Shown here in pieces: positions 1 to 64,000 of a stretch of DNA of 64,000 nucleotides (positions within the stretch are counted from its first letter, which is position 1; every line of letters starts with the position of its first letter). The notes under the pieces were generated by a model. The model was not told the DNA's origin and did not search any database. It saw only the letters and a list, made by a program, of their open reading frames with translations. The stretch comes from Macrostomum lignano (taxonomy: Eukaryota), in contig NIVC01000793.1 of assembly GCA_002269645.1 (NCBI GenBank), forward strand, positions 310,001-374,000, read 5' to 3'. The position numbers were made by a program, and so were the translations under genes.

Positions 1-225
1 TTTAGCGCCGCAGACTATAATTTAGCGCAACAGGCTAGATTTTAGCGCCACAGACTAGATTTTAGCGCCACACGCTAGATTTTAGCGTTCATGTTAGATT
101 TTAGCGCTACAGGCTAGATTTTAGCGCCACAGGCTAGATTTTTAGCGCTACAGTCTAGATTTTAGCGTCACAGACTAGACTTAAGCGCCACAGGCTAGAT
201 TTTTTGCGCCAATTTAGCGCCACAG
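1..225. repeat. About 20-bp degenerate minisatellite (TTTTAGCGCCACAGGCTAGA) in an MDH1 intron, truncated by the window start
   Basis: About 11 visible imperfect copies. Confidence 0.9.
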
Positions 226-320
226 AAAGATTGAAAACTTTAATGGTCAGATCTCTTTTGGAGGGGTCATGACCCTCTCCGGGCTACGCCAATGTATGTT
301 ACCATTCCAAAATCTCGCAG

Positions 321-1135
321 GTGGTGGTTGTTGGCAACCCGGCCAACACCAACGCCCTGATCTGCAGCAAATTCGCGCCCAGCATCCCGGCTAAGAATTT
401 CTCGGCCCTGACTAGGCTGGATCAGAACCGCGCCCGCGCCCAGATCGCCGCCTATTTGGGCCTGCCCTGCAACAGCGTCAGCCGCACTGTCATCTGGGGC
501 AACCATTCCAACACGCAGTTCCCCGACGCTAGCAACGGCGTTGTTCGCGGCCTCGACGGCGTCGAGAAGTCTGTCTATGACGCTGTGGCTAATGAGGAAT
601 GGCTGAAGGGCAAGTTTCTAGCTACCGTGCAGCAGCGCGGCGCCGCCGTTATCAAGGTAAATCTATTATTTTATTGCATAGCAACTGCCTGTGTTAGGCG
701 TATACTAAATACTATATCTCAACTACATACATAGACTCCGTTACTCAATAGCGTGTCTATATAATACTTTCAGTAGCTCTCTAAAGTTTCAGAAGCTAGC
801 TGTCATTGCTAAGTCGAAAAGAAACGTGCATAGAGTAGATAAAAACGGAGCATCTCAATTCATGCGAGTTTTTTCATAGTTTAGCGTCAAACTGTGAATA
901 GTTGATCGACTTTTTAGAGTCAGAGATTCAGTTTGCAAAATTTATAGGTTACGCTAAGACCATGTACCCTGTTTTATCTTTAAGACTAGTTTACAGAAAA
1001 CTCTAGTAATATTCAGCTTTTAGTTTCCCCTAAGAAATTAGGCTGACGTTATCTTTTTTCTTGCCTGCGTTGTTTCTCTTAAGATAACTGTTTTAGTGGT
1101 AACACCGCTTCTTCGGTTTAATCTTTGATAGTGTA

Positions 1136-1192
<57 letters not shown>

Positions 1193-1994
1193 ATTGCATG
1201 TTTCAGTATGATTTCGCATATCCTAGCTCTGACGGTCAACTTTTAAACTCTTTAATAAGCCTTGAAAAGACCGATTGTTGTAGCTTTCCAGCCAAGAAGG
1301 AAGCCTTTTGTCTATACGAAGGCTTTGACTGTACAATACATTGTTACTTATGTTGCATATGATTGATCAGCTGGTTGCTCACCATACTACTCTGGGAATG
1401 GGAAAGGGTCTGGAAGAACACAAGCTTGTCTCGCGCTCAGTAACTAAGGCGTTTTTGTTTAGGCTGTATGCGCCCTGGCGGCATTACTGCCCATTCCGCC
1501 GACTCCCCTGAACAGGCACACACGTATGCAGTCATACGCATAGCCTCAGGAGTGTACAGCTGCTTCCTAACTTTATTTATCGGAAAATTTATTTGGCTGC
1601 ACTGGGAATCGAGCCTTGACCGCTGGCACATCAGAGCGCCGCGCCAGACTACTGGGCTACGGCCCCCTAATTAATAAATTACTATATTGTTATTTCTCAG
1701 GCCCGCAAGCTCAGCAGTGCCATGTCGGCCGCCAAAGCTATCTGCGACCACGCCCGCGACTGGCATTTCGGCACGCCGGCCGGCGACTTCGTTAGCATGG
1801 CCGTCATCTCCGACGGAAACGGCTACGGTGTGCAGAATAACCTGATGTACAGCTTCCCGCTGACTATTAGCAACGGCGAGTGGCGCATCGTTGAGGGCTT
1901 GAATCTCAACGACTGGGCTAAGGAGAAGCTGAAGGCTACGGAGGCTGAGCTGATCGAGGAGCGTGACACCGCGCTCAGCGTGTGTGAGGCTTGA
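321..1994 (+). CDS. MDH1: Cytosolic malate dehydrogenase, last two coding exons (321-656, 1701-1994); 5' exons lie upstream of the window
   Basis: cag|GTG acceptor at 320/321, AAG|gtaa donor at 656/657, ctcag|GCC acceptor at 1700/1701, both phase 0. Motifs [40 protein letters not shown]|[32 protein letters not shown] match the MDH1 family. Confidence 0.97.
1141..1191. repeat. (GT)n microsatellite
   Basis: About 25 perfect GT units in the last MDH1 intron. Confidence 0.99.
1467..1667 (-). mobile_element. tRNA-derived SINE-like element, copy 1
   Basis: The reverse complement of 1596-1667 has A-box-like TAGCCCAGTAG and B-box-like GGCTCGATTCC. Head and body blocks (ATTACTGCC.ATTCCG, GCAGTCATACGCA) recur at 9230-9467. 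Confidence 0.65.
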
Positions 1995-3461
1995 ACTATC
2001 TTCTAGCTGTTGTTGGCTGAATGTCAACTAGGATTGAGACTAAGACAATGCCCCTCCCCTAGTAAACTGTTCTATCGTGTGTCCTTAGTGTCTCCCCTCT
2101 AGATACATGCATTGTGCTCGTAATAAATAGGAAATTGGTGTTCCCAAATTCTCTTAAGTGTATTTCAATTTGGCTGCAACTGAAGCTCTCTTTGTCGCGT
2201 CGGTCAGAACAGCCGGTTCCTCCCATTGCCCAGCGGCAGTAGTGGGTTAGCTTTTGATTAGCTCTTGGTTGTCGCGATTGTTCAGATTGCTTCAACACAG
2301 TTTAAATTTAACTTGGTAGTGTGACATCGTTTAGTTTAGACTGACTGCACATGTATTGATTATATTTAACTCCCCAGAATTGCCTAGTAGATAGACTGTG
2401 TTTCCATCCTTTGTTACTCGCTTAATAACAGTTGAAGCAAATCGTTATCTGAAGATCTGCTTCTATCCACCACAATAATATAATATTCTTTTTCAATAGT
2501 TAATGCACTATAATGCTATTATTTCTTAATTCAAGAATAACCCCGTGACACTGGTAGTTTCCCTAATGTGTTTTTAGTTTCTACCAGTTTAATAGCCTAT
2601 GAAGCTCAATTTTTAATTAGCACTATAGAATCTTTGTTCTGCAACTCCAAGTCCCAGACTAAAATTGTGCATCTAATGAGCTATTGCTATAGGAAAAATA
2701 AATCTTGAAAGTTAGAAAAAACGTAGTGTTTCGTTCGAGTCTTATTAGTTGCCCCTAAATGTGATTAATAACTGTTCATTGTTACAATTTTCTTTTCCGC
2801 GTGCGGAATAAAAACATGCTGATGCTGAGCGCATTCGTCCTTCGCATCGCGTAAGTCCGGATCACATCTAGATGCTACAATACTAAGTAATCAAGTATCG
2901 CGACTTATTGCACCTGCAGTTTAATGGTCCTAAAGTTATTGGGGTGATATAGCCAGTTATATCATCTATCGTTAGTCACATAGCCAGCCAGACGGTTGAT
3001 TCTTGATGGGGCAAGCCCAGGGCGCCAGCATCAAAGAGCGTTACAGCTGCTCATTGATCATTAAGATCTATGATTTCTTTTAAAAGCAGTATTGTTTGAA
3101 CAATTGCAACTACTCTTTCGTTTGAATACATCGTTACTTGCATTAAGAAAATGTAGAACCGGAACTGAATTCGTTACACACTTGCTTGTACGTGTGGTCA
3201 ATAAAGTAATTAACCCGAAAATACAAAGCAATGGCGTTTAGTTAATCAGAAATATGTTTATAATTTGTTTAATATTATAATTTTATTATAACCGTTTTTG
3301 TTTTTAAAAGGCCGTAACGAGTTTTTAAATAACGTTAAGTCTTAAATTTCAAGTCGCGCGGCGGTGAGGTCCCACAAACGCATTGTGTAGTTTTTTTGTG
3401 TTTTAGTATATTTTTTTAATTGTTGCTCAAGACATATCTTATTTTTAGTGAAATTTTTGGA

Positions 3462-6400
3462 ATGTCTTGGATTTTTGGTGGTGGATCTAAACCGCCACAG
3501 GGGAGCAACAATGCACCTCAACAACAAAATGCACAGAACCAAGGCCAAGGAGCAAAGTCGTCCAAAACAACAATACCAACTGATAGTGGTTACAGTTTTG
3601 ATTCTGAGGCTTTGGAAAGAGCGGCTAAGGCAGCTAAAGAATTGGAACACTCTAGTAAGTTTTTAGCTTTTGATTTGTTTGACAATGTAATGTAACTTTG
3701 TAAAAGACACTAGGCCTATTGCCATTGGTCCTTAGGGTGTCTAGCTCTAGCTTACTAAACTCTACTAAACTCTTGAATTTTATATGCATTCTAATTTCTA
3801 TACTTAGAGGCAAGCTATCTATTTTCCATTTATTCTTATAATTTTGTTAGTTGTGGCTTCAAAAAGTTTTTATTTGTATATTGTTATTGTCCTAAATTAA
3901 TTTTGTCTTATATAATTTAGGCCTTATGCTTTTCTTTAGATGTTATAATTGGAAGTGCTTATCCCAATGGTCCCGTGCCGATAATTCCAATTTTATCCAC
4001 ATGGAACTGTGTCAATAATTTTCAGCTTATCCCCATAGCTAAGATTGTGCAGTTGTTTGAGTTTAGTTTTGTGTACTGATGTTAAATCAATATTGTCATT
4101 ATTATTAGCAATATTATCATTATTGCTATATAAAGTTATTTTGCAAGTTGAATTTTGCAAGTCTCATTCGCCTTGATCTTTAGGTCGTTCAGGGGTGGAC
4201 TGAGGGGGGGGACAAGGGGGCCATGGCCCCCCCCTCAGCTCTGCCACAAAATCCTCAGATGTATTGGTATCATGCTGTATTGGTATCATGGTACCCTAAT
4301 TGCAGCTTTGGCCTAACTAGACATGAGGCTTGCTTCTCAATAAAATCCTGGGTCCATCCTTGAGGTCATTTAGTTGTTCTAAGTAAAACTGGCAGCTAAG
4401 CAAATATTTAAAATTAACCCTTTTAATGATGAAAAGTTTTAACAAAGTACTCAATACTATTCAGTATTCAATACATGTAGTTTATTTAGAAGATTTGTAA
4501 AATAGTGAAAACAAAAAGACAATTTTTGAACAGATTCATTTTAAGGTTCTTTATTCTAGTAATAAGTTGTTGTAGGGGTAAGCTAGAAATTATCAACATA
4601 GATCTGTGTGGATAAGATTGGAATTATTGGCATGGGGCCGTAGATCTTGGGATTTTCAGACTGGGATTAAGATCTTATGTTACATCTGCATTTTATTTAT
4701 TCAGTAGGCTTTTAATACAATTTTTAGTATTGCTAACCTTGATCTTCACTATTAGATTTGTTTTATGGAGTATTTATAAGCACAACAGCCGTGTCAATAA
4801 ATATAGAGCTTATAGGCATGGCGACCATGTCTATAATATTTGAGCTTATAGGTATGCTATAATCATTGATATACAACTCTGGATCTAGATTGTGTAATAA
4901 TATACGCTGGAACAAGAATCCTATCTCAGCTAAATATATGCCAATATATGCTAAAACAAAAAAATCCCTAAAATGTACGCCAAAAATTTCTCCTGAAAAG
5001 GTCATTTGGTTTTCACAAATGGAAGTTTCCTAAGAAAGGCTTTTGTACAAAAAGTCTTTAAAATATTACAAATATTTTCATTTTAAACAAATTTAAATTA
5101 AACCTATAGAAATGGTAATGCAAAATTTATGTTTTAGCAATCATTTATACAATTCCATACTCTCTTGGCTATGGCTAGTGTCAGTGTCGGTTCTGTCTTT
5201 AGTTTTTTATTTTCAATCTTTACAAAGCAAAGTTTATTACTGACTTTCTAGACCATACAAATTTTCCTTTATTTTATGTAAAAACATTAATTTACCTTAT
5301 AATTTTCATGCATGACATGAATGTATTCACCAAAATTAGTACCACAAAAAATTGGCATGAAATTGTGCACCAATTTTTAAAAGGGTCATTTGTATGCTGG
5401 AATTTTCTGGCGTAATGTAACCTTCCAGAGTCTGGTATACAACTTGTGTTCTATAGGGCTCTCTCATAAGTAAATGATGGCTTAGAGGATATATCAATTG
5501 CCTTATGGTTGCATATAACAAGATTCAAATCCTAGATGGCTGCAGTTTTTTTAATTTGAATTTTTTTAATGAATAGAATTTTTTGCATCTTGAACTTTTT
5601 AAGTTTTTTAATTAAAATACTAAATAAAAATTAAATTACATTAATTTTTTAATTAGAGTAATAATAAATCTTAAAGTGTGGCCATAATTATATATATAGC
5701 AACTAAAAAATAAATATTTTTTTCAATATGTATTGGCCACACTTTGTTATGAGTTAAACATTATATAGCCTTACTAAAGCTAGGGGTATAGGGGTGGCAA
5801 GCCCCCTCCCCCCCACTAGCCTTACTAAAGCCAATGATATTTGTAGTGACATTCTCTACCTAAGAAGGCAACAACTAAACTAAATATAGTCCAATAAGCT
5901 TCTTAGTTATTAATATTTAGGCTAAATACATAACAATAAAAACACAATACCCATCATCCCACCTTGAAGACAACAAAAAAGGGGTTTATCCTCAATTTGC
6001 TGAATCCCAATTTGCCGATTCCTAGCTTGCCGAACCCTAATTTGCCGATACCTGGTTTGCCAAAATTCCCAAGTTGCCAATTCCCAATTTGCCAAAATTC
6101 TTGATTTGCCAAGATTACTTATTTGCCAAAATTCCTCAATTTGCTGAATCCCAATTTGCCGATTCCTAGCTTGCCGAACCCCAATTCGCCGATACCTGGT
6201 TTGCCAAAATTCCCAAGTTGCCAATTCCCAATTTGCCAAAATTCTTGATTTGCCAAGATTACTTATTTGCCAAAATTCCTCAATTTGCTGAATCCCAATT
6301 TGCCGATTCCTAGCTTGCCGAACCCCAATTCGCCGATACCTGGTTTGCCAAAATTCCCAAGTTGCCAATTCCCAATTTGCCAAAATTCTTGATTTGCCAA

Positions 6401-9400
6401 GATTACTTATTTGCCAAAATTCCTCAATTTGCTGAATCCCAATTTGCCGATTCCTAGCTTGCCGAACCCCAATTTGCCAATACCTGGTTTGCCAAAATTC
6501 CCAAGTTGCCAATTCCCAATTTGCCAAAATTCTTGATTTGCCAAAATTACTTATTTGCCAAAATTCCTCAATTGCTAAATCCCAACTTGCCAATTTCCTG
6601 ATTTGCCAAATTTCCAAATTTTGCCAAATTCGCCAATTCCTGGTTTGTCAGAATTCCTGATTTGCTGAAATTCCTGATTTGCCAAATTTACTATTCTTAA
6701 CTATTAGTAGAGATAGTATTAGTATTAGTAAGTCACTTTAGAAATAGTAGAGTAAATGATAACAAGCAAAAATATACAAAAAGTTTGAACAAAGAATGGC
6801 CTATCTATTATCTAGCACAGGCCATAGGCATTACCAAAGATTCGACATAATATAAATTGGCTAAATAGTGAATTCAGGCAAATCAGGAAATTGGCAAGTC
6901 AGGATTTGGCAAATTAGGAATTTTGGCAAATTAGGAATTTTGGCAAATTAGGAATTTTGGCAAATTAGGAATTTTGGCAAATTAGGAATTTTGGCAAATT
7001 AGGAATTTTGGCAAATTAGGAATTTTGGCAAATTAGGAATTTTGGCAAATCAGGAATTGGTGACTTGGGAATTTCAGTGAACCAGGAATTGGCTAATTGG
7101 GGGTTAACCAAAATAGGCTAGTAGGGGGGCTAGCCACATCCTACATCCCTGGGGACCCTGGCTTTAGTAAGGCTAGTGGGGGGGACTTGCTGTCCCAATA
7201 CCCCTGGCTTTGTAAGGCTATATAATGTTTAACTTATGGCAAAGTGTGGCTGATATGTATTAAAAATTCAAGTAACAAATAAAAAAATGTTTAAAAATTC
7301 TTGTTTAAAAATTCTTGTTTAAAATGTTTAAAAATGTTTTAAACATGGCAGCTATGCCTATAAGCTCCAATATCATATATGCCCAACACCTGTCCAACCC
7401 ATCCAAACTGGACAGATGAAATGGCTGCCAGCCAAGGTAAGTCTCAAAATTGAAAAAGCAAAGAATGAAAATTTGGGATAGAAAGAAAGAAAAAAAGAGA
7501 AAGGGAAAGAAAGGAAGGAGAAGAGAAAGAAGAAAAGAGAAAAAGACAAGAAAAGTCATATACAAAGTAAAAATTAAGTTGCAATCAGGGGAACTAAGTC
7601 GCAATCGGGAGGAACTAAGTTGCAATTGCACATAGGTAAGTTGCAAATTTGGACAAAACTAAGTTGCACTGGATAGGTGAAATTTTGAGGTTGGGCATAT
7701 ATATCCAATATTATAGACACAGCCACCTACCATGTTTCTAAGTATAAATCCATTCAATATTAACAACACAGCCACCCACCATGTCTCTAAGTGTGAACCC
7801 ATTCAATATTAATGACACAGCCGCTGTGCAAGCTTCATTGACACAATGGCCATCTATAAGTTTCTGCATTATAGACACAGCCACCGTGTCTCTAAGTGTG
7901 GTATTTATTTTAAAATTTTGATAATCATTAATATTTAAGCCTACATGAACAAACATTAGAAAAACTTGGCTATATTATTATAAAATCTTTGTTAAAAAAT
8001 TGCTGGAATTGGAATTCTTTTTGTTTTTCAAGTCTAAAAATATGATTCAAGTGAATGAATTAATAGTTAAGTATATACTAGCAGCTAAATTATTTATTAT
8101 AGTTAATCCCTATTGATATAAGTGGACAAAAAGTGTCCAACTGTCCATCGCAATTTTGGAATTTTGTGGTGTTGCATTGTGGCTTAAGTCAACGCAGGTA
8201 GTGTTGCAGGGCAATGTGGTTTTAGATAAATGGCAAGAGTAACTTTGACTGTCTTATTAAGGCTAAATTAAGGTGAAAGTAGGCGAAATTTGTGTTTTAG
8301 CAGTTGTGAAGTTTAGCTAATGTGAAGTTTAGCGCTTGTGAAAGTAGGTGACAAATTCGTAACTAATGTGAAGTTTAGCGCTTGTGAAGTTTAGCACTTG
8401 TGAAATTTAGCGTTTGTGAAAGTAGCTGGCGAATTTGTAGCTATTATGAAGTTTAGCGCTTGTGAAAGTAAGTGAGTTAGCGGTTATGAAGTTTAGCGCT
8501 TGTGAAAGTAAGTGAGTTAGCGGTTATGAAGTTTAGCGCTTGTGAAGTTTAGCGCTTGTGAAGCCTCCCCCTTTAAATATTGTATATTTGCATTTTTGGA
8601 TATTAATCTACATTACATAAAACCTTCAACCAATTATAGAATATGCTAAGGAAGCATTTGAGCTTACCAAACAGCAGGAGGTTACTAATCAGCTCTCCAA
8701 TCAGGCCAACATCAAGGTAAGACTTTGTTGCATAAATAATCATGTAGCTCTGACCAAATGCTTGCTGCAAGTGTTGTTAAATACTTAAATGCTACCCTCA
8801 CTACTACCATCACTATCGCAGCAATATGAGCTACAAATCGAACAGATGAAAGGCGAACAAATTCGAGTTCAAGAAGATGAGAGAAGGAAAACTCTTCTAG
8901 AAGAGGCTCGAATGAAGAAGGCCCGCGAAGAATACCAGGACCAGTTGGCCAGGCAGCGCCATCAGGATCAGCTGGCTACGAAGGCTCGAGCCGAAGAAGA
9001 CAGCCTCCGTCGTCAGGAAGAGTCCATCCAGCGGCAGGAGGCACTGCGCCGGCAAACAGTCGAGTATGAGCAGGACCTGCGCTACAAGAACGATATGAAA
9101 CTGTTGGAGGCCAGGCTGCGCGGCGAGGCGCAGGTTGAGCGCGAGAATCGCGACGTCCGATTGGAACAGGTTAGCTAAGCTTGCTTTGTGGGTTCGCAAT
9201 TCTTTTATTAGAGACAGGGAGCTGTGTGCACCCTGGCGCACTTTAAGCGACATTGTCACACAACCGGCGAGAGGTATTACTGCCAATTCCGTACGCAGTC
9301 ATACGCACAGGCACACTGTGCCTTGGGGGTTGGTCACCAAGACCGCTAATTGCACGAGCAGAGCCAAGCCGAGATTCCAATTTAGCCCCAAATTAATGTG

Positions 9401-12400
9401 ACTGCACTTGGAATCGAGCCTGGGTCGCTGGCACATCAGAGCGCCGCGCTAGACCACTATAGGCTCCTTTGGCTTTTGGAAGCTTTTAGAAAAGTTAAGC
9501 AAAGTTGGTTCCGGTTAGTACCCAACTGAATGGGCTATTGGCATTACCTTTCAAAGCAGTCTTAAAATTGAAATGAAGTTGAGCTCCAGTTCAGAGTAAC
9601 AGCCTTAAGCTGTGCCTGTGGTAGAATTAATTCAGGGTGGAATCGAACCCGGCTATTTTGACGCGTTTACCGCTGAGCTGCTCTGCCCCCCCCCCCCCCG
9701 AGCGCATTTTAGCGCTGCTGTAGAAATACTCCTCGTGCATCAGCAAGGGCATAAAACAGGGGTGGGCAAACTCCGGCCCGCAAAGCCTCTCTATCCGGCC
9801 CTCGGGTCCTTGGACACTTTAGAATGGCAATCCGGCCCGGCCCGCTCAAGGTTTGCCTCTTCTCAGTTATCTCTCGTGCTCTCCTCTCTTCTCCACTCCT
9901 GTCTACTCTCATCTCCTCTCCCTCTCCTCTCTTCTCTCCTCTCAGCTCCTCTACTCTACTCTCTCATCTCCTCTTATCTCCTTTCGTTTCACTCACCTTA
10001 GATTAGAAAGACAGGGCCGTGAGGAATGGGCTGAATCGCCTCAGCGCCGGTTGTGGGACGATGTCGCCGAAGGTGCCCACTGCCTTTCTGCGATTATTAT
10101 TGCTAATATTATTATATTATTTCTATTATCCCACAATAACCATTCCCAGGTCAAGGCCAAAGCCGTAGAAGATCGGGCCACCTGGCAGGAGTCGCTGCGC
10201 ACAAGCGGCGACCTGGTTGCTAAGGCCTACCACGCCCTATTTGCTGATTGGACTCGAACTGTACGAACGGTAGCCCAGGTGGGCCTGCTAGCCGGCAGCA
10301 TCTACGGCGTCAAATACGGCCTCGGGGTTGGATTTCGCGCGGCCGAAGCTCGAATTGGCAAGCCGTCGCTGGTGCGCCAGACCTCCAGGTTGAACGCCGT
10401 AGACTTGGTGAAATCTCCCGTGCTAACTGCGCGCCGGTTTGTTTCTAAACCGTCCGACGCTCTGAAGGGCATTATACTCAAGCCCGAGCTGGAGGCCAGA
10501 CTGCGCGAGGTTGCCATAGCAACTAGGCACACTAAGAAGAATAACGGATATTATAGGAATCTGTTGATGTGCGGACCGCCTGGCACCGGAAAGACTATGT
10601 TTGTTAAGGTGAGCTCTATACTATTATTAATTGCTTCTTCTAGGAGCAGAAACTGTGCCAATTGCCTTAGAAAACTACTAGTGATAGTCTACTGGGCACG
10701 CCCGTTGAAAAGAAGTTGCAATATATTTGATTAATCTATTTGGCAGAGCTTGGCGCTGCACTCTGGCATGGACTATGCTATCATGACTGGAGGCGATGTG
10801 GCTCCCATGGGCAAGGAGGGCGTCACCGCTGTGCACAAAGTGTTCGACTGGGCTAGCACTAGCCGGAGAGGGTGAGCTGAGTCTACTACTACTGTCAGTA
10901 GCTTGTGGCATGTCTTGCAGTTTTATTGTCCATTATATAAGATTCAGCTTATAGTCAAAGGTGTATAGAATCGCTGACACAAGTAGGATAGAATCCCTGC
11001 CACAAGTAGAATAGAATGGCTGACACAAGTAGGATAGAATGGCTGACACAAGTAGGATAGAATCCCTGCCACAAGTAGAATAGAATGGCTGACACAAGTA
11101 GGATAGAATGGCTGCCACATGTATGATAGAATGGCTGACACAAGTAGGATAGGATCGCTGACACAAGTAGGATAGAATCGCTGACACAAGTAGGATAGGA
11201 TCGCTGACACAAGTAGGATAAAATCGCTGACACAAGTAGGATAGGATCGCTGACACAAGTAGGATAGAATGACTGACACAAGTAGGATAGAATCGCTGAC
11301 ACAAGTAGGATAGAATGACTGACACAAGTAGGATAGAATCGCTGACACAAGTAGGATAGAATCCCTGCCACAAGTAGGATAGAATGACTGACACAAGTAG
11401 GATAGAATGACTGACACAAGTAAGATAGAATGACTGACACAAGTAGTATAGAATGGCTGACACAAGTAGGATAGAATGACTGACACAAGTAGTATAGAAT
11501 GGCTGACACAAGTAGGATAGACTGACTGACACAAGTAGGATAGAATGGCTGCCACAAGTATGATAGAATGGCTGACACAAGTAGGATAGAATCGCTGACA
11601 CAAGTAGGATAGAATCGCTGACACAAGTAGGATAGGATCGCTGACACAAGTAGGATAGAATGACTGACACAAGTAGGATAGAATCGCTGACACAAGTAGG
11701 ATAGGATCGCTGACACAAGTAGGATAGGATCGCTGACACAAGTAGGATAGAATGACTGACACAAGTAGGATAGAATCCCTGCCACAAGTAGGATAGGATC
11801 GCTGACACAAGTAGGATAGAATGACTGACACAAGTAGGATAGAATCGCTGACACAAGTAGGATAGAATCGCTGACACAAGTAGGATAGAATCCCTGCCAC
11901 AAGTAGGATAGACTGACTGACACAAGTAGGATAGAATGACTGACACAAGTAGGATAGAATCGCTGACACAAGTAGGATAGAATGACTGACACAAGTAGGA
12001 TAGAATGACTGACACAAGTAGGATAGAATGACTGACACAAGTAGGATAGAATGACTGACACAAGTAGGATAGACTGACTGACACAAGTAGGATAGAATGA
12101 CTGACACAAGTAGGATAGAATGACTGACACAAGTAGGATAAAATGACTGACACAAGTAGGATAGACTGACTGACACAAGTAGGATAGAATGACTGCCACA
12201 AGTAGGATAGAATGGCTGACACAAGTAGGATAGAATGGCTGCCACAAGTATGATAGAATGGCTGACACAAGTAGGATAGAATCGCTGACACAAGTAGGAT
12301 AGAATCGCTGACACAAGTAGGATATGATCGCTGACACAAGTAGGATAGAATGACTGACACAAGTAGGATAGAATCGCTGACACAAGTAGGATAGAATCGC

Positions 12401-14546
12401 TGACACAAGTAGGATAGAATCCCTGCCACAAGTAGGATAGAATGACTGACACAAGTAGGATAGACTGACTGACTCAAGTAGGATAGAATGACTGACACAA
12501 GTAGGATAGAATGAGTGACACAAGTAAGATAGAATCGCTGACACAAGTAAGATAGAATCGCTGACACAAATAAGATAGAATCGCCAATTAGATAGAATAT
12601 AGAATATAATAGACTACAGAACAATTTAGATTTTAGCCTGCGGCCTCTCACTCCCGTCTTTCAAGCGTTCTTCTATTCGTTGACGAGGCCGACGCATTCC
12701 TGCGCAAGCGCAGTCAGGAGCGCATTAGCGAAGACATGCGCGCAACGCTGAACGCTTTTCTCTATCGGACTGGCGAACAGTCGCAGAAGTTCATGCTAGT
12801 GTTGGCGTCCAATCAGCCTGAGCAGCTGGACTGGGCCATCAATGACCGGGTGGACGAGATTGTGGAATTCGACCTGCCTGATCTAGCCGAGCGAGAGAGG
12901 CTGGTTGCTCATTATTATGAAAAGTACGTTTGACTCGGGCCTGATCTCTGGGGCACGGATTGTGACAGGAGATTGTTTAGTGTGGTTCTCCTTCGCCTAA
13001 AAACTGAGGATCGGGTTTGATATTTCAACTGAAAAATGAGGTTCCACCTAAATATTGGACATGGGACCGAATTCATTTTCGTAGGCCTTGGGGATGGGAC
13101 TGAGAGCCCCACCTAAATATCGGGGTGGGACTGAGAGCCCCACCTAAATATCGGAATGGGACTGGGAGTCCACCTAAATATCGGGAGTGGGACTCGGAGT
13201 CCACCTAAATATCGGGATGGGACTGGGAGTCCACCTAAATATCGAGATGGGACTCGGAGTCCACCTAAATATCGGGGGGAGACTGAGAGCCCACCTAAAT
13301 ATCGAGATGGGACTCGGAGTCCACCTAAATATCGGGGGAGACTGAGAGCCCACCTAAATATCGAGATGGGACTCGGAGTCCACCTAAATATCGGGGGGAG
13401 ACTGAGAGCCCACCTAAATATCGGGAGTGGGACTCGGGAGTCCACCTAAATATCGGGATGGGACTAGGAGCCCACCTAAATATATGGGACTGGAATCTAC
13501 CTAAATATGAGGATAGAACTGGGAGTCCACCTAAATTTGAGGATGGGACTGGAATCCACCTAAATATTAGGATGGGACTGGGAGTCCACCTAAATATGGG
13601 TGGTGGGACTGGAATCCACCTAAATATGAGTGGTGGGACTGGAATCCACCTAAATATGAGGATGGGACTGGAATCCACCTAAATATGAGGATGGGACTGG
13701 GAGTCCACCTAAATATCGGGATGGGACTGAGAGCCCACCTAAATATCGGGATGGGACTGGGAGTCCACCTAAATATCGGGAGTGGGACTCGGAGTCCACC
13801 TAAATATGGGGATGGGACTGGGAGCCCACCTAAATATCGGGATGGGACTGGGAGTCCACCTAAATATCGGGATGGGACTGGGAGTCCACCTAAATATGGG
13901 GATGGGACTGGGAGCCCACCTAAATATCCGGATGGGACTGGGAGTCCACCTAAATATCCGGATGGGACTGGGAGTCCACATAAATATGGGGATGGGCTGG
14001 GAGCCCACCTAAATATCCGGATGGGACTGGGAGTCCACCTAAATATGGGATGGGACTAGGAGTCCACCTAAATATCGGAATGGGCTAAATATCGGGGGTG
14101 AGACTGGGGGTCACCTATTGTAGATATTGGAGGTGGGATTCAGTGGTCCGCCTGAAAATAGTAGAAGCTCGTCACGACACAGCAGTATAATTTTCCTCGC
14201 TCCCTCATTTAGGTACGTGCTGCAGCCGTCCATGGACAAGCGCAACAAGATCACCGTGGACCCCAGCATCGATCACACGGCCAAGTGTCGCGAAATTGCC
14301 GCCAAAACTGCCGGCTTATCCGGCCGAGAGATCTCCAAGATTGCCGTGGCCTGGCAGGCGGCCGCCTACGCTTCAGAGACTGGCGTGATCGATGCCAACC
14401 TGCTAGACGAGAAGGTCGCCCTGTCCGTGGCCGCCCACGCCAAGAAGGTGCAGTGGGCGATGCACACTCTGCCATTGGAGTCGGCTCCAGATGCTTCTGC
14501 CGGCTCTAAGCGAGACTATCTGTCGCCAAGTGTGCCGACATCTTGA
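3462..14546 (+). CDS. ATAD3: ATPase family AAA domain-containing protein 3, 597 aa; exons 3462-3654, 8640-8716, 8822-9169, 10150-10608, 10747-10871, 12666-12923, 14213-14546
   Basis: All six introns are GT-AG with matching phases (1,0,0,0,2,2); 1794 nt in total. N-terminus [25 protein letters not shown], coiled coil, [11 protein letters not shown], Walker A GPPGTGKT, Walker [34 protein letters not shown]. Confidence 0.96.
4190..4362. mobile_element. hAT-type MITE with 8-bp target-site duplication
   Basis: Ends CAGGGGTGGACTGAGG and CCTGGGTCCATCCTTG are imperfect inverted repeats. Flanks AGGTCGTT (4182-4189) and AGGTCATT (4363-4370) differ at 1 of 8 positions. Internal palindrome GGGGCCATGGCCCC. 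Confidence 0.7.
5710..7290. mobile_element. Foldback-like non-autonomous element with long inverted arms and internal arrays
   Basis: 5710-5835 is an imperfect reverse complement of 7158-7290. The left array of TTGCCAA subunits (144-bp period, 5991-6600) is mirrored by a right 17-bp array GGCAAATTAGGAATTTT (6900-7050). Confidence 0.8.
8300..8563. repeat. Degenerate 16-bp subrepeat array (GTGAAGTTTAGCGCTT) at the 3' end of ATAD3 intron 1
   Basis: About 10 interrupted copies, with larger duplicated blocks at 8446-8540. Confidence 0.8.
9230..9467 (-). mobile_element. tRNA-derived SINE-like element, copy 2
   Basis: Shares GAATCGAGCC..CGCTGGCACATCAGAGCGCCGCGC.AGAC.ACT with 1606-1653. Confidence 0.65.
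9492..9535 (+). pseudogene. 5S rRNA-like fragment (internal control region part)
   Basis: AAGTTAAGCAAAGTTGGTTCCGGTTAGTACC resembles recalled 5S GAAGCTAAGCAGGGTCGGGCCTGGTTAGTACT; a second copy lies at 27572-27620. Confidence 0.5.
9634..9690 (-). mobile_element. Internally deleted tRNA-like head (SINE or tRNA pseudogene)
   Basis: The reverse complement reads AGCTCAGCGGTAAA (A box) ... GGGTTCGATTCC (B box), with the anticodon arm largely missing. Confidence 0.5.
9757..9857. mobile_element. hAT/Charlie-like MITE remnant
   Basis: Starts CAGGGGTGGGCAAACTCCGGCCCGC, has internal TCCGGCCC motifs and ends AAGGTTTGCC, the partial reverse complement of GGCAAAC. The right end is lost in a CT-rich tract. 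Confidence 0.6.
9860..10000. repeat. CT-rich low-complexity tract
   Basis: Irregular CTCT/CTCCT/CTACT runs. Confidence 0.85.
10965..12590. repeat. 23-bp minisatellite (CTGACACAAGTAGGATAGAATCG), about 70 copies, filling ATAD3 intron 5
   Basis: Direct periodicity; source of the three 500-570 aa minus-strand pseudo-ORFs. Confidence 0.98.
13045..14095. repeat. About 30-bp minisatellite (CCACCTAAATATCGGGATGGGACTGGGAGT) filling ATAD3 intron 6
   Basis: Direct periodicity, about 33 copies. Confidence 0.97.
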
Positions 14547-15054
14547 ATGCAATCGTTAGAAATATCTCCGATGGTTTGTGTCTTTTATATACAATTTATA
14601 AACTGTTTGCTAGGTAAAATTTTCCAACTTTATGAATCATTTATTAGCAGTCTGTTGTATTGCTTGAATACACTTTTTAATAGCTAAAAAATAATGTTAG
14701 TGCAAGTTGTGAGCTAGTTTTTTATAAACTTGCATTTTCAATTACTGGCGCATTCTGAGACAGTCCAACCAGCTTATTGACTCCTCACTGATGCCTGTTG
14801 TCATTGACAACCGTCTCCGATGCCCACAAACCCTACTTAATCTATAGCACCATCTTGTTCAACCCTGAGTCGAGTAGAGGCAAATAATTATTGTTTCTGG
14901 TTATTGCTTTGCTTATATTCTCTAGGCTGACTATTTGAATTTAACTATATTTTTAGCTTTGAATTTGTTAAATAAAACCAATGAGCCCTTTGGCCAACTC
15001 TCTTTGCAGTTTTCTTCTTTTATTTCAAACTAGGTATTCTTGCGGTCTTAGAAA

Positions 15055-16132
15055 TTGGTAGATAGCGGCTGTTACTGCAGGAGCTACTGAATGGGGGCAG
15101 GGTAGATAGCGGCTGTCTCAGCAGTAGCTACTGAATGGGGGCAGGGTAGATAGCGGCTGTCTCAGCAGTAGCTACTGAATGGGGGCAGGGTAGATAGCAG
15201 CTGTCAGCCGTCTCATCAGTAGCTACTGAATGGGGGCAGGGTAGATAGCGGCTGTCACTGCAGTAGCTACTGAATTGGGGCAGGGTAGATAGCAGCTGTC
15301 ACTGCAGTAGCTACTGAATGGGGGCAGGGTAGATAGCAGCTGTCACTGCAGTAGCTACTGAATGGGGGCAGGGTAGATAGCGGCTGTCTCAGCAGTAGCT
15401 ACTGTATGGGGGCAGGGTAGATAGCGGCTGTCTCAGCAGTAGCTACTGTATGGGGGCAGGGTAGATAGCAGCTGTCACTGCAGTAGCTACTGAATGGGGG
15501 CAGGGTAGATAGCGGCTGTCTCAGCAGTAGCTACTGTATGGGGGCAGGGTAGATAGCAGCTGTCAGCCGTCTCATCAGTAGCTACTGAATGGGGGCAGGG
15601 TAGATAGCAGCTGTCTCAGCAGTAGCTACTGAATGGGGGCAGGGTAGATAGCGGCTGTCTCAGCAGTAGCTACTGTATGGGGGCAGGGTAGATAGCAGCT
15701 GTCTCATCAGTAGCTACTGAATGGGGGCAGGGTAGATAGCAGCTGTCTCAGCAGTAGCTACTGAATGGGGGCAGGGTAGATAGCAGCTGTCTCAGCAGTA
15801 GCTACTGAATGGGGGCAGGGTAGATAGCAGCTGTCTCAGCAGTAGCTACTGAATGGGGGCAGGGTAGATAGCAGCTGTCACTGCAGTAGCTACTGTATGG
15901 GGGCAGGGTAGATAGCAGCTGTCTCATCAGTAGCTACTGAATGGGGGCAGGGTAGATAGCAGCTGTCTCAGCAGTAGCTACTGAATGGGGGCAGGGTAGA
16001 TAGCAGCTGTCTCAGCAGTAGCTACTGAATGGGGGCAGGGTAGATAGCAGCTGTCTCAGCAGTAGCTACTGAATGGGGGCAGGGTAGATAGCAGCTGTCA
16101 CTGCAGTAGCTACTGAATGGGGGCAGGGTAGA
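15055..16132. repeat. 44-bp minisatellite (GCAGTAGCTACTGAATGGGGGCAGGGTAGATAGCAGCTGTCTCA) between ATAD3 and the Kelch gene
   Basis: Period 44 measured (15721 to 15765), about 24 copies. Confidence 0.98.
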
Positions 16133-16258
16133 CAGGCTGCTCTAGCTCAGCAGCCATCGAGCCCGCTAAAAGCGGAGCTGCATTAAACTCTGTATTGCAA
16201 TTGTCCCGCTGCCAATCGCATTAGTCGGGCACGATCCGCAGCCTGCGGCAACTCGCAC

Positions 16259-19200
16259 ATGGACGGCAGCAGCGCAAGCTCGGCCGCTCAGCAGCAGCAG
16301 GAGGAGTGCAACAAGGAGACGGCCAGCCTTGTCGGCTTGGAGCTGCTTGCCGCACTGCGGGCTGAACGCTCAGAATCCGCCGCAGACGTGGCTGCTGGTG
16401 CCGACAAGCGTCCAACAGACCTCGACTTGCTGCTCGCTGACGGTCGCTTATTAAGCGTCCATTCCACCGTGCTGCGAGTGTTCAGCGAGTTCTTTCGAGT
16501 CATGCTGTCAGTTGAAATGCGCGAACGCCGCGAAGGTCGAGTAGATCTCAGTCATTTGGAAGCTAGGCACGTGGCTTATTGCATCGACCTGCTGTATGGC
16601 GATGTACAACCGCTTGATAAAGATTCCGTGCTGGATGTGGCTTATGTGGCAAACTTTCTCCAGCTACCGGTTGCCACCCGGCATTGTCAGCGGTTATTAA
16701 TGCGCTGTTTTACTACGGCCGAATTAGACTCAGCTTACGCATTGTTTGAGCGTTTGAGTTGGAACGAGTTTATGGATGAGCTTAATCGCCAGGTGAGCAG
16801 CTGGCTGGTGTAGTAACAGAGGCTTGGTTAGTTTTCTCTCTAGAGAGAGAGATTCAATTTAGACTACTGAGAAAAGCAGACGAATAAAGATTTGAATCGT
16901 AAAATCTCTTGCATAGACCACAGATACTAGAATAACTCTCTCGTAGATAGGCCACTCAGGCATATATACTTAGTAAAACAGCTTTCTACTTTCAGTTCAG
17001 TAGCAAAGAAGAATACATAAGCTATTTTATAAGAATAAGGTCAGCTGAGATTACTTTGATAAGTTAAGAAGCCCAAGCTTGCAGACGCAAACGGCTTGCT
17101 AATTGGTTCAGCCATAATGTACATTAGCCACTGAAATGTACAAGGCAGACTTAGACTTAGGCTGGAACAACCGAGGAAGGTAATAAAATTTGGGTGGCGG
17201 GGCAGGGATTGTGGTTCTGTGTGGAGTTTGAGGGGGGGGGGTAAGAACCAATAATAAGCCTTGTCTTCAAAATACATTAAAATACTTTTAAAATGCTTCA
17301 GTTTAACTTACTACTGAATTGAAAGTAGCTTACACGCAAATGTGCTGAGTCGCCCATCAAGTTATTCTAGTACATGTATATGTGGTATATAGAGCGAAAA
17401 ATGTCGCCACGAAGCAAATGGCAGCATAATAATAAACTGACTGACGAAAGCAAACAAATCAGAAACTGCTCTTGGTCTGTCTGCGCGAGGTTAGACCCCC
17501 CTCCTCACTTCTAGCGTGTCACACACCCAGTCCAACTGTAAAGCAACCCTTAAAATCATCAAGAGACGATTGAAAAATAAAATAGCGGTATATAAAACGA
17601 CGATAAAATGACTGCCAGCGTTTAGTAGGCAATTAAAAACGTTTGTAAAGTACTCGTGATTAAGAACTGGATATAAAAGAACTAACGCTCTTAAAATGAC
17701 GGAACCAGAATTGTATGACCGACAGCTCAGCCGCAGCTATTGCGCGCATCTCAAAGCTGCGTACGGCTGTTCAGTCCAAGGACTGGAGGGGGGTCGCCAC
17801 ACAGCCCCAATTACCCCAGCTAATGCTGGCACCCATTTTACAGCTGGGTGAACTGAAGCAATGCAGAGTTGTTTTGCTCCAGGACACATTGTTCCAGTAG
17901 GATCGGGAATCGAACCCCCAACCTTGAAGTCGCGAGTCCGACGCTCTAACCGCTAGGCTGCAACCCCCTTAAAAATTAGAAGAAAACAGTTGCCATGACA
18001 CCTCACTCATCCCCGCCCTTGCTAACCAAATCGCTCAGGTTCGCCTGGACAGCTGGGAGGATGCCAATCGGGTTCATAAATTTTCATTCGACCGGCTTCT
18101 GAGCGTTCTGAGCCGACCGGAGCTATCCGTCTCGGGCGAGGACCGCGTCCTGGACGTCTGCAGTCGCTGGATGGACGATCAGCGTATCGGCGTTGGCAAC
18201 GGGCCAGCAACTGCCGCTCAGCGAATCCGCCTGCTGTCTTGCATCCGGCAGCTGTATCTGGGGCCGGATTGTCTCACTAAATTTCGAACTCTGGCCGCCG
18301 CCTGCGGTTTCCCCGGCTCTTTGCCGGCTCAGCCGCCTCTGAATACTCCGTTCCGGCGGCTGGAATTGGCCGCCGCCGGTGCCGCTCCAGCCGACCTGCT
18401 GATGCCTCGCTGTTGTCAGGAACGGATGCTGTTCATATCCGGACCCGACATTCAGGTGAAATTCATTGACAGGCGCTCAATCATTGGCTTAGTTAGTCAC
18501 CCACTCTCATTCATGAGCTCACTCAGGCTATGTAATAATTTAGTCACTCACTCTCATTCATGAGCTCACTCATAGGCTATGTAATCATTTAGTCACTCAC
18601 TCTCATTCATGAGCTCACTCATAGGCTCATGAATTCATTCGATTATTCCCTGGCGAGCTCTCTTATAAATTCATGAACTCAGTCATTTCATTTCATGAAC
18701 TAAATCATTCATCTTTGTCCTTAAGAATCAATTATCGTAGCTAGAAGAATTCAGAATTGTAATTGACCTTAACCTGTTGTTTGCAGGGCGCCTGTCTATC
18801 CTTATTTTTTGTGGACCCATTAGAATTGAAGCAGCAAGACCAACAGCAGCAGCTCACTCTGCACTGCGAACAGCTTGACGCTCCGGAATTTAAGATGCGC
18901 ACAGTTGAACTGCAGTGCTGCGTTGGTGGCGGCGGATGCGTGTTGTTCCTACATGAGACTGTTATGAATGTGATGTACAGTTTCGTGTCCATGCCGGCGC
19001 CTTCTAGTCTGTACGCCATCGACCTGGCCGGAGTGCTGCCCGTGCTGCGCTATCAAGGCGTACCCGATTCGCTAATTGGATTCCGGATGCTCTGTCTAGG
19101 CAGCCGTCTGTACGCCTTTGGCGGCCGCGACTGCCGCATGACTATCCGCGATCTCGTGTTCGTGTTTGATAGCGTCACGCCTGGCGGCACTATGAAATGG

Positions 19201-20890
19201 GATCACGTGTTTTATCCCTTGGAGAGCACTGGCGGTAGGAAGGTAAGGATTTGTTCTGAATTTGCGGCCTGGAGTGCTTAATACTAAATTTGATTTTGCA
19301 TCATTTCCCGCTCTCAGGTGCCCGTACTGTTGCCTCAGCCAATGAGCGAGCTGGCTGTACTAGCTGTGCCGTCTGCCGCCCTGCCCCAGTCCGCCCCCGA
19401 CTCGGTCAACAAAGCCGCCAAGCTGGACAGAGCAGCGGCGGCGTCCCGCCACGTGCTGCTCTCCGGTGGGCGAACTAACGGCGACGAAGAGGGCGATCCT
19501 AGGCCTGCGCTGAACTGTCTGTACAGGTAAGGTTGGGTCCTCGGTGCGGTTATGATCATCCTGAATCGAATCACCCCGAATCGAACTGGCATCATCCCAG
19601 ATCCCCAAATCGAGCTGGTATCACCCCAGACCCCCAAATCAACTGGCATCATCCCAGATCCCCAAATCGAGCTGGTATCACCCCAGACCCCCAAATCAAC
19701 TGGCATCATCCCAGATCCCCAAATCGAACTGGCATCATCCCAGATCCCCAAATCGAGCTGGCATCATCCCAGATCCCCAAATCGAGCTGGTATCACCTCA
19801 AACCCCCAAATCAAAATGGCTTCATCCCAGATCCCCAAATCGAACTGGAATCACCCCAGACCCCCAAATCGAGCTGGCATCATCCCAGATCCCCAAATCA
19901 AACTGGCATCATCCCAGATCCTCAAATCGAGCTGGCATCACCTTAGATCCCCAAATGGAGCTTGGCATCATCCCAGATCCCCAAATCGAACTGGAATCAC
20001 CCCAGACCCCAAATCGAGCTGGCATCATCCCAGATCCCCAAATCAAACTGGCATCATCCCAGATCCTCAAATCGAGCTGGTATCACCTCAGACGCCAAAT
20101 CAAAATGGCTTCATCCCAGATCCCCAAATCGAGCTGGTATCACCTCAGTCCCCAAATCAAAATGGCATCATCCCAGATCCCCAAATCAAACTGGCATCAT
20201 CCCAGATCCCCAAATCAAACTGGCATCATCCCAGATCCTCAAATCAGCTGGCATCATCCCAGATCCTCAAATCAGCTGGCATCATCCCAGATCCTCAAAT
20301 CAGCTGGCATCATCCCAGATCCTCAAACCGAGCTGGCACCCTCTTCCCTGCGGCCCCCCAGATACGACAGCCATCGAATGGAGTTCAGCCGCCTGGCGGA
20401 CATGAACCGCAGCCGATTCGGCCACAGCATGCACCTGGTCGGCAATCGAATATTCGTATTCGGCGGCACGCCCGATTCATCGGAGAGCCCGTTCTCATTC
20501 GCCGAGTATTACTCTCCGGACACTGACCAGTGGACGGTGGTGTCCGCTCTGGAGAGCCTCGGCCCGTCCCGCCCGCTGACATCAATTTTGGGCGGCCGAA
20601 TTTTCTACATTGGCCGGCCGCACGGTCAAGAGATGCTGCGCGACGGCCTGTGGGAATTCGAATTGGACAACGGCTACGAAGGGGTGACATCGTTGCATCA
20701 CCTGCGCGACCTGCCCGTTGCTATGCGAGACGCCACCAGAAGGGAGACTCACTGCGTGGCCCTGTCCGTGAACGTTAGTCCGTCCGGTTTGCGCTCCCTG
20801 CGTCAGCTGCTGCTGTCGCCTAGCGAAGATGCCGATGCCAGGTCGAGCGAGAGCGGCGGTGGCTCGAGACGGGCGTCCCGTGCGCACTAA
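16259..20890 (+). CDS. BTB-BACK-Kelch (KLHL/KBTBD-like) protein, about 714 aa; exons 16259-16792, 18039-18455, 18787-19242, 19318-19526, 20362-20890
   Basis: BTB: DLDLLLADGRLLSVHSTVLRVFSEFFRVML..EM.E, LY, A.FLQLP. BACK: LLSVLSRPELSVSGEDRVLDVCSRWM. Kelch-like: RLYAFGGRD, YDSHRMEFSRLADMNRSRFGHSMHLVGNRIFVFGG, AEYYSPDTDQWTVV. Phases 0,0,0,2 join; an in-frame stop lies upstream at about 16184. Confidence 0.85.
16987..17328. mobile_element. Possible old MITE with about 45-bp imperfect terminal inverted repeats in Kelch intron 1
   Basis: CTACTTTCAGTTCAGTAG (16987) versus CTACTGAATTGAAAGTAG (17311-17328), with weaker complementarity further in. Confidence 0.4.
17900..17968 (-). mobile_element. tRNA-like head of a second SINE-like family, or tRNA pseudogene
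   Basis: The reverse complement GGGGTTGCAGCCTAGCGGTTAGAGCGTCGGACTCGCGACTTCAAGGTTGGGGGTTCGATTCCCGATCC has A and B boxes, but the anticodon and acceptor stems do not pair. Confidence 0.55.
18493..18620. repeat. About 49-bp unit x ~2.5 in Kelch intron 2
   Basis: AGTCACTCACTCTCATTCATGAGCTCACTCATAGGCTATGTAATCATTT repeated. Confidence 0.85.
19570..20338. repeat. 28-29-bp minisatellite (CTGGCATCATCCCAGATCCCCAAATCGAG) filling Kelch intron 4
   Basis: Direct periodicity, about 26 copies. Confidence 0.97.
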
Positions 20891-21004
20891 TTTGAACTAG
20901 TTGTGTTTATTAGTTTACTCTTCTTGATTTTTGCTGTTTCTGGGGGTTTAGCATTTCCTGTTTTTAATTAACTGTGTAGTACTGCGTTGCTAATATTTTG
21001 TGTC

Positions 21005-21290
21005 AGTAGTATATATAGCTAGTATTCTATAGTGTGAGTATTATATATAGCTAGTATTCTATAGTGTCAGTAGTACATACAACTAGTATTCTATAGTGTG
21101 AGTATTATATATAGCTAGTATTCTATGGTGTCAGTAGTATATATAGCTAGCATTCTATGGTGTCAGTAGTATATAGCTAGCATTCTATGGTGTCAGTAAT
21201 ATATATATTATAGCTAGTATTCTTTGGTGTCAGTAGTATATATAGTGTTTTATATGCTCAGTACCGTCTATAGTGTCAGTGTCAGTCAGT
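21005..21290. repeat. Degenerate ~33-bp AT-rich array (TAGTATTCTATAGTGTCAGTAGTATATATAGC) 3' of the Kelch gene
   Basis: About 8 imperfect copies. Confidence 0.8.
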
Positions 21291-22257
21291 AGTATCTAGA
21301 GTTTCAAAAGTGCCTAATGTCTCAGTCACGTGTGTCAAATATTTCTATTATCTCGATGTGTGCAGAGTCACTTGTCAAAATTTGTTCAAAAGTATTGCTA
21401 CACCTCCTGTTGGTGTCTGGCAGTAGTATCTGTCGTTTCAATTGGCTTGTACAGTCGACATTTAGCCTTTTTTAATGCTGGCGAATTGCCTAACCCTTAT
21501 TAACTGCTCCAACCTGTCATGAAAGCTGCTATCCCCTGACTGCTGCACTCGCGTACGAGCTACTAGTTTCAGTAGTATGCACGCGTTAAATGTTAGTTTT
21601 AGCGCGCACCGGTGCAATAGAGCCTTTCAACTGGTAAAGATTTCTTCAATTGTTGTACTTTTATACCAGCTCAGCCACCAGCCGTCTCTTCTGCCTAGTC
21701 CTGCCACTTAATCCCCTGGCAACTGACCGACTTGAGCTGGTTTGAACCATGAGATTGTTTGTTTGTTATGCCTCTTGTTGCTGTGTTCAAGCTGTTTTAA
21801 TTAATAATATAATCAAGCGCCAATCCTGATTTAAAGCTGTTAACCCGATCTATTCGTGTAATTAATTATTTATCTGTTCTGAAAGAGTCACTGTAAGCAA
21901 AATTATGCGCTTCTAAGATCGATTTTTCCGGATTCAATCCGACCCTTTTTATTTTTTCTCTAGCCACTGTTCCTTTTATATATTAATATCAGTAGTATTT
22001 GTACGTTTTTAACGTCATTAATTGTGTTCTTGTACTTATAATTTCTAATCGTTAGTTTAGTTTTTTTTAAAGAAGTAAAATTCCAAGCCTGCTTTTTGTG
22101 TTTAATAATCGTCTAACGACATCTGGTTTTCAACTGATTCAATCTGACCGATTGGTGTGTTAACTAATAAACTGCAAATTGGCTTTGTATTGTCAACTTT
22201 TGCAGACTTTATTGTGTGCGACTGAACCTATTTATCTGATCTGCTTACTTTGTTACA

Positions 22258-22892
22258 TCTGCTGGGCCAGCCTCCCAGATCCTCAGTTGCTGGGCCAGCC
22301 TCCCAGATCCTCAGTTGCTGGGCCAGCCTCCCAGATCCTCAGTTGCTGGGCCAGCCTCCCAGATCCTCAGTTGCTGGGCCAGCCTCCCAGATCCTCAGTT
22401 GCTGGGCCAGCCTCCCAGATCCTCAGTTGCTGGGCCAGCCTCCCAGATCCTCAGTTGCTGGGCCAGCCTCCCAGATCCTCAGTTGCTGGGCCAGCCTCCC
22501 AGATCCTCAGTTGCTGGGCCAGCCTCCCAGATCCTCAGTTGCTGGGCCAGCCTCCCAGATCCTCAGTTGCTGGGCCAGCCTCCCAGATCCTCAGTTTCTG
22601 GCCAGCCTCCCAGATCCTCAGTTGCTGGGCCAGCCTCCCAGATCCTCAGTTGCTGGGCCAGCCTCCCAGATCCTCAGTTGCTGGGCCAGCCTCCCAGATC
22701 CTCAGTTGCTGGGCCAGCCTCCCAGATCCTCAGTTTCTGGCCAGCCTCCCAGATCCTCAGTTGCTGGGCCAGCCTCCCAGATCCTCAGTTGCTGGGCCAG
22801 CCTCCCAGATCCTCAGTTGCTGGGCCAGCCTCCCAGATCCTCAGTTGCTGGGTCAGCCTCCCAGATCCTCAGTTGCTGGGCCAGCCTCCCAG
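22258..22892. repeat. 28-bp highly homogeneous minisatellite (GCTGGGCCAGCCTCCCAGATCCTCAGTT) ending about 45 nt before the NFS1 ATG
   Basis: About 23 nearly identical copies. Confidence 0.98.
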
Positions 22893-22937
22893 AAATATTT
22901 AGTGATAAACTATTCCTTCTAAATTCAGCCGCTCAGC

Positions 22938-25773
22938 ATGTCATCTCTGACTGCGCTAACCGCTATTCACCGAGGCTGCCGAAGCTTGCTACTCATGCGC
23001 CAGTCGGCTCTTAGATGCAACTGGCAGCGCCTTCTGGGCACGGAGGCTGCCGCTGCTGCTACTGCTGCTCCGGCTAGCACCGATTCAACTCCGGCTGCTG
23101 GGGAGTCTCCATTCCGACCGCTGTATCTGGATCTTCAGGTGTGCTTTTTATTGTTTCATTATTATACTCGTAATACAATATATACGTCATTCTCTGATTA
23201 GTCGAAAATGTGACAGGGTCTGATTGATTAAGAGTATAATAATTCGATTCTCTGATTGGTCATAAGAAACAGCGGCTGCTGTTCTCCAATTGGTCAAGGG
23301 AATGGCGGCTGCTGTTCTCCAATTGGTCAAGGGAATAGCGGCTGCTGTTCTCCGATTGGTTAAGGGAATAGTGGCTGCTGTTCTCCGATTGGTTAAGGGA
23401 ATAGTGGCTGCTGTTTTCCAATTGGTCAAGGGAATGGCGGCTGCTGTTCTCCAATTGGTCAAGGGAATAGCGGCTGCTGTTCTCCGATTGGTTAAGGGAA
23501 TAGCGGCTGCTGTTCTCCGATTAGTCAAGGGAATAGTGGCTGCTGTCCTCTGATTGGTAAGGGGAATAGCGGCTGCTGTTCTCCGATTGGTCAATGGAAT
23601 GGCGGCTGCTGTTCTCAGATTGGTCAAGGGAATAGTGGCTGCTGTCCTCTGATTGGTAAGGGGAATAGCGGCTGCTGTTCTCCGATTGGTCAATGGAATG
23701 GCGGCTGCTGTTCTCAGATTGGTCAAGGGAATAGTGGCTGCTGTTCTCTGATTTGCCGGATCGAGTCGCTTTTCGTGCTCTCCCTAGTGTGTGAACTAAA
23801 ACCGACACGATGTCCACACTTCTCTGAATTGCTCAAAAATAGGCGACGACTCCGCTGGATCCTCGTGTCCTGGACGCCATGCTGCCCTACTGTACCGGCC
23901 TGTTCGGCAACCCGCACTCTCGCTCACACGCCTACGGCTGGGAGACCGAGACCGCTGTTGAGAAGGCCAGAGCACAGGTGGCCCAGCTCATTGGCGCCGA
24001 TCCCAAAGAGATTGTGTTCACTAGCGGCGCCACAGAGTCTAATAATATCGCTATTAAAGGCGTTGCCAGGTTCTACAAGTCAAGGAAGCGTCACCTCATT
24101 ACTAGCCAGACTGAGCACAAGTGCGTGCTCGACTCTTGCCGCGCGCTAGAGTCCGAGGGATTCGAGGTTTGCTTGCCGAATTGTTCCTTGCTTTCGCCCA
24201 GGCCGCCACGGTGCCAGCCCTCCCCTTTGCCCAGGCCGCTACGGTGCCAGATCTTTGATCATGCCGCCATATCCCTCCTCGCTTATCTTTGATCATGCCG
24301 CCAAAACCCTCCACCACTTATCTTTGATCATGCCGCCATAACCCTCCCCCACTTATCTTTGATCATGCCGCCATAACCCTCCCCACTTATCTTTGATCAT
24401 GCCGCCATAACCCTCCCCCACTTATCTTTGATCATGCCGCCATAACCCTCCCCACTTACATGTATTTTTGATCATGCTGCCATAACCCTCCACCACTTAT
24501 CTTTGATCATGCCGCCATAACCCTCCCCCACTTATCTTTGATCATGCCGCCAAAACCCTCCACCACTTATCTTTGATCATGCCGCCATAACCCTCCCCAC
24601 TTATCTTTGATCATGCCGCCATAACCCTCCCCACTTACATGTATTTTTGATCATGCTGCCATAACCCTCCCCCACTTATCTTTAATCATACCGCCAAAAC
24701 CCTCCACCACTTATCTTTGATCATGCCGCCATAACCCTCCACCACTTATCTTTGATCATGCCGCCATAACCCTCCACCACTTATCTTTGATCATGCCGCC
24801 ATAACCCTCCCTCACTTATCTTTGATCATGCCGCCATATCTTTGACCTAATTGATCCATCCTCTCACCCTCCGAGATTAGCTATGATAAATCTCTATATT
24901 CACCCAAACCGCCAGGTAACTTACCTGCCAGTGAAGCCGTCTGGTCTACTAGACCTGGCCAGCCTAGAGTCCGCCATCCGCCCCGACACCGCCCTGGTGT
25001 CGGTCATGACAGTCAACAATGAAATCGGCGTCCGTCAGCCTGTTGAAAAGATCGGCGCCCTCTGCCGGTCCCGCGGCGTATTCTTTCACACAGACGCTGC
25101 TCAGGCAGTTGGCAAAATGCCAATCGACGTCAACGCCGCCTGCATCGACCTGATGTCGATCTCCGGGCACAAGCTCTACGGCCCAAAAGGTGTCGGCGCT
25201 ATCTACGTTCGTCGGCGTCCGCGCGTCCGACTGGAACCGTTGCAGAGCGGCGGCGGCCAGGAGCGCGGGATGCGATCTGGCACGGTGCCAAGCTTCCTGG
25301 CCGTCGGCCTCGGCGCCGCCTGCCAGCTGGCCGGCCAAGAGATGGCCTTCGATGCCGAGCGGGTTGACCGGCTGTCCCAACGCCTAATCGATCGGATAGT
25401 CAGCCAGCTGAGTCACGTGGTGGTTAACGGCGACCGGGACAGCTGCTATCCCGGCTGCGTTAATCTCAGCTTCGCCTGCGTCGAAGGCGAATCCCTGCTG
25501 ATGGCGCTGAAAGACGTCGCCTTGTCGTCCGGCAGCGCGTGCACCTCGGCCAGCCTGGAGCCGTCCTACGTGCTCAGGGCTATTGGCGCCGATGAAGATC
25601 TGGCTCATTCCAGCATCCGCTTCGGGATTGGCCGGTTCACTACAGAGGCCGAGGTGGACTACACTGTTGACTTGTGCGTCAGGCAGGTCCGCCGGCTCAG
25701 GGAGCTCAGCCCGCTCTGGGAGATGGTGCAGGAGGGCGTCGATTTGAAGAGCATCCAGTGGACTCAGCATTGA
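22938..25773 (+). CDS. NFS1: Mitochondrial cysteine desulfurase, 460 aa; exons 22938-23138, 23843-24166, 24916-25773
   Basis: Arg/Ser/Leu-rich targeting-like N-terminus, RPLYLDLQ|[39 protein letters not shown] lysine motif [12 protein letters not shown], catalytic [11 protein letters not shown]-terminal IQWTQH. Both introns are phase 0 GT-AG. Confidence 0.98.
23245..23755. repeat. 33-bp minisatellite (GCGGCTGCTGTTCTCCGATTGGTCAAGGGAATA) in NFS1 intron 1
   Basis: 11-residue periodicity in the ORF track; about 15 copies. Confidence 0.97.
24250..24840. repeat. 34-35-bp minisatellite (CTTATCTTTGATCATGCCGCCATAACCCTCCCCCA) in NFS1 intron 2
   Basis: Period 35 measured (24317 to 24352). Confidence 0.97.
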
Positions 25774-25827
25774 GTTTTTGTTCGGAGTCTAATGTGTCTA
25801 AATAAGGGTTGCGACGCACTAAAAATT

Positions 25828-26290
25828 TCCTAATCCCAATCGCTAATCTGGGAATCCCAATTCCTAATCTGAGAATCGCAATCGCTAATCTGGGAATCCC
25901 AATTCCTAATCTGGGAATCGCAATCGCTAATCTGGGAATCCCAATTCCTAATCTGGGAATCGCAATCGCTAATCTGGGAATCCCAATTCCTAATCTGGGA
26001 ATCCCAATCCCTAATCTGGGAATCCTGATTCCTAATCTAGGAATCCCAATTCCTAATCTGGGAATCCCAATTCCTAATCTGGGAATCCCAATTCCTAATC
26101 TAGGAATCCCAATTCCTAATCTGGGAATCCCAATTCCTAATCTGGGAATCCCAATTCCTAATCTGGGAATCCCAATTCCTAATCTGGGAATCCCAATTCC
26201 TAATCTGGGAATCCCAATCCCTAATCTGGGAATCCCAATCTCTAATCTGGGAATCCCAATCCCTAATTTGGGAATCTTGGGAATGCCTAT
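25828..26290. repeat. 21-bp minisatellite (CTAATCTGGGAATCCCAATTC) 3' of NFS1
   Basis: 7-residue periodicity in the ORF track; about 22 copies. Confidence 0.97.
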
Positions 26291-26847
26291 CCATAATCAG
26301 CTAGGAATCCCTTGGGATTTCCAGCAGTTAAGAACCTCGTACGCATGCTTCAGGTTTAACAAATAAGAATCCTATTTTATTACAGGTTTTTGATTGACAG
26401 TCAATCGTTATTCAGTGTACATGACCATCTATCTGTCCAAAACTGACTCTGTGACACCCCAGCTAATTTGATTTTTTCGGCTAGCGCTGCAAATTACCGC
26501 TGACCGTCTTGATGATAAAAATCGTACTATTATATCCAGAAAAGCGTCGGTTACATTCTTCTAGAATAGAAGGATGATTTGTCGCTTACATTTTTTCTTT
26601 TTTTCATGTGCTTTGTGCACTAGCACAGTACATACTACTAAACAAGTCGAGTAGCGTAGCATTAGAAACATGTTTATATCGCCCGCGTGTTTTTTGTTTG
26701 TTCACCTGCCGATTAATTAATTAGGCTTGATGATGCTCACTCAAAGACATACATAGTATAGAGCTTGTAACTTCATTATTGTTGTGCGCTCCTATTGTTA
26801 TATATATGATTGAGCATCTGACAAGAAACATCAATTAGTCCTCCATC

Positions 26848-27300
26848 CATAATCTGGGAATTCCAATTCCTAATCCGGGAATCCCAACCCCTAAATCTAG
26901 TAATCCCCATCCATAATCTGGGAACCCCCATCCCTAATCTAGGAATCCCATCCCATCCATCATCATGCTAAAAATGTGATGTCTATATACATCCCTAATC
27001 TAGAAATCCCATCCCTAATCTAGGAATCCCCATCCCTAATCTGGGAATCCCCATTCCTAATATGGGAATACTATTCCCTAATCTAGGAATCCCCTTCCCT
27101 AATCTGGGAATCCCATCCCTAATCTAGGAATCCCCATCCCTAATCTGGGAATCCCCATTCCTAATATGGGAATACTATTCCCTAATCTAGGAATCCCCAT
27201 CCCTAATCTGGGAATCCCCATCCCTAATCTCGGAATCCCATCCCTAATCTAGGAATCCCCATCCCTAATCTGTAAATCCCCATCCCTAACCTAAGAATCC
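26848..27300. repeat. Second array of the same 21-bp family (CCCTAATCTGGGAATCCCCAT)
   Basis: Same core as 25828-26290 but more degenerate. Confidence 0.92.
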
Positions 27301-27571
27301 ACACGTTCGTATGTAACTTAACTTTCAAATGTCATAATGCAAAAAAGCTTGAACGCAGGGTGTACGGTGGCCCTGACTTTGTCATACTGTCATGTTTTTT
27401 TCAATTTTAGTACCGATCCATCAGCCATTTGAATGCTAACAAATAAAACAGAATGAGACTATGTTTGCAACACTTGAAGTTTCGTATTTCACATCTGGTT
27501 GCGCGGTTTCAGAAAAAAATCGAATGTTGACCCACTTATAAGAGCTTGTGCTTTACTCCGTAAAACCGCTT

Positions 27572-27620
27572 GATTCACTGACTAAGTTAAGCAAAGTTGG
27601 CCTCGGTTAGTACGCAGATG
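27572..27620 (+). pseudogene. 5S rRNA-like fragment, copy 2
   Basis: GATTCACTGACTAAGTTAAGCAAAGTTGGCCTCGGTTAGTACGCAGATG resembles recalled invertebrate 5S GATCACCGAAATTAAGCAGCGTCGGGCGCGGTTAGTACTTAGATG. Confidence 0.55.
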
Positions 27621-28187
27621 AATAAGCCCAATGTTATAAATCCTAAGTTAATTGTTGCCCAATTTGAATGTCCTCATTCTTAATTAGCCTTAATCCAGTA
27701 TTTATAGGCTTTATTATTTATTCCTATTTTTCTACTAAGAAATTTTTTGTTGCCCGTCAATATTCTGGCTAGAGAAGGAAATTGCATGCCCGATTTTCAG
27801 CTTCCAGTAGCCGAAATCTCCCCAACCCCTTTTTAGCTATATGCATTCCCTGCGCTTATATAGTAAACTCTTGCGGAGAAGTTCCAGCCGCTGCTCTGAA
27901 ATATTCTTGACCCTCCCAATTTCCTGTTCTACATGTAGATGGTCTCAAGCCATTCATGGGCTGTGTGCCTCGATCCTCTAAACCTCTCTCTATCCTCCGG
28001 TCTTTGATGGCATTGCAAAACTGAGGAAATTGCTATCTGCCCTCCGACTTTCCAACGATAAATTATTAAATTTCACCAGCCAATCACGGTTAGGCTGGCT
28101 TATAACTATTGTGTATTTATAGTGCCATTTCAATGTCCATTAAGCATATTTTGCCCCAACTGGCCGGTGCTGCAGCTACCTTAACTT

Positions 28188-29510
28188 CCATCATCCCTGA
28201 CTCACTTTTATCATCCCTGACTCGCTTTCATCATCCCTGACTCATTTCCATCATTCATGACTCACTTTTATCATCCCTGACTCACTTCCATCATCCCTGA
28301 CTCACTTTTATCATCCCTGACTCACTTCCATCATCCCTGACTCACTTTTATCATCCCTGACTCACTTTTATCATCCCTGACTCACTTCCATCATCCTTGA
28401 CTCACTTCTATCCTCCTTGACTCACTTTAATCATCCTTGACCCACTTCTATCATGTTTGACTCACTTTCATCATCCCTGACTCACTTCCATCATCCCTGA
28501 CTGACTTCCATCATCCCTGACTGACTTCCATCATCCCTGACTCACTTCTATCATCCTTGACCCACTTCTATCCTCCTTGACTCACTTTAATCATCCTTGA
28601 CCCACTTTTATCATTTTTGACTCACTTCCATCATCCCTGACTCACTTCCATCATCCCTGACTCACTTTTATCATCCCTGACTGACTTCCATCATCCCTGA
28701 CTCACTTCTATCATCCTTGACCCACTTCTATCCTCCTTGACTCACTTTAATCATCATTGACCCACTTCTATCATATTTGGCTTACTTTCATCATCCTTGA
28801 CCCACTTTTATCATCCTTAACCCACTTCCGTTATCTCTGACCCTTCCGTCATTTTAGCCTTTAAACTCCCTACGTCTTGTGACAATTTCCTTGACCCAGC
28901 ATGACCCTCTTATTGACTATTTATGTGGCCTGATGATGAGTCAAATTTTATATCAATTCTATCCTTGATTCTATTTCTATCAATTCTATTCTATTTCTAT
29001 CCTCCTTGACTCACTTTAATCATCCTTGACCCACTTCTATCATATTTGACTCACTTTCATCATCCCTGACTCGCTTCCATCATCCCTGACTCACTTCCAT
29101 CATCCCTGACTCACTTCCATCATCCCTGACTCACTTCCATCATCCCTGACTCGCTTCCATCATCCCTGACTCACTTCCATCATCCCTGACTCACTTCCAT
29201 CATCCCTGACTCACTTTAATAATCCTTGACCCACTTATATCATCCTTGACCCACCTTTCATCATCCTTGACCCACCACTTTTCATCATCCTTGACCCACT
29301 TCTATCATATTTGACTCACTTTCATCATCCTTGACTCACTTTCATCATCCTTGACCCAATTTTATCATCCTTGACCCACTTCCGTTATCTCTGACCCTTC
29401 CGTCATTTTAGCCTTTAAACTCCCTACGTCTTGTGACAATTTCCTTGACCCAGCATGACTCTCTTATTGACTATTTATGTGGCCTGATGATGAGTCAAAT
29501 TTTATATCAA
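28188..29510. repeat. Two 20-bp arrays (TCATCCCTGACTCACTTCCA), each followed by the same ~135-bp unique block (554-bp tandem duplication)
   Basis: 28821-28956 is nearly identical to 29375-29510. Confidence 0.95.
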
Positions 29511-30380
29511 ACTATATAAACTTGTACAATATGCATCTCCAATTGCACTGAAATGCAGCAAAGCAAGAGGTAATTAGTACTCGTAATTAATTCATACCTG
29601 AAATGCCATAGAGAATTGATGAATTGGATCGGCTCAGGCAGAATAGAAATATCCCACACTACTATGCTCGCTAGCTGGGGATAGGGATGGGAGGTCGCTA
29701 GACTTGGGCTTGGGATGTTTGTTCAGAGAGAGAGTGGTCTTCCCCATTGCCCCGTTCCCCAAGGCGTCGGCTTCTCGGACTGGGGCGCAGGTGCGCCGCC
29801 CTGGCTGCATTTTCGAAATTGAGGATGTCGGACGCTGGTGTGGGAGGGGCGCGACTCCAAGCCCGCTGTTTGTCCTGCTGCACTTTCAGGGGGATTAGGC
29901 AGGCATGCCGGAGAAACAGGCAGAGTGGCGAGGGGGTGGGGGGCGAGAACCGTTTTCATCCGCTTACTTCCATTAAAAGAAGGCTCTTTCAAAAGCAAGG
30001 AACTCCCCTACCATTGTTTCCGTAGGAGGAAATACGGAATAGATTTATTCATAGTTGTACTGTTTCGGAGTTGATGTGTCACAGTCTATTTTGTCTAATC
30101 GAAGCAATCAAGCTCATTGGAGCGGCTATCACCCACTTTCCTACTTATGGAAAGCAGAATAAGAGAGTGGAAGAGAATGAGGAAAATTTTGAGGATGTGA
30201 GGATAATTGGGGAAGAATGGTGGACGCGCGCGCTGCTGGCGTGTTGTAGGAATTGTAGGAACAACAGTTCAACAAACACAGGCAGAGCAGCTGATGGCTC
30301 CCGGCTCTCTCTGATTGGCCAGAGCAGTGGGGGTTGGGGCTCACACCAACTCCCGCAGAGGTCTCTTGTGTCTCTTATCC

Positions 30381-33300
30381 ATGCTGGCTGCATCACGACT
30401 GGCCTTCTGTCTGCGTCTGGGCGCGTCCCAATCCTATAACTGTGCGTGCCGACAGCGAGTGGGGAGCTTGAACCCCTTTGCCACAACTGCATCGGCTATG
30501 GGCTGCTTCAACGCCTCCCAGAACCTGCAGCAGCAGCAGCAAGGATGGGTGGCTCCTTTTGTTACCGTGTGCTGCTCTGCATCAATTTTGATCAGCTGCG
30601 GACTGGCTGCTGCGGTGCACCTGCGACGGCAGACTCGGGTGAGATGGGGGTGGATGCACATCCTGGGGACAGGTGCTGTGAGACTAAGGACAGATGCTGT
30701 GAGACTGGGGACAGATGCTGCGAGACAGATGCTGTGAGACTGGGGACAGATGCTGTGAGACTGGGGGACAGATGCTGCGAGACAGGTGCTGTGAGACTGG
30801 GGGACAGATGCTGCGAGACTGGGGACAGATGCTGCGAGACAGGTGCTGTGAGACTGGGGGACAGATGCTGCGAGACAGGTGCTGTGAGACTGGGGACAGA
30901 TGCTGTGAGACTGGGGACATGCTGTGAGACTGGGGACAGGTGCTGTGAGACTGGGGACATGCTGTGAGACTGGGGACAGGTGCTGTGAGACTGGGGACAG
31001 GTGCTGTGAGACTGGGGACATGCTGTGAGACTGGGGACATGCTGTGAGACTGGGGACATGCTGTGAGACTGGGGACAGATGCTGCGAGACAGATGCTGTG
31101 AGACTGGGGACAGATGCTGTGAGACTGGGGGACAGATGCTGCGAGACAGGTGCTGTGAGACTGGGGGACAGATGCTGCGAGACTGGGGACAGATGCTGCG
31201 AGACAGGTGCTGTGAGACTGGGGGACAGATGCTGCGAGACAGGTGCTGTGAGACTGGGGGACAGATGCTGCGAGACTGGGGACAGATGCTGTGAGACTGG
31301 GGACAGATGCTGTGAGACTGGGGACAGATGCTGCGAGACTGGGGACAGATGCTGTGAGACTGGGGGACAGATGCTGCGAGACAGGTGCTGTGAGACTGGG
31401 GACAGGTGCTGTGAGACTGGGGACAGGTGCTGTGAGACTGGGGACAGATGCTGTGAGACTGGGGACAGATGCTGCGAGACTGGGGACAGATGCTGTGAGA
31501 CTGGGGGACAGATGCTGCGAGACAGGTGCTGTGAGACTGGGGGACAGGTGCTGTGAGACTGGGGACAGGTGCTGTGAGACTGGGGACAGGTGCTGTGAGA
31601 CTGGGGACAGGTGCTGTGAGACTGGTGACAGGTGCTGTGAGACTGGGGGACAGGTGCTGTGAGACTGGGGAGGTGGTGTGAGACTGGGGACATGCTGTGA
31701 GACTGGGGACAGATGCTGTGAGACTGGGGACAGGTGCTGTGAGACTGGGGACAGGTGCTGTGAGACTGGGGACATGCTGTGAGACTGGGGACAGGTGCTG
31801 TGAGACTGGGGACATGCTGTGAGACTGGGGACAGGTGCTGTGAGACTGGGGACAGGTGCTGTGAGACTGGGGACATGCTGTGAGACAGGGGGACAGAGGC
31901 TGTGAGATTAGGGGAGAGGTGCCGGGAGTAAAATCCCTAACAATCGTTCAAGAACGGGGATCAGAGAACAAAGAGATCTCACTTTCAAACTGCGAGAAAA
32001 CATCATTCCCCTGAATTCGAGGCTGCTTCTTGAAGGCGAGTCTCCGGACAGATCGGGCAGCGGGAATTGGGATGCAATTCTCTTGGGGATCGGGGAAAAC
32101 GGCGAAATGGGATAGGAACTCAATTTTTTTGGGAGGTTGTTGAGCAGCTCAGGATATAGGTGGACAGTTCCCACGGTTAACAGCTTTTGCATTGATTTCT
32201 GCTTGCGGAAGAAGAAGGACGAGTTTCGCAAAAGATTTTCTATAACTAGTTGGAGTGGCTCAATGTGGCTCGAGTGCACGGCACTGCTGCAGGTCGGGAA
32301 GAGAGGCTGAGTGGCAGTGAGCAGTCCATCACTCGGACCATTCCGCACCAAAGGCAATGAGATCAATCCTATCAATACAGGGCATGGGTTCCAAACCCAC
32401 GCTGTATCTGCTGCAAAGTTTCAATTGCGTGCAGCATCTTTTTTGACGGAAGATTCTTAGTGGTTCTTAGAAATTGGGATCGAGCTCGATTTTGAAACGT
32501 CAACAATTGTCTTCAATTCTATAGATTGGAGGTTCTGGTTTGGTTTTCAGTCGTGAATTTTGGGTTTAATTTATGAGGCTCTATACTTATTAGAAGTTAG
32601 AGATCATTTTATAGTCATTTTCGTCGTCATTAATGACGAAACATGATTTTTGTAGAAAATTCTGGCAAAAAAGCTACGCCGAAGACAGAAGCAACGTCAA
32701 AGAAAATGACTGCGACGATGGTGGGAAGCCTGCGCAGTGATGAATTGATTTAATTAATGCCGTGCTAGTGTGTACTGCGTACTTACATTTTGGCCTCAGC
32801 TTCGACCCTATGCTTCCCGGATGAGTTGGCCATTTCAGCGTGACAAAACACTTCCGAGTCGTGTCTCTAATGCCCCACTGCTCCCCCTGTCTTCCTGGCC
32901 TGGTTACTAATTAGGCAACCCCGGCCCGATACATATTCTGACGCGGATGCGTGTCTTTTGCCAAGGAGGTCCAGAGCCAGAACCTCGGGTAGCAACTCTT
33001 TCCCATTGCCAGACAACTATTTGTGGCTGCAGTTTTTCAGTTTGACTAAAAATAAAAAAAATCATTTCCAACTCATTTTCCGTGTGAGTTGAAAAGCGCT
33101 AGTCAGCCTATAGTCGTCTGAAAAATAGGTGGTTTGGGGAAGAGTTGCTACCCCAAGTTCTGGCCCTGAGTCTCCTTGGCTCTGCTCTCATCATATTTCT
33201 TTCCATCCTCACGCGCCTGTCCGTGGGGATCTTCTCCTAGGAAAAGCGTGATTTCTGCGGCACCGCCATCTGGTTTGAGGTGAGGGGGTCAGATATTGAG

Positions 33301-36300
33301 TCTGAGTTGATTAGCCTGATTAAATTCGTGCCGAACTAACCCTAACCCATCCCAGACCCTTTGATGAAGTAGCTGAGAGATATGTGTGCACAAATTTTCC
33401 ACATCGACTGTTCAGCACGCGCCTTGCGGAATCTTCTGGATTGCTGCTGCTGGTTGTGGAATTTACCACCAGCTTAAAACAAGCTGATTGGTAGTTTTGT
33501 GCTTTTGGCACGTGGCTGAATTAGCTAATTAATTTCTTAATTTTTAGTATAGTGGACTAGCCATTTCGGACGGCCCCTTTGGGGGAGTAAACTGTGCAAT
33601 ATCTGTCTAACCTATTAAAAATTAGAACGTAGCTCGTACTTATCCCAGTGAGAATTTCAGAAGACCAGTTACCATTGAGCACTCATTGAGAGACCAGTTA
33701 CCATTGAGCACTTATTGAGAGACCAGTTACCATTGAGCACTTATTGAGAGACCAGTTCCCATCTTTTTTTAACAATCTGTCATTGTAATCTATCCACACG
33801 CTGTTTCAAATCGAATATCTCAATCATTTAAAAAGTTCTATCTATTCCTGTCGGCGTGTTGAGCACGGAATCTCAGCCCGGCGTGGTCAATGATGAAAAG
33901 CCGTGCGTGGGTGAGAGAGGGATAAAAAAGCCTCTGAGGATGAGGCGGAGAATCTGAGTGTGAAAGCGAGCTCAAATTACCTCGTTTCATGCAAGGCCCG
34001 ATGAAGAGAGAGACAGAGTCTGGGAATGGGGCGAGATACGAAAAAAGATAAAAGACAGAGACAGACGGCCGTGCTAAACAGGCTTGGGGAGTCTGAAGCA
34101 TATTTTTTCATGTTATCGGACTCAAACTCAAACGCGCAATGCCAACCGCAGAAGACAGGGAGGGAGGAGAGAAAATGGCGACGAGTTCCAAAGATGATGC
34201 GGGACGGATGCTGGGGCAAAGTTGAGCCGATGGGCTGGATGAGTAAAGCTGCAGGCTTGAAAGTGGAGGAGCAAGGCCTGCGGGACCAGAGTGTGTATAA
34301 AGGCGTACATTTTATCACGACTGACTCCCTCCTTCTGCGATCCTAAATCCCCTGCCGCGCTCCAGTCTCTCCCTCTTAGAATACTTTCTTGCCATCCTTT
34401 CTGATAAAAGAAAATATGCTGACAGGGGTAAAGAATATATGGCAGATCATAATACGTAGTTATGCTGGCAAATACAGAGACAAGAAAATGAAGTGGTAGA
34501 GGGGAGAGGAAAAGCGACTGTGAAGTAGACAGGGAGAGGGAGACAGTGGGAAGGGGAGAGAAAGAGGAGGGAGAGAAAAACAGTCCTCAGTTTTTTCCAA
34601 GGAAACTGAGACGGGCAGAAGAGGGTGTTTTGAGATTAACCCCGCATACTTGGTTTCGCTTGGCCTGTCAAAGCTTACTAATTATACCATGCATGGAGAG
34701 CATTGCAGTATGAAAAAGGGTGTCAATAATGGTCAGTAATAGGCTTGCTTGAAGAGATCATCTTTTGCTGTGCTGGTTAGTGCGGCTTCTCAGCCAATTT
34801 GTCCGCTTACGATCTTATAGAGCCATTTCTTCAACCCCGGGCTGAACCCTACGCTAGAGATGAAACCGCTTCGCGCTCATATCCCAGCGTAAATACCAGC
34901 TTCTCTTGCTCCGCCTTGCTAATAGTGGAGTTCGAGCTGAGGGCATTCAGCAGGGGGATTGAGAGACTCGATGGCTGGAATCAAACAAGTGGAAGAGATA
35001 GGGAATGTAGGGAGATTGGGAATGTAGGGAGAGAGATGGGGAATGTAGGGAGAGATGGAAATGTAGGGAGAGAAGGGGAATGTAGGAAGAGAGAAGGGGA
35101 ATGTAGGAAGAGAGATGGGGAATGTAGGGAGAGATGGGGAATGTAGGGAGAGATGGGGAATGTAGGGAGAGATGGGGAATGTAGGGAGAGATGGGGAATG
35201 TAGGGAGAGAGAGATGGGGATGTAGAGAGGGATGGGGAATGTAGAGAGAGATGGGGAATGTAGGGAGAGATGGGGAATGTAGGGAGATGGAGAATGTAGG
35301 GAGAGATGGGGAATGTAGGGAGAGATGGGGAATGTAGGGAGAGAGAGATGGGGATGTAGAGAGGGATGGGGAATGTAGAGAGAGATGGGGAATGTAGGGA
35401 GAGATGGGGAATGTAGGGAGATGGAGAATGTAGGGAGAGATGGGGAATGTAGGGAGAGATGGGGAATCTAGGGAGAGATGGGGAATGTAGGGAGATGGGG
35501 AATGTAGGGAGATGGAGAATGTAGGGAGAGATGGGGAATGTAGGGAGAGATGGGGAATCTAGGGAGAGATGGGGAATGTAGGGAGATGGGGAATGTAGGG
35601 AGATGGGGAATGTAGAGAGAGAGAGAGATGGGAATGTAAGGGAAGAGAACATGAAAGAAAAGTAGTACTTTAGCAACAGAAAATGCGAACCAACCTGAAC
35701 TAAATCAATTCTGCCGAGGTAATTCCGTACATTTTTTCTGACTGTACATGTAGACCCTATCAATGGGCCTCACCTTTTAATATGCGAGATCGGGCTGTTA
35801 AATGAGCCGGAGTGAAGACCGTACTACTGGAAGAGTTAGTGAGAGACTCAACTTCTGTCTTCTCACTTTAGCGCAAGGATTAGCGGCCTCTCTACTCCAC
35901 CACTTGTTGCTGTGTTCCCCTCTGTCGGCGATTAATTAATGCCGATTACGAGGGAGCTGCTCACTCTACCCCTCCAAAGGTTTTTTTTCACTCGGCCAAG
36001 TGAAACGAACAAGGAGCACAGGCTTTGACAAGAAAATTGGGCTGAGCGGATTGCTGACTTGATATATTGGTTTAGTGCCTGCTTTGCCTACTCAAGCAGT
36101 GCCTTTTCTGGTTTGAATAGCCAAGTAGTTCCAAGGACTGGGCTGTCTGGCTTGAAGTATTGGTTTTAACGTTGTTGGTTGTCTTCTAAACTCCGAAACT
36201 TTAATGAGGGATATCTGGAGCTTCTGTGCCAGTTTACTACGGAAGTCTGATGTCTGATTTTTGAAGTCGTGACTTCGTTTGCGGATCTAAGATCTTATGT

Positions 36301-39300
36301 AGATACCCGATCTTGGACCTGTAGATACCCTTTGTAGATACCCTTAAATATATGTAAATACCCGATTTAGGACCTTATGTAGATACCCGATCTAGGACCT
36401 TATGTAGATACACGATCTTGGACCTTATGCAAATACCCGATCTAGGACCTGTAGATACCTTTTGTAGATTCCCTTATTTATATCTAGATACCCGATCTAT
36501 GTAGGGAGATCTTATGTAGATACCCGATCTAGGACCTGTAGATACCCTTTGTAGATACCCTTAGATATATGTAGATACCAAATCTCGGGCATTGCATGCA
36601 GGTAGACTTGTTTTTGCTGCTTGAAAGCTTAGTACAGCATTAATTAATAATTATCGAGAGCCTTAGCTGCAGGAAGCTCGTGCATCGGCACGCAGCTTCC
36701 TCTCCAACATTTCCTGCTAGCAGTTCTCAGTTGATGGGCTTTGTTCATCATCTTCATCAATTTTCTACCAGGAGAAGAAGTTGGAAACAGTCCGATAGGC
36801 GCGCGACGAGTCTCAATGATTTATTTATGGCTCGCTAGTCAAAGCCCCATCCAACTCAGCCTCCCCCCCTGGTTGCCGTGTCAGAGATCCGGGCCGACTT
36901 CCTCGCTTTTATTTCCCGAAAGTTTCAGGGGAAATTTCCCCTGAAGCCAAAACCGCAGGAGTCAGACAGAGATGGAGAGGTGGCCTGGATGACTGCTCAT
37001 AAATTCAGACAATTTGCATCCAGAAATAGACTCTCCTACTGAACTGCCTCTGCTCGAGTCGCTGAAAATGGCGAATATTCCCCGAGCTCGTTTGCCTCGG
37101 CTCTCAGCTCTGCGTTATGAATTATGAGAACTTGAAAAACTTTTTCTTCGGTTCATTCATTCTCTGGGTATTGGATCTCGTCTATTTGGACTTTTTTGTC
37201 ACTATTTTTCTCATCAGTTGTACTGTAATTGAGAATATTGCCAGTGAGGAGAGGGGTGGTTGTCAGTGAGGAGTGGAGTGGTTGTCAGTGAGGAGTGGAG
37301 TGGTTGTCAGTGAGGAGTGGGGTGGTCGCCAGTGAGGAGTGGGGTGGTTGCCAGTGAGGAGTGGGGTGGTTGTCAGTGAGGAGTGGGGTGGTTGTCAGTG
37401 AGGAGTGGAGTGGTTGTCAGTGAGGAGTGGGGTGGTTGCCAGTGAGGAGTGGGGTGGTTGCCAGTGAGGAGTGGGGTGGTTGCCAGTGAGGAGTGGGGTG
37501 GTTGTCAGTGAGGAGTGGGTGGTTGCCAGTGAGGAGTGGGTGGTTGCCAGTGAGGAGTGGGGTGGTTGCCAGTGAGGAGTGGGGTGGTTGCCAGTGAGGA
37601 GTGGGGTGGTTGCCAGTGAGGAGTTGGGTGGTTGCTGTTGCCAGTGAGGAGTGGGGTGGTTGCCAGTGAGGAGTGGGGTGGTTGCTGTTGCCAGTGAGGA
37701 GTGGGGTGGTTGCCAGTGAGGAGTGGGGTGGTTGCTGTTGCCAGTGAGGAGTGGGGTGGTTGCTGTTGCCAGTGAGGAGTGGGGTGGTTGCTGTTGCCAG
37801 TGAGGAGTGGGGTGGTTGCCAGTGAGGAGTGGGGTGGTTGCCAGTGAGGAGTGGGGTGGTTGCTGTTGCCAGTGAGGAGTGGGGTGGTTGCTGTTGCCAG
37901 TGAGGAGTGGGTGGTTGCCAGTGAGGAGTGGGGTGGTTGCCGTTGCCGTTGCCAGTGAGGAGTGGGGTGGTTGAGAGGCGTGATAAAGAGGCAGCGTGTT
38001 TACGAGTATTTTACGAGTTTACGAGTTTACGAGTTTACGAGTTTACGAGTTTACGAGTTTACGAGTTTACGAGTTTACGAGTTTACGAATATTTACACTT
38101 AGATTCAAACAGAATCTACTTCGTACGTAACAAAACTATTTTTCTCGTCCACCTCATTCAGGCTGTCAAGTCTGTTGGGCAGCTAGTAGTCAATCAGGTG
38201 TTGCTGGGCACCTGCTGTCAGAACGTCTCGGTAAGACGCAATTAATTAATGGTTTCCATTTTAAACTGCGATGAGTTCGTGCTCAGAGATCACTCCAATC
38301 CAATCCCTCAAATCCAATACAGCACTTGACCAGCGTGTGGATGGAGGGCAGCGCCGGCTGTCACCTTTCTAATTGGCTCTTTCACCTGGGCAGCCTGTTG
38401 GTCTACTCCGATATTGGACTGCATTGCTGGCGGTGAGCAGCTCTGGATTGGGTGGGTGCGAGAGTGAGGGTTGGAGTGGGTGCGGGAGTGAGGGGTGGGG
38501 TGGGTGCGGGATTGAGGAGTGGGTTGGTGCGAAATTGAGGAGCGGGGTGGGTGCGGTAAGGAGTGGGGTGGGTGTAAGAGTGAGGAGTTGGTTGGGTGCG
38601 GAAGTGAATGAGGAGTGGGGTGGGTGCGGAAGTGAATGAGGAGTGGGGTGGGTGCGGAAGTGAATGAGGAGTGGGGTGGGTGCGGAAGTGAATGAGGAGT
38701 GGGGTGGGTGCGGAAGTAAGGAGTGGGGTGGGTGCGGGAGTGAGGAGTGATGGGTGGGTGCGGAAGTGAATGAGGAGTGGGGTGGGTGCGGAAGTAAGGA
38801 GTGGGGTGGGTGCGGGGGTGAGGAGTGTTATACATCGTAAGTGCAGGTGTTCAGATAAATACAGGCACTTTAACAGGGAATCAGGATGCTGGGATCATAA
38901 ATCAAACTATGATTGTGACCGATTGGCCTGCCATGGCTTCCAACCCTCAGCGTGGCGGTCATCATGGACTTCGGTCGCCTCAGGCGCACTCATGTAAGTG
39001 ACGCCCAAGTGATGAAGCGGCTCAGCTGCCTTGTAGCTTTATGGATAGCAGCTTTGGCAGGAGTCACGACGGTGTCTCTGACGGGTCACCTGACCTGGTT
39101 TGTGGCGGACTCGAACGGTCAAGGGCGGTGTTTTCAGATAAGCATTGACGGCTGCTTGAGTGCCGGTAAGTGGCTGGTTGGACCTGTTTCAACTTATGTC
39201 ACTGTTGCATCAGTGTGAGATCACTCCTAAATTATAAAAAGTGACGATAAATTTCAGAGCACCTTCTCATCGTTCTTTGGTCGCTGAGGCAGGCCTACAG

Positions 39301-42300
39301 TGCGCGAGTCGCGCCAGACTGTTACAATAATTCATTAAAGTCGGCAGTTTGTCTGTACAATTTTGCACTGGGCTGGCCTGTGCTGTACGCCGTGCTGTGA
39401 GTGAGGAATGAGGTGGCGGGTGAGGAATGGGGTGGTGGGTGGAGAATGAGGTGGTGGGTGAGGAATTGGGTGGCGGCTGAGGAATGGGGTGGTGGGTGGA
39501 GAATGGGGTGGTGGGTGAGGAATGGGGTGGTGCGTGAGGAATGGGGTGGTGGTTGAGGAATGGGGTGGTGCGTGAGGAATGGGGTGGCGGGTGAGGAATG
39601 GGGTGGTGGGTGGAGAATGGGGGTGGTGGGTGGAGAATGGGGTGGTGGTTGAGGAATGGGGTGGTGGTTGAGGAATAGGTTGGTGGGTGAGGAATGGGGT
39701 GGTGGGTGGAGAATGGGGTGGTGGTTGAGGAATAGGTTGGTGGGTGAGGAATGGGGTGGTGGGTGGAGAATGAGGTGGTGGGTGAGGAATTGGGTGGTGG
39801 GTGAGGAATGGGTTGGTGGGTGAGGAATGGGGTGGTGGGTGTATAATGGGGTGATGCGATTTTAGCTATTAGATGTGGAAAACTCGCGAGTACATGTAAT
39901 TAACTTAATTACAATATTGATTCCAGACTGATGATTCATGAGTCGGAGCTGCCAGATTTTTATGCCAAATTGGCGGCATTTTTGTTCACCATGACAGTCG
40001 TGACTTCCGTACAGCTCGTCTTCGTGTTGCAGCAAGTGAGGATTTTTGGAAATCCATATCGTACTAAAAAAGGAATCGTATCTACCTTTGTTGTACCGCA
40101 ATCCAAGTCTCGCCCATGAGACAAATAAACGTCTCTTTCCATTTCTCTCTTTCTCCCCATTCCCTCCCGTTCGAACACAACAGTTAATAACAACAGCTTT
40201 CGTTTTATCTATTCTCCTCAACATTGTCAATCAAGCATCGCTAATGAACCTACCCACAGAGTTAAGACCTTATCCGTGTTCTTTACAACGCATTGCGGGT
40301 TTTGCAAAGCCAAACAGTCGGATCCCATGGTAATTAGCCCACAGACTGCCTATCCCATGTATCCTTTGCACTGAAAATTCTCACAACGGGGACCGCCTTG
40401 TGCGAGAGGGTGAAAACCCATGTAGCAAGTTAGGCAGCCCGCAGGGAGAGGCACTTCCCTGCTGGCTACTACAGTTCCTTTTCCCTACATCGGTGGGCCG
40501 AACGCAGAGGGTTCATAGTGATCTTGTATCGCTAGATATTGGCATTTCGGCAATAGCGCAATCTCTGCTCTCGGCTTCAAAGAAAATTAGGGGTAGATAG
40601 GGGGACTGGCAGGGAGAGAAGAGGGCGATAATGGGAGGGAGATAAGGGTTGAGATGGAGAGTGAGAGTAAGAAAGATGGGAAGTGAGAGGGAGAGATCGG
40701 GAGTGAGAGTAAGAAAGATTGGGAGAGATGGGGATGTGAGAGGGAGAGATGGGGAGGGAGAGGGAGAGATGGGGAGTGAGAGGGAGAGATGGGAAGTGAG
40801 AGGGAGAGATGGGAAGTGAGAGGGAGAGATGGGAAGTGAGAGGGAGAGATAGGAAGTGAGAGGGAGAGATGGGAAGTGAGAGGGAGAGATGGGAAGTGAG
40901 AGGGAGAGATGGGAAGTGAGAGGGAGAGATGGGAAGTGAGAGGGAGAGATGGGGAGGGAGAGGGAGAGATGGGGAGTGAGAGGGAGAGATGGGAAGTGAG
41001 AGGGAGAGATGGGAAGTGAGAGGGAGAGATGGGAAGTGAGAGGGAGAGATGGGAAGTGAGAGGGAGAGATGGGAAGTGAGAGGGAGAGATGGGAAGTGAG
41101 AGGGAGAGATGGGAAGTGAGAGGGAGAGATGGGAAGTGAGAGGGAGAGATGGGGAGTGAGAGGGAGAGATGGGGAGTGAGAGGGAGAGATGGGGAGTGAG
41201 AGGGAGAGATGGGGAGTGAGAGGGAGAGATGGGGAGTGAGAGGGAGAGATGGGGAGTGAGAGGGAGAGATGGGGAGTGAGAGGGAGAGATGGGGAGGGAG
41301 AGATGGGGAGTGAGAGGGAGAGATGGGGAGGGAGAGGGAGAGATGGGGAGGGAGAGGGAGAGATGGGGAGGGAGAGGGAGAGATGGGGAGTGAGAGGGAG
41401 AGATGGGGATAAAAGCCACCCAAGTGCAGCTGGAATGATAAATATGCTTATTTAATCCTTCAGCGACCCCGCCTGAACCACCTGAGCCAATATCCAGGCT
41501 CAATGTGAGCTGCCATCCCTTCCCAACCCTCGCTACCCCCACCGCAGATTTCTTGCACGCCTCACCGCCTCCCAGCAGCTGCTGCTCCATCTTCTATTCT
41601 GCCCCATCGTGCTCAAATGGAGAATAGATCGATCGTGAGAGGCTGGGGCATTCGAAACTATGGAAGCAGAAGGAATTGTAGCCGTCGCCTTGAACAATTG
41701 CTGGTCGGGAGGGTGGGCGGGGGCTGAAGGGAAAGTGCTTCTGATAGATTGATTTGCTCATATATACTATGATTAATCGGCTATTCTTTCTGATATTTTT
41801 TCATGAGGATTTATTACCGAGGATATATATTTACCCCTTAGAAAATTCAGCACCTGGAATCTGCTGATCTGTTGGGCCGAAATCAAATTTCACCTTAACC
41901 CATGCGCCTACTGAGATGAATCAACTGTTATCCTCAGGTGCAATTAGAATCAACTGTTATCCTCAGGTGCAATTAGAATCAACTGTTATCCTCAGGTGCA
42001 ATTAGAATCAACTGTTATCCTCAGGTGCAATTAGAATCAACTGTTATCCTCAGGTGCAATTAGAATCAACTGTTATCTTCAGGTGCAATTAGAATCAACT
42101 GTTATCCTCAGGTGCAATTAGAATCAACTGTTATCCTCAGGTGCAATTAGAATCAACTGTTATCCCCAGGTGCAATTAGAATCAACTGTTATCCTCAGGT
42201 GCAATTAGAATCAACTGTTATCCCCAGGTGCAATTAGAATCAACTGTTATCCTCAGGTGCAATTAGAATCAACACCTGCCAACCTCAGCACCTGATCGCT

Positions 42301-44858
42301 TGACGCCCTATCCCTAAATCCTTTGCCAGCTGCTGCAGATCCGCAGCGGCTATGAGGAGATCAGCATCCCGGTATCCGACATCACTGGTGGCTCGGCCAC
42401 CCACCGAGTGGACGTGTGCCTGAGCAACAGCGGCCGGGTTGTCAGCATGAAGTGCGTGCCCTGCGGCCAGCTAATTCTGTCGCCGTTTCACGAGCACCAG
42501 CGCCAGCACCAGCGGGAGCTGCAGCAACAGCAGCAGCACCTGGGAGAAGCCGAGGCAGGCAGTTCGCTAGCGGCTCAGGAGACGAGCAGCGAGGCGAGAG
42601 CTGCGGTTGAAGTCTTCAAGGGATACACCGAGGTGAGCTGGCTAAGTGCGAAGGAGGGAGCGGATCAAGAAATGACAAAGAGAGCGGATCAAGATATGAG
42701 GGAGGGAGCAGATAAGGAATGAGGGAGAGAGTCGATCAAGAAATGAATGAGTAAACGGTTCAAGAAATGAGGGAGGGAGCGGATCAAGAAATGAGGGAGG
42801 GAGCGGATCAAGAAATGAGGGAAAGAGCGGATCAAGAAATGAGGGAGGGAGCGGATCAAGAAATGAGGGAGAGAGCGGATCAAGAAATGAGGGAAAGAGC
42901 GGATCAAGAAATGAGTGAGAGAGCGGATCAAAAAATGAGGGAAAGAGCGGATCAAGAAATGAGTGAGGGAGCGAATCAAGAAATGAGGGAGAGAGCGGAT
43001 CGAGAAATGAGGGAGAGAGCGGATCAAGAAATGAGGGAAAGAGCGGATCAAGAAATGAGGGAGGGAGCGGATCAAGAAATGAGTGAGGGAGCGGATCGAG
43101 AAATGAGTGAGTGAGCGGATCAAGAAATGAGGGAGAGAGCGGATCGAGAAATGAGGGAGAGAGCGGATCGAGAAATGAGGGAAAGAGCGAATCAAGAAAT
43201 GAGGGAGAGAGCGGATCGAGAAATGAGGGAGAGAGCGGATCAAGAAATGAGTGAGAGAGCGGATCAAGAAATGAGTGAGAGAGCGGATCAAGAAATGAGG
43301 GAGGGAGCGGATCAAGAAATGAGGGAAAGAGCGGATCAAGAAATGAGGGAAAGAGCGGATCAAGAAATAAGGGAGGGAACGGATCAAGAAATGAGGGAAA
43401 GAGCGGATCAAGAAATGAGTGAGGGAGCGGATCAAGAAATGAGTGAGAGAGCGGATCAAGAAATGAGTGAGAGAGCGGATCAAGAAATGAGGGAGGGAGC
43501 GGATCAAGAAATGAGGGAGAGAGCGGATCAAGAAATGAGGAAGGGAGCGGATCAAGAAATGAGGGAGAGAGCGGATCGAGAAATGAGGGAGAGAGCGGAT
43601 CAAGAAATGAGTGAGGGAGCGGATCAAGAAATGAGGGAGGGAGCGGATCAAGAAATGAGGGAGGGAGCGGATCAAGAAATGAGTGAGGGAGCGGATCGAG
43701 AAATGAGGGAGAGAGCGGATCAAGAAATGAGGGGGACAGAGCGGATGAAGAGACAGAGGAGGGAGTGGATGAAGAGACAGAGGAGGGAGCGGATGAAGAG
43801 ACCGAGGAGGGAGCGGATGAAGAAACAGAGGAGGGAGCGGATGAAGAGACAGAAGAGGGGGTGGATGAAAGAGCGGATGACAGCAGGAAAAAGCTACTGC
43901 TGCGGGGGCGCAATGGAGAGCATCAATTCAGCTAAAAGATTCCACAATAGCCATCCAGCCTCTGTCTAAAGCAAAAAAGAATCGGCCTGAACAATGCAGA
44001 GGTCCTTGAATAAGCTGTTGTTTCGCTTTCCGCAGCCGGGCGTCTCTTAATAGAAAAGAGAGAAGCATTTAAAAGTACATTTGCCAATCTCCATGCTAAA
44101 AAAGCTGAGACAGCTATCGTTTTCCCTATAGTAGCTAGCTAGACCATTTGTCCTTGCCCCAGCATACGAGGTGGGCAAGGTTGGGTGACAATGGGCCGCT
44201 GTGTTCTTCTTTTTGTCTGCTTCCCGATGCTGTTTCTGCTTGGTGCCAGAATAGCATTACTATTTTGTTTTATTATACAGTACGGGTTAATGGCTTAGCT
44301 ATATACTACTGTTGTTAAGTAGCTTTGTAATACAAGCGGGTAGCTTAAATTTTAGTTTTTCAACAAACAATAGGTTGTCACCCCCTCACGAACTTCACAC
44401 TCGCTCGCCAGGAGGAGTTCGACCGCCTGGTGGACATGTTCCAGCAGCTCAAGACGGAGAATCTGCACCTGAGCAAGCGGCTCGAGTCCATGCGCTGCGC
44501 CCAGCAGCAGCGCTCCATCGGTGGCCGACGTCGGCCGTGCATGTCGACAACATCGTCGTCGCTCTGCCTGGGCGGCGGCAACCCCGGCGGCGGGGCTGGC
44601 TGGGAGTCCAGCGACACCCTCAACACGGCACTGACTGGAGGGCCCGCGGCCAGCGTCGGATCCTGCGACACCCTTGCGGATGAGCGCGAGGCAGGAGATG
44701 AGGACGGCAGGCTGGAGTCCAGCAGTCGCCGCACGACGACGCTGCCAAAGTCGGTCAGCTTCCCGGCCACGGCTTCGGGGACCGCCGGGAACGGGCTGCA
44801 GTTCCTGCCGGCTATTCCAGAGCGGCACTGCCTGCAGAGCAGGGAGCAGTTCTTCTGA
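30381..44858 (+). CDS. Putative divergent 7TM (secretin/adhesion-class-like) membrane protein, about 586 aa; exons 30381-30638, 38162-38230, 38323-38432, 38951-39165, 39258-39396, 39927-40035, 41464-41504, 41548-41634, 42347-42632, 44412-44858
   Basis: Nine GT-AG introns with consecutive phases 0,0,2,1,2,0,2,2,0 give one 1761-nt frame. It has at least seven hydrophobic segments, a Cys at the top of the third (GCHLSNWLFHLG), a Cys in the following loop (GRCF) and a coiled-coil-like tail (EEEFDRLVDMFQQLKTENLHLSKRLESMR). The start codon and family are inferred. Confidence 0.7.
30660..31910. repeat. 21-bp minisatellite (GTGAGACTGGGGACAGATGCT) with 14-bp deletion variants, at the start of intron 1 of the 7TM-like gene
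   Basis: Direct periodicity. Confidence 0.97.
32960..33180. mobile_element. MITE-like element with about 45-bp terminal inverted repeats
   Basis: GCCAAGGAGGTCCAGAGCCAGAACCTCGGGTAGCAACTCTT versus the reverse complement of the right end GCCAAGGAGACTCAGGGCCAGAACTTGGGGTAGCAACTCTT; no clear target-site duplication. Confidence 0.7.
33661..33760. repeat. 29-bp unit x3 (GAGACCAGTTACCATTGAGCACTTATTGA)
   Basis: Period 29 measured. Confidence 0.9.
34995..35640. repeat. 19-20-bp purine-rich minisatellite (GGGGAATGTAGGGAGAGAT)
   Basis: Direct periodicity. Confidence 0.95.
36290..36585. repeat. Degenerate array built on GTAGATACCC(GATCTAGGACCT)
   Basis: About 12 imperfect copies of variable length. Confidence 0.8.
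37243..37975. repeat. 22-bp G-rich minisatellite (CCAGTGAGGAGTGGGGTGGTTG) with 28-bp insertion variants
   Basis: Direct periodicity. Confidence 0.96.
38008..38087. repeat. 8-bp tandem repeat (TTTACGAG)n
   Basis: About 10 perfect copies. Confidence 0.97.
38445..38825. repeat. ~28-bp G-rich array (GAGGAGTGGGGTGGGTGCGGAAGTGAAT) filling intron 3 of the 7TM-like gene
   Basis: Direct periodicity, degenerate at the 5' end. Confidence 0.9.
39397..39850. repeat. 19-bp G-rich array (GTGAGGAATGGGGTGGTGG) filling intron 5 of the 7TM-like gene
   Basis: Begins at the splice donor. Confidence 0.95.
40660..41408. repeat. 20-bp purine-rich array (GAGAGGGAGAGATGGGAAGT)
   Basis: Direct periodicity, about 36 copies. 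Confidence 0.96.
41919..42273. repeat. 29-bp homogeneous array (AATCAACTGTTATCCTCAGGTGCAATTAG) x ~12
   Basis: Direct periodicity. Confidence 0.98.
42655..43880. repeat. 24-bp array (GAGCGGATCAAGAAATGAGGGAGA) in the last intron of the 7TM-like gene
   Basis: 8-residue periodicity in the ORF track; the unit switches to GAGCGGATGAAGAGACAGAGGAGG after about 43735. Confidence 0.97.
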
Positions 44859-45704
44859 GTCCAACAGTGGAGCTCAGACAGCGCCTCAGCGCTGGGGTTG
44901 TCGGAGTCAGGTTAGTGGGTTTAAACCATAGAAGCTGAATTGTCTATGGTCAAAAATCCTAATCAGTTCATCAAGTTCGATTTGGAACAATTTTAACTTT
45001 ATAAACAACTGTCAGTTTCTGTACTTTTGTACTTTAATTTCAGTTCCAGCTTTGATTGGTTCCGCAGAATTAAGTTTGCAGACATTCTGCTTTTTTGCGT
45101 AGATAAATCGTTGCTCATGTAGGTACAGTAGCTAGTACAGTTTAATGTACGTACACTCATTTTTATCCAGCAAACGTTTGCTTCCATTCTATAAGCAGTT
45201 ACATTTACATTCATTGTGTACAGTAATTCCGTATCGAATGTACATTACTAGCTACAGGTAATTAATATTTGATTGCGCACAGATTAAAATCCCAATCTTT
45301 GACAAATCTTCCACCAGTAAAATTCTCTGCTTCAAGCTCACAGCAGCAACTGTAATCCACTGTTAGAATTTGACTCGACTCCTAGATTTTTGTGTTCAAA
45401 TTGATTTTTGTTATGCCAATTGCCTAGAATTAGCAAATACTTTTAGCTATTCTCCCCTGTTTCATTTGCTTACAACTGAGTGTGACCACTAAATTTCCAC
45501 TTTATTTTAAAGTTCTGCATTAATTACCAATAAATTTCTAACCGTGGACAGAAAGCGCAGCTGATAAGACCGTTGCATATTGTGAGATCTCAAATGTAAC
45601 TGTAGAATGGTCTGCATTTGTATTATCCCTTACAATGCACTCAGATTGATACACGGGGATTATGAAGGAAACAATTTCAGGTTTGAAGAGTCTTGAGGAT
45701 TAAG

Positions 45705-47720
45705 TAATCAGATGTCTGGGGACTGTGAGGATTAAGGAGTCAGATGTCTGAGGACTGTGAGGATTAAGGAGTCAGATGTCTGGGGACTGTGAGGATTGAG
45801 GAATCAGATGTCTGGGGACTGTGAGGATTGAGGAATCAGATGTCTGGGGACTGTGAGGATTGAGGAATCAGATGTCTGGGGACTGTGAGGATTAATTAGG
45901 AATCAGATGTCTGGGGACTGTGAGGATTAATTAGGAATCAGATGTCTGGGGACTGTGAGGATTAAGGAATCAGATGTCTGAGGACTGTGAGGATTAGGGA
46001 GTCGGATGTCTGGGGACTGTGAGGATTAGGGAGTCGGATGTCTGGGGACTGTGAGGATTAGGGAGTCAGATGTCTGGGGACTGTGAGGATTAGGGAGTCA
46101 GATGTCTGGGGACTGTGAGGATTAGGGAATCAGATGTCTGGGGACTGTGAGGATTAGGGAGTCAGATGCCAGGGGACTGTAAGGATTAGGGAGTCAGATG
46201 TCTGGGGACTGTGAGGATTAGGGAGTCGGATGTCTGGGGATTGTGAGGATTAAGGAGTCAGATGTCTGGGGACTGTGAGGATTAGGGAATCAGATGTCTG
46301 GGGACTGTGAGGATTAGGGAGTCGGATGTCTGGGGACTGTGAGGATTAGGGAGTCAGATGTCTGGGGACTGTGAGGATTAGGGAGTCAGATGTCTGGGGA
46401 CTGTGAGGATTAGGGAGTCAGATGTCTGGGGACTGTGAGGATTAAGGAATCAGATGTCAGGGGACTGTGAGGATTAGGGAGTCGGATGTCTGGGGACTGT
46501 GAGGATTAGGGAGTCAGATGTCTGGGGACTGTGAGGATTAGGGAGTCAGATGTCTGGGGACTGTGAGGATTAGGGAATCAGATGTCTGGGGACTGTGAGG
46601 ATTAGGGAGTCAGATGCCAGGGGACTGTGAGGATTAGGGAGTCAGATGTCTGGGGACTGTGAGGATTAGGGAGTCAGATGTCTGGGGATTGTGAGGATTA
46701 AGGAGTCAGATGTCTGGGGACTGTGAGGATTAGGGAATCAGATGTCTGGGGACTGTGAGGATTAGGGAGTCGGATGTCTGGGGACTGTGAGGATTAGGGA
46801 GTCAGATGTCTGGGGACTGTGAGGATTAGGGAGTCAGATGTCTGGGGACTGTGAGGATTAGGGAGTCAGATGTCTGGGGACTGTGAGGATTGAGGAATCA
46901 GATGTCTGAGGACTGTGAGAATTAATTAGGAATCAGATGTCTGGGGACTGTGAGGATTAGGGAATCAGATGTCTGGGGACTGTGAGGATTAGGGAGTCAG
47001 ATGCCAGGGGACTGTAAGGATTAGGGAGTCAGATGTCTGGGGACTGTGAGGATTAGGGAGTCGGATGTCTGGGGACTGTGAGGATTAGGGAGTCAGATTT
47101 CTGGGGACTGTGAGGATTAGGGAGTCAGATGTCTGGGGACTGTGAGGATTAGGGAGTCAGATGTCTGGGGACTGTGAGGATTAGGGAGTCAGATGTCTGG
47201 GGACTGTGAGGATTAAGGAATCAGATGTCTGAGGACTGTGAGGATTAATTAGGAATCAGATCTCTGGGGACTGTGAGGATTAAGGAATCAGATGTCTGGG
47301 GACTGTGAGGATTAGGGAGTCGGATGTCTGGGGACTGTGAGGATTAGGGAGTCAGATGTCTGGGGACTGTGAGGATTAGGGAATCAGATGTCTGGGGACT
47401 GTGAGGATTAGGGAGTCAGATGCCAGGGGACTGTGAGGATTAGGGAGTCAGATGTCTGGGGACTGTGAGGATTAGGGAGTCAGATGTCTGGGGATTGTGA
47501 GGATTAAGGAGTCAGATGTCTGGGGACTGTGAGGATTAGGGAGTCAGATGTCAGGGGACTGTGAGGATTAGGGAGTCAGATGTCTGGGGACTGTGAGGAT
47601 TAGGGAGTCAGATGTCAGGGGACTGTGAGGATTAGGGATTCAGATGTCTGGGGACTGTGAGGATTAAGGAGTCAGATGTCTGGGGACTGAGGATTAAGGA
47701 GTAGATGTCTGGGGACTGTG
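45705..47720. repeat. 32-bp satellite (GATGTCTGGGGACTGTGAGGATTAGGGAGTCA), about 62 copies
   Basis: Direct periodicity. Confidence 0.98.
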
Positions 47721-48259
47721 CGAGAATGTCCAAAGAAATCAGATTTTCATTGGATTGAGAATTTTAAGACAGTTAAATCCCATTTCAATTTCGCAGAGCC
47801 ACTTCTTAGTCAACAAAACCAGAAGAAATCGAAGCCAGATCTTGCTCAATTATTATCCAAATTCAATTCTAAATTCACACTATAAGTACGAAGGAACAGT
47901 CTCAGTCTCTTGGGATATTGAAAGTTGATCTTATTATTCTGCTGCGTCGGATTTTAAAATCCCAAGAGTGGACTGATTATGCGACAGAGGGGGGGGGAGG
48001 CGCACGTGGCTGGAGTCTTGAGATGATCTCAGCTAGCTGGCAATAGAGATATAGAAAGATCGAGACAGCGGGCCAGACTTTGAGACGCACAAATTCGACC
48101 TCCCGCGGGTATTGCCGGGCCCTGCCAGACAGCGGCACTGCTCAGTAGGCCGACTCCAGTTTAATCAATCAGTTAGAGACGGCCGAGTTCACTTCGCTGC
48201 GTGCATTTTATTCAATAACTGCAGCTCCCGCGGTCAGAGAGACAGTTATTGGAGGGCGA

Positions 48260-51200
48260 TTCTCAGGGCGGGTAATTGGCGATTCTCAGGGCGGATAATT
48301 GGCGATTCTCAGGGCGGATAATTGGCGATTCTCAGGGTGGATAACTGGCGATTCTCAGGGTGGATAATTGGCGACTCTCACGGTGGATAATTGGCGATTC
48401 TCAGGGCGGATAATTGGCGATTCTCAGGGTGGATAACTGGCGATTCTCAGGGTGGATAATTGGCGACTCTCACGGTGGATAATTGGCGATTCTCAGGGTG
48501 GATAATTGGCGACTCTCAGGGTGGATAACTGGCGATTCTCAGGGTGGATAATTGGCGATTCTCAGGGTGGATAAGGGCGATTCTCAGGGCGGGTAATTGG
48601 CGATTCTCAGGGTGGATAACTGGCGATTCTCAGGGTGGATAATTGGCGATTCTCAGGGTGGATAATTGGCGACTCTCACGGTGGATAATTGGCGATTCTC
48701 AGGGTGGATAATTGGCGACTCTCAGGGTGGATAACTGGCGATTCTCAGGGTGGATAATTGGCGATTCTCAGGGTGGATAAGGGCGATTCTCAGGGCGGGT
48801 AATTGGCGATTCTCAGGGTGGATAACTGGCGATTCTCAGGGTGGATAATTGGCGATTCTCAGGGTGGATAATTGGCGATTCTCAGGGTGGATAATTGGCG
48901 ATTCTCAGGGTGGATAATTGGCGACTCTCACGGTGGATAATTGGCGATTCTCAGGGTGGATAATTGGCGACTCTCAGGGTGGATAACTGGCGATTCTCAG
49001 GGTGGATAATTGGCGATTCTCAGGGTGGATAAGGGCGATTCTCAGGGCGGGTAATTGGCGATTCTCAGGGTGGATAACTGGCGATTCTCAGGGTGGATAA
49101 TTGGCGATTCTCAGGGTGAATAATTGGCGATTCTCAGGGCGGATAATTGGCGATTCTCAGGGTGGATAATTGGCGATTCTCAGGATGGATAATTGGCGAT
49201 TCTCAGGATGGATAACTGGCGATTCTCAGGATGGATAATTGGCGATTCTCAGGATGGATAATTGGCGATTCTCAGGATGGATAACTGGCGATTCTCAGGG
49301 CGGATAATTGGCGATTCTCAGGGCGGATAATTGGCGATTCTCAGGGCGGATAATTGGCGATTCTCAGGGCGGATAATTGGCGATTCTCAGGGCGGATAAT
49401 TGGCGATTCTCAGGGTGGATAATTGGCGATTCTCAGGGTGAATAATTGGCGATTCTCAGGGTGGATAATTGGCGATTCTCAGGGTGGATAATTGGCGATT
49501 CTCAGGGTGAATAATTGGCGATTCTCAGGGCGGATAATTGGCGATTCTCAGGGCGGATAATTGGCGATTCTCAGGGCGGATAATTGGCGATTCTCAGGGT
49601 GGATAATTGGCGATTCTCAGGGTGGATAATTGGCGATTCTCAGGGTGGATAATTGGCGATTCTCAGGGTGAATAATTGGCGATTCTCAGGGTGGATAATT
49701 GGCGATTCTCAGGGTGTATAATTGGCGATTCTCAGGGTGGATAATTGGCGATTCTCAGGGTGGATAATTGGCGATTCTCAGGGTGAATAATTGGCGATTC
49801 TCAGGGTGAATAATTGGCGACTCTCAGGGTGAATAATTGGCGATTCTCAGGGAGAATAATTGGCGACTCTCAGGGTGAATAATTGGCGATTCTCAGGGTG
49901 GATAATTGGCGATTCTCAGGGTGAATAATTGGCGACTCTCAGGGTGGATAATTGGCGATTCTCAGGGTGAATAATTGGCGATTCTCAGGGTGGATAATTG
50001 GCGACTCTCACGGTGGATAATTGGCGATTCTCAGGGTGAATAATTGGCGACTCTCAGGGTGAATAATTGGCGATTCTCAGGGTGGATAATTGGCGATTCT
50101 CAGGGTGAATAAGGACGACTCTCAGGGTGGATAATTGGCGATTCTGAGGGTGGATAATTGGCGATTCTCAGGGTGGATAAGGGCGATTCTCAGGGTGTAT
50201 AATTGGCGATTCTCAGGGTGAATAATTGGCGATTCTCAGGGTGGATAATTGGCGATTCTCAGGGCGGATAATTGGCGATTCTGAGGGTGAATAATTGGCG
50301 ATTCTGAGGGTGGATAATTGGCGATTCTGAGGGTGAATAATTGGCGACTCTCAGGGTGGATAATTGGCGATTCTCAGGGTGGATAATTGGCGACTCTCAG
50401 GGCGGATAATTGGCGATTCTCAGGGTGAATAATTGGCGACTCTCAGGGTGAATAATTGGCGACTCTCAGGGTGGATAATTGGCGATTCTCAGGGTGGATA
50501 ATTGGCGACTCTCACGGTGGATAATTGGCGATTCTCAGGGTGAATAATTGGCGACTCTCAGGGTGAATAATTGGCGATTCTCAGGGTGGATAATTGGCGA
50601 TTCTCAGGGTGAATAAGGACGACTCTCAGGGTGGATAATTGGCGACTCTCAGGGCGGATAATTGGCGATTCTCAGGGTGGATAAGGGCGATTCTCAGGGT
50701 GTATAATTGGCGATTCTCAGGGTGAATAATTGGCGATTCTCAGGGTGGATAATTGGCGATTCTCAGGGCGGATAATTGGCGATTCTGAGGGTGAATAATT
50801 GGCGATTCTGAGGGTGGATAATTGGCGATTCTGAGGGTGAATAATTGGCGATTCTCAGGGTGGATAATTGGCGACTCTCACGGTGGATAATTGGCGATTC
50901 TCAGGGTGAATAATTGGCGACTCTCAGGGTGAATAATTGGCGATTCTCAGGGTGGATAATTGGCGATTCTCAGGGTGAATAAGGACGACTCTCAGGGTGG
51001 ATAATTGGCGACTCTCAGGGCGGATAATTGGCGATTCTCAGGGTGGATAAGGGCGATTCTCAGGGTGTATAATTGGCGATTCTCAGGGTGAATAATTGGC
51101 GATTCTCAGGGTGGATAATTGGCGATTCTCAGGGCGGATAATTGGCGATTCTGAGGGTGAATAATTGGCGATTCTGAGGGTGGATAATTGGCGATTCTGA

Positions 51201-51475
51201 GGGTGAATAATTGGCGACTCTCAGGGTGGATAATTGGCGATTCTCAGGGTGGATAATTGGCGACTCTCAGGGCGGATAATTGGCGATTCTCAGGGCGGAT
51301 AATTGGCGATTCTGAGGGTGAATAATTGGCGATTCTGAGGGTGGATAATTGGCGATTCTGAGGGTGGATAATTGGCGATTCTCAGGGTGGATATTGGCGA
51401 TTCTCAAGGTGGATATTGGCGATTCTCAGGGTGGATGATTGGCGATTCTCAGGGTGGATAAGGGCGACTCTCAGG
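48260..51475. repeat. 23-bp satellite (GGCGATTCTCAGGGTGGATAATT), about 140 copies
   Basis: Direct periodicity; largest array in the window. Confidence 0.99.
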
Positions 51476-51874
51476 GTTACTTTTAGGGCGGATGAGTCCG
51501 AGCGGGTGGATAAAATTTTAATACTGCCTGCATAAACTACTTACAAACAGTAGAATATTTGTTTTTGAAAAAAAATTAGGGATTTACATGTGAGGCACAT
51601 TTTCGTTAGTTTTTTTCGCGTGCAATAGCATTTTTTAAAAATGTTTGAAACGTGCTATCTAGTTATATTGTTATTTTGCGGTCACAGCAGGAAAATTTAG
51701 CAAAATAGCATAGATAAAAATATTCATAGGCATGAAGAGGCAGTGCGATCTACATATTCAATGTAAAAACATTAAGTCACATGTGGAGAAAAAAATAGTA
51801 AAGCTAACTAAAGTGAGCTGAAATTGGGCGTAGCTTAATTAGCATTTGTCAATACTGGCCAAAATGTAATTATG

Positions 51875-52112
51875 GTTGGCCAGGGGTATGAGTTTTTGTA
51901 CACTTAGGGGTGGTGGGTTGGCGAGGGGTATGAGTTTGTGTACACTTTGGGGTGGTGGGTTGGCCAGGGGTATGAGTTTGTGTACACTTAGGGGTGGTGG
52001 GTTGGCCAGGGGTATGAGTTTGTGTACACTTAGGGGTGGTGGGTTGGCCAGGGGTATGAGCTTGCGTACACTTAGGGGTGGTGGGTTGGCCAGGGGTATG
52101 AGCTTGCGTACA
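51875..52112. repeat. 42-bp unit x ~6 (GGTTGGCCAGGGGTATGAGTTTGTGTACACTTAGGGGTGGTG)
   Basis: 14-residue periodicity in the ORF track. Confidence 0.96.
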
Positions 52113-52864
52113 TGATCCAGTTAGCTAGTAGATTAATTTAAAACCAGTTTATTGACAAAAGCTATGTATACGAAGGCAGATATATCAACGATATCAGTCA
52201 GTCAAAATGTTATTGATATATTGTAAAAAATCTGAAATAAAAGATTAGCAATATTAAGCCATACTAATGCTTCTGGTAAAAGAAGAAAATACTGGAATGA
52301 GATTCAGCACTCCATACTCTATCTATTGTCACGGAATTATTTACAGCAAATGATTAAAACAAAAAAGTGGAGTAAAAATACAAACGCCGACACTACTCAC
52401 TTTGTCATTGATATGAAAATTAGGTTAAGCAGAAGAGCTCCTCTAGTCGGCATGGTTATAACACAATAAAGTATATAATGATTAGTCATGTACAGCAGCT
52501 GATGTTGAACTACCTACCAGCACAATAAATAAGAGGCACAAGTACGCGGTAGAACAAGTGAAACTAAAAAAATATAAACAAAAGAGCATGGTCAAATTCA
52601 GACAGGTATCCAGCACGTCAAAAAGTAGATGCACAACATTCACAGATTCTTGTCTTGCAAGCTAAAATTGAGCAATCAAGTCGGCCACAGTTACATTGTA
52701 AAGTAAACGAAAAAAATTTGTTCAGTCATGACAGTAAATACAGGCGGACACGGGAAACAATGAAAGTCATAAAACTTTATGAGCCATTTCAGCTGCTTAT
52801 TAGTTACAGTATACATTTTAAAAACTTTATCTGGGGGATTATTAAATGGGTCTTGGTGACTCTA

Positions 52865-53885
52865 CTGGTACATTGGGGTGGTAAGGCTAGTGAGGTCTAC
52901 GTTGGGGTGGTGAGGTCTGGGTGAGTGTACATTGGACTATGAAAGGTCTGGATGAGTGTACATTGGGGTGGTGAGGTCTGGATGAGTGTACATTGCAGTG
53001 GTGAGGTCTGGATGAGTGTACATTGGAGTGGTGAGGTCTGGATGAGTGTACATTGGAGTGGTGAGGTCTGGATGAGTGTATATTGGGGTGGTGGGTGGTG
53101 GGGCTAGTGAGGTCTGGATGAGTGTACATTGGGGTGGTGAGGTCTGGATGAGTGTACATTGGGGTGGTGAGGTCTGGATGAGTGTACATTGGGGTGGTGC
53201 GGTCTGGATGAGTGTACATTGGGGTGGTGAGGTCTGGATGAGTGTACATTGGGGTGGTGAGGTCTGGATGAGTGTACATTGGGGTGGTGAGGTCTGGATG
53301 AGTGTACATTGGGGTGGTGCGGTCTGGATGAGTGTACATTGGGGTGGTGCGGTCTGGATGAGTGTACATTGGGGTGGTGAGGTCTGGATGAGTGTACATT
53401 GGGGTGGTGCGGTCTGGATGAGTGTACATTGGGGTGGTGCGGTCTGGATGAGTGTACATTGGGGTGGTGAGGTCTGGATGAGTGTACATAGGGGTGGTGC
53501 GGTCTGGATGAGTGTACATTGGGGTGGCGAGGTCTGGATGAGTGTACATTGGGGTGGTGGGTGGTGGGGCTAGTGAGGTCTGGATGAGTGTACATTGGGG
53601 TAGTGAGGTCTGGATGAGTGTACATTGGGGTGGTGAGGTCTGGATGAGTGTATATTGGGGTGGTGGGTGGTGGGGCTAGTGAGGTCTGGATGAGTGTACA
53701 TTGGGGTGGTGCGGTCTGGATGAGTGTACATTGGGGTGGTGCGGTCTGGATGAGTGTACATTGGGGTGGTGAGGTCTGGATGAGTGTACATTGGGGTGGT
53801 GCGGTCTGGATGAGTGTACATTGGGGTGGTGCGGTCTGGATGAGTGTACATTGGGGTGGTGAGGTCTGGGTGAGTGCACATTGGG
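52865..53885. repeat. 30-bp minisatellite (GGTCTGGATGAGTGTACATTGGGGTGGTGA) 3' of the CHP-like gene
   Basis: 10-residue periodicity in the ORF track; about 33 copies. Confidence 0.98.
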
Positions 53886-53961
53886 GCTGTGAGACATTCA
53901 CACAGCTGTGTTTCAATAACCAATTCAGACTTGCAAATATGAAGCACACAGACCGCAGCAC

Positions 53962-54576
53962 TCAAAAGTGAATAGCCATTTTCTCTTCAATATCCAGACC
54001 CTCCATAGCCGCACGGAACTCCTGGTACGAGATGCGATTATCCTTCACCTGATCCACTTCGGACAGGGCTCTGCTAGCGATGGATTGAATCTGCTCCAAT
54101 GGCAAATTGTTGCCAACCAGCATGTGCAGCAGCGAGCTGAGCTCAGTCAGACTCAAGAATTCGTTCTCTTCAATGTCCAACATCCTGTAGACAAACTGCA
54201 CCTTGGCCTCGCGTTGAGCTGGCGTGTGCGCCGGCTGGAACACGGCTATGGCTGAGCAGAACTCGGGAAACGACATGGCATCGGAGCCGCGCGGATACAG
54301 GGCGCACACGATTCTGGCGCCAAGCGGATTGAGCGACAGCTCCGGATCCGACATCATCTGGCGTCGGCTGAGCAGTTTACCCTCGCCGCGATGGATACTA
54401 GACAGTGATGCCGAACTAGCGCCGGTTTCGTTGCCGCGCCGACACAGCTGGTTAAATCGGCGATGAAGCCGTTGGACAGTGGAATGGGACAGCCCCGTGT
54501 CCGCCGAGATCTTTGCCGCGTCAACGTCGGCGAGGGCTTCGCGCTGAGACCGGATGTTCGACAGGGCTGAGCCCAT
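53962..54576 (-). CDS. CHP1: Calcineurin B homologous protein-like EF-hand protein, 204 aa, single coding exon
   Basis: MGSALS myristoylation-type start, TGLSHSTVQRLHRRF, PELSLNPLGARIV, KVQFVYRMLD, MLVGNNLPLEQIQSIASRALSEVDQ..D..ISYQEF, C-terminal DIEEKMAIHF; these align with recalled CHP1. The ORF-track extension to 54666 runs into the repeat array. Confidence 0.85.
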   Translation of the reverse strand: MGSALSNIRSQREALADVDAAKISADTGLSHSTVQRLHRRFNQLCRRGNETGASSASLSSIHRGEGKLLSRRQMMSDPELSLNPLGARIVCALYPRGSDAMSFPEFCSAIAVFQPAHTPAQREAKVQFVYRMLDIEENEFLSLTELSSLLHMLVGNNLPLEQIQSIASRALSEVDQVKDNRISYQEFRAAMEGLDIEEKMAIHF

Positions 54577-54624
54577 CTTGACAGCAGCTGCAGTGGGGAT
54601 GCTGGCGCCACTGTACATACGAGA

Positions 54625-55435
54625 ATTGGGGATTCCCCTTAGCCATCTTTGATTCCCCTTAGCCATCCCTGATTCCCCTAAGCCATCCGTGATTCCCCTT
54701 AGCCATCACTGATTCCCCTTAGCCATCCCTGATTTCCCTTAGCCATCCCTGATTTCCCTTAGCCATCCCTGATTCCCCTTAGCCACCCCTGATTCCCCTT
54801 AGCCACCCCTGATTCCCCTTAGCCACCCCTGATTCCCCTTAGCCACCCCTGATTCCTCTTAGCCACCCCTGATTCCCCTTAGCCATCCGTGATTCCCCTT
54901 AGCCATCACTGATTCCCCTTAGCTATCCCTGATTTCCCTTAGCCATCCCTGATTCCCATTGACCATCCATGATTCCCCTTAACCACCCCTGATTCCCCTT
55001 AGCCACCCCTGATACCCCTTAGCTATCCCTGATACCCCTTAGCTATCCCTGATACCCCTTAGCCACCCCTGATTCCCCTTAGCCATCCCTGATTCCCTTA
55101 GCCATTCCTGATTCCCATTGACCATCCCTGATTCCCCTTAACCACCCCTGATTCCCCTTAGCCACCCCTGATACCCCTTAGCCACCCCTGATACCCCTTA
55201 GCTATCCCTGATACCCCTTAGCCACCCCTGATACCCCTTAGCTATGCCTGATACCCCTTAGCCACCCCTGATTCCCCTTAGCCATCCCTGATTCCCTTAG
55301 CCATTCCTGATTCCCATTGACCATCCCTGATTCCCCTTAACCACCCCTGATTCCCCTTAGCCACCCCTGATACCCCTTAGCTATCCCTGATACCCCTTAG
55401 CCACCCCTGATTCCTCTTAGCCATAACTGATTCTT
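54625..55435. repeat. 20-bp minisatellite (GATTCCCCTTAGCCACCCCT) immediately 5' of the CHP-like gene
   Basis: Direct periodicity, about 40 copies. Confidence 0.97.
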
Positions 55436-56089
55436 CATAGCACCTTGATTCCCTATGGGTATCTCCCTGATTCCTTTTAGCCACTTCTAATTCCTCATAG
55501 ATCTGTGGTACATCTTGAGTATCTCTAGTTCCTTTTGCACTTATGCATCGGTTTACAAATATCTAATTCAAAGCAGTGCAAAGTTGGTACACCAAAGATT
55601 ACGCGAATATGATTATATATATTAAAGTTAAATTTCAGACAGCAAATATACATATTTACGCATAGATAGCGCTATTAACACAAAGTAAGATTTTAGCTGG
55701 GTTCATAGCTGCCAATTGCAAGATGCAACTAATTTAAGTTTGAAATCATTGCATGGAATAAATACAGAGAAATGCTGCGAAACAGACATAATTAGTTACT
55801 CGATAACATTTAAATTAGCTTTTACTAAAAAAACTAGTTGATTACAGAGCCTACAAAAATGACACGGAATTAATGAATATTTTACGTATAAAAATATAAT
55901 AGGAGTATAATGAGTGACTTCATTTTGTTTATTATATTGTAGTATATAATACATAAGCAGATGATACGATAAAAGAAATTTTTGTTTTAGAATAATTATT
56001 ATTTGTTGTTTTGGATACAATCGGCGACAAATGGAGAATTAGAAGTACAAGCTGATTCAGAAAGGGGGGAAGGATACCGTAGTAGTTGA

Positions 56090-56315
56090 AAGATGGGAGA
56101 GAGGAGAGGAGAGAGAGAGAGGGGAGGGAAGAAAGGAGAGGGGAGAAAGGAGAGGAGAGAGGTTAGAGAGGGGAGGAGAGAGAGGAGAGAGGGGAGGGGA
56201 GAGAGGAGGGAGGGGAGTGGAGGGGAGAGGAGAGAGGGGAGAGGGGAGGGGAGAGAGGAGGGAAAGGAGGGGAGAGGGGAGAGGGGAGAGGGGAGAGGAA
56301 AGAGTAGAGGGAGGT
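56090..56315. repeat. GA-rich low-complexity tract
   Basis: Almost only G and A. Confidence 0.9.
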
Positions 56316-56480
56316 GAGAAACAATAAAAACAGACAAATAAAAACCGGACAGTCAGTTCAAACAATGCCATTTTGTTAGAAAAGGGGCGGTGCAAAGCAA
56401 GACAGCCCCAGTATAATGGTCAATAATGCTAACAATAGATACACACCGAGCATGAGCAAGCGGCAGTGCAAATCAGCAAA

Positions 56481-58323
56481 TCAAGCATCGAACAGGGTGT
56501 GCAGACTTTCTTCTTCTCGCAGCACAAACGGGAATTCCTGGTTGCGACGCGACGGTCCGCTGCCGCCCGTCTCCGCCTGCTGCGAGCTGTCGCCACCGAC
56601 GCCGTCCGGCTGTCCATCGTCGGCCGCATCTTCGCCGGAATTGGCTGCAGCGGCGGCGGCGGCGGCGGCCTCGGCAGCCAAATGCTGCTGCTGCTGCTGC
56701 CGCTCCTGATCGATGATCTCGTCTATTTGGCCGGACACCGGGACGACTCGCATGCCACCGCCGCCTCCGGCCGCATCTCCGCCTTCGGCAACGTCGGCGT
56801 CCTCCTGGTTGATCACCAGCACGGTGATTGGCGCAGAGGCCGAACGCAGGTGCACCTGGTATTGCACCCGACGACCGCCGTCTGAGTAGTAGGACTCGTG
56901 CTCGTCAGGTATTGGCACCTGGCCAAGGAATTGGGAGGGGTAGTATTGTTAACTAGCCCTAACTATCGCTTCTAGACAGTTCTTAGCTATTTTTAGCAGC
57001 ACAAAATGATTTCCATCGTATCATTACATCAGCCCGATATGCAAGCTGATATGACCCCGATCGGTCATGTGACACCCCTAGCAAACTTGTGACACCCCGA
57101 TCGGTCATGTGACACCCCTAGCAAACTTGTGACACCCCTATCGGTCATGTGACACCCCTAGCAAACTTGTGACACCCCGATCGGCCATGTGACACCCCTA
57201 GCAAACTTGTGACACCCCGATCGGTCATGTGACACCCCTAGCAAACTTGTGACACCCCTATCGGTCATGTGACACCCCTAGCAAATTTGTGGCACCCATA
57301 TCAGCCTTGCGACACCCCTATCAGCCTTGTGACACACAAATCAGCCTTGTGACACCCTTATCAGCCTTATGACACCCTATCAGCCTTGTGACACCCAAAT
57401 AACCCTTGTGACACCCTTATCAAACTTGTAACACCCCTGTCAGCCTTGTGACACCCCTATCAAGCATGTGACACCTCTTATTAGCCTTGTGACACCCCAT
57501 CAGGTTTGTGAGATTCCTATATTAGTACTATAAACAGCCAAATGACCCGCATAAGCAATGTCTCTCCTACCTCCAGCCTAGTCCCATGCGGCGCCTTGAT
57601 AACAAGCGAAGTCTTGCCCTCAAAAATGGCGCACAAATCCTGATGAGTCAAATAGACATAGGGCTGATTATCCGGGTCCTCAGTAACATTCACTAGCGAC
57701 TGTTCAATCTGCTGCTTATAAGCGTCCATCTTACTCTCCAGATGCTTCAAATGGTTAATCTCATCGGTCAGTTGAGTGAGCTTAGCCTGAATCTCTGGCG
57801 AGTTTGTGGCCGGACTGGCTCCCTTCCATTGCACGCAGTTCTTGCTCCGTTTCTCAATCAAGCCGATACCCTCCAGCACGTTGGTGATGTCGTAGATTCT
57901 GCGCTTCTGACCAACTCGAAGATACTCAGCAGCGGCTTTCAAGTCTAGCACCCCGTCTGGGGCGTCTTTTAATAATTGAACAAATCGTTCGGTTAGTATG
58001 CCAAGGCTTTTGTCTTGGCGAGTGGTGAACATGCTGGCAGCTTGGGAGCCGCCACCAGCGCCGCCGCCGCCGCCTCCTCCTCCACTGGTGCTCCAATGCT
58101 GCTGTTGCTGCTGCTGTTGCTGATGATGATGATGAATAATAGGCTGCTGAACGTGATGCACAGCCGACATGGCGCCTTCAACAGCTCCGCCATGGTAGCC
58201 GGGGCTAGCAGCATAGTGAACAGCCGATGACCGACCCAGAGGATTGCCGTCGGCGCCAATCACGGCAGTTTGATATCCGCCAATTAGTTGGTCAGTAGTA
58301 TAAGTTAATTGGTGACCGGCCAT
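56481..58323 (-). CDS. E2F4: E2F4/5-type transcription factor, 396 aa; exons 58323-57571 and 56918-56481
   Basis: DNA-binding domain [52 protein letters not shown]; marked box [10 protein letters not shown]|[20 protein letters not shown]; pocket-protein motif [14 protein letters not shown]. Phase-0 GT-AG intron 56919-57570. E2F4 and E2F5 cannot be distinguished. Confidence 0.92.
57050..57500. repeat. 20-bp array on a GTGACACCCC core in the E2F intron; alternating 40-bp dimer in the left half
   Basis: GTGACACCCCGATCGGTCAT alternates with GTGACACCCCTAGCAAACTT. Confidence 0.93.
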
Positions 58324-58464
58324 TGCTTGCTGCTGCTTTTAATAATCTAGTGTTTTTTGGGATGCTTTCACTGCTTTTGTTTCTGAAGCAAACTTATCTG
58401 CATGAAAATTTCAGGATGGGAAATTTCATGTAGAAAGCAAATAGGGTTGGTTAGGAGGCGGTTC

Positions 58465-59972
58465 TCATCTCTCATGTCAAGCACGATTTCTAAAAAGTTT
58501 TGGTGGAGAGCGGTTCTCAAGGACGATTCCTAAAAAGTTTGGCAGGAGGGCGGTTCTCAAGGACGATTCTTAAAAAGTTTGGCAGGAGGGCGGTTCTCAA
58601 GGACGATTCCTAAAAAGTTTGGCAGGAGGGCGGTTCTCAAGGACGATTCTTAAAAAGTTTGGCAGGAGGGCGGTTCTCAAGGACGATTCCTAAAAAGTTT
58701 GGCAGGAGGGCGGTTCTCAAGGACGATTCCTAAAAAGTTTGGCAGGAGGGCGGTTCTCAAGGACGATTCCTAAAAAGTTTGGCAGGAGGGCGGTTCTCAA
58801 GGACGATTCCTAAAAAGTTTGGCAGGAGGGCGGTTCTCAAGGACGATTCCTAAAAAGTTTGGCAGGAGGGCGGTTCTCAAGGACGATTCCTAAAAAGTTT
58901 GGCAGGAGGGCGGTTCTCAAGGACGATTCCTAAGGAGTGTGGGAGGAGGGCGGTTCTCAAGGACGATTCCTAAGAAGTTTGGGAGGAGGGCGGTTCTCAA
59001 GGACGATTCCTAAGGAGTGTGGGAGGAGGGCGGTTCTCAAGGACGCTTCCTAAGGAGTGTGGGAGGAGGGCGGTTCTCAAGGACGATTCCTAAGGAGTGT
59101 GGGAGGAGAGCGGTTCTCAAGGACGATTCCTAAGGAGTGTGGGAGGAGGGCGGTTCTCAAGGACGATTCCTAAGGAGTTCGAGAGGGCGGTTCTCAAGGA
59201 CGATTTCTAAAAAGTTTGGGAGGAGGGCGGTTCTCAAGGACAATTCCTAAGGAGTGTGGGAGGAGGGCGGTTCTCAAGGACGATTCCTAAGGAGTTCGAG
59301 AGGGCGGTTCTCAAGGACGATTCCTAAAAAGTTTGGGAGGAGGGCGGTTCTCAAGGACGATTACTAAGGAGTGTGGGAGGAGGGCGGTTCTCAAGGACGA
59401 TTCCTAAGGAGTGTGGGAGGAGGGCGGTTCTCAAGGACGATTCCTAAGGAGTGTGGGAGGAGGGCGGTTCTCAAGGACGATTCCTAAGGAGTTCGAGAGG
59501 GCGGTTCTCAAGGACGATTTCTAAAAAGTTTGGCAGGAGGGCGGTTCTCAAGGACGATTCCTAAAAAGTTTGGGAGGAGGGCGGTTCTCAAGGATGATTC
59601 CTAAAAAGTTTGGCAGGAGGGCGGTTCTCAAGGACGATTCCTAAAAAGTTTGGGAGGAGGGCGGTTCTCAAGGATGATTCCTAAAAAGTTTGGGAGGAGG
59701 GCGGTTCTCAAGGACGATTCCTAAAAAGTTTGGCAGGAGGGCGGTTCTCAAGGACGATTTCAAAAAAGTTTGGGAGGAGGGCGGTTCTCAAGGACGATTC
59801 CTAAAAAGTTTGGGAGGAGGGCGGTTCTCAAGGACGATTTCAAAAAAGTTTGGGAGGAGGGCGGTTCTCAAGGATGATTCCTAAAAAGTTTGGGAGGAGG
59901 GCGGTTCTCAAGGACGATTCCTAAAAAGTTTGGCAGGAGGGCGGTTCTCAAGGACGATTCCTAAAAAGTTTG
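58465..59972. repeat. 40-bp minisatellite (CGGTTCTCAAGGACGATTCCTAAAAAGTTTGGCAGGAGGG) upstream of E2F
   Basis: Period 40 measured (58511 to 58551), about 37 copies. Confidence 0.98.
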
Positions 59973-60349
59973 TACGCTTTTCAAGCTACTGAACTCAATA
60001 AAACGGCTGAAAGTCAAAAAGCTCAATATAAGCAAGAGCTGAAAGTCAGGAAGAAACAATATATCTGTTAAGGTATTTTTTTCAGCTTACAAACAACCAC
60101 CCAATAACTATTACCCATACGTACTATTCTGTTTAGGTTGTTAATTTTAACTACAATATTTGTAGAGCAGCACTTTGGCCCATTTTTTTCGCAATTTTTG
60201 CACTCATTTGATTTCAGAGAGCTTTGCAGAGCGCCAATAGAAAACAGAAAATGAATATTATTATTGTGTGCTACAATTCTCACCACACCAATTGCCAAGG
60301 ATCAGAGAAAAGAAAAGCAAGGAACTCGCACAGACAATAAATAAAACTC

Positions 60350-60836
60350 AAGGACCACTGTAGTATTACAGGAAGTAAAACTCAAAAATCGAGTAGTTCT
60401 TAGGAGGCCAATTTTCTGGAAAAAAAATACACTGCGGAGATGGGAAAACAGTTTTTTTCATCACAAAATCAATGAATTGCATTTGATCTGATTCAAAATT
60501 TTATTTAATTTTGCATGCACAACATGCTATTCAGTTGTATTGTATATATTTTTCAAGTGTAAGTTTCATTTTCATATTGTTTTCCATTCATTTCATAAGC
60601 CCAAGCCAAAGTTGAAACTACTCACAAGTGAAGTTTTTGTTTTTTTCATTTTTGAATCAAGTATATTATTACAAATAACAATTTTTTTAATTTGATTCAA
60701 AAATTAAAAAACAAAAACTTCACTTGTGAGTAATTTCAACTTTGGCTTGGGCTTATGGAATAAAAAGAAAACAATATGAAAATGAAACTTTCACTACGCA
60801 AATAAAGACTTTTCCTGTTATTCTACAGTGGTCCTT
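60350..60836. mobile_element. MITE/foldback element with ~27-bp terminal inverted repeats and an internal ~100-bp near-perfect hairpin
   Basis: AAGGACCACTGTAGTATTACAGGAAG pairs with TTTTCCTGTTATTCTACAGTGGTCCTT; inner arms 60561-60660 and 60692-60790 are reverse complements. Confidence 0.8.
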
Positions 60837-61334
60837 ATAAAAATAACACGTAAATTCGGAAATGTTATGTTAAACTTCTGTACTGACTGGATTTTTTTAA
60901 GGCAAAATCAAATTTTTGTCTTGGAGATCAACAGTTGGAAGCGAATCAAGCTGAAGAGGAAAAAATAGTTGATTTGATAAGCCACCGAGAAAAGTCAATA
61001 AATAATATGAATACGGACCCGACCACCCACAGCGCAGGCAGAATGAGAGAGGCAAAGCAAGAACAAAGACGACTCAAGTAGGACGGGAGAGTGTTTTCTT
61101 AGAAAAACATAACTAAAGGCTGGCTTTAGGCGTGACATTTTTCACATACAAAAGTACATCGTAACTGTTTTATTGGTCCATCGCTTTATTACCACTTTGC
61201 AGCCAACCAACCAGCCCTTTAAATGTTTTCTAAGAAATGAAGTTTCACCGTCCTTGAGCAACAATTAGCAAACTACTTCATATTATTAAATTGTTGGCAA
61301 ACAGTTCACAAAGACCGCAGACTGTCTCACTGAC

Positions 61335-61616
61335 TCAGATGCTGTCAATATCAACTTTGTCGGCAGTGTCCGAATCTTTATCGCCAGACTTCTTGCCAGC
61401 TCCGCCAGTTGCTTTGCTGTTCTTCGGTCCCGGATGCAGATTTGCTTCCTTCTGGTTCTCCCGATTGTTCTCGAGTTTCTGCACAGCAATGCGATCGTGC
61501 CGGCCGGCGGACTCAGAGTCTTTGTGCTCAGCTTGGTCCTTTTTGCTGCGGCCTTTGCCGCCTTTGCCGCCAAGCCTGTCTACCTCGTAGTTGTACTCTT
61601 CGTATTCGTCAGCCAT
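61335..61616 (-). CDS. NUPR1: Nuclear protein 1 / p8 family, 93 aa
   Basis: MADEYEEYNYEVDR..GGKGGKGRSKKDQAEH...GRHDRIAVQKLENN resembles the p8 pattern DEY.HYN...GK.R.K.EA..HTN...GH.RK...KL.N. Confidence 0.75.
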   Translation of the reverse strand: MADEYEEYNYEVDRLGGKGGKGRSKKDQAEHKDSESAGRHDRIAVQKLENNRENQKEANLHPGPKNSKATGGAGKKSGDKDSDTADKVDIDSI

Positions 61617-61809
61617 GATAGCCGCTTTTTTATATCAGAAGAACCTGCTTGCAACTAGTCTTTGTTTGAATTGAACTGCTGGGCTGCAGCGAAATGAGCA
61701 TGCAATAACACACTAAGTAAATGCAAATTGACAACAGGTAGGTCATACCTATGGTCCAGACTGATAAACTAACAGACTGGTACAGACTCACCTACAGTTA
61801 ATAAACTAA

Positions 61810-62155
61810 CCAATAAAACCAACCCCACAATGATAAACCAACCCCAAAATGATAAACCAACCCTACAATGAGAAACCAACCCCACAATTATAAACCAACA
61901 CAACCATTATAAACCAACACAACCATTATAAACCAACACAACCACGATAAACCAACACAACCACGATAAACCAACACAACCACGATAAACCAACACAACC
62001 ACGATAAACCAACATAACCACGATGAACCAACACAACCACGATAAACCAACACAACCACGATGAACCAACACAACCACGATAAACCAACACAACCACGAT
62101 AAACCAACACAACTACGATAAACCAACCCAACCATAATAAACCAACCCAACCACG
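61810..62155. repeat. 19-bp minisatellite (TAAACCAACACAACCACGA) between ECD and NUPR1
   Basis: 19-residue (3 x 19 nt) periodicity in the minus-strand pseudo-ORFs. Confidence 0.93.
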
Positions 62156-62364
62156 TTACGAGCCCTCGTAAAGCAGACATATTAAACCTTTTCTACTAAC
62201 CTATTATACTTAAAAAAACAATAGGTATTCGATTTAGAAAGCATAGCTTCAATAGAAAAATTACAATATTATATTTAGTACAATCACACAATTAATGTAC
62301 ACTGAATAAGTTACAATAAGCCAAGGCCATTCAAATGCACAGCACACATGACGCCCTGTTATCT

Positions 62365-62468
62365 CTAAGGCCGACGCGGAGTCCTCGGAGCAATGCCAGC
62401 CGCCGAGAACAGGCCGCTAAGCGGACCCGGCCGGACCGTCTGTTCCGCGGCGTAGGCCGCCTCAAGGC

Positions 62469-62525
<57 letters not shown>

Positions 62526-64000
62526 GGGCAGCCGTCCCGCTCAGCTCGGCGTCCATCTGGCGCATGTATCGACGCATCAGAATCCGCTGACGTCTAGCGG
62601 CATCGGCACTTTCGTTGGCCTCTCCATCGGCACCTTCACCATCGGAGACTGTCTCTTCATCAACATCGTCCGAATCTTCATCCTCAGCTTCGTCAGTCTC
62701 AGCATCTTCATTGTCATCGTCGCTATCAACAAATTGGTCGAATATTTTATTTAACGACGCTACTAAACCTTCGGCGTCTATGTCGATTTTGTTCGACAAT
62801 TTTGTCGACTCAAAATCTGTCGCTTTTGTTGTCGACTTCGAGTTCGTCGATTTCGCAGACTCCACGCCGTCTAGTCCGGATTCGGCGCGCAGGAACTCGG
62901 CAAATGTTCCGGCGGCGCCATCCTCAGCCAGATCGGCCAGGTCTACCGGACACCGGCCGGACACCCGGGCCATCAGTTCGTCCAGCTGGTCGGGCGTCAC
63001 GGTTAGCCAATCGTCCGAGTCCGGACACTCGACGCTGTCAGGCACCGGCGGAGCCGAACGACACAGTCGCGACAACAGGCGACTTGACGCCTCTAAATCG
63101 TCGAAATCGTCGTCATCGGCGCCGTCATCAGGGTCGGCTCCAGCCGGACACTTATCCAGCAGAATCTCCGCCCCGTGAGTGAGCATCAAGCCCAGCTGCA
63201 TCGCTCGCCGGTGCTCGGACACCTCCTGCGTTGTCATCGGCGCTTTAGCAGCCATCGAGTCTTCAGCCGCCGCCCAGTCCGAGCGCCGATCGGCGGCGTA
63301 TCCAGCCTCCGCCTGCGACATCAGCTGGGCGTAGCGGCATCGATTCAACAGCGGTGTGCAGAGCGTCAGCCTGTCGCCGGCCGTCAGCAGCGAGCAACGT
63401 CGCCGACATCGACGCGCCTCCTTGGCATCTCGCTGACAGAAAGCGGCCGCCACCGGCCCGACAAGATCCGGCCGCACGGCCAGAGCGGCGGCCAGACTGG
63501 CCGGCAGGAAGACGCGCGCTCGATGCACCGCCGGCTGCTCGTCAAGCAGCGCGGCCGCCCGCCGGGTCAAGCAGCTCTGCGCGGCGTCGGTCAGGCATTC
63601 GACAGAGTCGGAAGCGGCCAGCAATCGCAGTGCTTTACTCAGCTCGACACCGCCGCTGCCACCATCTCGCCAGGTCAGCAGGTGCAGCCGGCCAGCCATT
63701 AGCCAAGCTCGATTGTCCGAAGTCTCCGGCTCCAGCCAATCCGGCAGGTAGTCGGCCGTCTCGGCCAGCAAAAATTGACCATCCTCGTCTACAATGTCGG
63801 CCGCTAGGACGACTTCGGACAGTTGCTTAGTAACAGCTAGCAATATTCGGACAATCATCCATTCATCGTGGACGCAATCGCCAACTCGGACGAGACCGTG
63901 CAAGTGTCCGAAATCGACTGTTCCCCGGTCAGTTACGTCCGCCGGACACAGATTGAACGGCCGTTCGTGCCAGGCATGTCCGGCCGATACGGCGCCAGCC
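62365..64000 (-). CDS. ECD: Ecdysoneless (SGT1/ECD family), 3' portion; frame stays open to the window edge
   Basis: Extending the frame past 63903 gives HAWHERPFNL...HLHGLVRVGDCVHDEW, then DEDGQFLLAETADYLPDWLEPETSDNRAWL, HRARVFLP, RCRYAQL, PDSDDWLTVTPDQLDELM, acidic tract, YMRQMDAEL and PGPLSGL, all typical of ECD. Confidence 0.93.
62473..62523 (-). repeat. (GGC)17 coding trinucleotide repeat, poly-Gly in the ECD C-terminus
   Basis: 17 uninterrupted GCC units on the plus strand. Confidence 0.95.

What the first reader, a model, noticed from the sequence alone, without database searches (positions are those of the whole stretch)
30381..44858. Hidden 10-exon orphan 7TM-like receptor scattered among minisatellites
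Seen: ten small exons (41-447 nt) join with nine GT-AG introns and exact phase continuity into one 586-aa frame. It reads ...NCACRQRVGSLNPFATTASAM...WVAPFVTVCCSASILISCGLAAAVHLRRQTR|AVKSVGQLVVNQVLLGTCC..|..GCHLSNWLFHLGSLLVYSDIGLHCW|RVAVIM..RLSCLVALWIAALAGVTTV..GRCF..|HLLIVLWSL..LYNFALGWPVLYAVL|LMI..LAAFLFTMTVVTSVQLVFVLQQ|..|FLARLTASQQLLLHLLFCPIVLKWR. A long tail follows with a coiled-coil-like segment. Established: class B/adhesion GPCRs have a Cys at the top of TM3 bonded to an ECL2 Cys, an S-x-Q-G-like TM7 motif, and a CxC...FA GPS motif before TM1. Inference: this is a very divergent adhesion/secretin-like receptor with only a ~55-aa ectodomain carrying a degenerate GPS-like CAC..FA stretch and no GAIN domain. 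There is possibly an eighth hydrophobic segment, so the topology is uncertain.
Basis: partly seen in the sequence, partly recalled or inferred. Interest (0 to 1): 0.75.

Follow-up and report, generated by a model that had tools for sequence, protein, structure and literature searches.

The report
Unannotated flatworm class C receptor gene
The ten small exons are real and encode a seven-helix receptor in the flatworm Macrostomum lignano. It belongs to the glutamate/GABA-B type (class C) family, not the adhesion/secretin family, and it is a very divergent copy with no large sensor domain that the deposited genome annotation missed.

Summary
I rebuilt the 10-exon, 586-aa, all-GT-AG model exactly as described.

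The family assignment is wrong. The spliced protein matches Pfam 7tm_3 (PF00003, class C GPCR) at 59-61 bits against a cutoff of 33.5, E about 1e-16, over residues 58-291. No 7tm_2, GPS or HRM match appears even at E<=10.

Exon groups 2+3 and 5+6 also hit successive parts of the profile on their own.

The only solved relatives detected are GPR158 and GPR179, and only weakly.

No sensor-domain exons lie between the upstream NFS1 gene and exon 1, so the short ectodomain stands.

The window is Macrostomum lignano contig NIVC01000793.1:310001-374000. No gene is called over exon 1, and no identical protein exists in the protein collection.

Exons 9 and 10 are clearly coding and carry a four-heptad leucine zipper. 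Their link to the 7TM part through the 41-nt exon, the 43-nt intron and the 87-nt "eighth helix" exon is unproven, and three other in-frame joins exist.

Verdict: a new, very divergent member of a known kind. Interest is moderate to low.

The parts
30381..30638 (+). Exon 1. ATG, weak signal-peptide-like start (MLAASRLAFCLRLGASQS), ~35-aa Cys-containing N-terminal stretch with one NAS glycosylation sequon, TM1, and the start of intracellular loop 1.
   Evidence: The Pfam 7tm_3 match starts at residue 58, profile position 9. The hydropathy peak at 61-79 scores 2.13.
38162..38230 (+). Exon 2. Intracellular loop 1 motif (AVKSVG) and TM2.
   Evidence: Exons 2+3 alone hit 7tm_3 profile positions 38-95, E=0.009. 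AVKSVG aligns with SIRASG of GPR158.
38323..38432 (+). Exon 3. End of TM2, extracellular loop 1, and TM3 with the conserved Cys122.
   Evidence: The 38323 acceptor gives 61.2 bits, against 56.9 for 38287 and 53.3 for 38347. Cys122 aligns with the TM3 Cys of GPR158.
38951..39165 (+). Exon 4. End of TM3, intracellular loop 2, TM4, and extracellular loop 2 with Cys206 and Cys214.
   Evidence: The alternative acceptor 38984 and alternative donor 39118 lower the Pfam score to 48.3 and 49.7 bits. The hydropathy peak at 172-190 scores 1.99.
39258..39396 (+). Exon 5. TM5, short intracellular loop 3 (PDCYNNSLK), and TM6 with Trp257.
   Evidence: Exons 5+6 alone hit 7tm_3 profile positions 174-241, E=3.5e-4.
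39927..40035 (+). Exon 6. Extracellular loop 3 and TM7.
   Evidence: Removing exons 6+7 truncates the profile match at position 225/251 and drops the score to 57.8 bits. The hydropathy peak at 279-297 scores 2.10.
41464..41504 (+). Exon 7 (41 nt, RPRLNHLSQYPGS). A probable juxtamembrane segment. Reading through its donor gives a stop after one more codon.
   Evidence: It is one of only four stop-free 41-nt AG..GT candidates in intron 6 and the only one outside a minisatellite that pairs a clean pyrimidine-rich acceptor with a GTGAG donor. It aligns to IPKFSHSSNNP of GPR158. Its codon score is in the top 3% of stop-free non-coding windows. Retaining intron 7 gives ..GSM*.
41548..41634 (+). Exon 8 (87 nt, in-frame cassette). 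The eighth hydrophobic segment, FLARLTASQQLLLHLLFCPIVLKW. Its inclusion is uncertain.
   Evidence: It is preceded by a 43-nt intron, whereas the next smallest introns in this gene are 92 nt. Hydropathy is 1.40. Its codon score is only in the top 6% of non-coding windows. Skipping it keeps the frame. It cannot replace TM7 in a real splice variant.
42347..42632 (+). Exon 9. Tail segment SGYEEISIPVSDITGG...KGYTE. Alternative in-frame acceptors exist at 42330 and 42339.
   Evidence: Strong coding signal at 0.48 bits/codon with GC3 of 0.78. The 33 codons before its first Met are also coding (0.53 against -0.29 and -0.24), so it is an internal exon. It has no credible homologue among 1.84 billion representatives. 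The single-sequence AlphaFold model has low confidence, pLDDT 59.
44412..44858 (+). Exon 10. Four-heptad leucine zipper (EEFDRLVDMFQQLKTENLHLSKRLESMR, Asn at one 'a' position), a Ser/Gly/Thr-rich tail, and the stop codon at 44856-44858.
   Evidence: Coding score 0.39 bits/codon with GC3 of 0.85. The heptad register has a = F,F,N,L and d = L,L,L,M. The sequence turns AT-rich right after the stop, with ATTAAA at 45283 and AATAAA at 45529.
30300..30380 (+). Putative promoter or 5' leader. It holds an inverted CCAAT box (CTGATTGGCCAG) about 60-70 nt before the ATG, and a CCCGCAG acceptor-like site 24 nt before the ATG. The latter is a possible spliced-leader trans-splice site.
   Evidence: Sequence read. 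Trans-splicing is common in this species (PMC5730564). This part is inference only.

Best explanation
This is an intact protein-coding gene of Macrostomum lignano that is absent from the deposited annotation. It encodes a very divergent class C (glutamate/GABA-B type, Pfam 7tm_3) G-protein-coupled receptor.

The receptor has no Venus-flytrap, cysteine-rich or Cache ectodomain. Only about 35-55 residues lie outside before TM1.

Shown:
- Exons 1-6 encode a complete, collinear 7tm_3 seven-helix bundle. It has the TM3/ECL2 cysteines, the loop-1 (V/I)K(S/A)xG motif and a class-C-like loop 3.
- Loop charges fit the normal N-out, C-in topology.

Inferred:
- Like other class C receptors it acts as a dimer.
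- With no sensor domain, it either binds a small ligand inside the helical bundle, is constitutively active, or serves as a partner subunit. The known models are GPR156, GPRC5 and the 7TM-only behaviour of GABA-B2.
- The downstream coding exons 9 and 10 most likely form its cytoplasmic tail. Their four-heptad leucine zipper with a core Asn would help pair two chains, as the GABA-B1/B2 tail coiled coil does.

The exact connection between TM7 and the tail is not settled. It may run through exon 7, with or without exon 8, or directly from exon 6.
For: Pfam and profile evidence:
- 7tm_3 scores 59-61 bits (cutoff 33.5), E 1.6e-16 to 6.9e-16, over residues 58-291 and profile positions 9-241 of 251. 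It is the only family reported at E<=10.
- Exon groups hit successive profile segments independently.
- GPR158 and GPR179 are the only PDB sequence matches, with aligned TM3 Cys, Trp, Arg and loop motifs.

Topology and coding signal:
- There are seven hydropathy peaks, and K/R residues are enriched in loops 1-2, 3-4 and after TM7.
- Codon usage favours the predicted frame in all ten exons.
- Exon 9 is coding upstream of its first Met, so it needs an upstream coding exon. The 7TM exons are the only + strand coding sequence between NFS1 and it.
- The stop codon is followed by an AT-rich stretch with poly(A) signals.

No large ectodomain:
- No Pfam domain was found in open segments between the NFS1 stop (25773) and exon 1, in intron 1, or on the other strand.

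Annotation status:
- The organism and contig were identified.
- No gene is called over exon 1, and no identical protein exists in the collection.
Against: - No RNA evidence was available. The deposited annotation is transcriptome-based (PMC5730564), so absence from it suggests low or no expression.
- No homologue was found apart from the profile match. The tail has none at all, so constraint cannot be shown.
- Several class C hallmark residues are changed. By the GPR158 alignment plus general knowledge, the TM3 Lys becomes His143, the loop-3 Glu becomes Asn242, and the TM7 'PK' becomes 'PR'.
- The 43-nt intron is an outlier.
- If exon 8 is included and spans the membrane, the tail would be outside the cell.
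Confidence: 0.72

Rival explanations
1. One reading: a very divergent adhesion/secretin-like (class B) receptor with a degenerate GPS-like stretch and no GAIN domain.
For: It has seven hydrophobic segments, a Cys at the top of TM3 with Cys residues in ECL2, and a CxC...FA string in the N-terminus.
Against: No 7tm_2, GPS, GAIN or HRM match appears at E<=10, while 7tm_3 scores 59-61 bits. The PDB matches are class C orphans only. The TM3/ECL2 cysteine pair is not specific to class B (established knowledge).
Confidence: 0.02
2. Two products. The receptor mRNA ends soon after TM7, for example by retaining the 43-nt intron, which gives ..QYPGSM-stop and about 313 aa. Exons 9-10 would belong to a different transcript or to an alternative isoform only.
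For: Read-through of the exon-7 donor hits a stop at once. The 43-nt intron is unusually short for this gene. The tail has no homology tie to any GPCR. Pfam cannot tell the post-TM7 variants apart, at 60.6-61.2 bits.
Against: Exon 9 is coding before its first Met and has only acceptor sites upstream, so it needs an upstream coding exon. No other + strand coding segment exists between NFS1 and exon 9. Four different joins to the 7TM part are all in frame. The 3' UTR-like sequence and poly(A) signals follow exon 10. I did not scan the sequence after exon 7 for poly(A) signals.
Confidence: 0.18
3. A decaying or silent gene copy: an unexpressed relic of a class C receptor whose frame happens still to be open.
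For: It is absent from a transcriptome-based annotation. Conserved activation residues are changed (plus general knowledge). No orthologue was detected.
Against: All ten exons are open, with consensus splice sites at all 18 intron ends. Sense-frame codon bias is seen in every exon. A short cell-type-restricted receptor mRNA is easily missed in whole-animal RNA-seq (inference).
Confidence: 0.12

Closest known systems
GPR158 / GPR179 (class C orphans; GPR158 = metabotropic glycine receptor)
   Same: They are the only solved structures with detectable sequence similarity (E 5.7e-4 and about 0.07-0.09) across TM2-TM7. The TM3 Cys, loop-1 motif and TM5/loop-3 region align. Neither has a Venus-flytrap domain (established knowledge).
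   Different: GPR158 and GPR179 carry an ectodomain of about 400 aa (Cache-like plus stalk), whereas here only about 55 aa precede TM1. Identity is low. The tails are unrelated. Here a Trp sits at the TM6 position typical of mGluR/CaSR (inference from spacing).
GPR156 and GPRC5A-D (class C receptors lacking the large extracellular region)
   Same: The architecture is the same: a short N-terminus, a 7tm_3 bundle and a long C-tail. GPR156 is a constitutively active homodimer and GPRC5D is a homodimer (PMC11621567 and PMC11187071, listed).
   Different: No pairwise sequence match to their PDB entries passed E<=1-10. The resemblance is therefore in architecture, not demonstrated orthology.
GABA-B receptor subunits
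   Same: Both have a class C bundle plus a C-terminal coiled coil used for pairing two chains (established knowledge). The zipper here has four heptads with a core Asn.
   Different: GABA-B subunits have Venus-flytrap domains, and their coiled coil follows TM7 closely. Here the zipper lies about 140 residues after TM7, there is no flytrap, and there is no detectable pairwise similarity.
Flatworm 'Glutamate-like' GPCRs (Zamanian et al. 2011, PMC3261222)
   Same: They come from the same phylum and the same GPCR family. Atypical, strongly diverged members are described there.
   Different: Those atypical receptors still have a diverged ligand-binding domain. This gene has none detectable, and it shares no word-level similarity with anything in the protein collection.

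Membership tests
Class C GPCR (Pfam 7tm_3, PF00003) | Significant match to the 7tm_3 profile over the whole helical bundle, above the curated cutoff. | tested here: met
   Scores are 59.1-61.2 bits against a cutoff of 33.5, over residues 58-291 and profile positions 9-241 of 251.
Class C GPCR (Pfam 7tm_3, PF00003) | Seven hydrophobic segments collinear with the profile, and N-out/C-in charge distribution. | tested here: met
   Seven Kyte-Doolittle peaks score 1.18-2.13, plus an extra eighth in exon 8. K/R counts are 4, 3, 1 and 2 on the inside loops and 0, 1 and 1 on the outside loops.
Class C GPCR (Pfam 7tm_3, PF00003) | Conserved Cys at the top of TM3 with a partner Cys in extracellular loop 2. 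| tested here: met
   Cys122 aligns with the GPR158 TM3 Cys. Cys206 and Cys214 lie in ECL2. The disulfide itself is not testable here.
Class C GPCR (Pfam 7tm_3, PF00003) | Activation microswitch residues: TM3 Lys, loop-3/TM6 Glu or Asp (NEAK/NDSK), and TM7 xPKxY. | tested here: inconclusive
   By the GPR158 alignment, Lys becomes His143, Glu becomes Asn242 (YNNSLK), and PK becomes PR in exon 7. The motif identities are from general knowledge, not from a curated alignment.
Class C GPCR, canonical architecture (mGluR/CaSR/T1R/GABA-B) | Large extracellular Venus-flytrap domain (ANF_receptor), with or without a cysteine-rich domain (NCD3G). | tested here: not met
   No such Pfam hit appears in the protein. 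None appears in + strand open segments of at least 30 aa between the NFS1 stop and exon 1 or in intron 1. No extra coding-like segments were found. Exons shorter than 30 aa would be missed.
Class B / adhesion GPCR | Match to 7tm_2 (PF00002). | tested here: not met
   It is not reported at E<=10 in any variant.
Class B / adhesion GPCR | GPS motif / GAIN domain (adhesion) or HRM domain (secretin) before TM1. | tested here: not met
   No GPS, GAIN or HRM hit appears at E<=10. Only about 55 residues precede TM1.
GPR158/GPR179 subfamily | Cache-like ectodomain and subfamily-level sequence similarity. | tested here: not met
   They are the best PDB hits but weak, at 22 and about 15 bits. No ectodomain is encoded.
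Dimeric coiled coil (leucine zipper) in the tail | At least 4 heptads with hydrophobic a/d positions. | tested here: met
   The register has a = F,F,N,L and d = L,L,L,M over residues 439-466. Pairing itself is not testable here.

The most novel reading that the evidence does not exclude
A lineage-restricted class C receptor type with no sensor domain. Exon 8 would be a true eighth membrane helix, placing the Cys-containing exon-9 module and the leucine zipper outside the cell. The receptor would then carry its extracellular part at the C-terminus, an 8-TM inverted-architecture class C receptor.
Probability: 0.07. Interest if true: 0.7.

Novelty: new member of a known kind. Interest (0 to 1): 0.35.

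Why it matters
Flatworm class C repertoires are reported as very small: 2 in Schistosoma mansoni and 9 in Schmidtea mediterranea (PMC3261222). This gene shows that transcriptome-based annotation of the repeat-rich M. lignano genome can miss receptor genes. Here the small exons are separated by minisatellite-filled introns.

A flytrap-less class C bundle with a tail zipper and altered activation residues would be a compact natural case for asking how such receptors signal without a sensor domain. M. lignano is transgenic-tractable, which makes that question approachable. The gene changes no general principle, because flytrap-less class C receptors and tail coiled coils are both known.

Tried and rejected
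- **Whole-protein and TM-only word-index searches.** No hit at E<=0.01 and E<=1. The first search may have been saturated by poly-Q and low-complexity words.
- **Full HMMER search of exon 9 against 1.84 billion representatives.** It gave four weak multi-stretch hits to unrelated repetitive proteins, judged spurious.
- **Handing the spliced protein to the representative search and to AlphaFold.** I did not try to get round this.
- **AlphaFold of exon 9 alone.** The pLDDT was 59, too poor for a fold search.
- **Exact look-ups of the exon-10 ORF and three start variants of the neighbouring EF-hand gene.** None is on record, so the annotation between window positions 35.8 kb and 64 kb could not be viewed directly.
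- **Exon 8 as an alternative TM7.** An artificial graft scored 62.1 bits. The only real splice path (exon 5 to exon 8) loses TM7 from the profile match (57.8 bits, ending at 225/251). Rejected.
- **Rfam scan of the window.** Nothing found.
- **Pfam on the introns and flanks, both strands.** Nothing above noise.
Full report
**Check of the observation.**
I enumerated in-frame GT/AG joins between them. This rebuilt a model with exons 30381-30638, 38162-38230, 38323-38432, 38951-39165, 39258-39396, 39927-40035, 41464-41504, 41548-41634, 42347-42632 and 44412-44858.

Exon sizes are 258, 69, 110, 215, 139, 109, 41, 87, 286 and 447 nt, giving 1761 nt or 586 codons plus TGA. Every donor is GTGAG or GTAAG, and every acceptor is a CAG, most of them behind a pyrimidine-rich tract. 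Minisatellites with 8-32 nt units fill most introns, and TRF masks 41.7% of the whole window.

**What the protein is.**
The spliced product matches a single Pfam family, 7tm_3 (PF00003), the class C GPCR bundle. The score is 59.1 bits (E 6.9e-16) for the full protein and 61.2 bits for exons 1-8, against a curated cutoff of 33.5. The match covers residues 58-291 and profile positions 9-241 of 251.

With the threshold relaxed to E<=10, no 7tm_2, GPS, GAIN or HRM match appears. The class B/adhesion reading therefore fails its own proposed test.

Against all PDB chains, only the class C orphans GPR158 (E 5.7e-4, residues 73-311) and GPR179 are found. The TM3 Cys, the loop-1 motif, a TM3 Trp and Arg, and the TM5/loop-3 region all align. 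mGluR, CaSR, GABA-B, GPR156 and GPRC5D chains did not pass the thresholds, so this is a very divergent member.

**Is the exon model right?**
For the 7TM part, yes.
Shifting the exon-3 acceptor gives 56.9 or 53.3 bits. Shifting the exon-4 acceptor gives 48.3 bits, and the exon-4 donor 49.7 bits.
- Exons 2+3 alone hit profile positions 38-95 (E 0.009). Exons 5+6 alone hit 174-241 (E 3.5e-4). These are independent pieces falling in the correct order.
- I trained a codon-usage score on the recognisable neighbouring genes. It prefers the predicted frame over the two other sense frames in all ten exons. Summed over the CDS it gives +144 bits in frame against -140 and -81.
- Hydropathy shows seven peaks matching the profile helices plus an eighth in exon 8. 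Basic residues concentrate on the predicted inside loops.

**N-terminus.**
The upstream + strand gene, NFS1, ends at 25773. Neither the 4.6 kb between it and exon 1, nor the 7.5-kb first intron, holds any open segment with a Pfam match. Neither holds a coding-like codon score either. The opposite strand and the downstream spacer are likewise empty.

The short ectodomain therefore stands, with one limit: exons under about 30 aa would escape this test. An inverted CCAAT box lies about 60-70 nt before the ATG, and an acceptor-like CCCGCAG lies 24 nt before it. That acceptor could be a spliced-leader site, since trans-splicing is frequent in this animal (PMC5730564).

**The tail.**
Exons 9 and 10 are unmistakably coding, at 0.48 and 0.39 bits per codon with GC3 of 0.78 and 0.85. 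The 33 codons of exon 9 that precede its first Met are as strongly coding as the rest. Exon 9 is therefore an internal exon that needs an upstream coding exon. The receptor exons are the only + strand coding sequence available.

Right after the stop codon the sequence becomes AT-rich and carries ATTAAA and AATAAA. Exon 10 starts with four clean heptads, a = F,F,N,L and d = L,L,L,M. This is a short leucine zipper with a core Asn.

The tail has no relatives. A full HMMER scan of 1.84 billion representatives with exon 9 returned only four weak, mutually unrelated repeat proteins. The single-sequence AlphaFold model is poor.

**The unsettled link.**
- Exon 7 has good splice sites. It aligns loosely with the post-TM7 'IPKFSHSSNNP' of GPR158 and scores in the top 3% of stop-free non-coding windows.
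- Exon 8 scores only in the top 6%. It is an in-frame cassette and follows an intron less than half the size of the next smallest, 92 nt.
- Other open products exist: skipping exon 8 (557 aa), joining exon 6 directly to the acceptors at 42330 or 42339 (549 or 546 aa), and retaining intron 7 (stop after ..GSM).
- The first AG of the exon-9 acceptor cluster has the best pyrimidine tract. It is 42329 and is in frame only with exon 6.
- Pfam cannot separate these variants, at 60.6-61.2 bits.
- An artificial graft suggested exon 8 looks like a TM7 (62.1 bits). The only real splice path that would use it that way loses TM7 from the match, so I reject that idea.

**Organism and annotation status.**
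The NFS1 exon is 100% identical to a Macrostomum lignano protein. Its locus, NIVC01000793.1:322932-345773 of assembly GCA_002269645.1, equals window 12932-35773 base for base. The window is therefore NIVC01000793.1:310001-374000.

No gene is called from the end of NFS1 to window position 35773. No protein identical to any part of the model exists in the collection that does hold this assembly's proteins. The gene is thus unannotated. The annotation was built from RNA-seq assemblies, so this also hints at low expression. That is the main argument for the silent-relic rival.

**Mechanism.**
Shown: a complete class C-type seven-helix bundle with a short, glycosylatable, Cys-containing N-terminus.

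Inferred from what is established for the family:
- It works as a dimer.
- Having no sensor domain, it either binds a ligand in the bundle, is constitutively active, or is a partner subunit, as for GPR156 and GPRC5 (PMC11621567 and PMC11187071, listed).
- The tail zipper would stabilise pairing, as in GABA-B.
- By the GPR158 alignment, the TM3 Lys and loop-3 Glu are His143 and Asn242 here. In other class C receptors those two residues hold the inactive state (my own knowledge). Losing them would fit a receptor with high basal activity, but this is speculation.

**Novelty and verdict.**
Flytrap-less class C receptors and tail coiled coils are both known. Flatworm 'atypical glutamate-like' receptors have been described, but they retain ligand-binding domains (PMC3261222).

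Interest is moderate to low unless exon 8 proves to be a real eighth membrane helix.

Noticed in passing
window 1-64000: The window is Macrostomum lignano contig NIVC01000793.1:310001-374000 (assembly GCA_002269645.1). Recognisable neighbours on the + strand are cytosolic malate dehydrogenase (321-734 and about 1704-1991), ATAD3 (about 8.8-14.5 kb), a BTB-kelch protein (16.2-20.9 kb) and NFS1 (23.8-25.8 kb). On the - strand are an EF-hand CHP/tescalcin-like gene (53962-54666), E2F (57517-58323) and ecdysoneless/SGT1 (62365-63903).
   Followed up: partly
window 30639-44411 (introns of the receptor gene): Six of the nine introns hold long minisatellites, all G-rich on the sense strand (GC skew +0.3 to +0.5). 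In four of them the array starts 0-24 nt after the 5' splice site: donor 30639 with array 30663, 38433 with 38445, 39397 with 39397, and 42633 with 42653. The repeat units themselves contain GTGAG-like strings, which are potential cryptic donors or G-run splicing enhancers.
   Followed up: partly
window 38286-38296 and 39217-39227: The two repeat-free introns are both exactly 92 nt. They share an exact 11-mer, GAGATCACTCC, 27-41 nt upstream of their acceptors. These are the only two exact copies in the 64-kb window, and the position fits a branch-point context.
   Followed up: partly
window 42327-42346: Exon 9 is preceded by three CAG acceptors, 9 and 8 nt apart, giving exon starts at 42330, 42339 and 42347. 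The first two are in frame with a phase-0 upstream exon (exon 6). The third is in frame with a phase-2 exon (exon 7 or 8).
   Followed up: yes
L002 (NIVC01001533.1:257759-272876) vs window 15057-27971: A second, roughly 89-99% identical copy of the BTB-kelch/NFS1 region exists, consistent with the known redundancy of this assembly. That contig ends 2.2 kb after NFS1, so the paralogous receptor copy could not be examined.
   Followed up: partly
window 10933-12651, 19335-20900, 22179-23014, 30434-31876, 40577-41590, 42642-43969, 52887-53965: Minisatellites generate many long spurious ORFs (up to 572 aa) in several frames on both strands. Any ORF-based gene call here would be misled.
   Followed up: no
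window 44352-44911, - strand: The antisense frames of exon 10 are also open (170-177 aa) and score nearly as coding-like as the sense frame (0.24-0.29 against 0.34 bits per codon). This is expected for GC3-rich coding DNA, but it means strand assignment of exon 10 rests on splice sites, the zipper and the 3' UTR.
   Followed up: partly
window 53962-54666, - strand: This apparently intact single-exon EF-hand (CHP/tescalcin-like) ORF has an MGxxxS N-terminus (possible myristoylation site). It was not found as an exact annotated product with any of three start codons, so it may be unannotated or modelled differently.
   Followed up: partly
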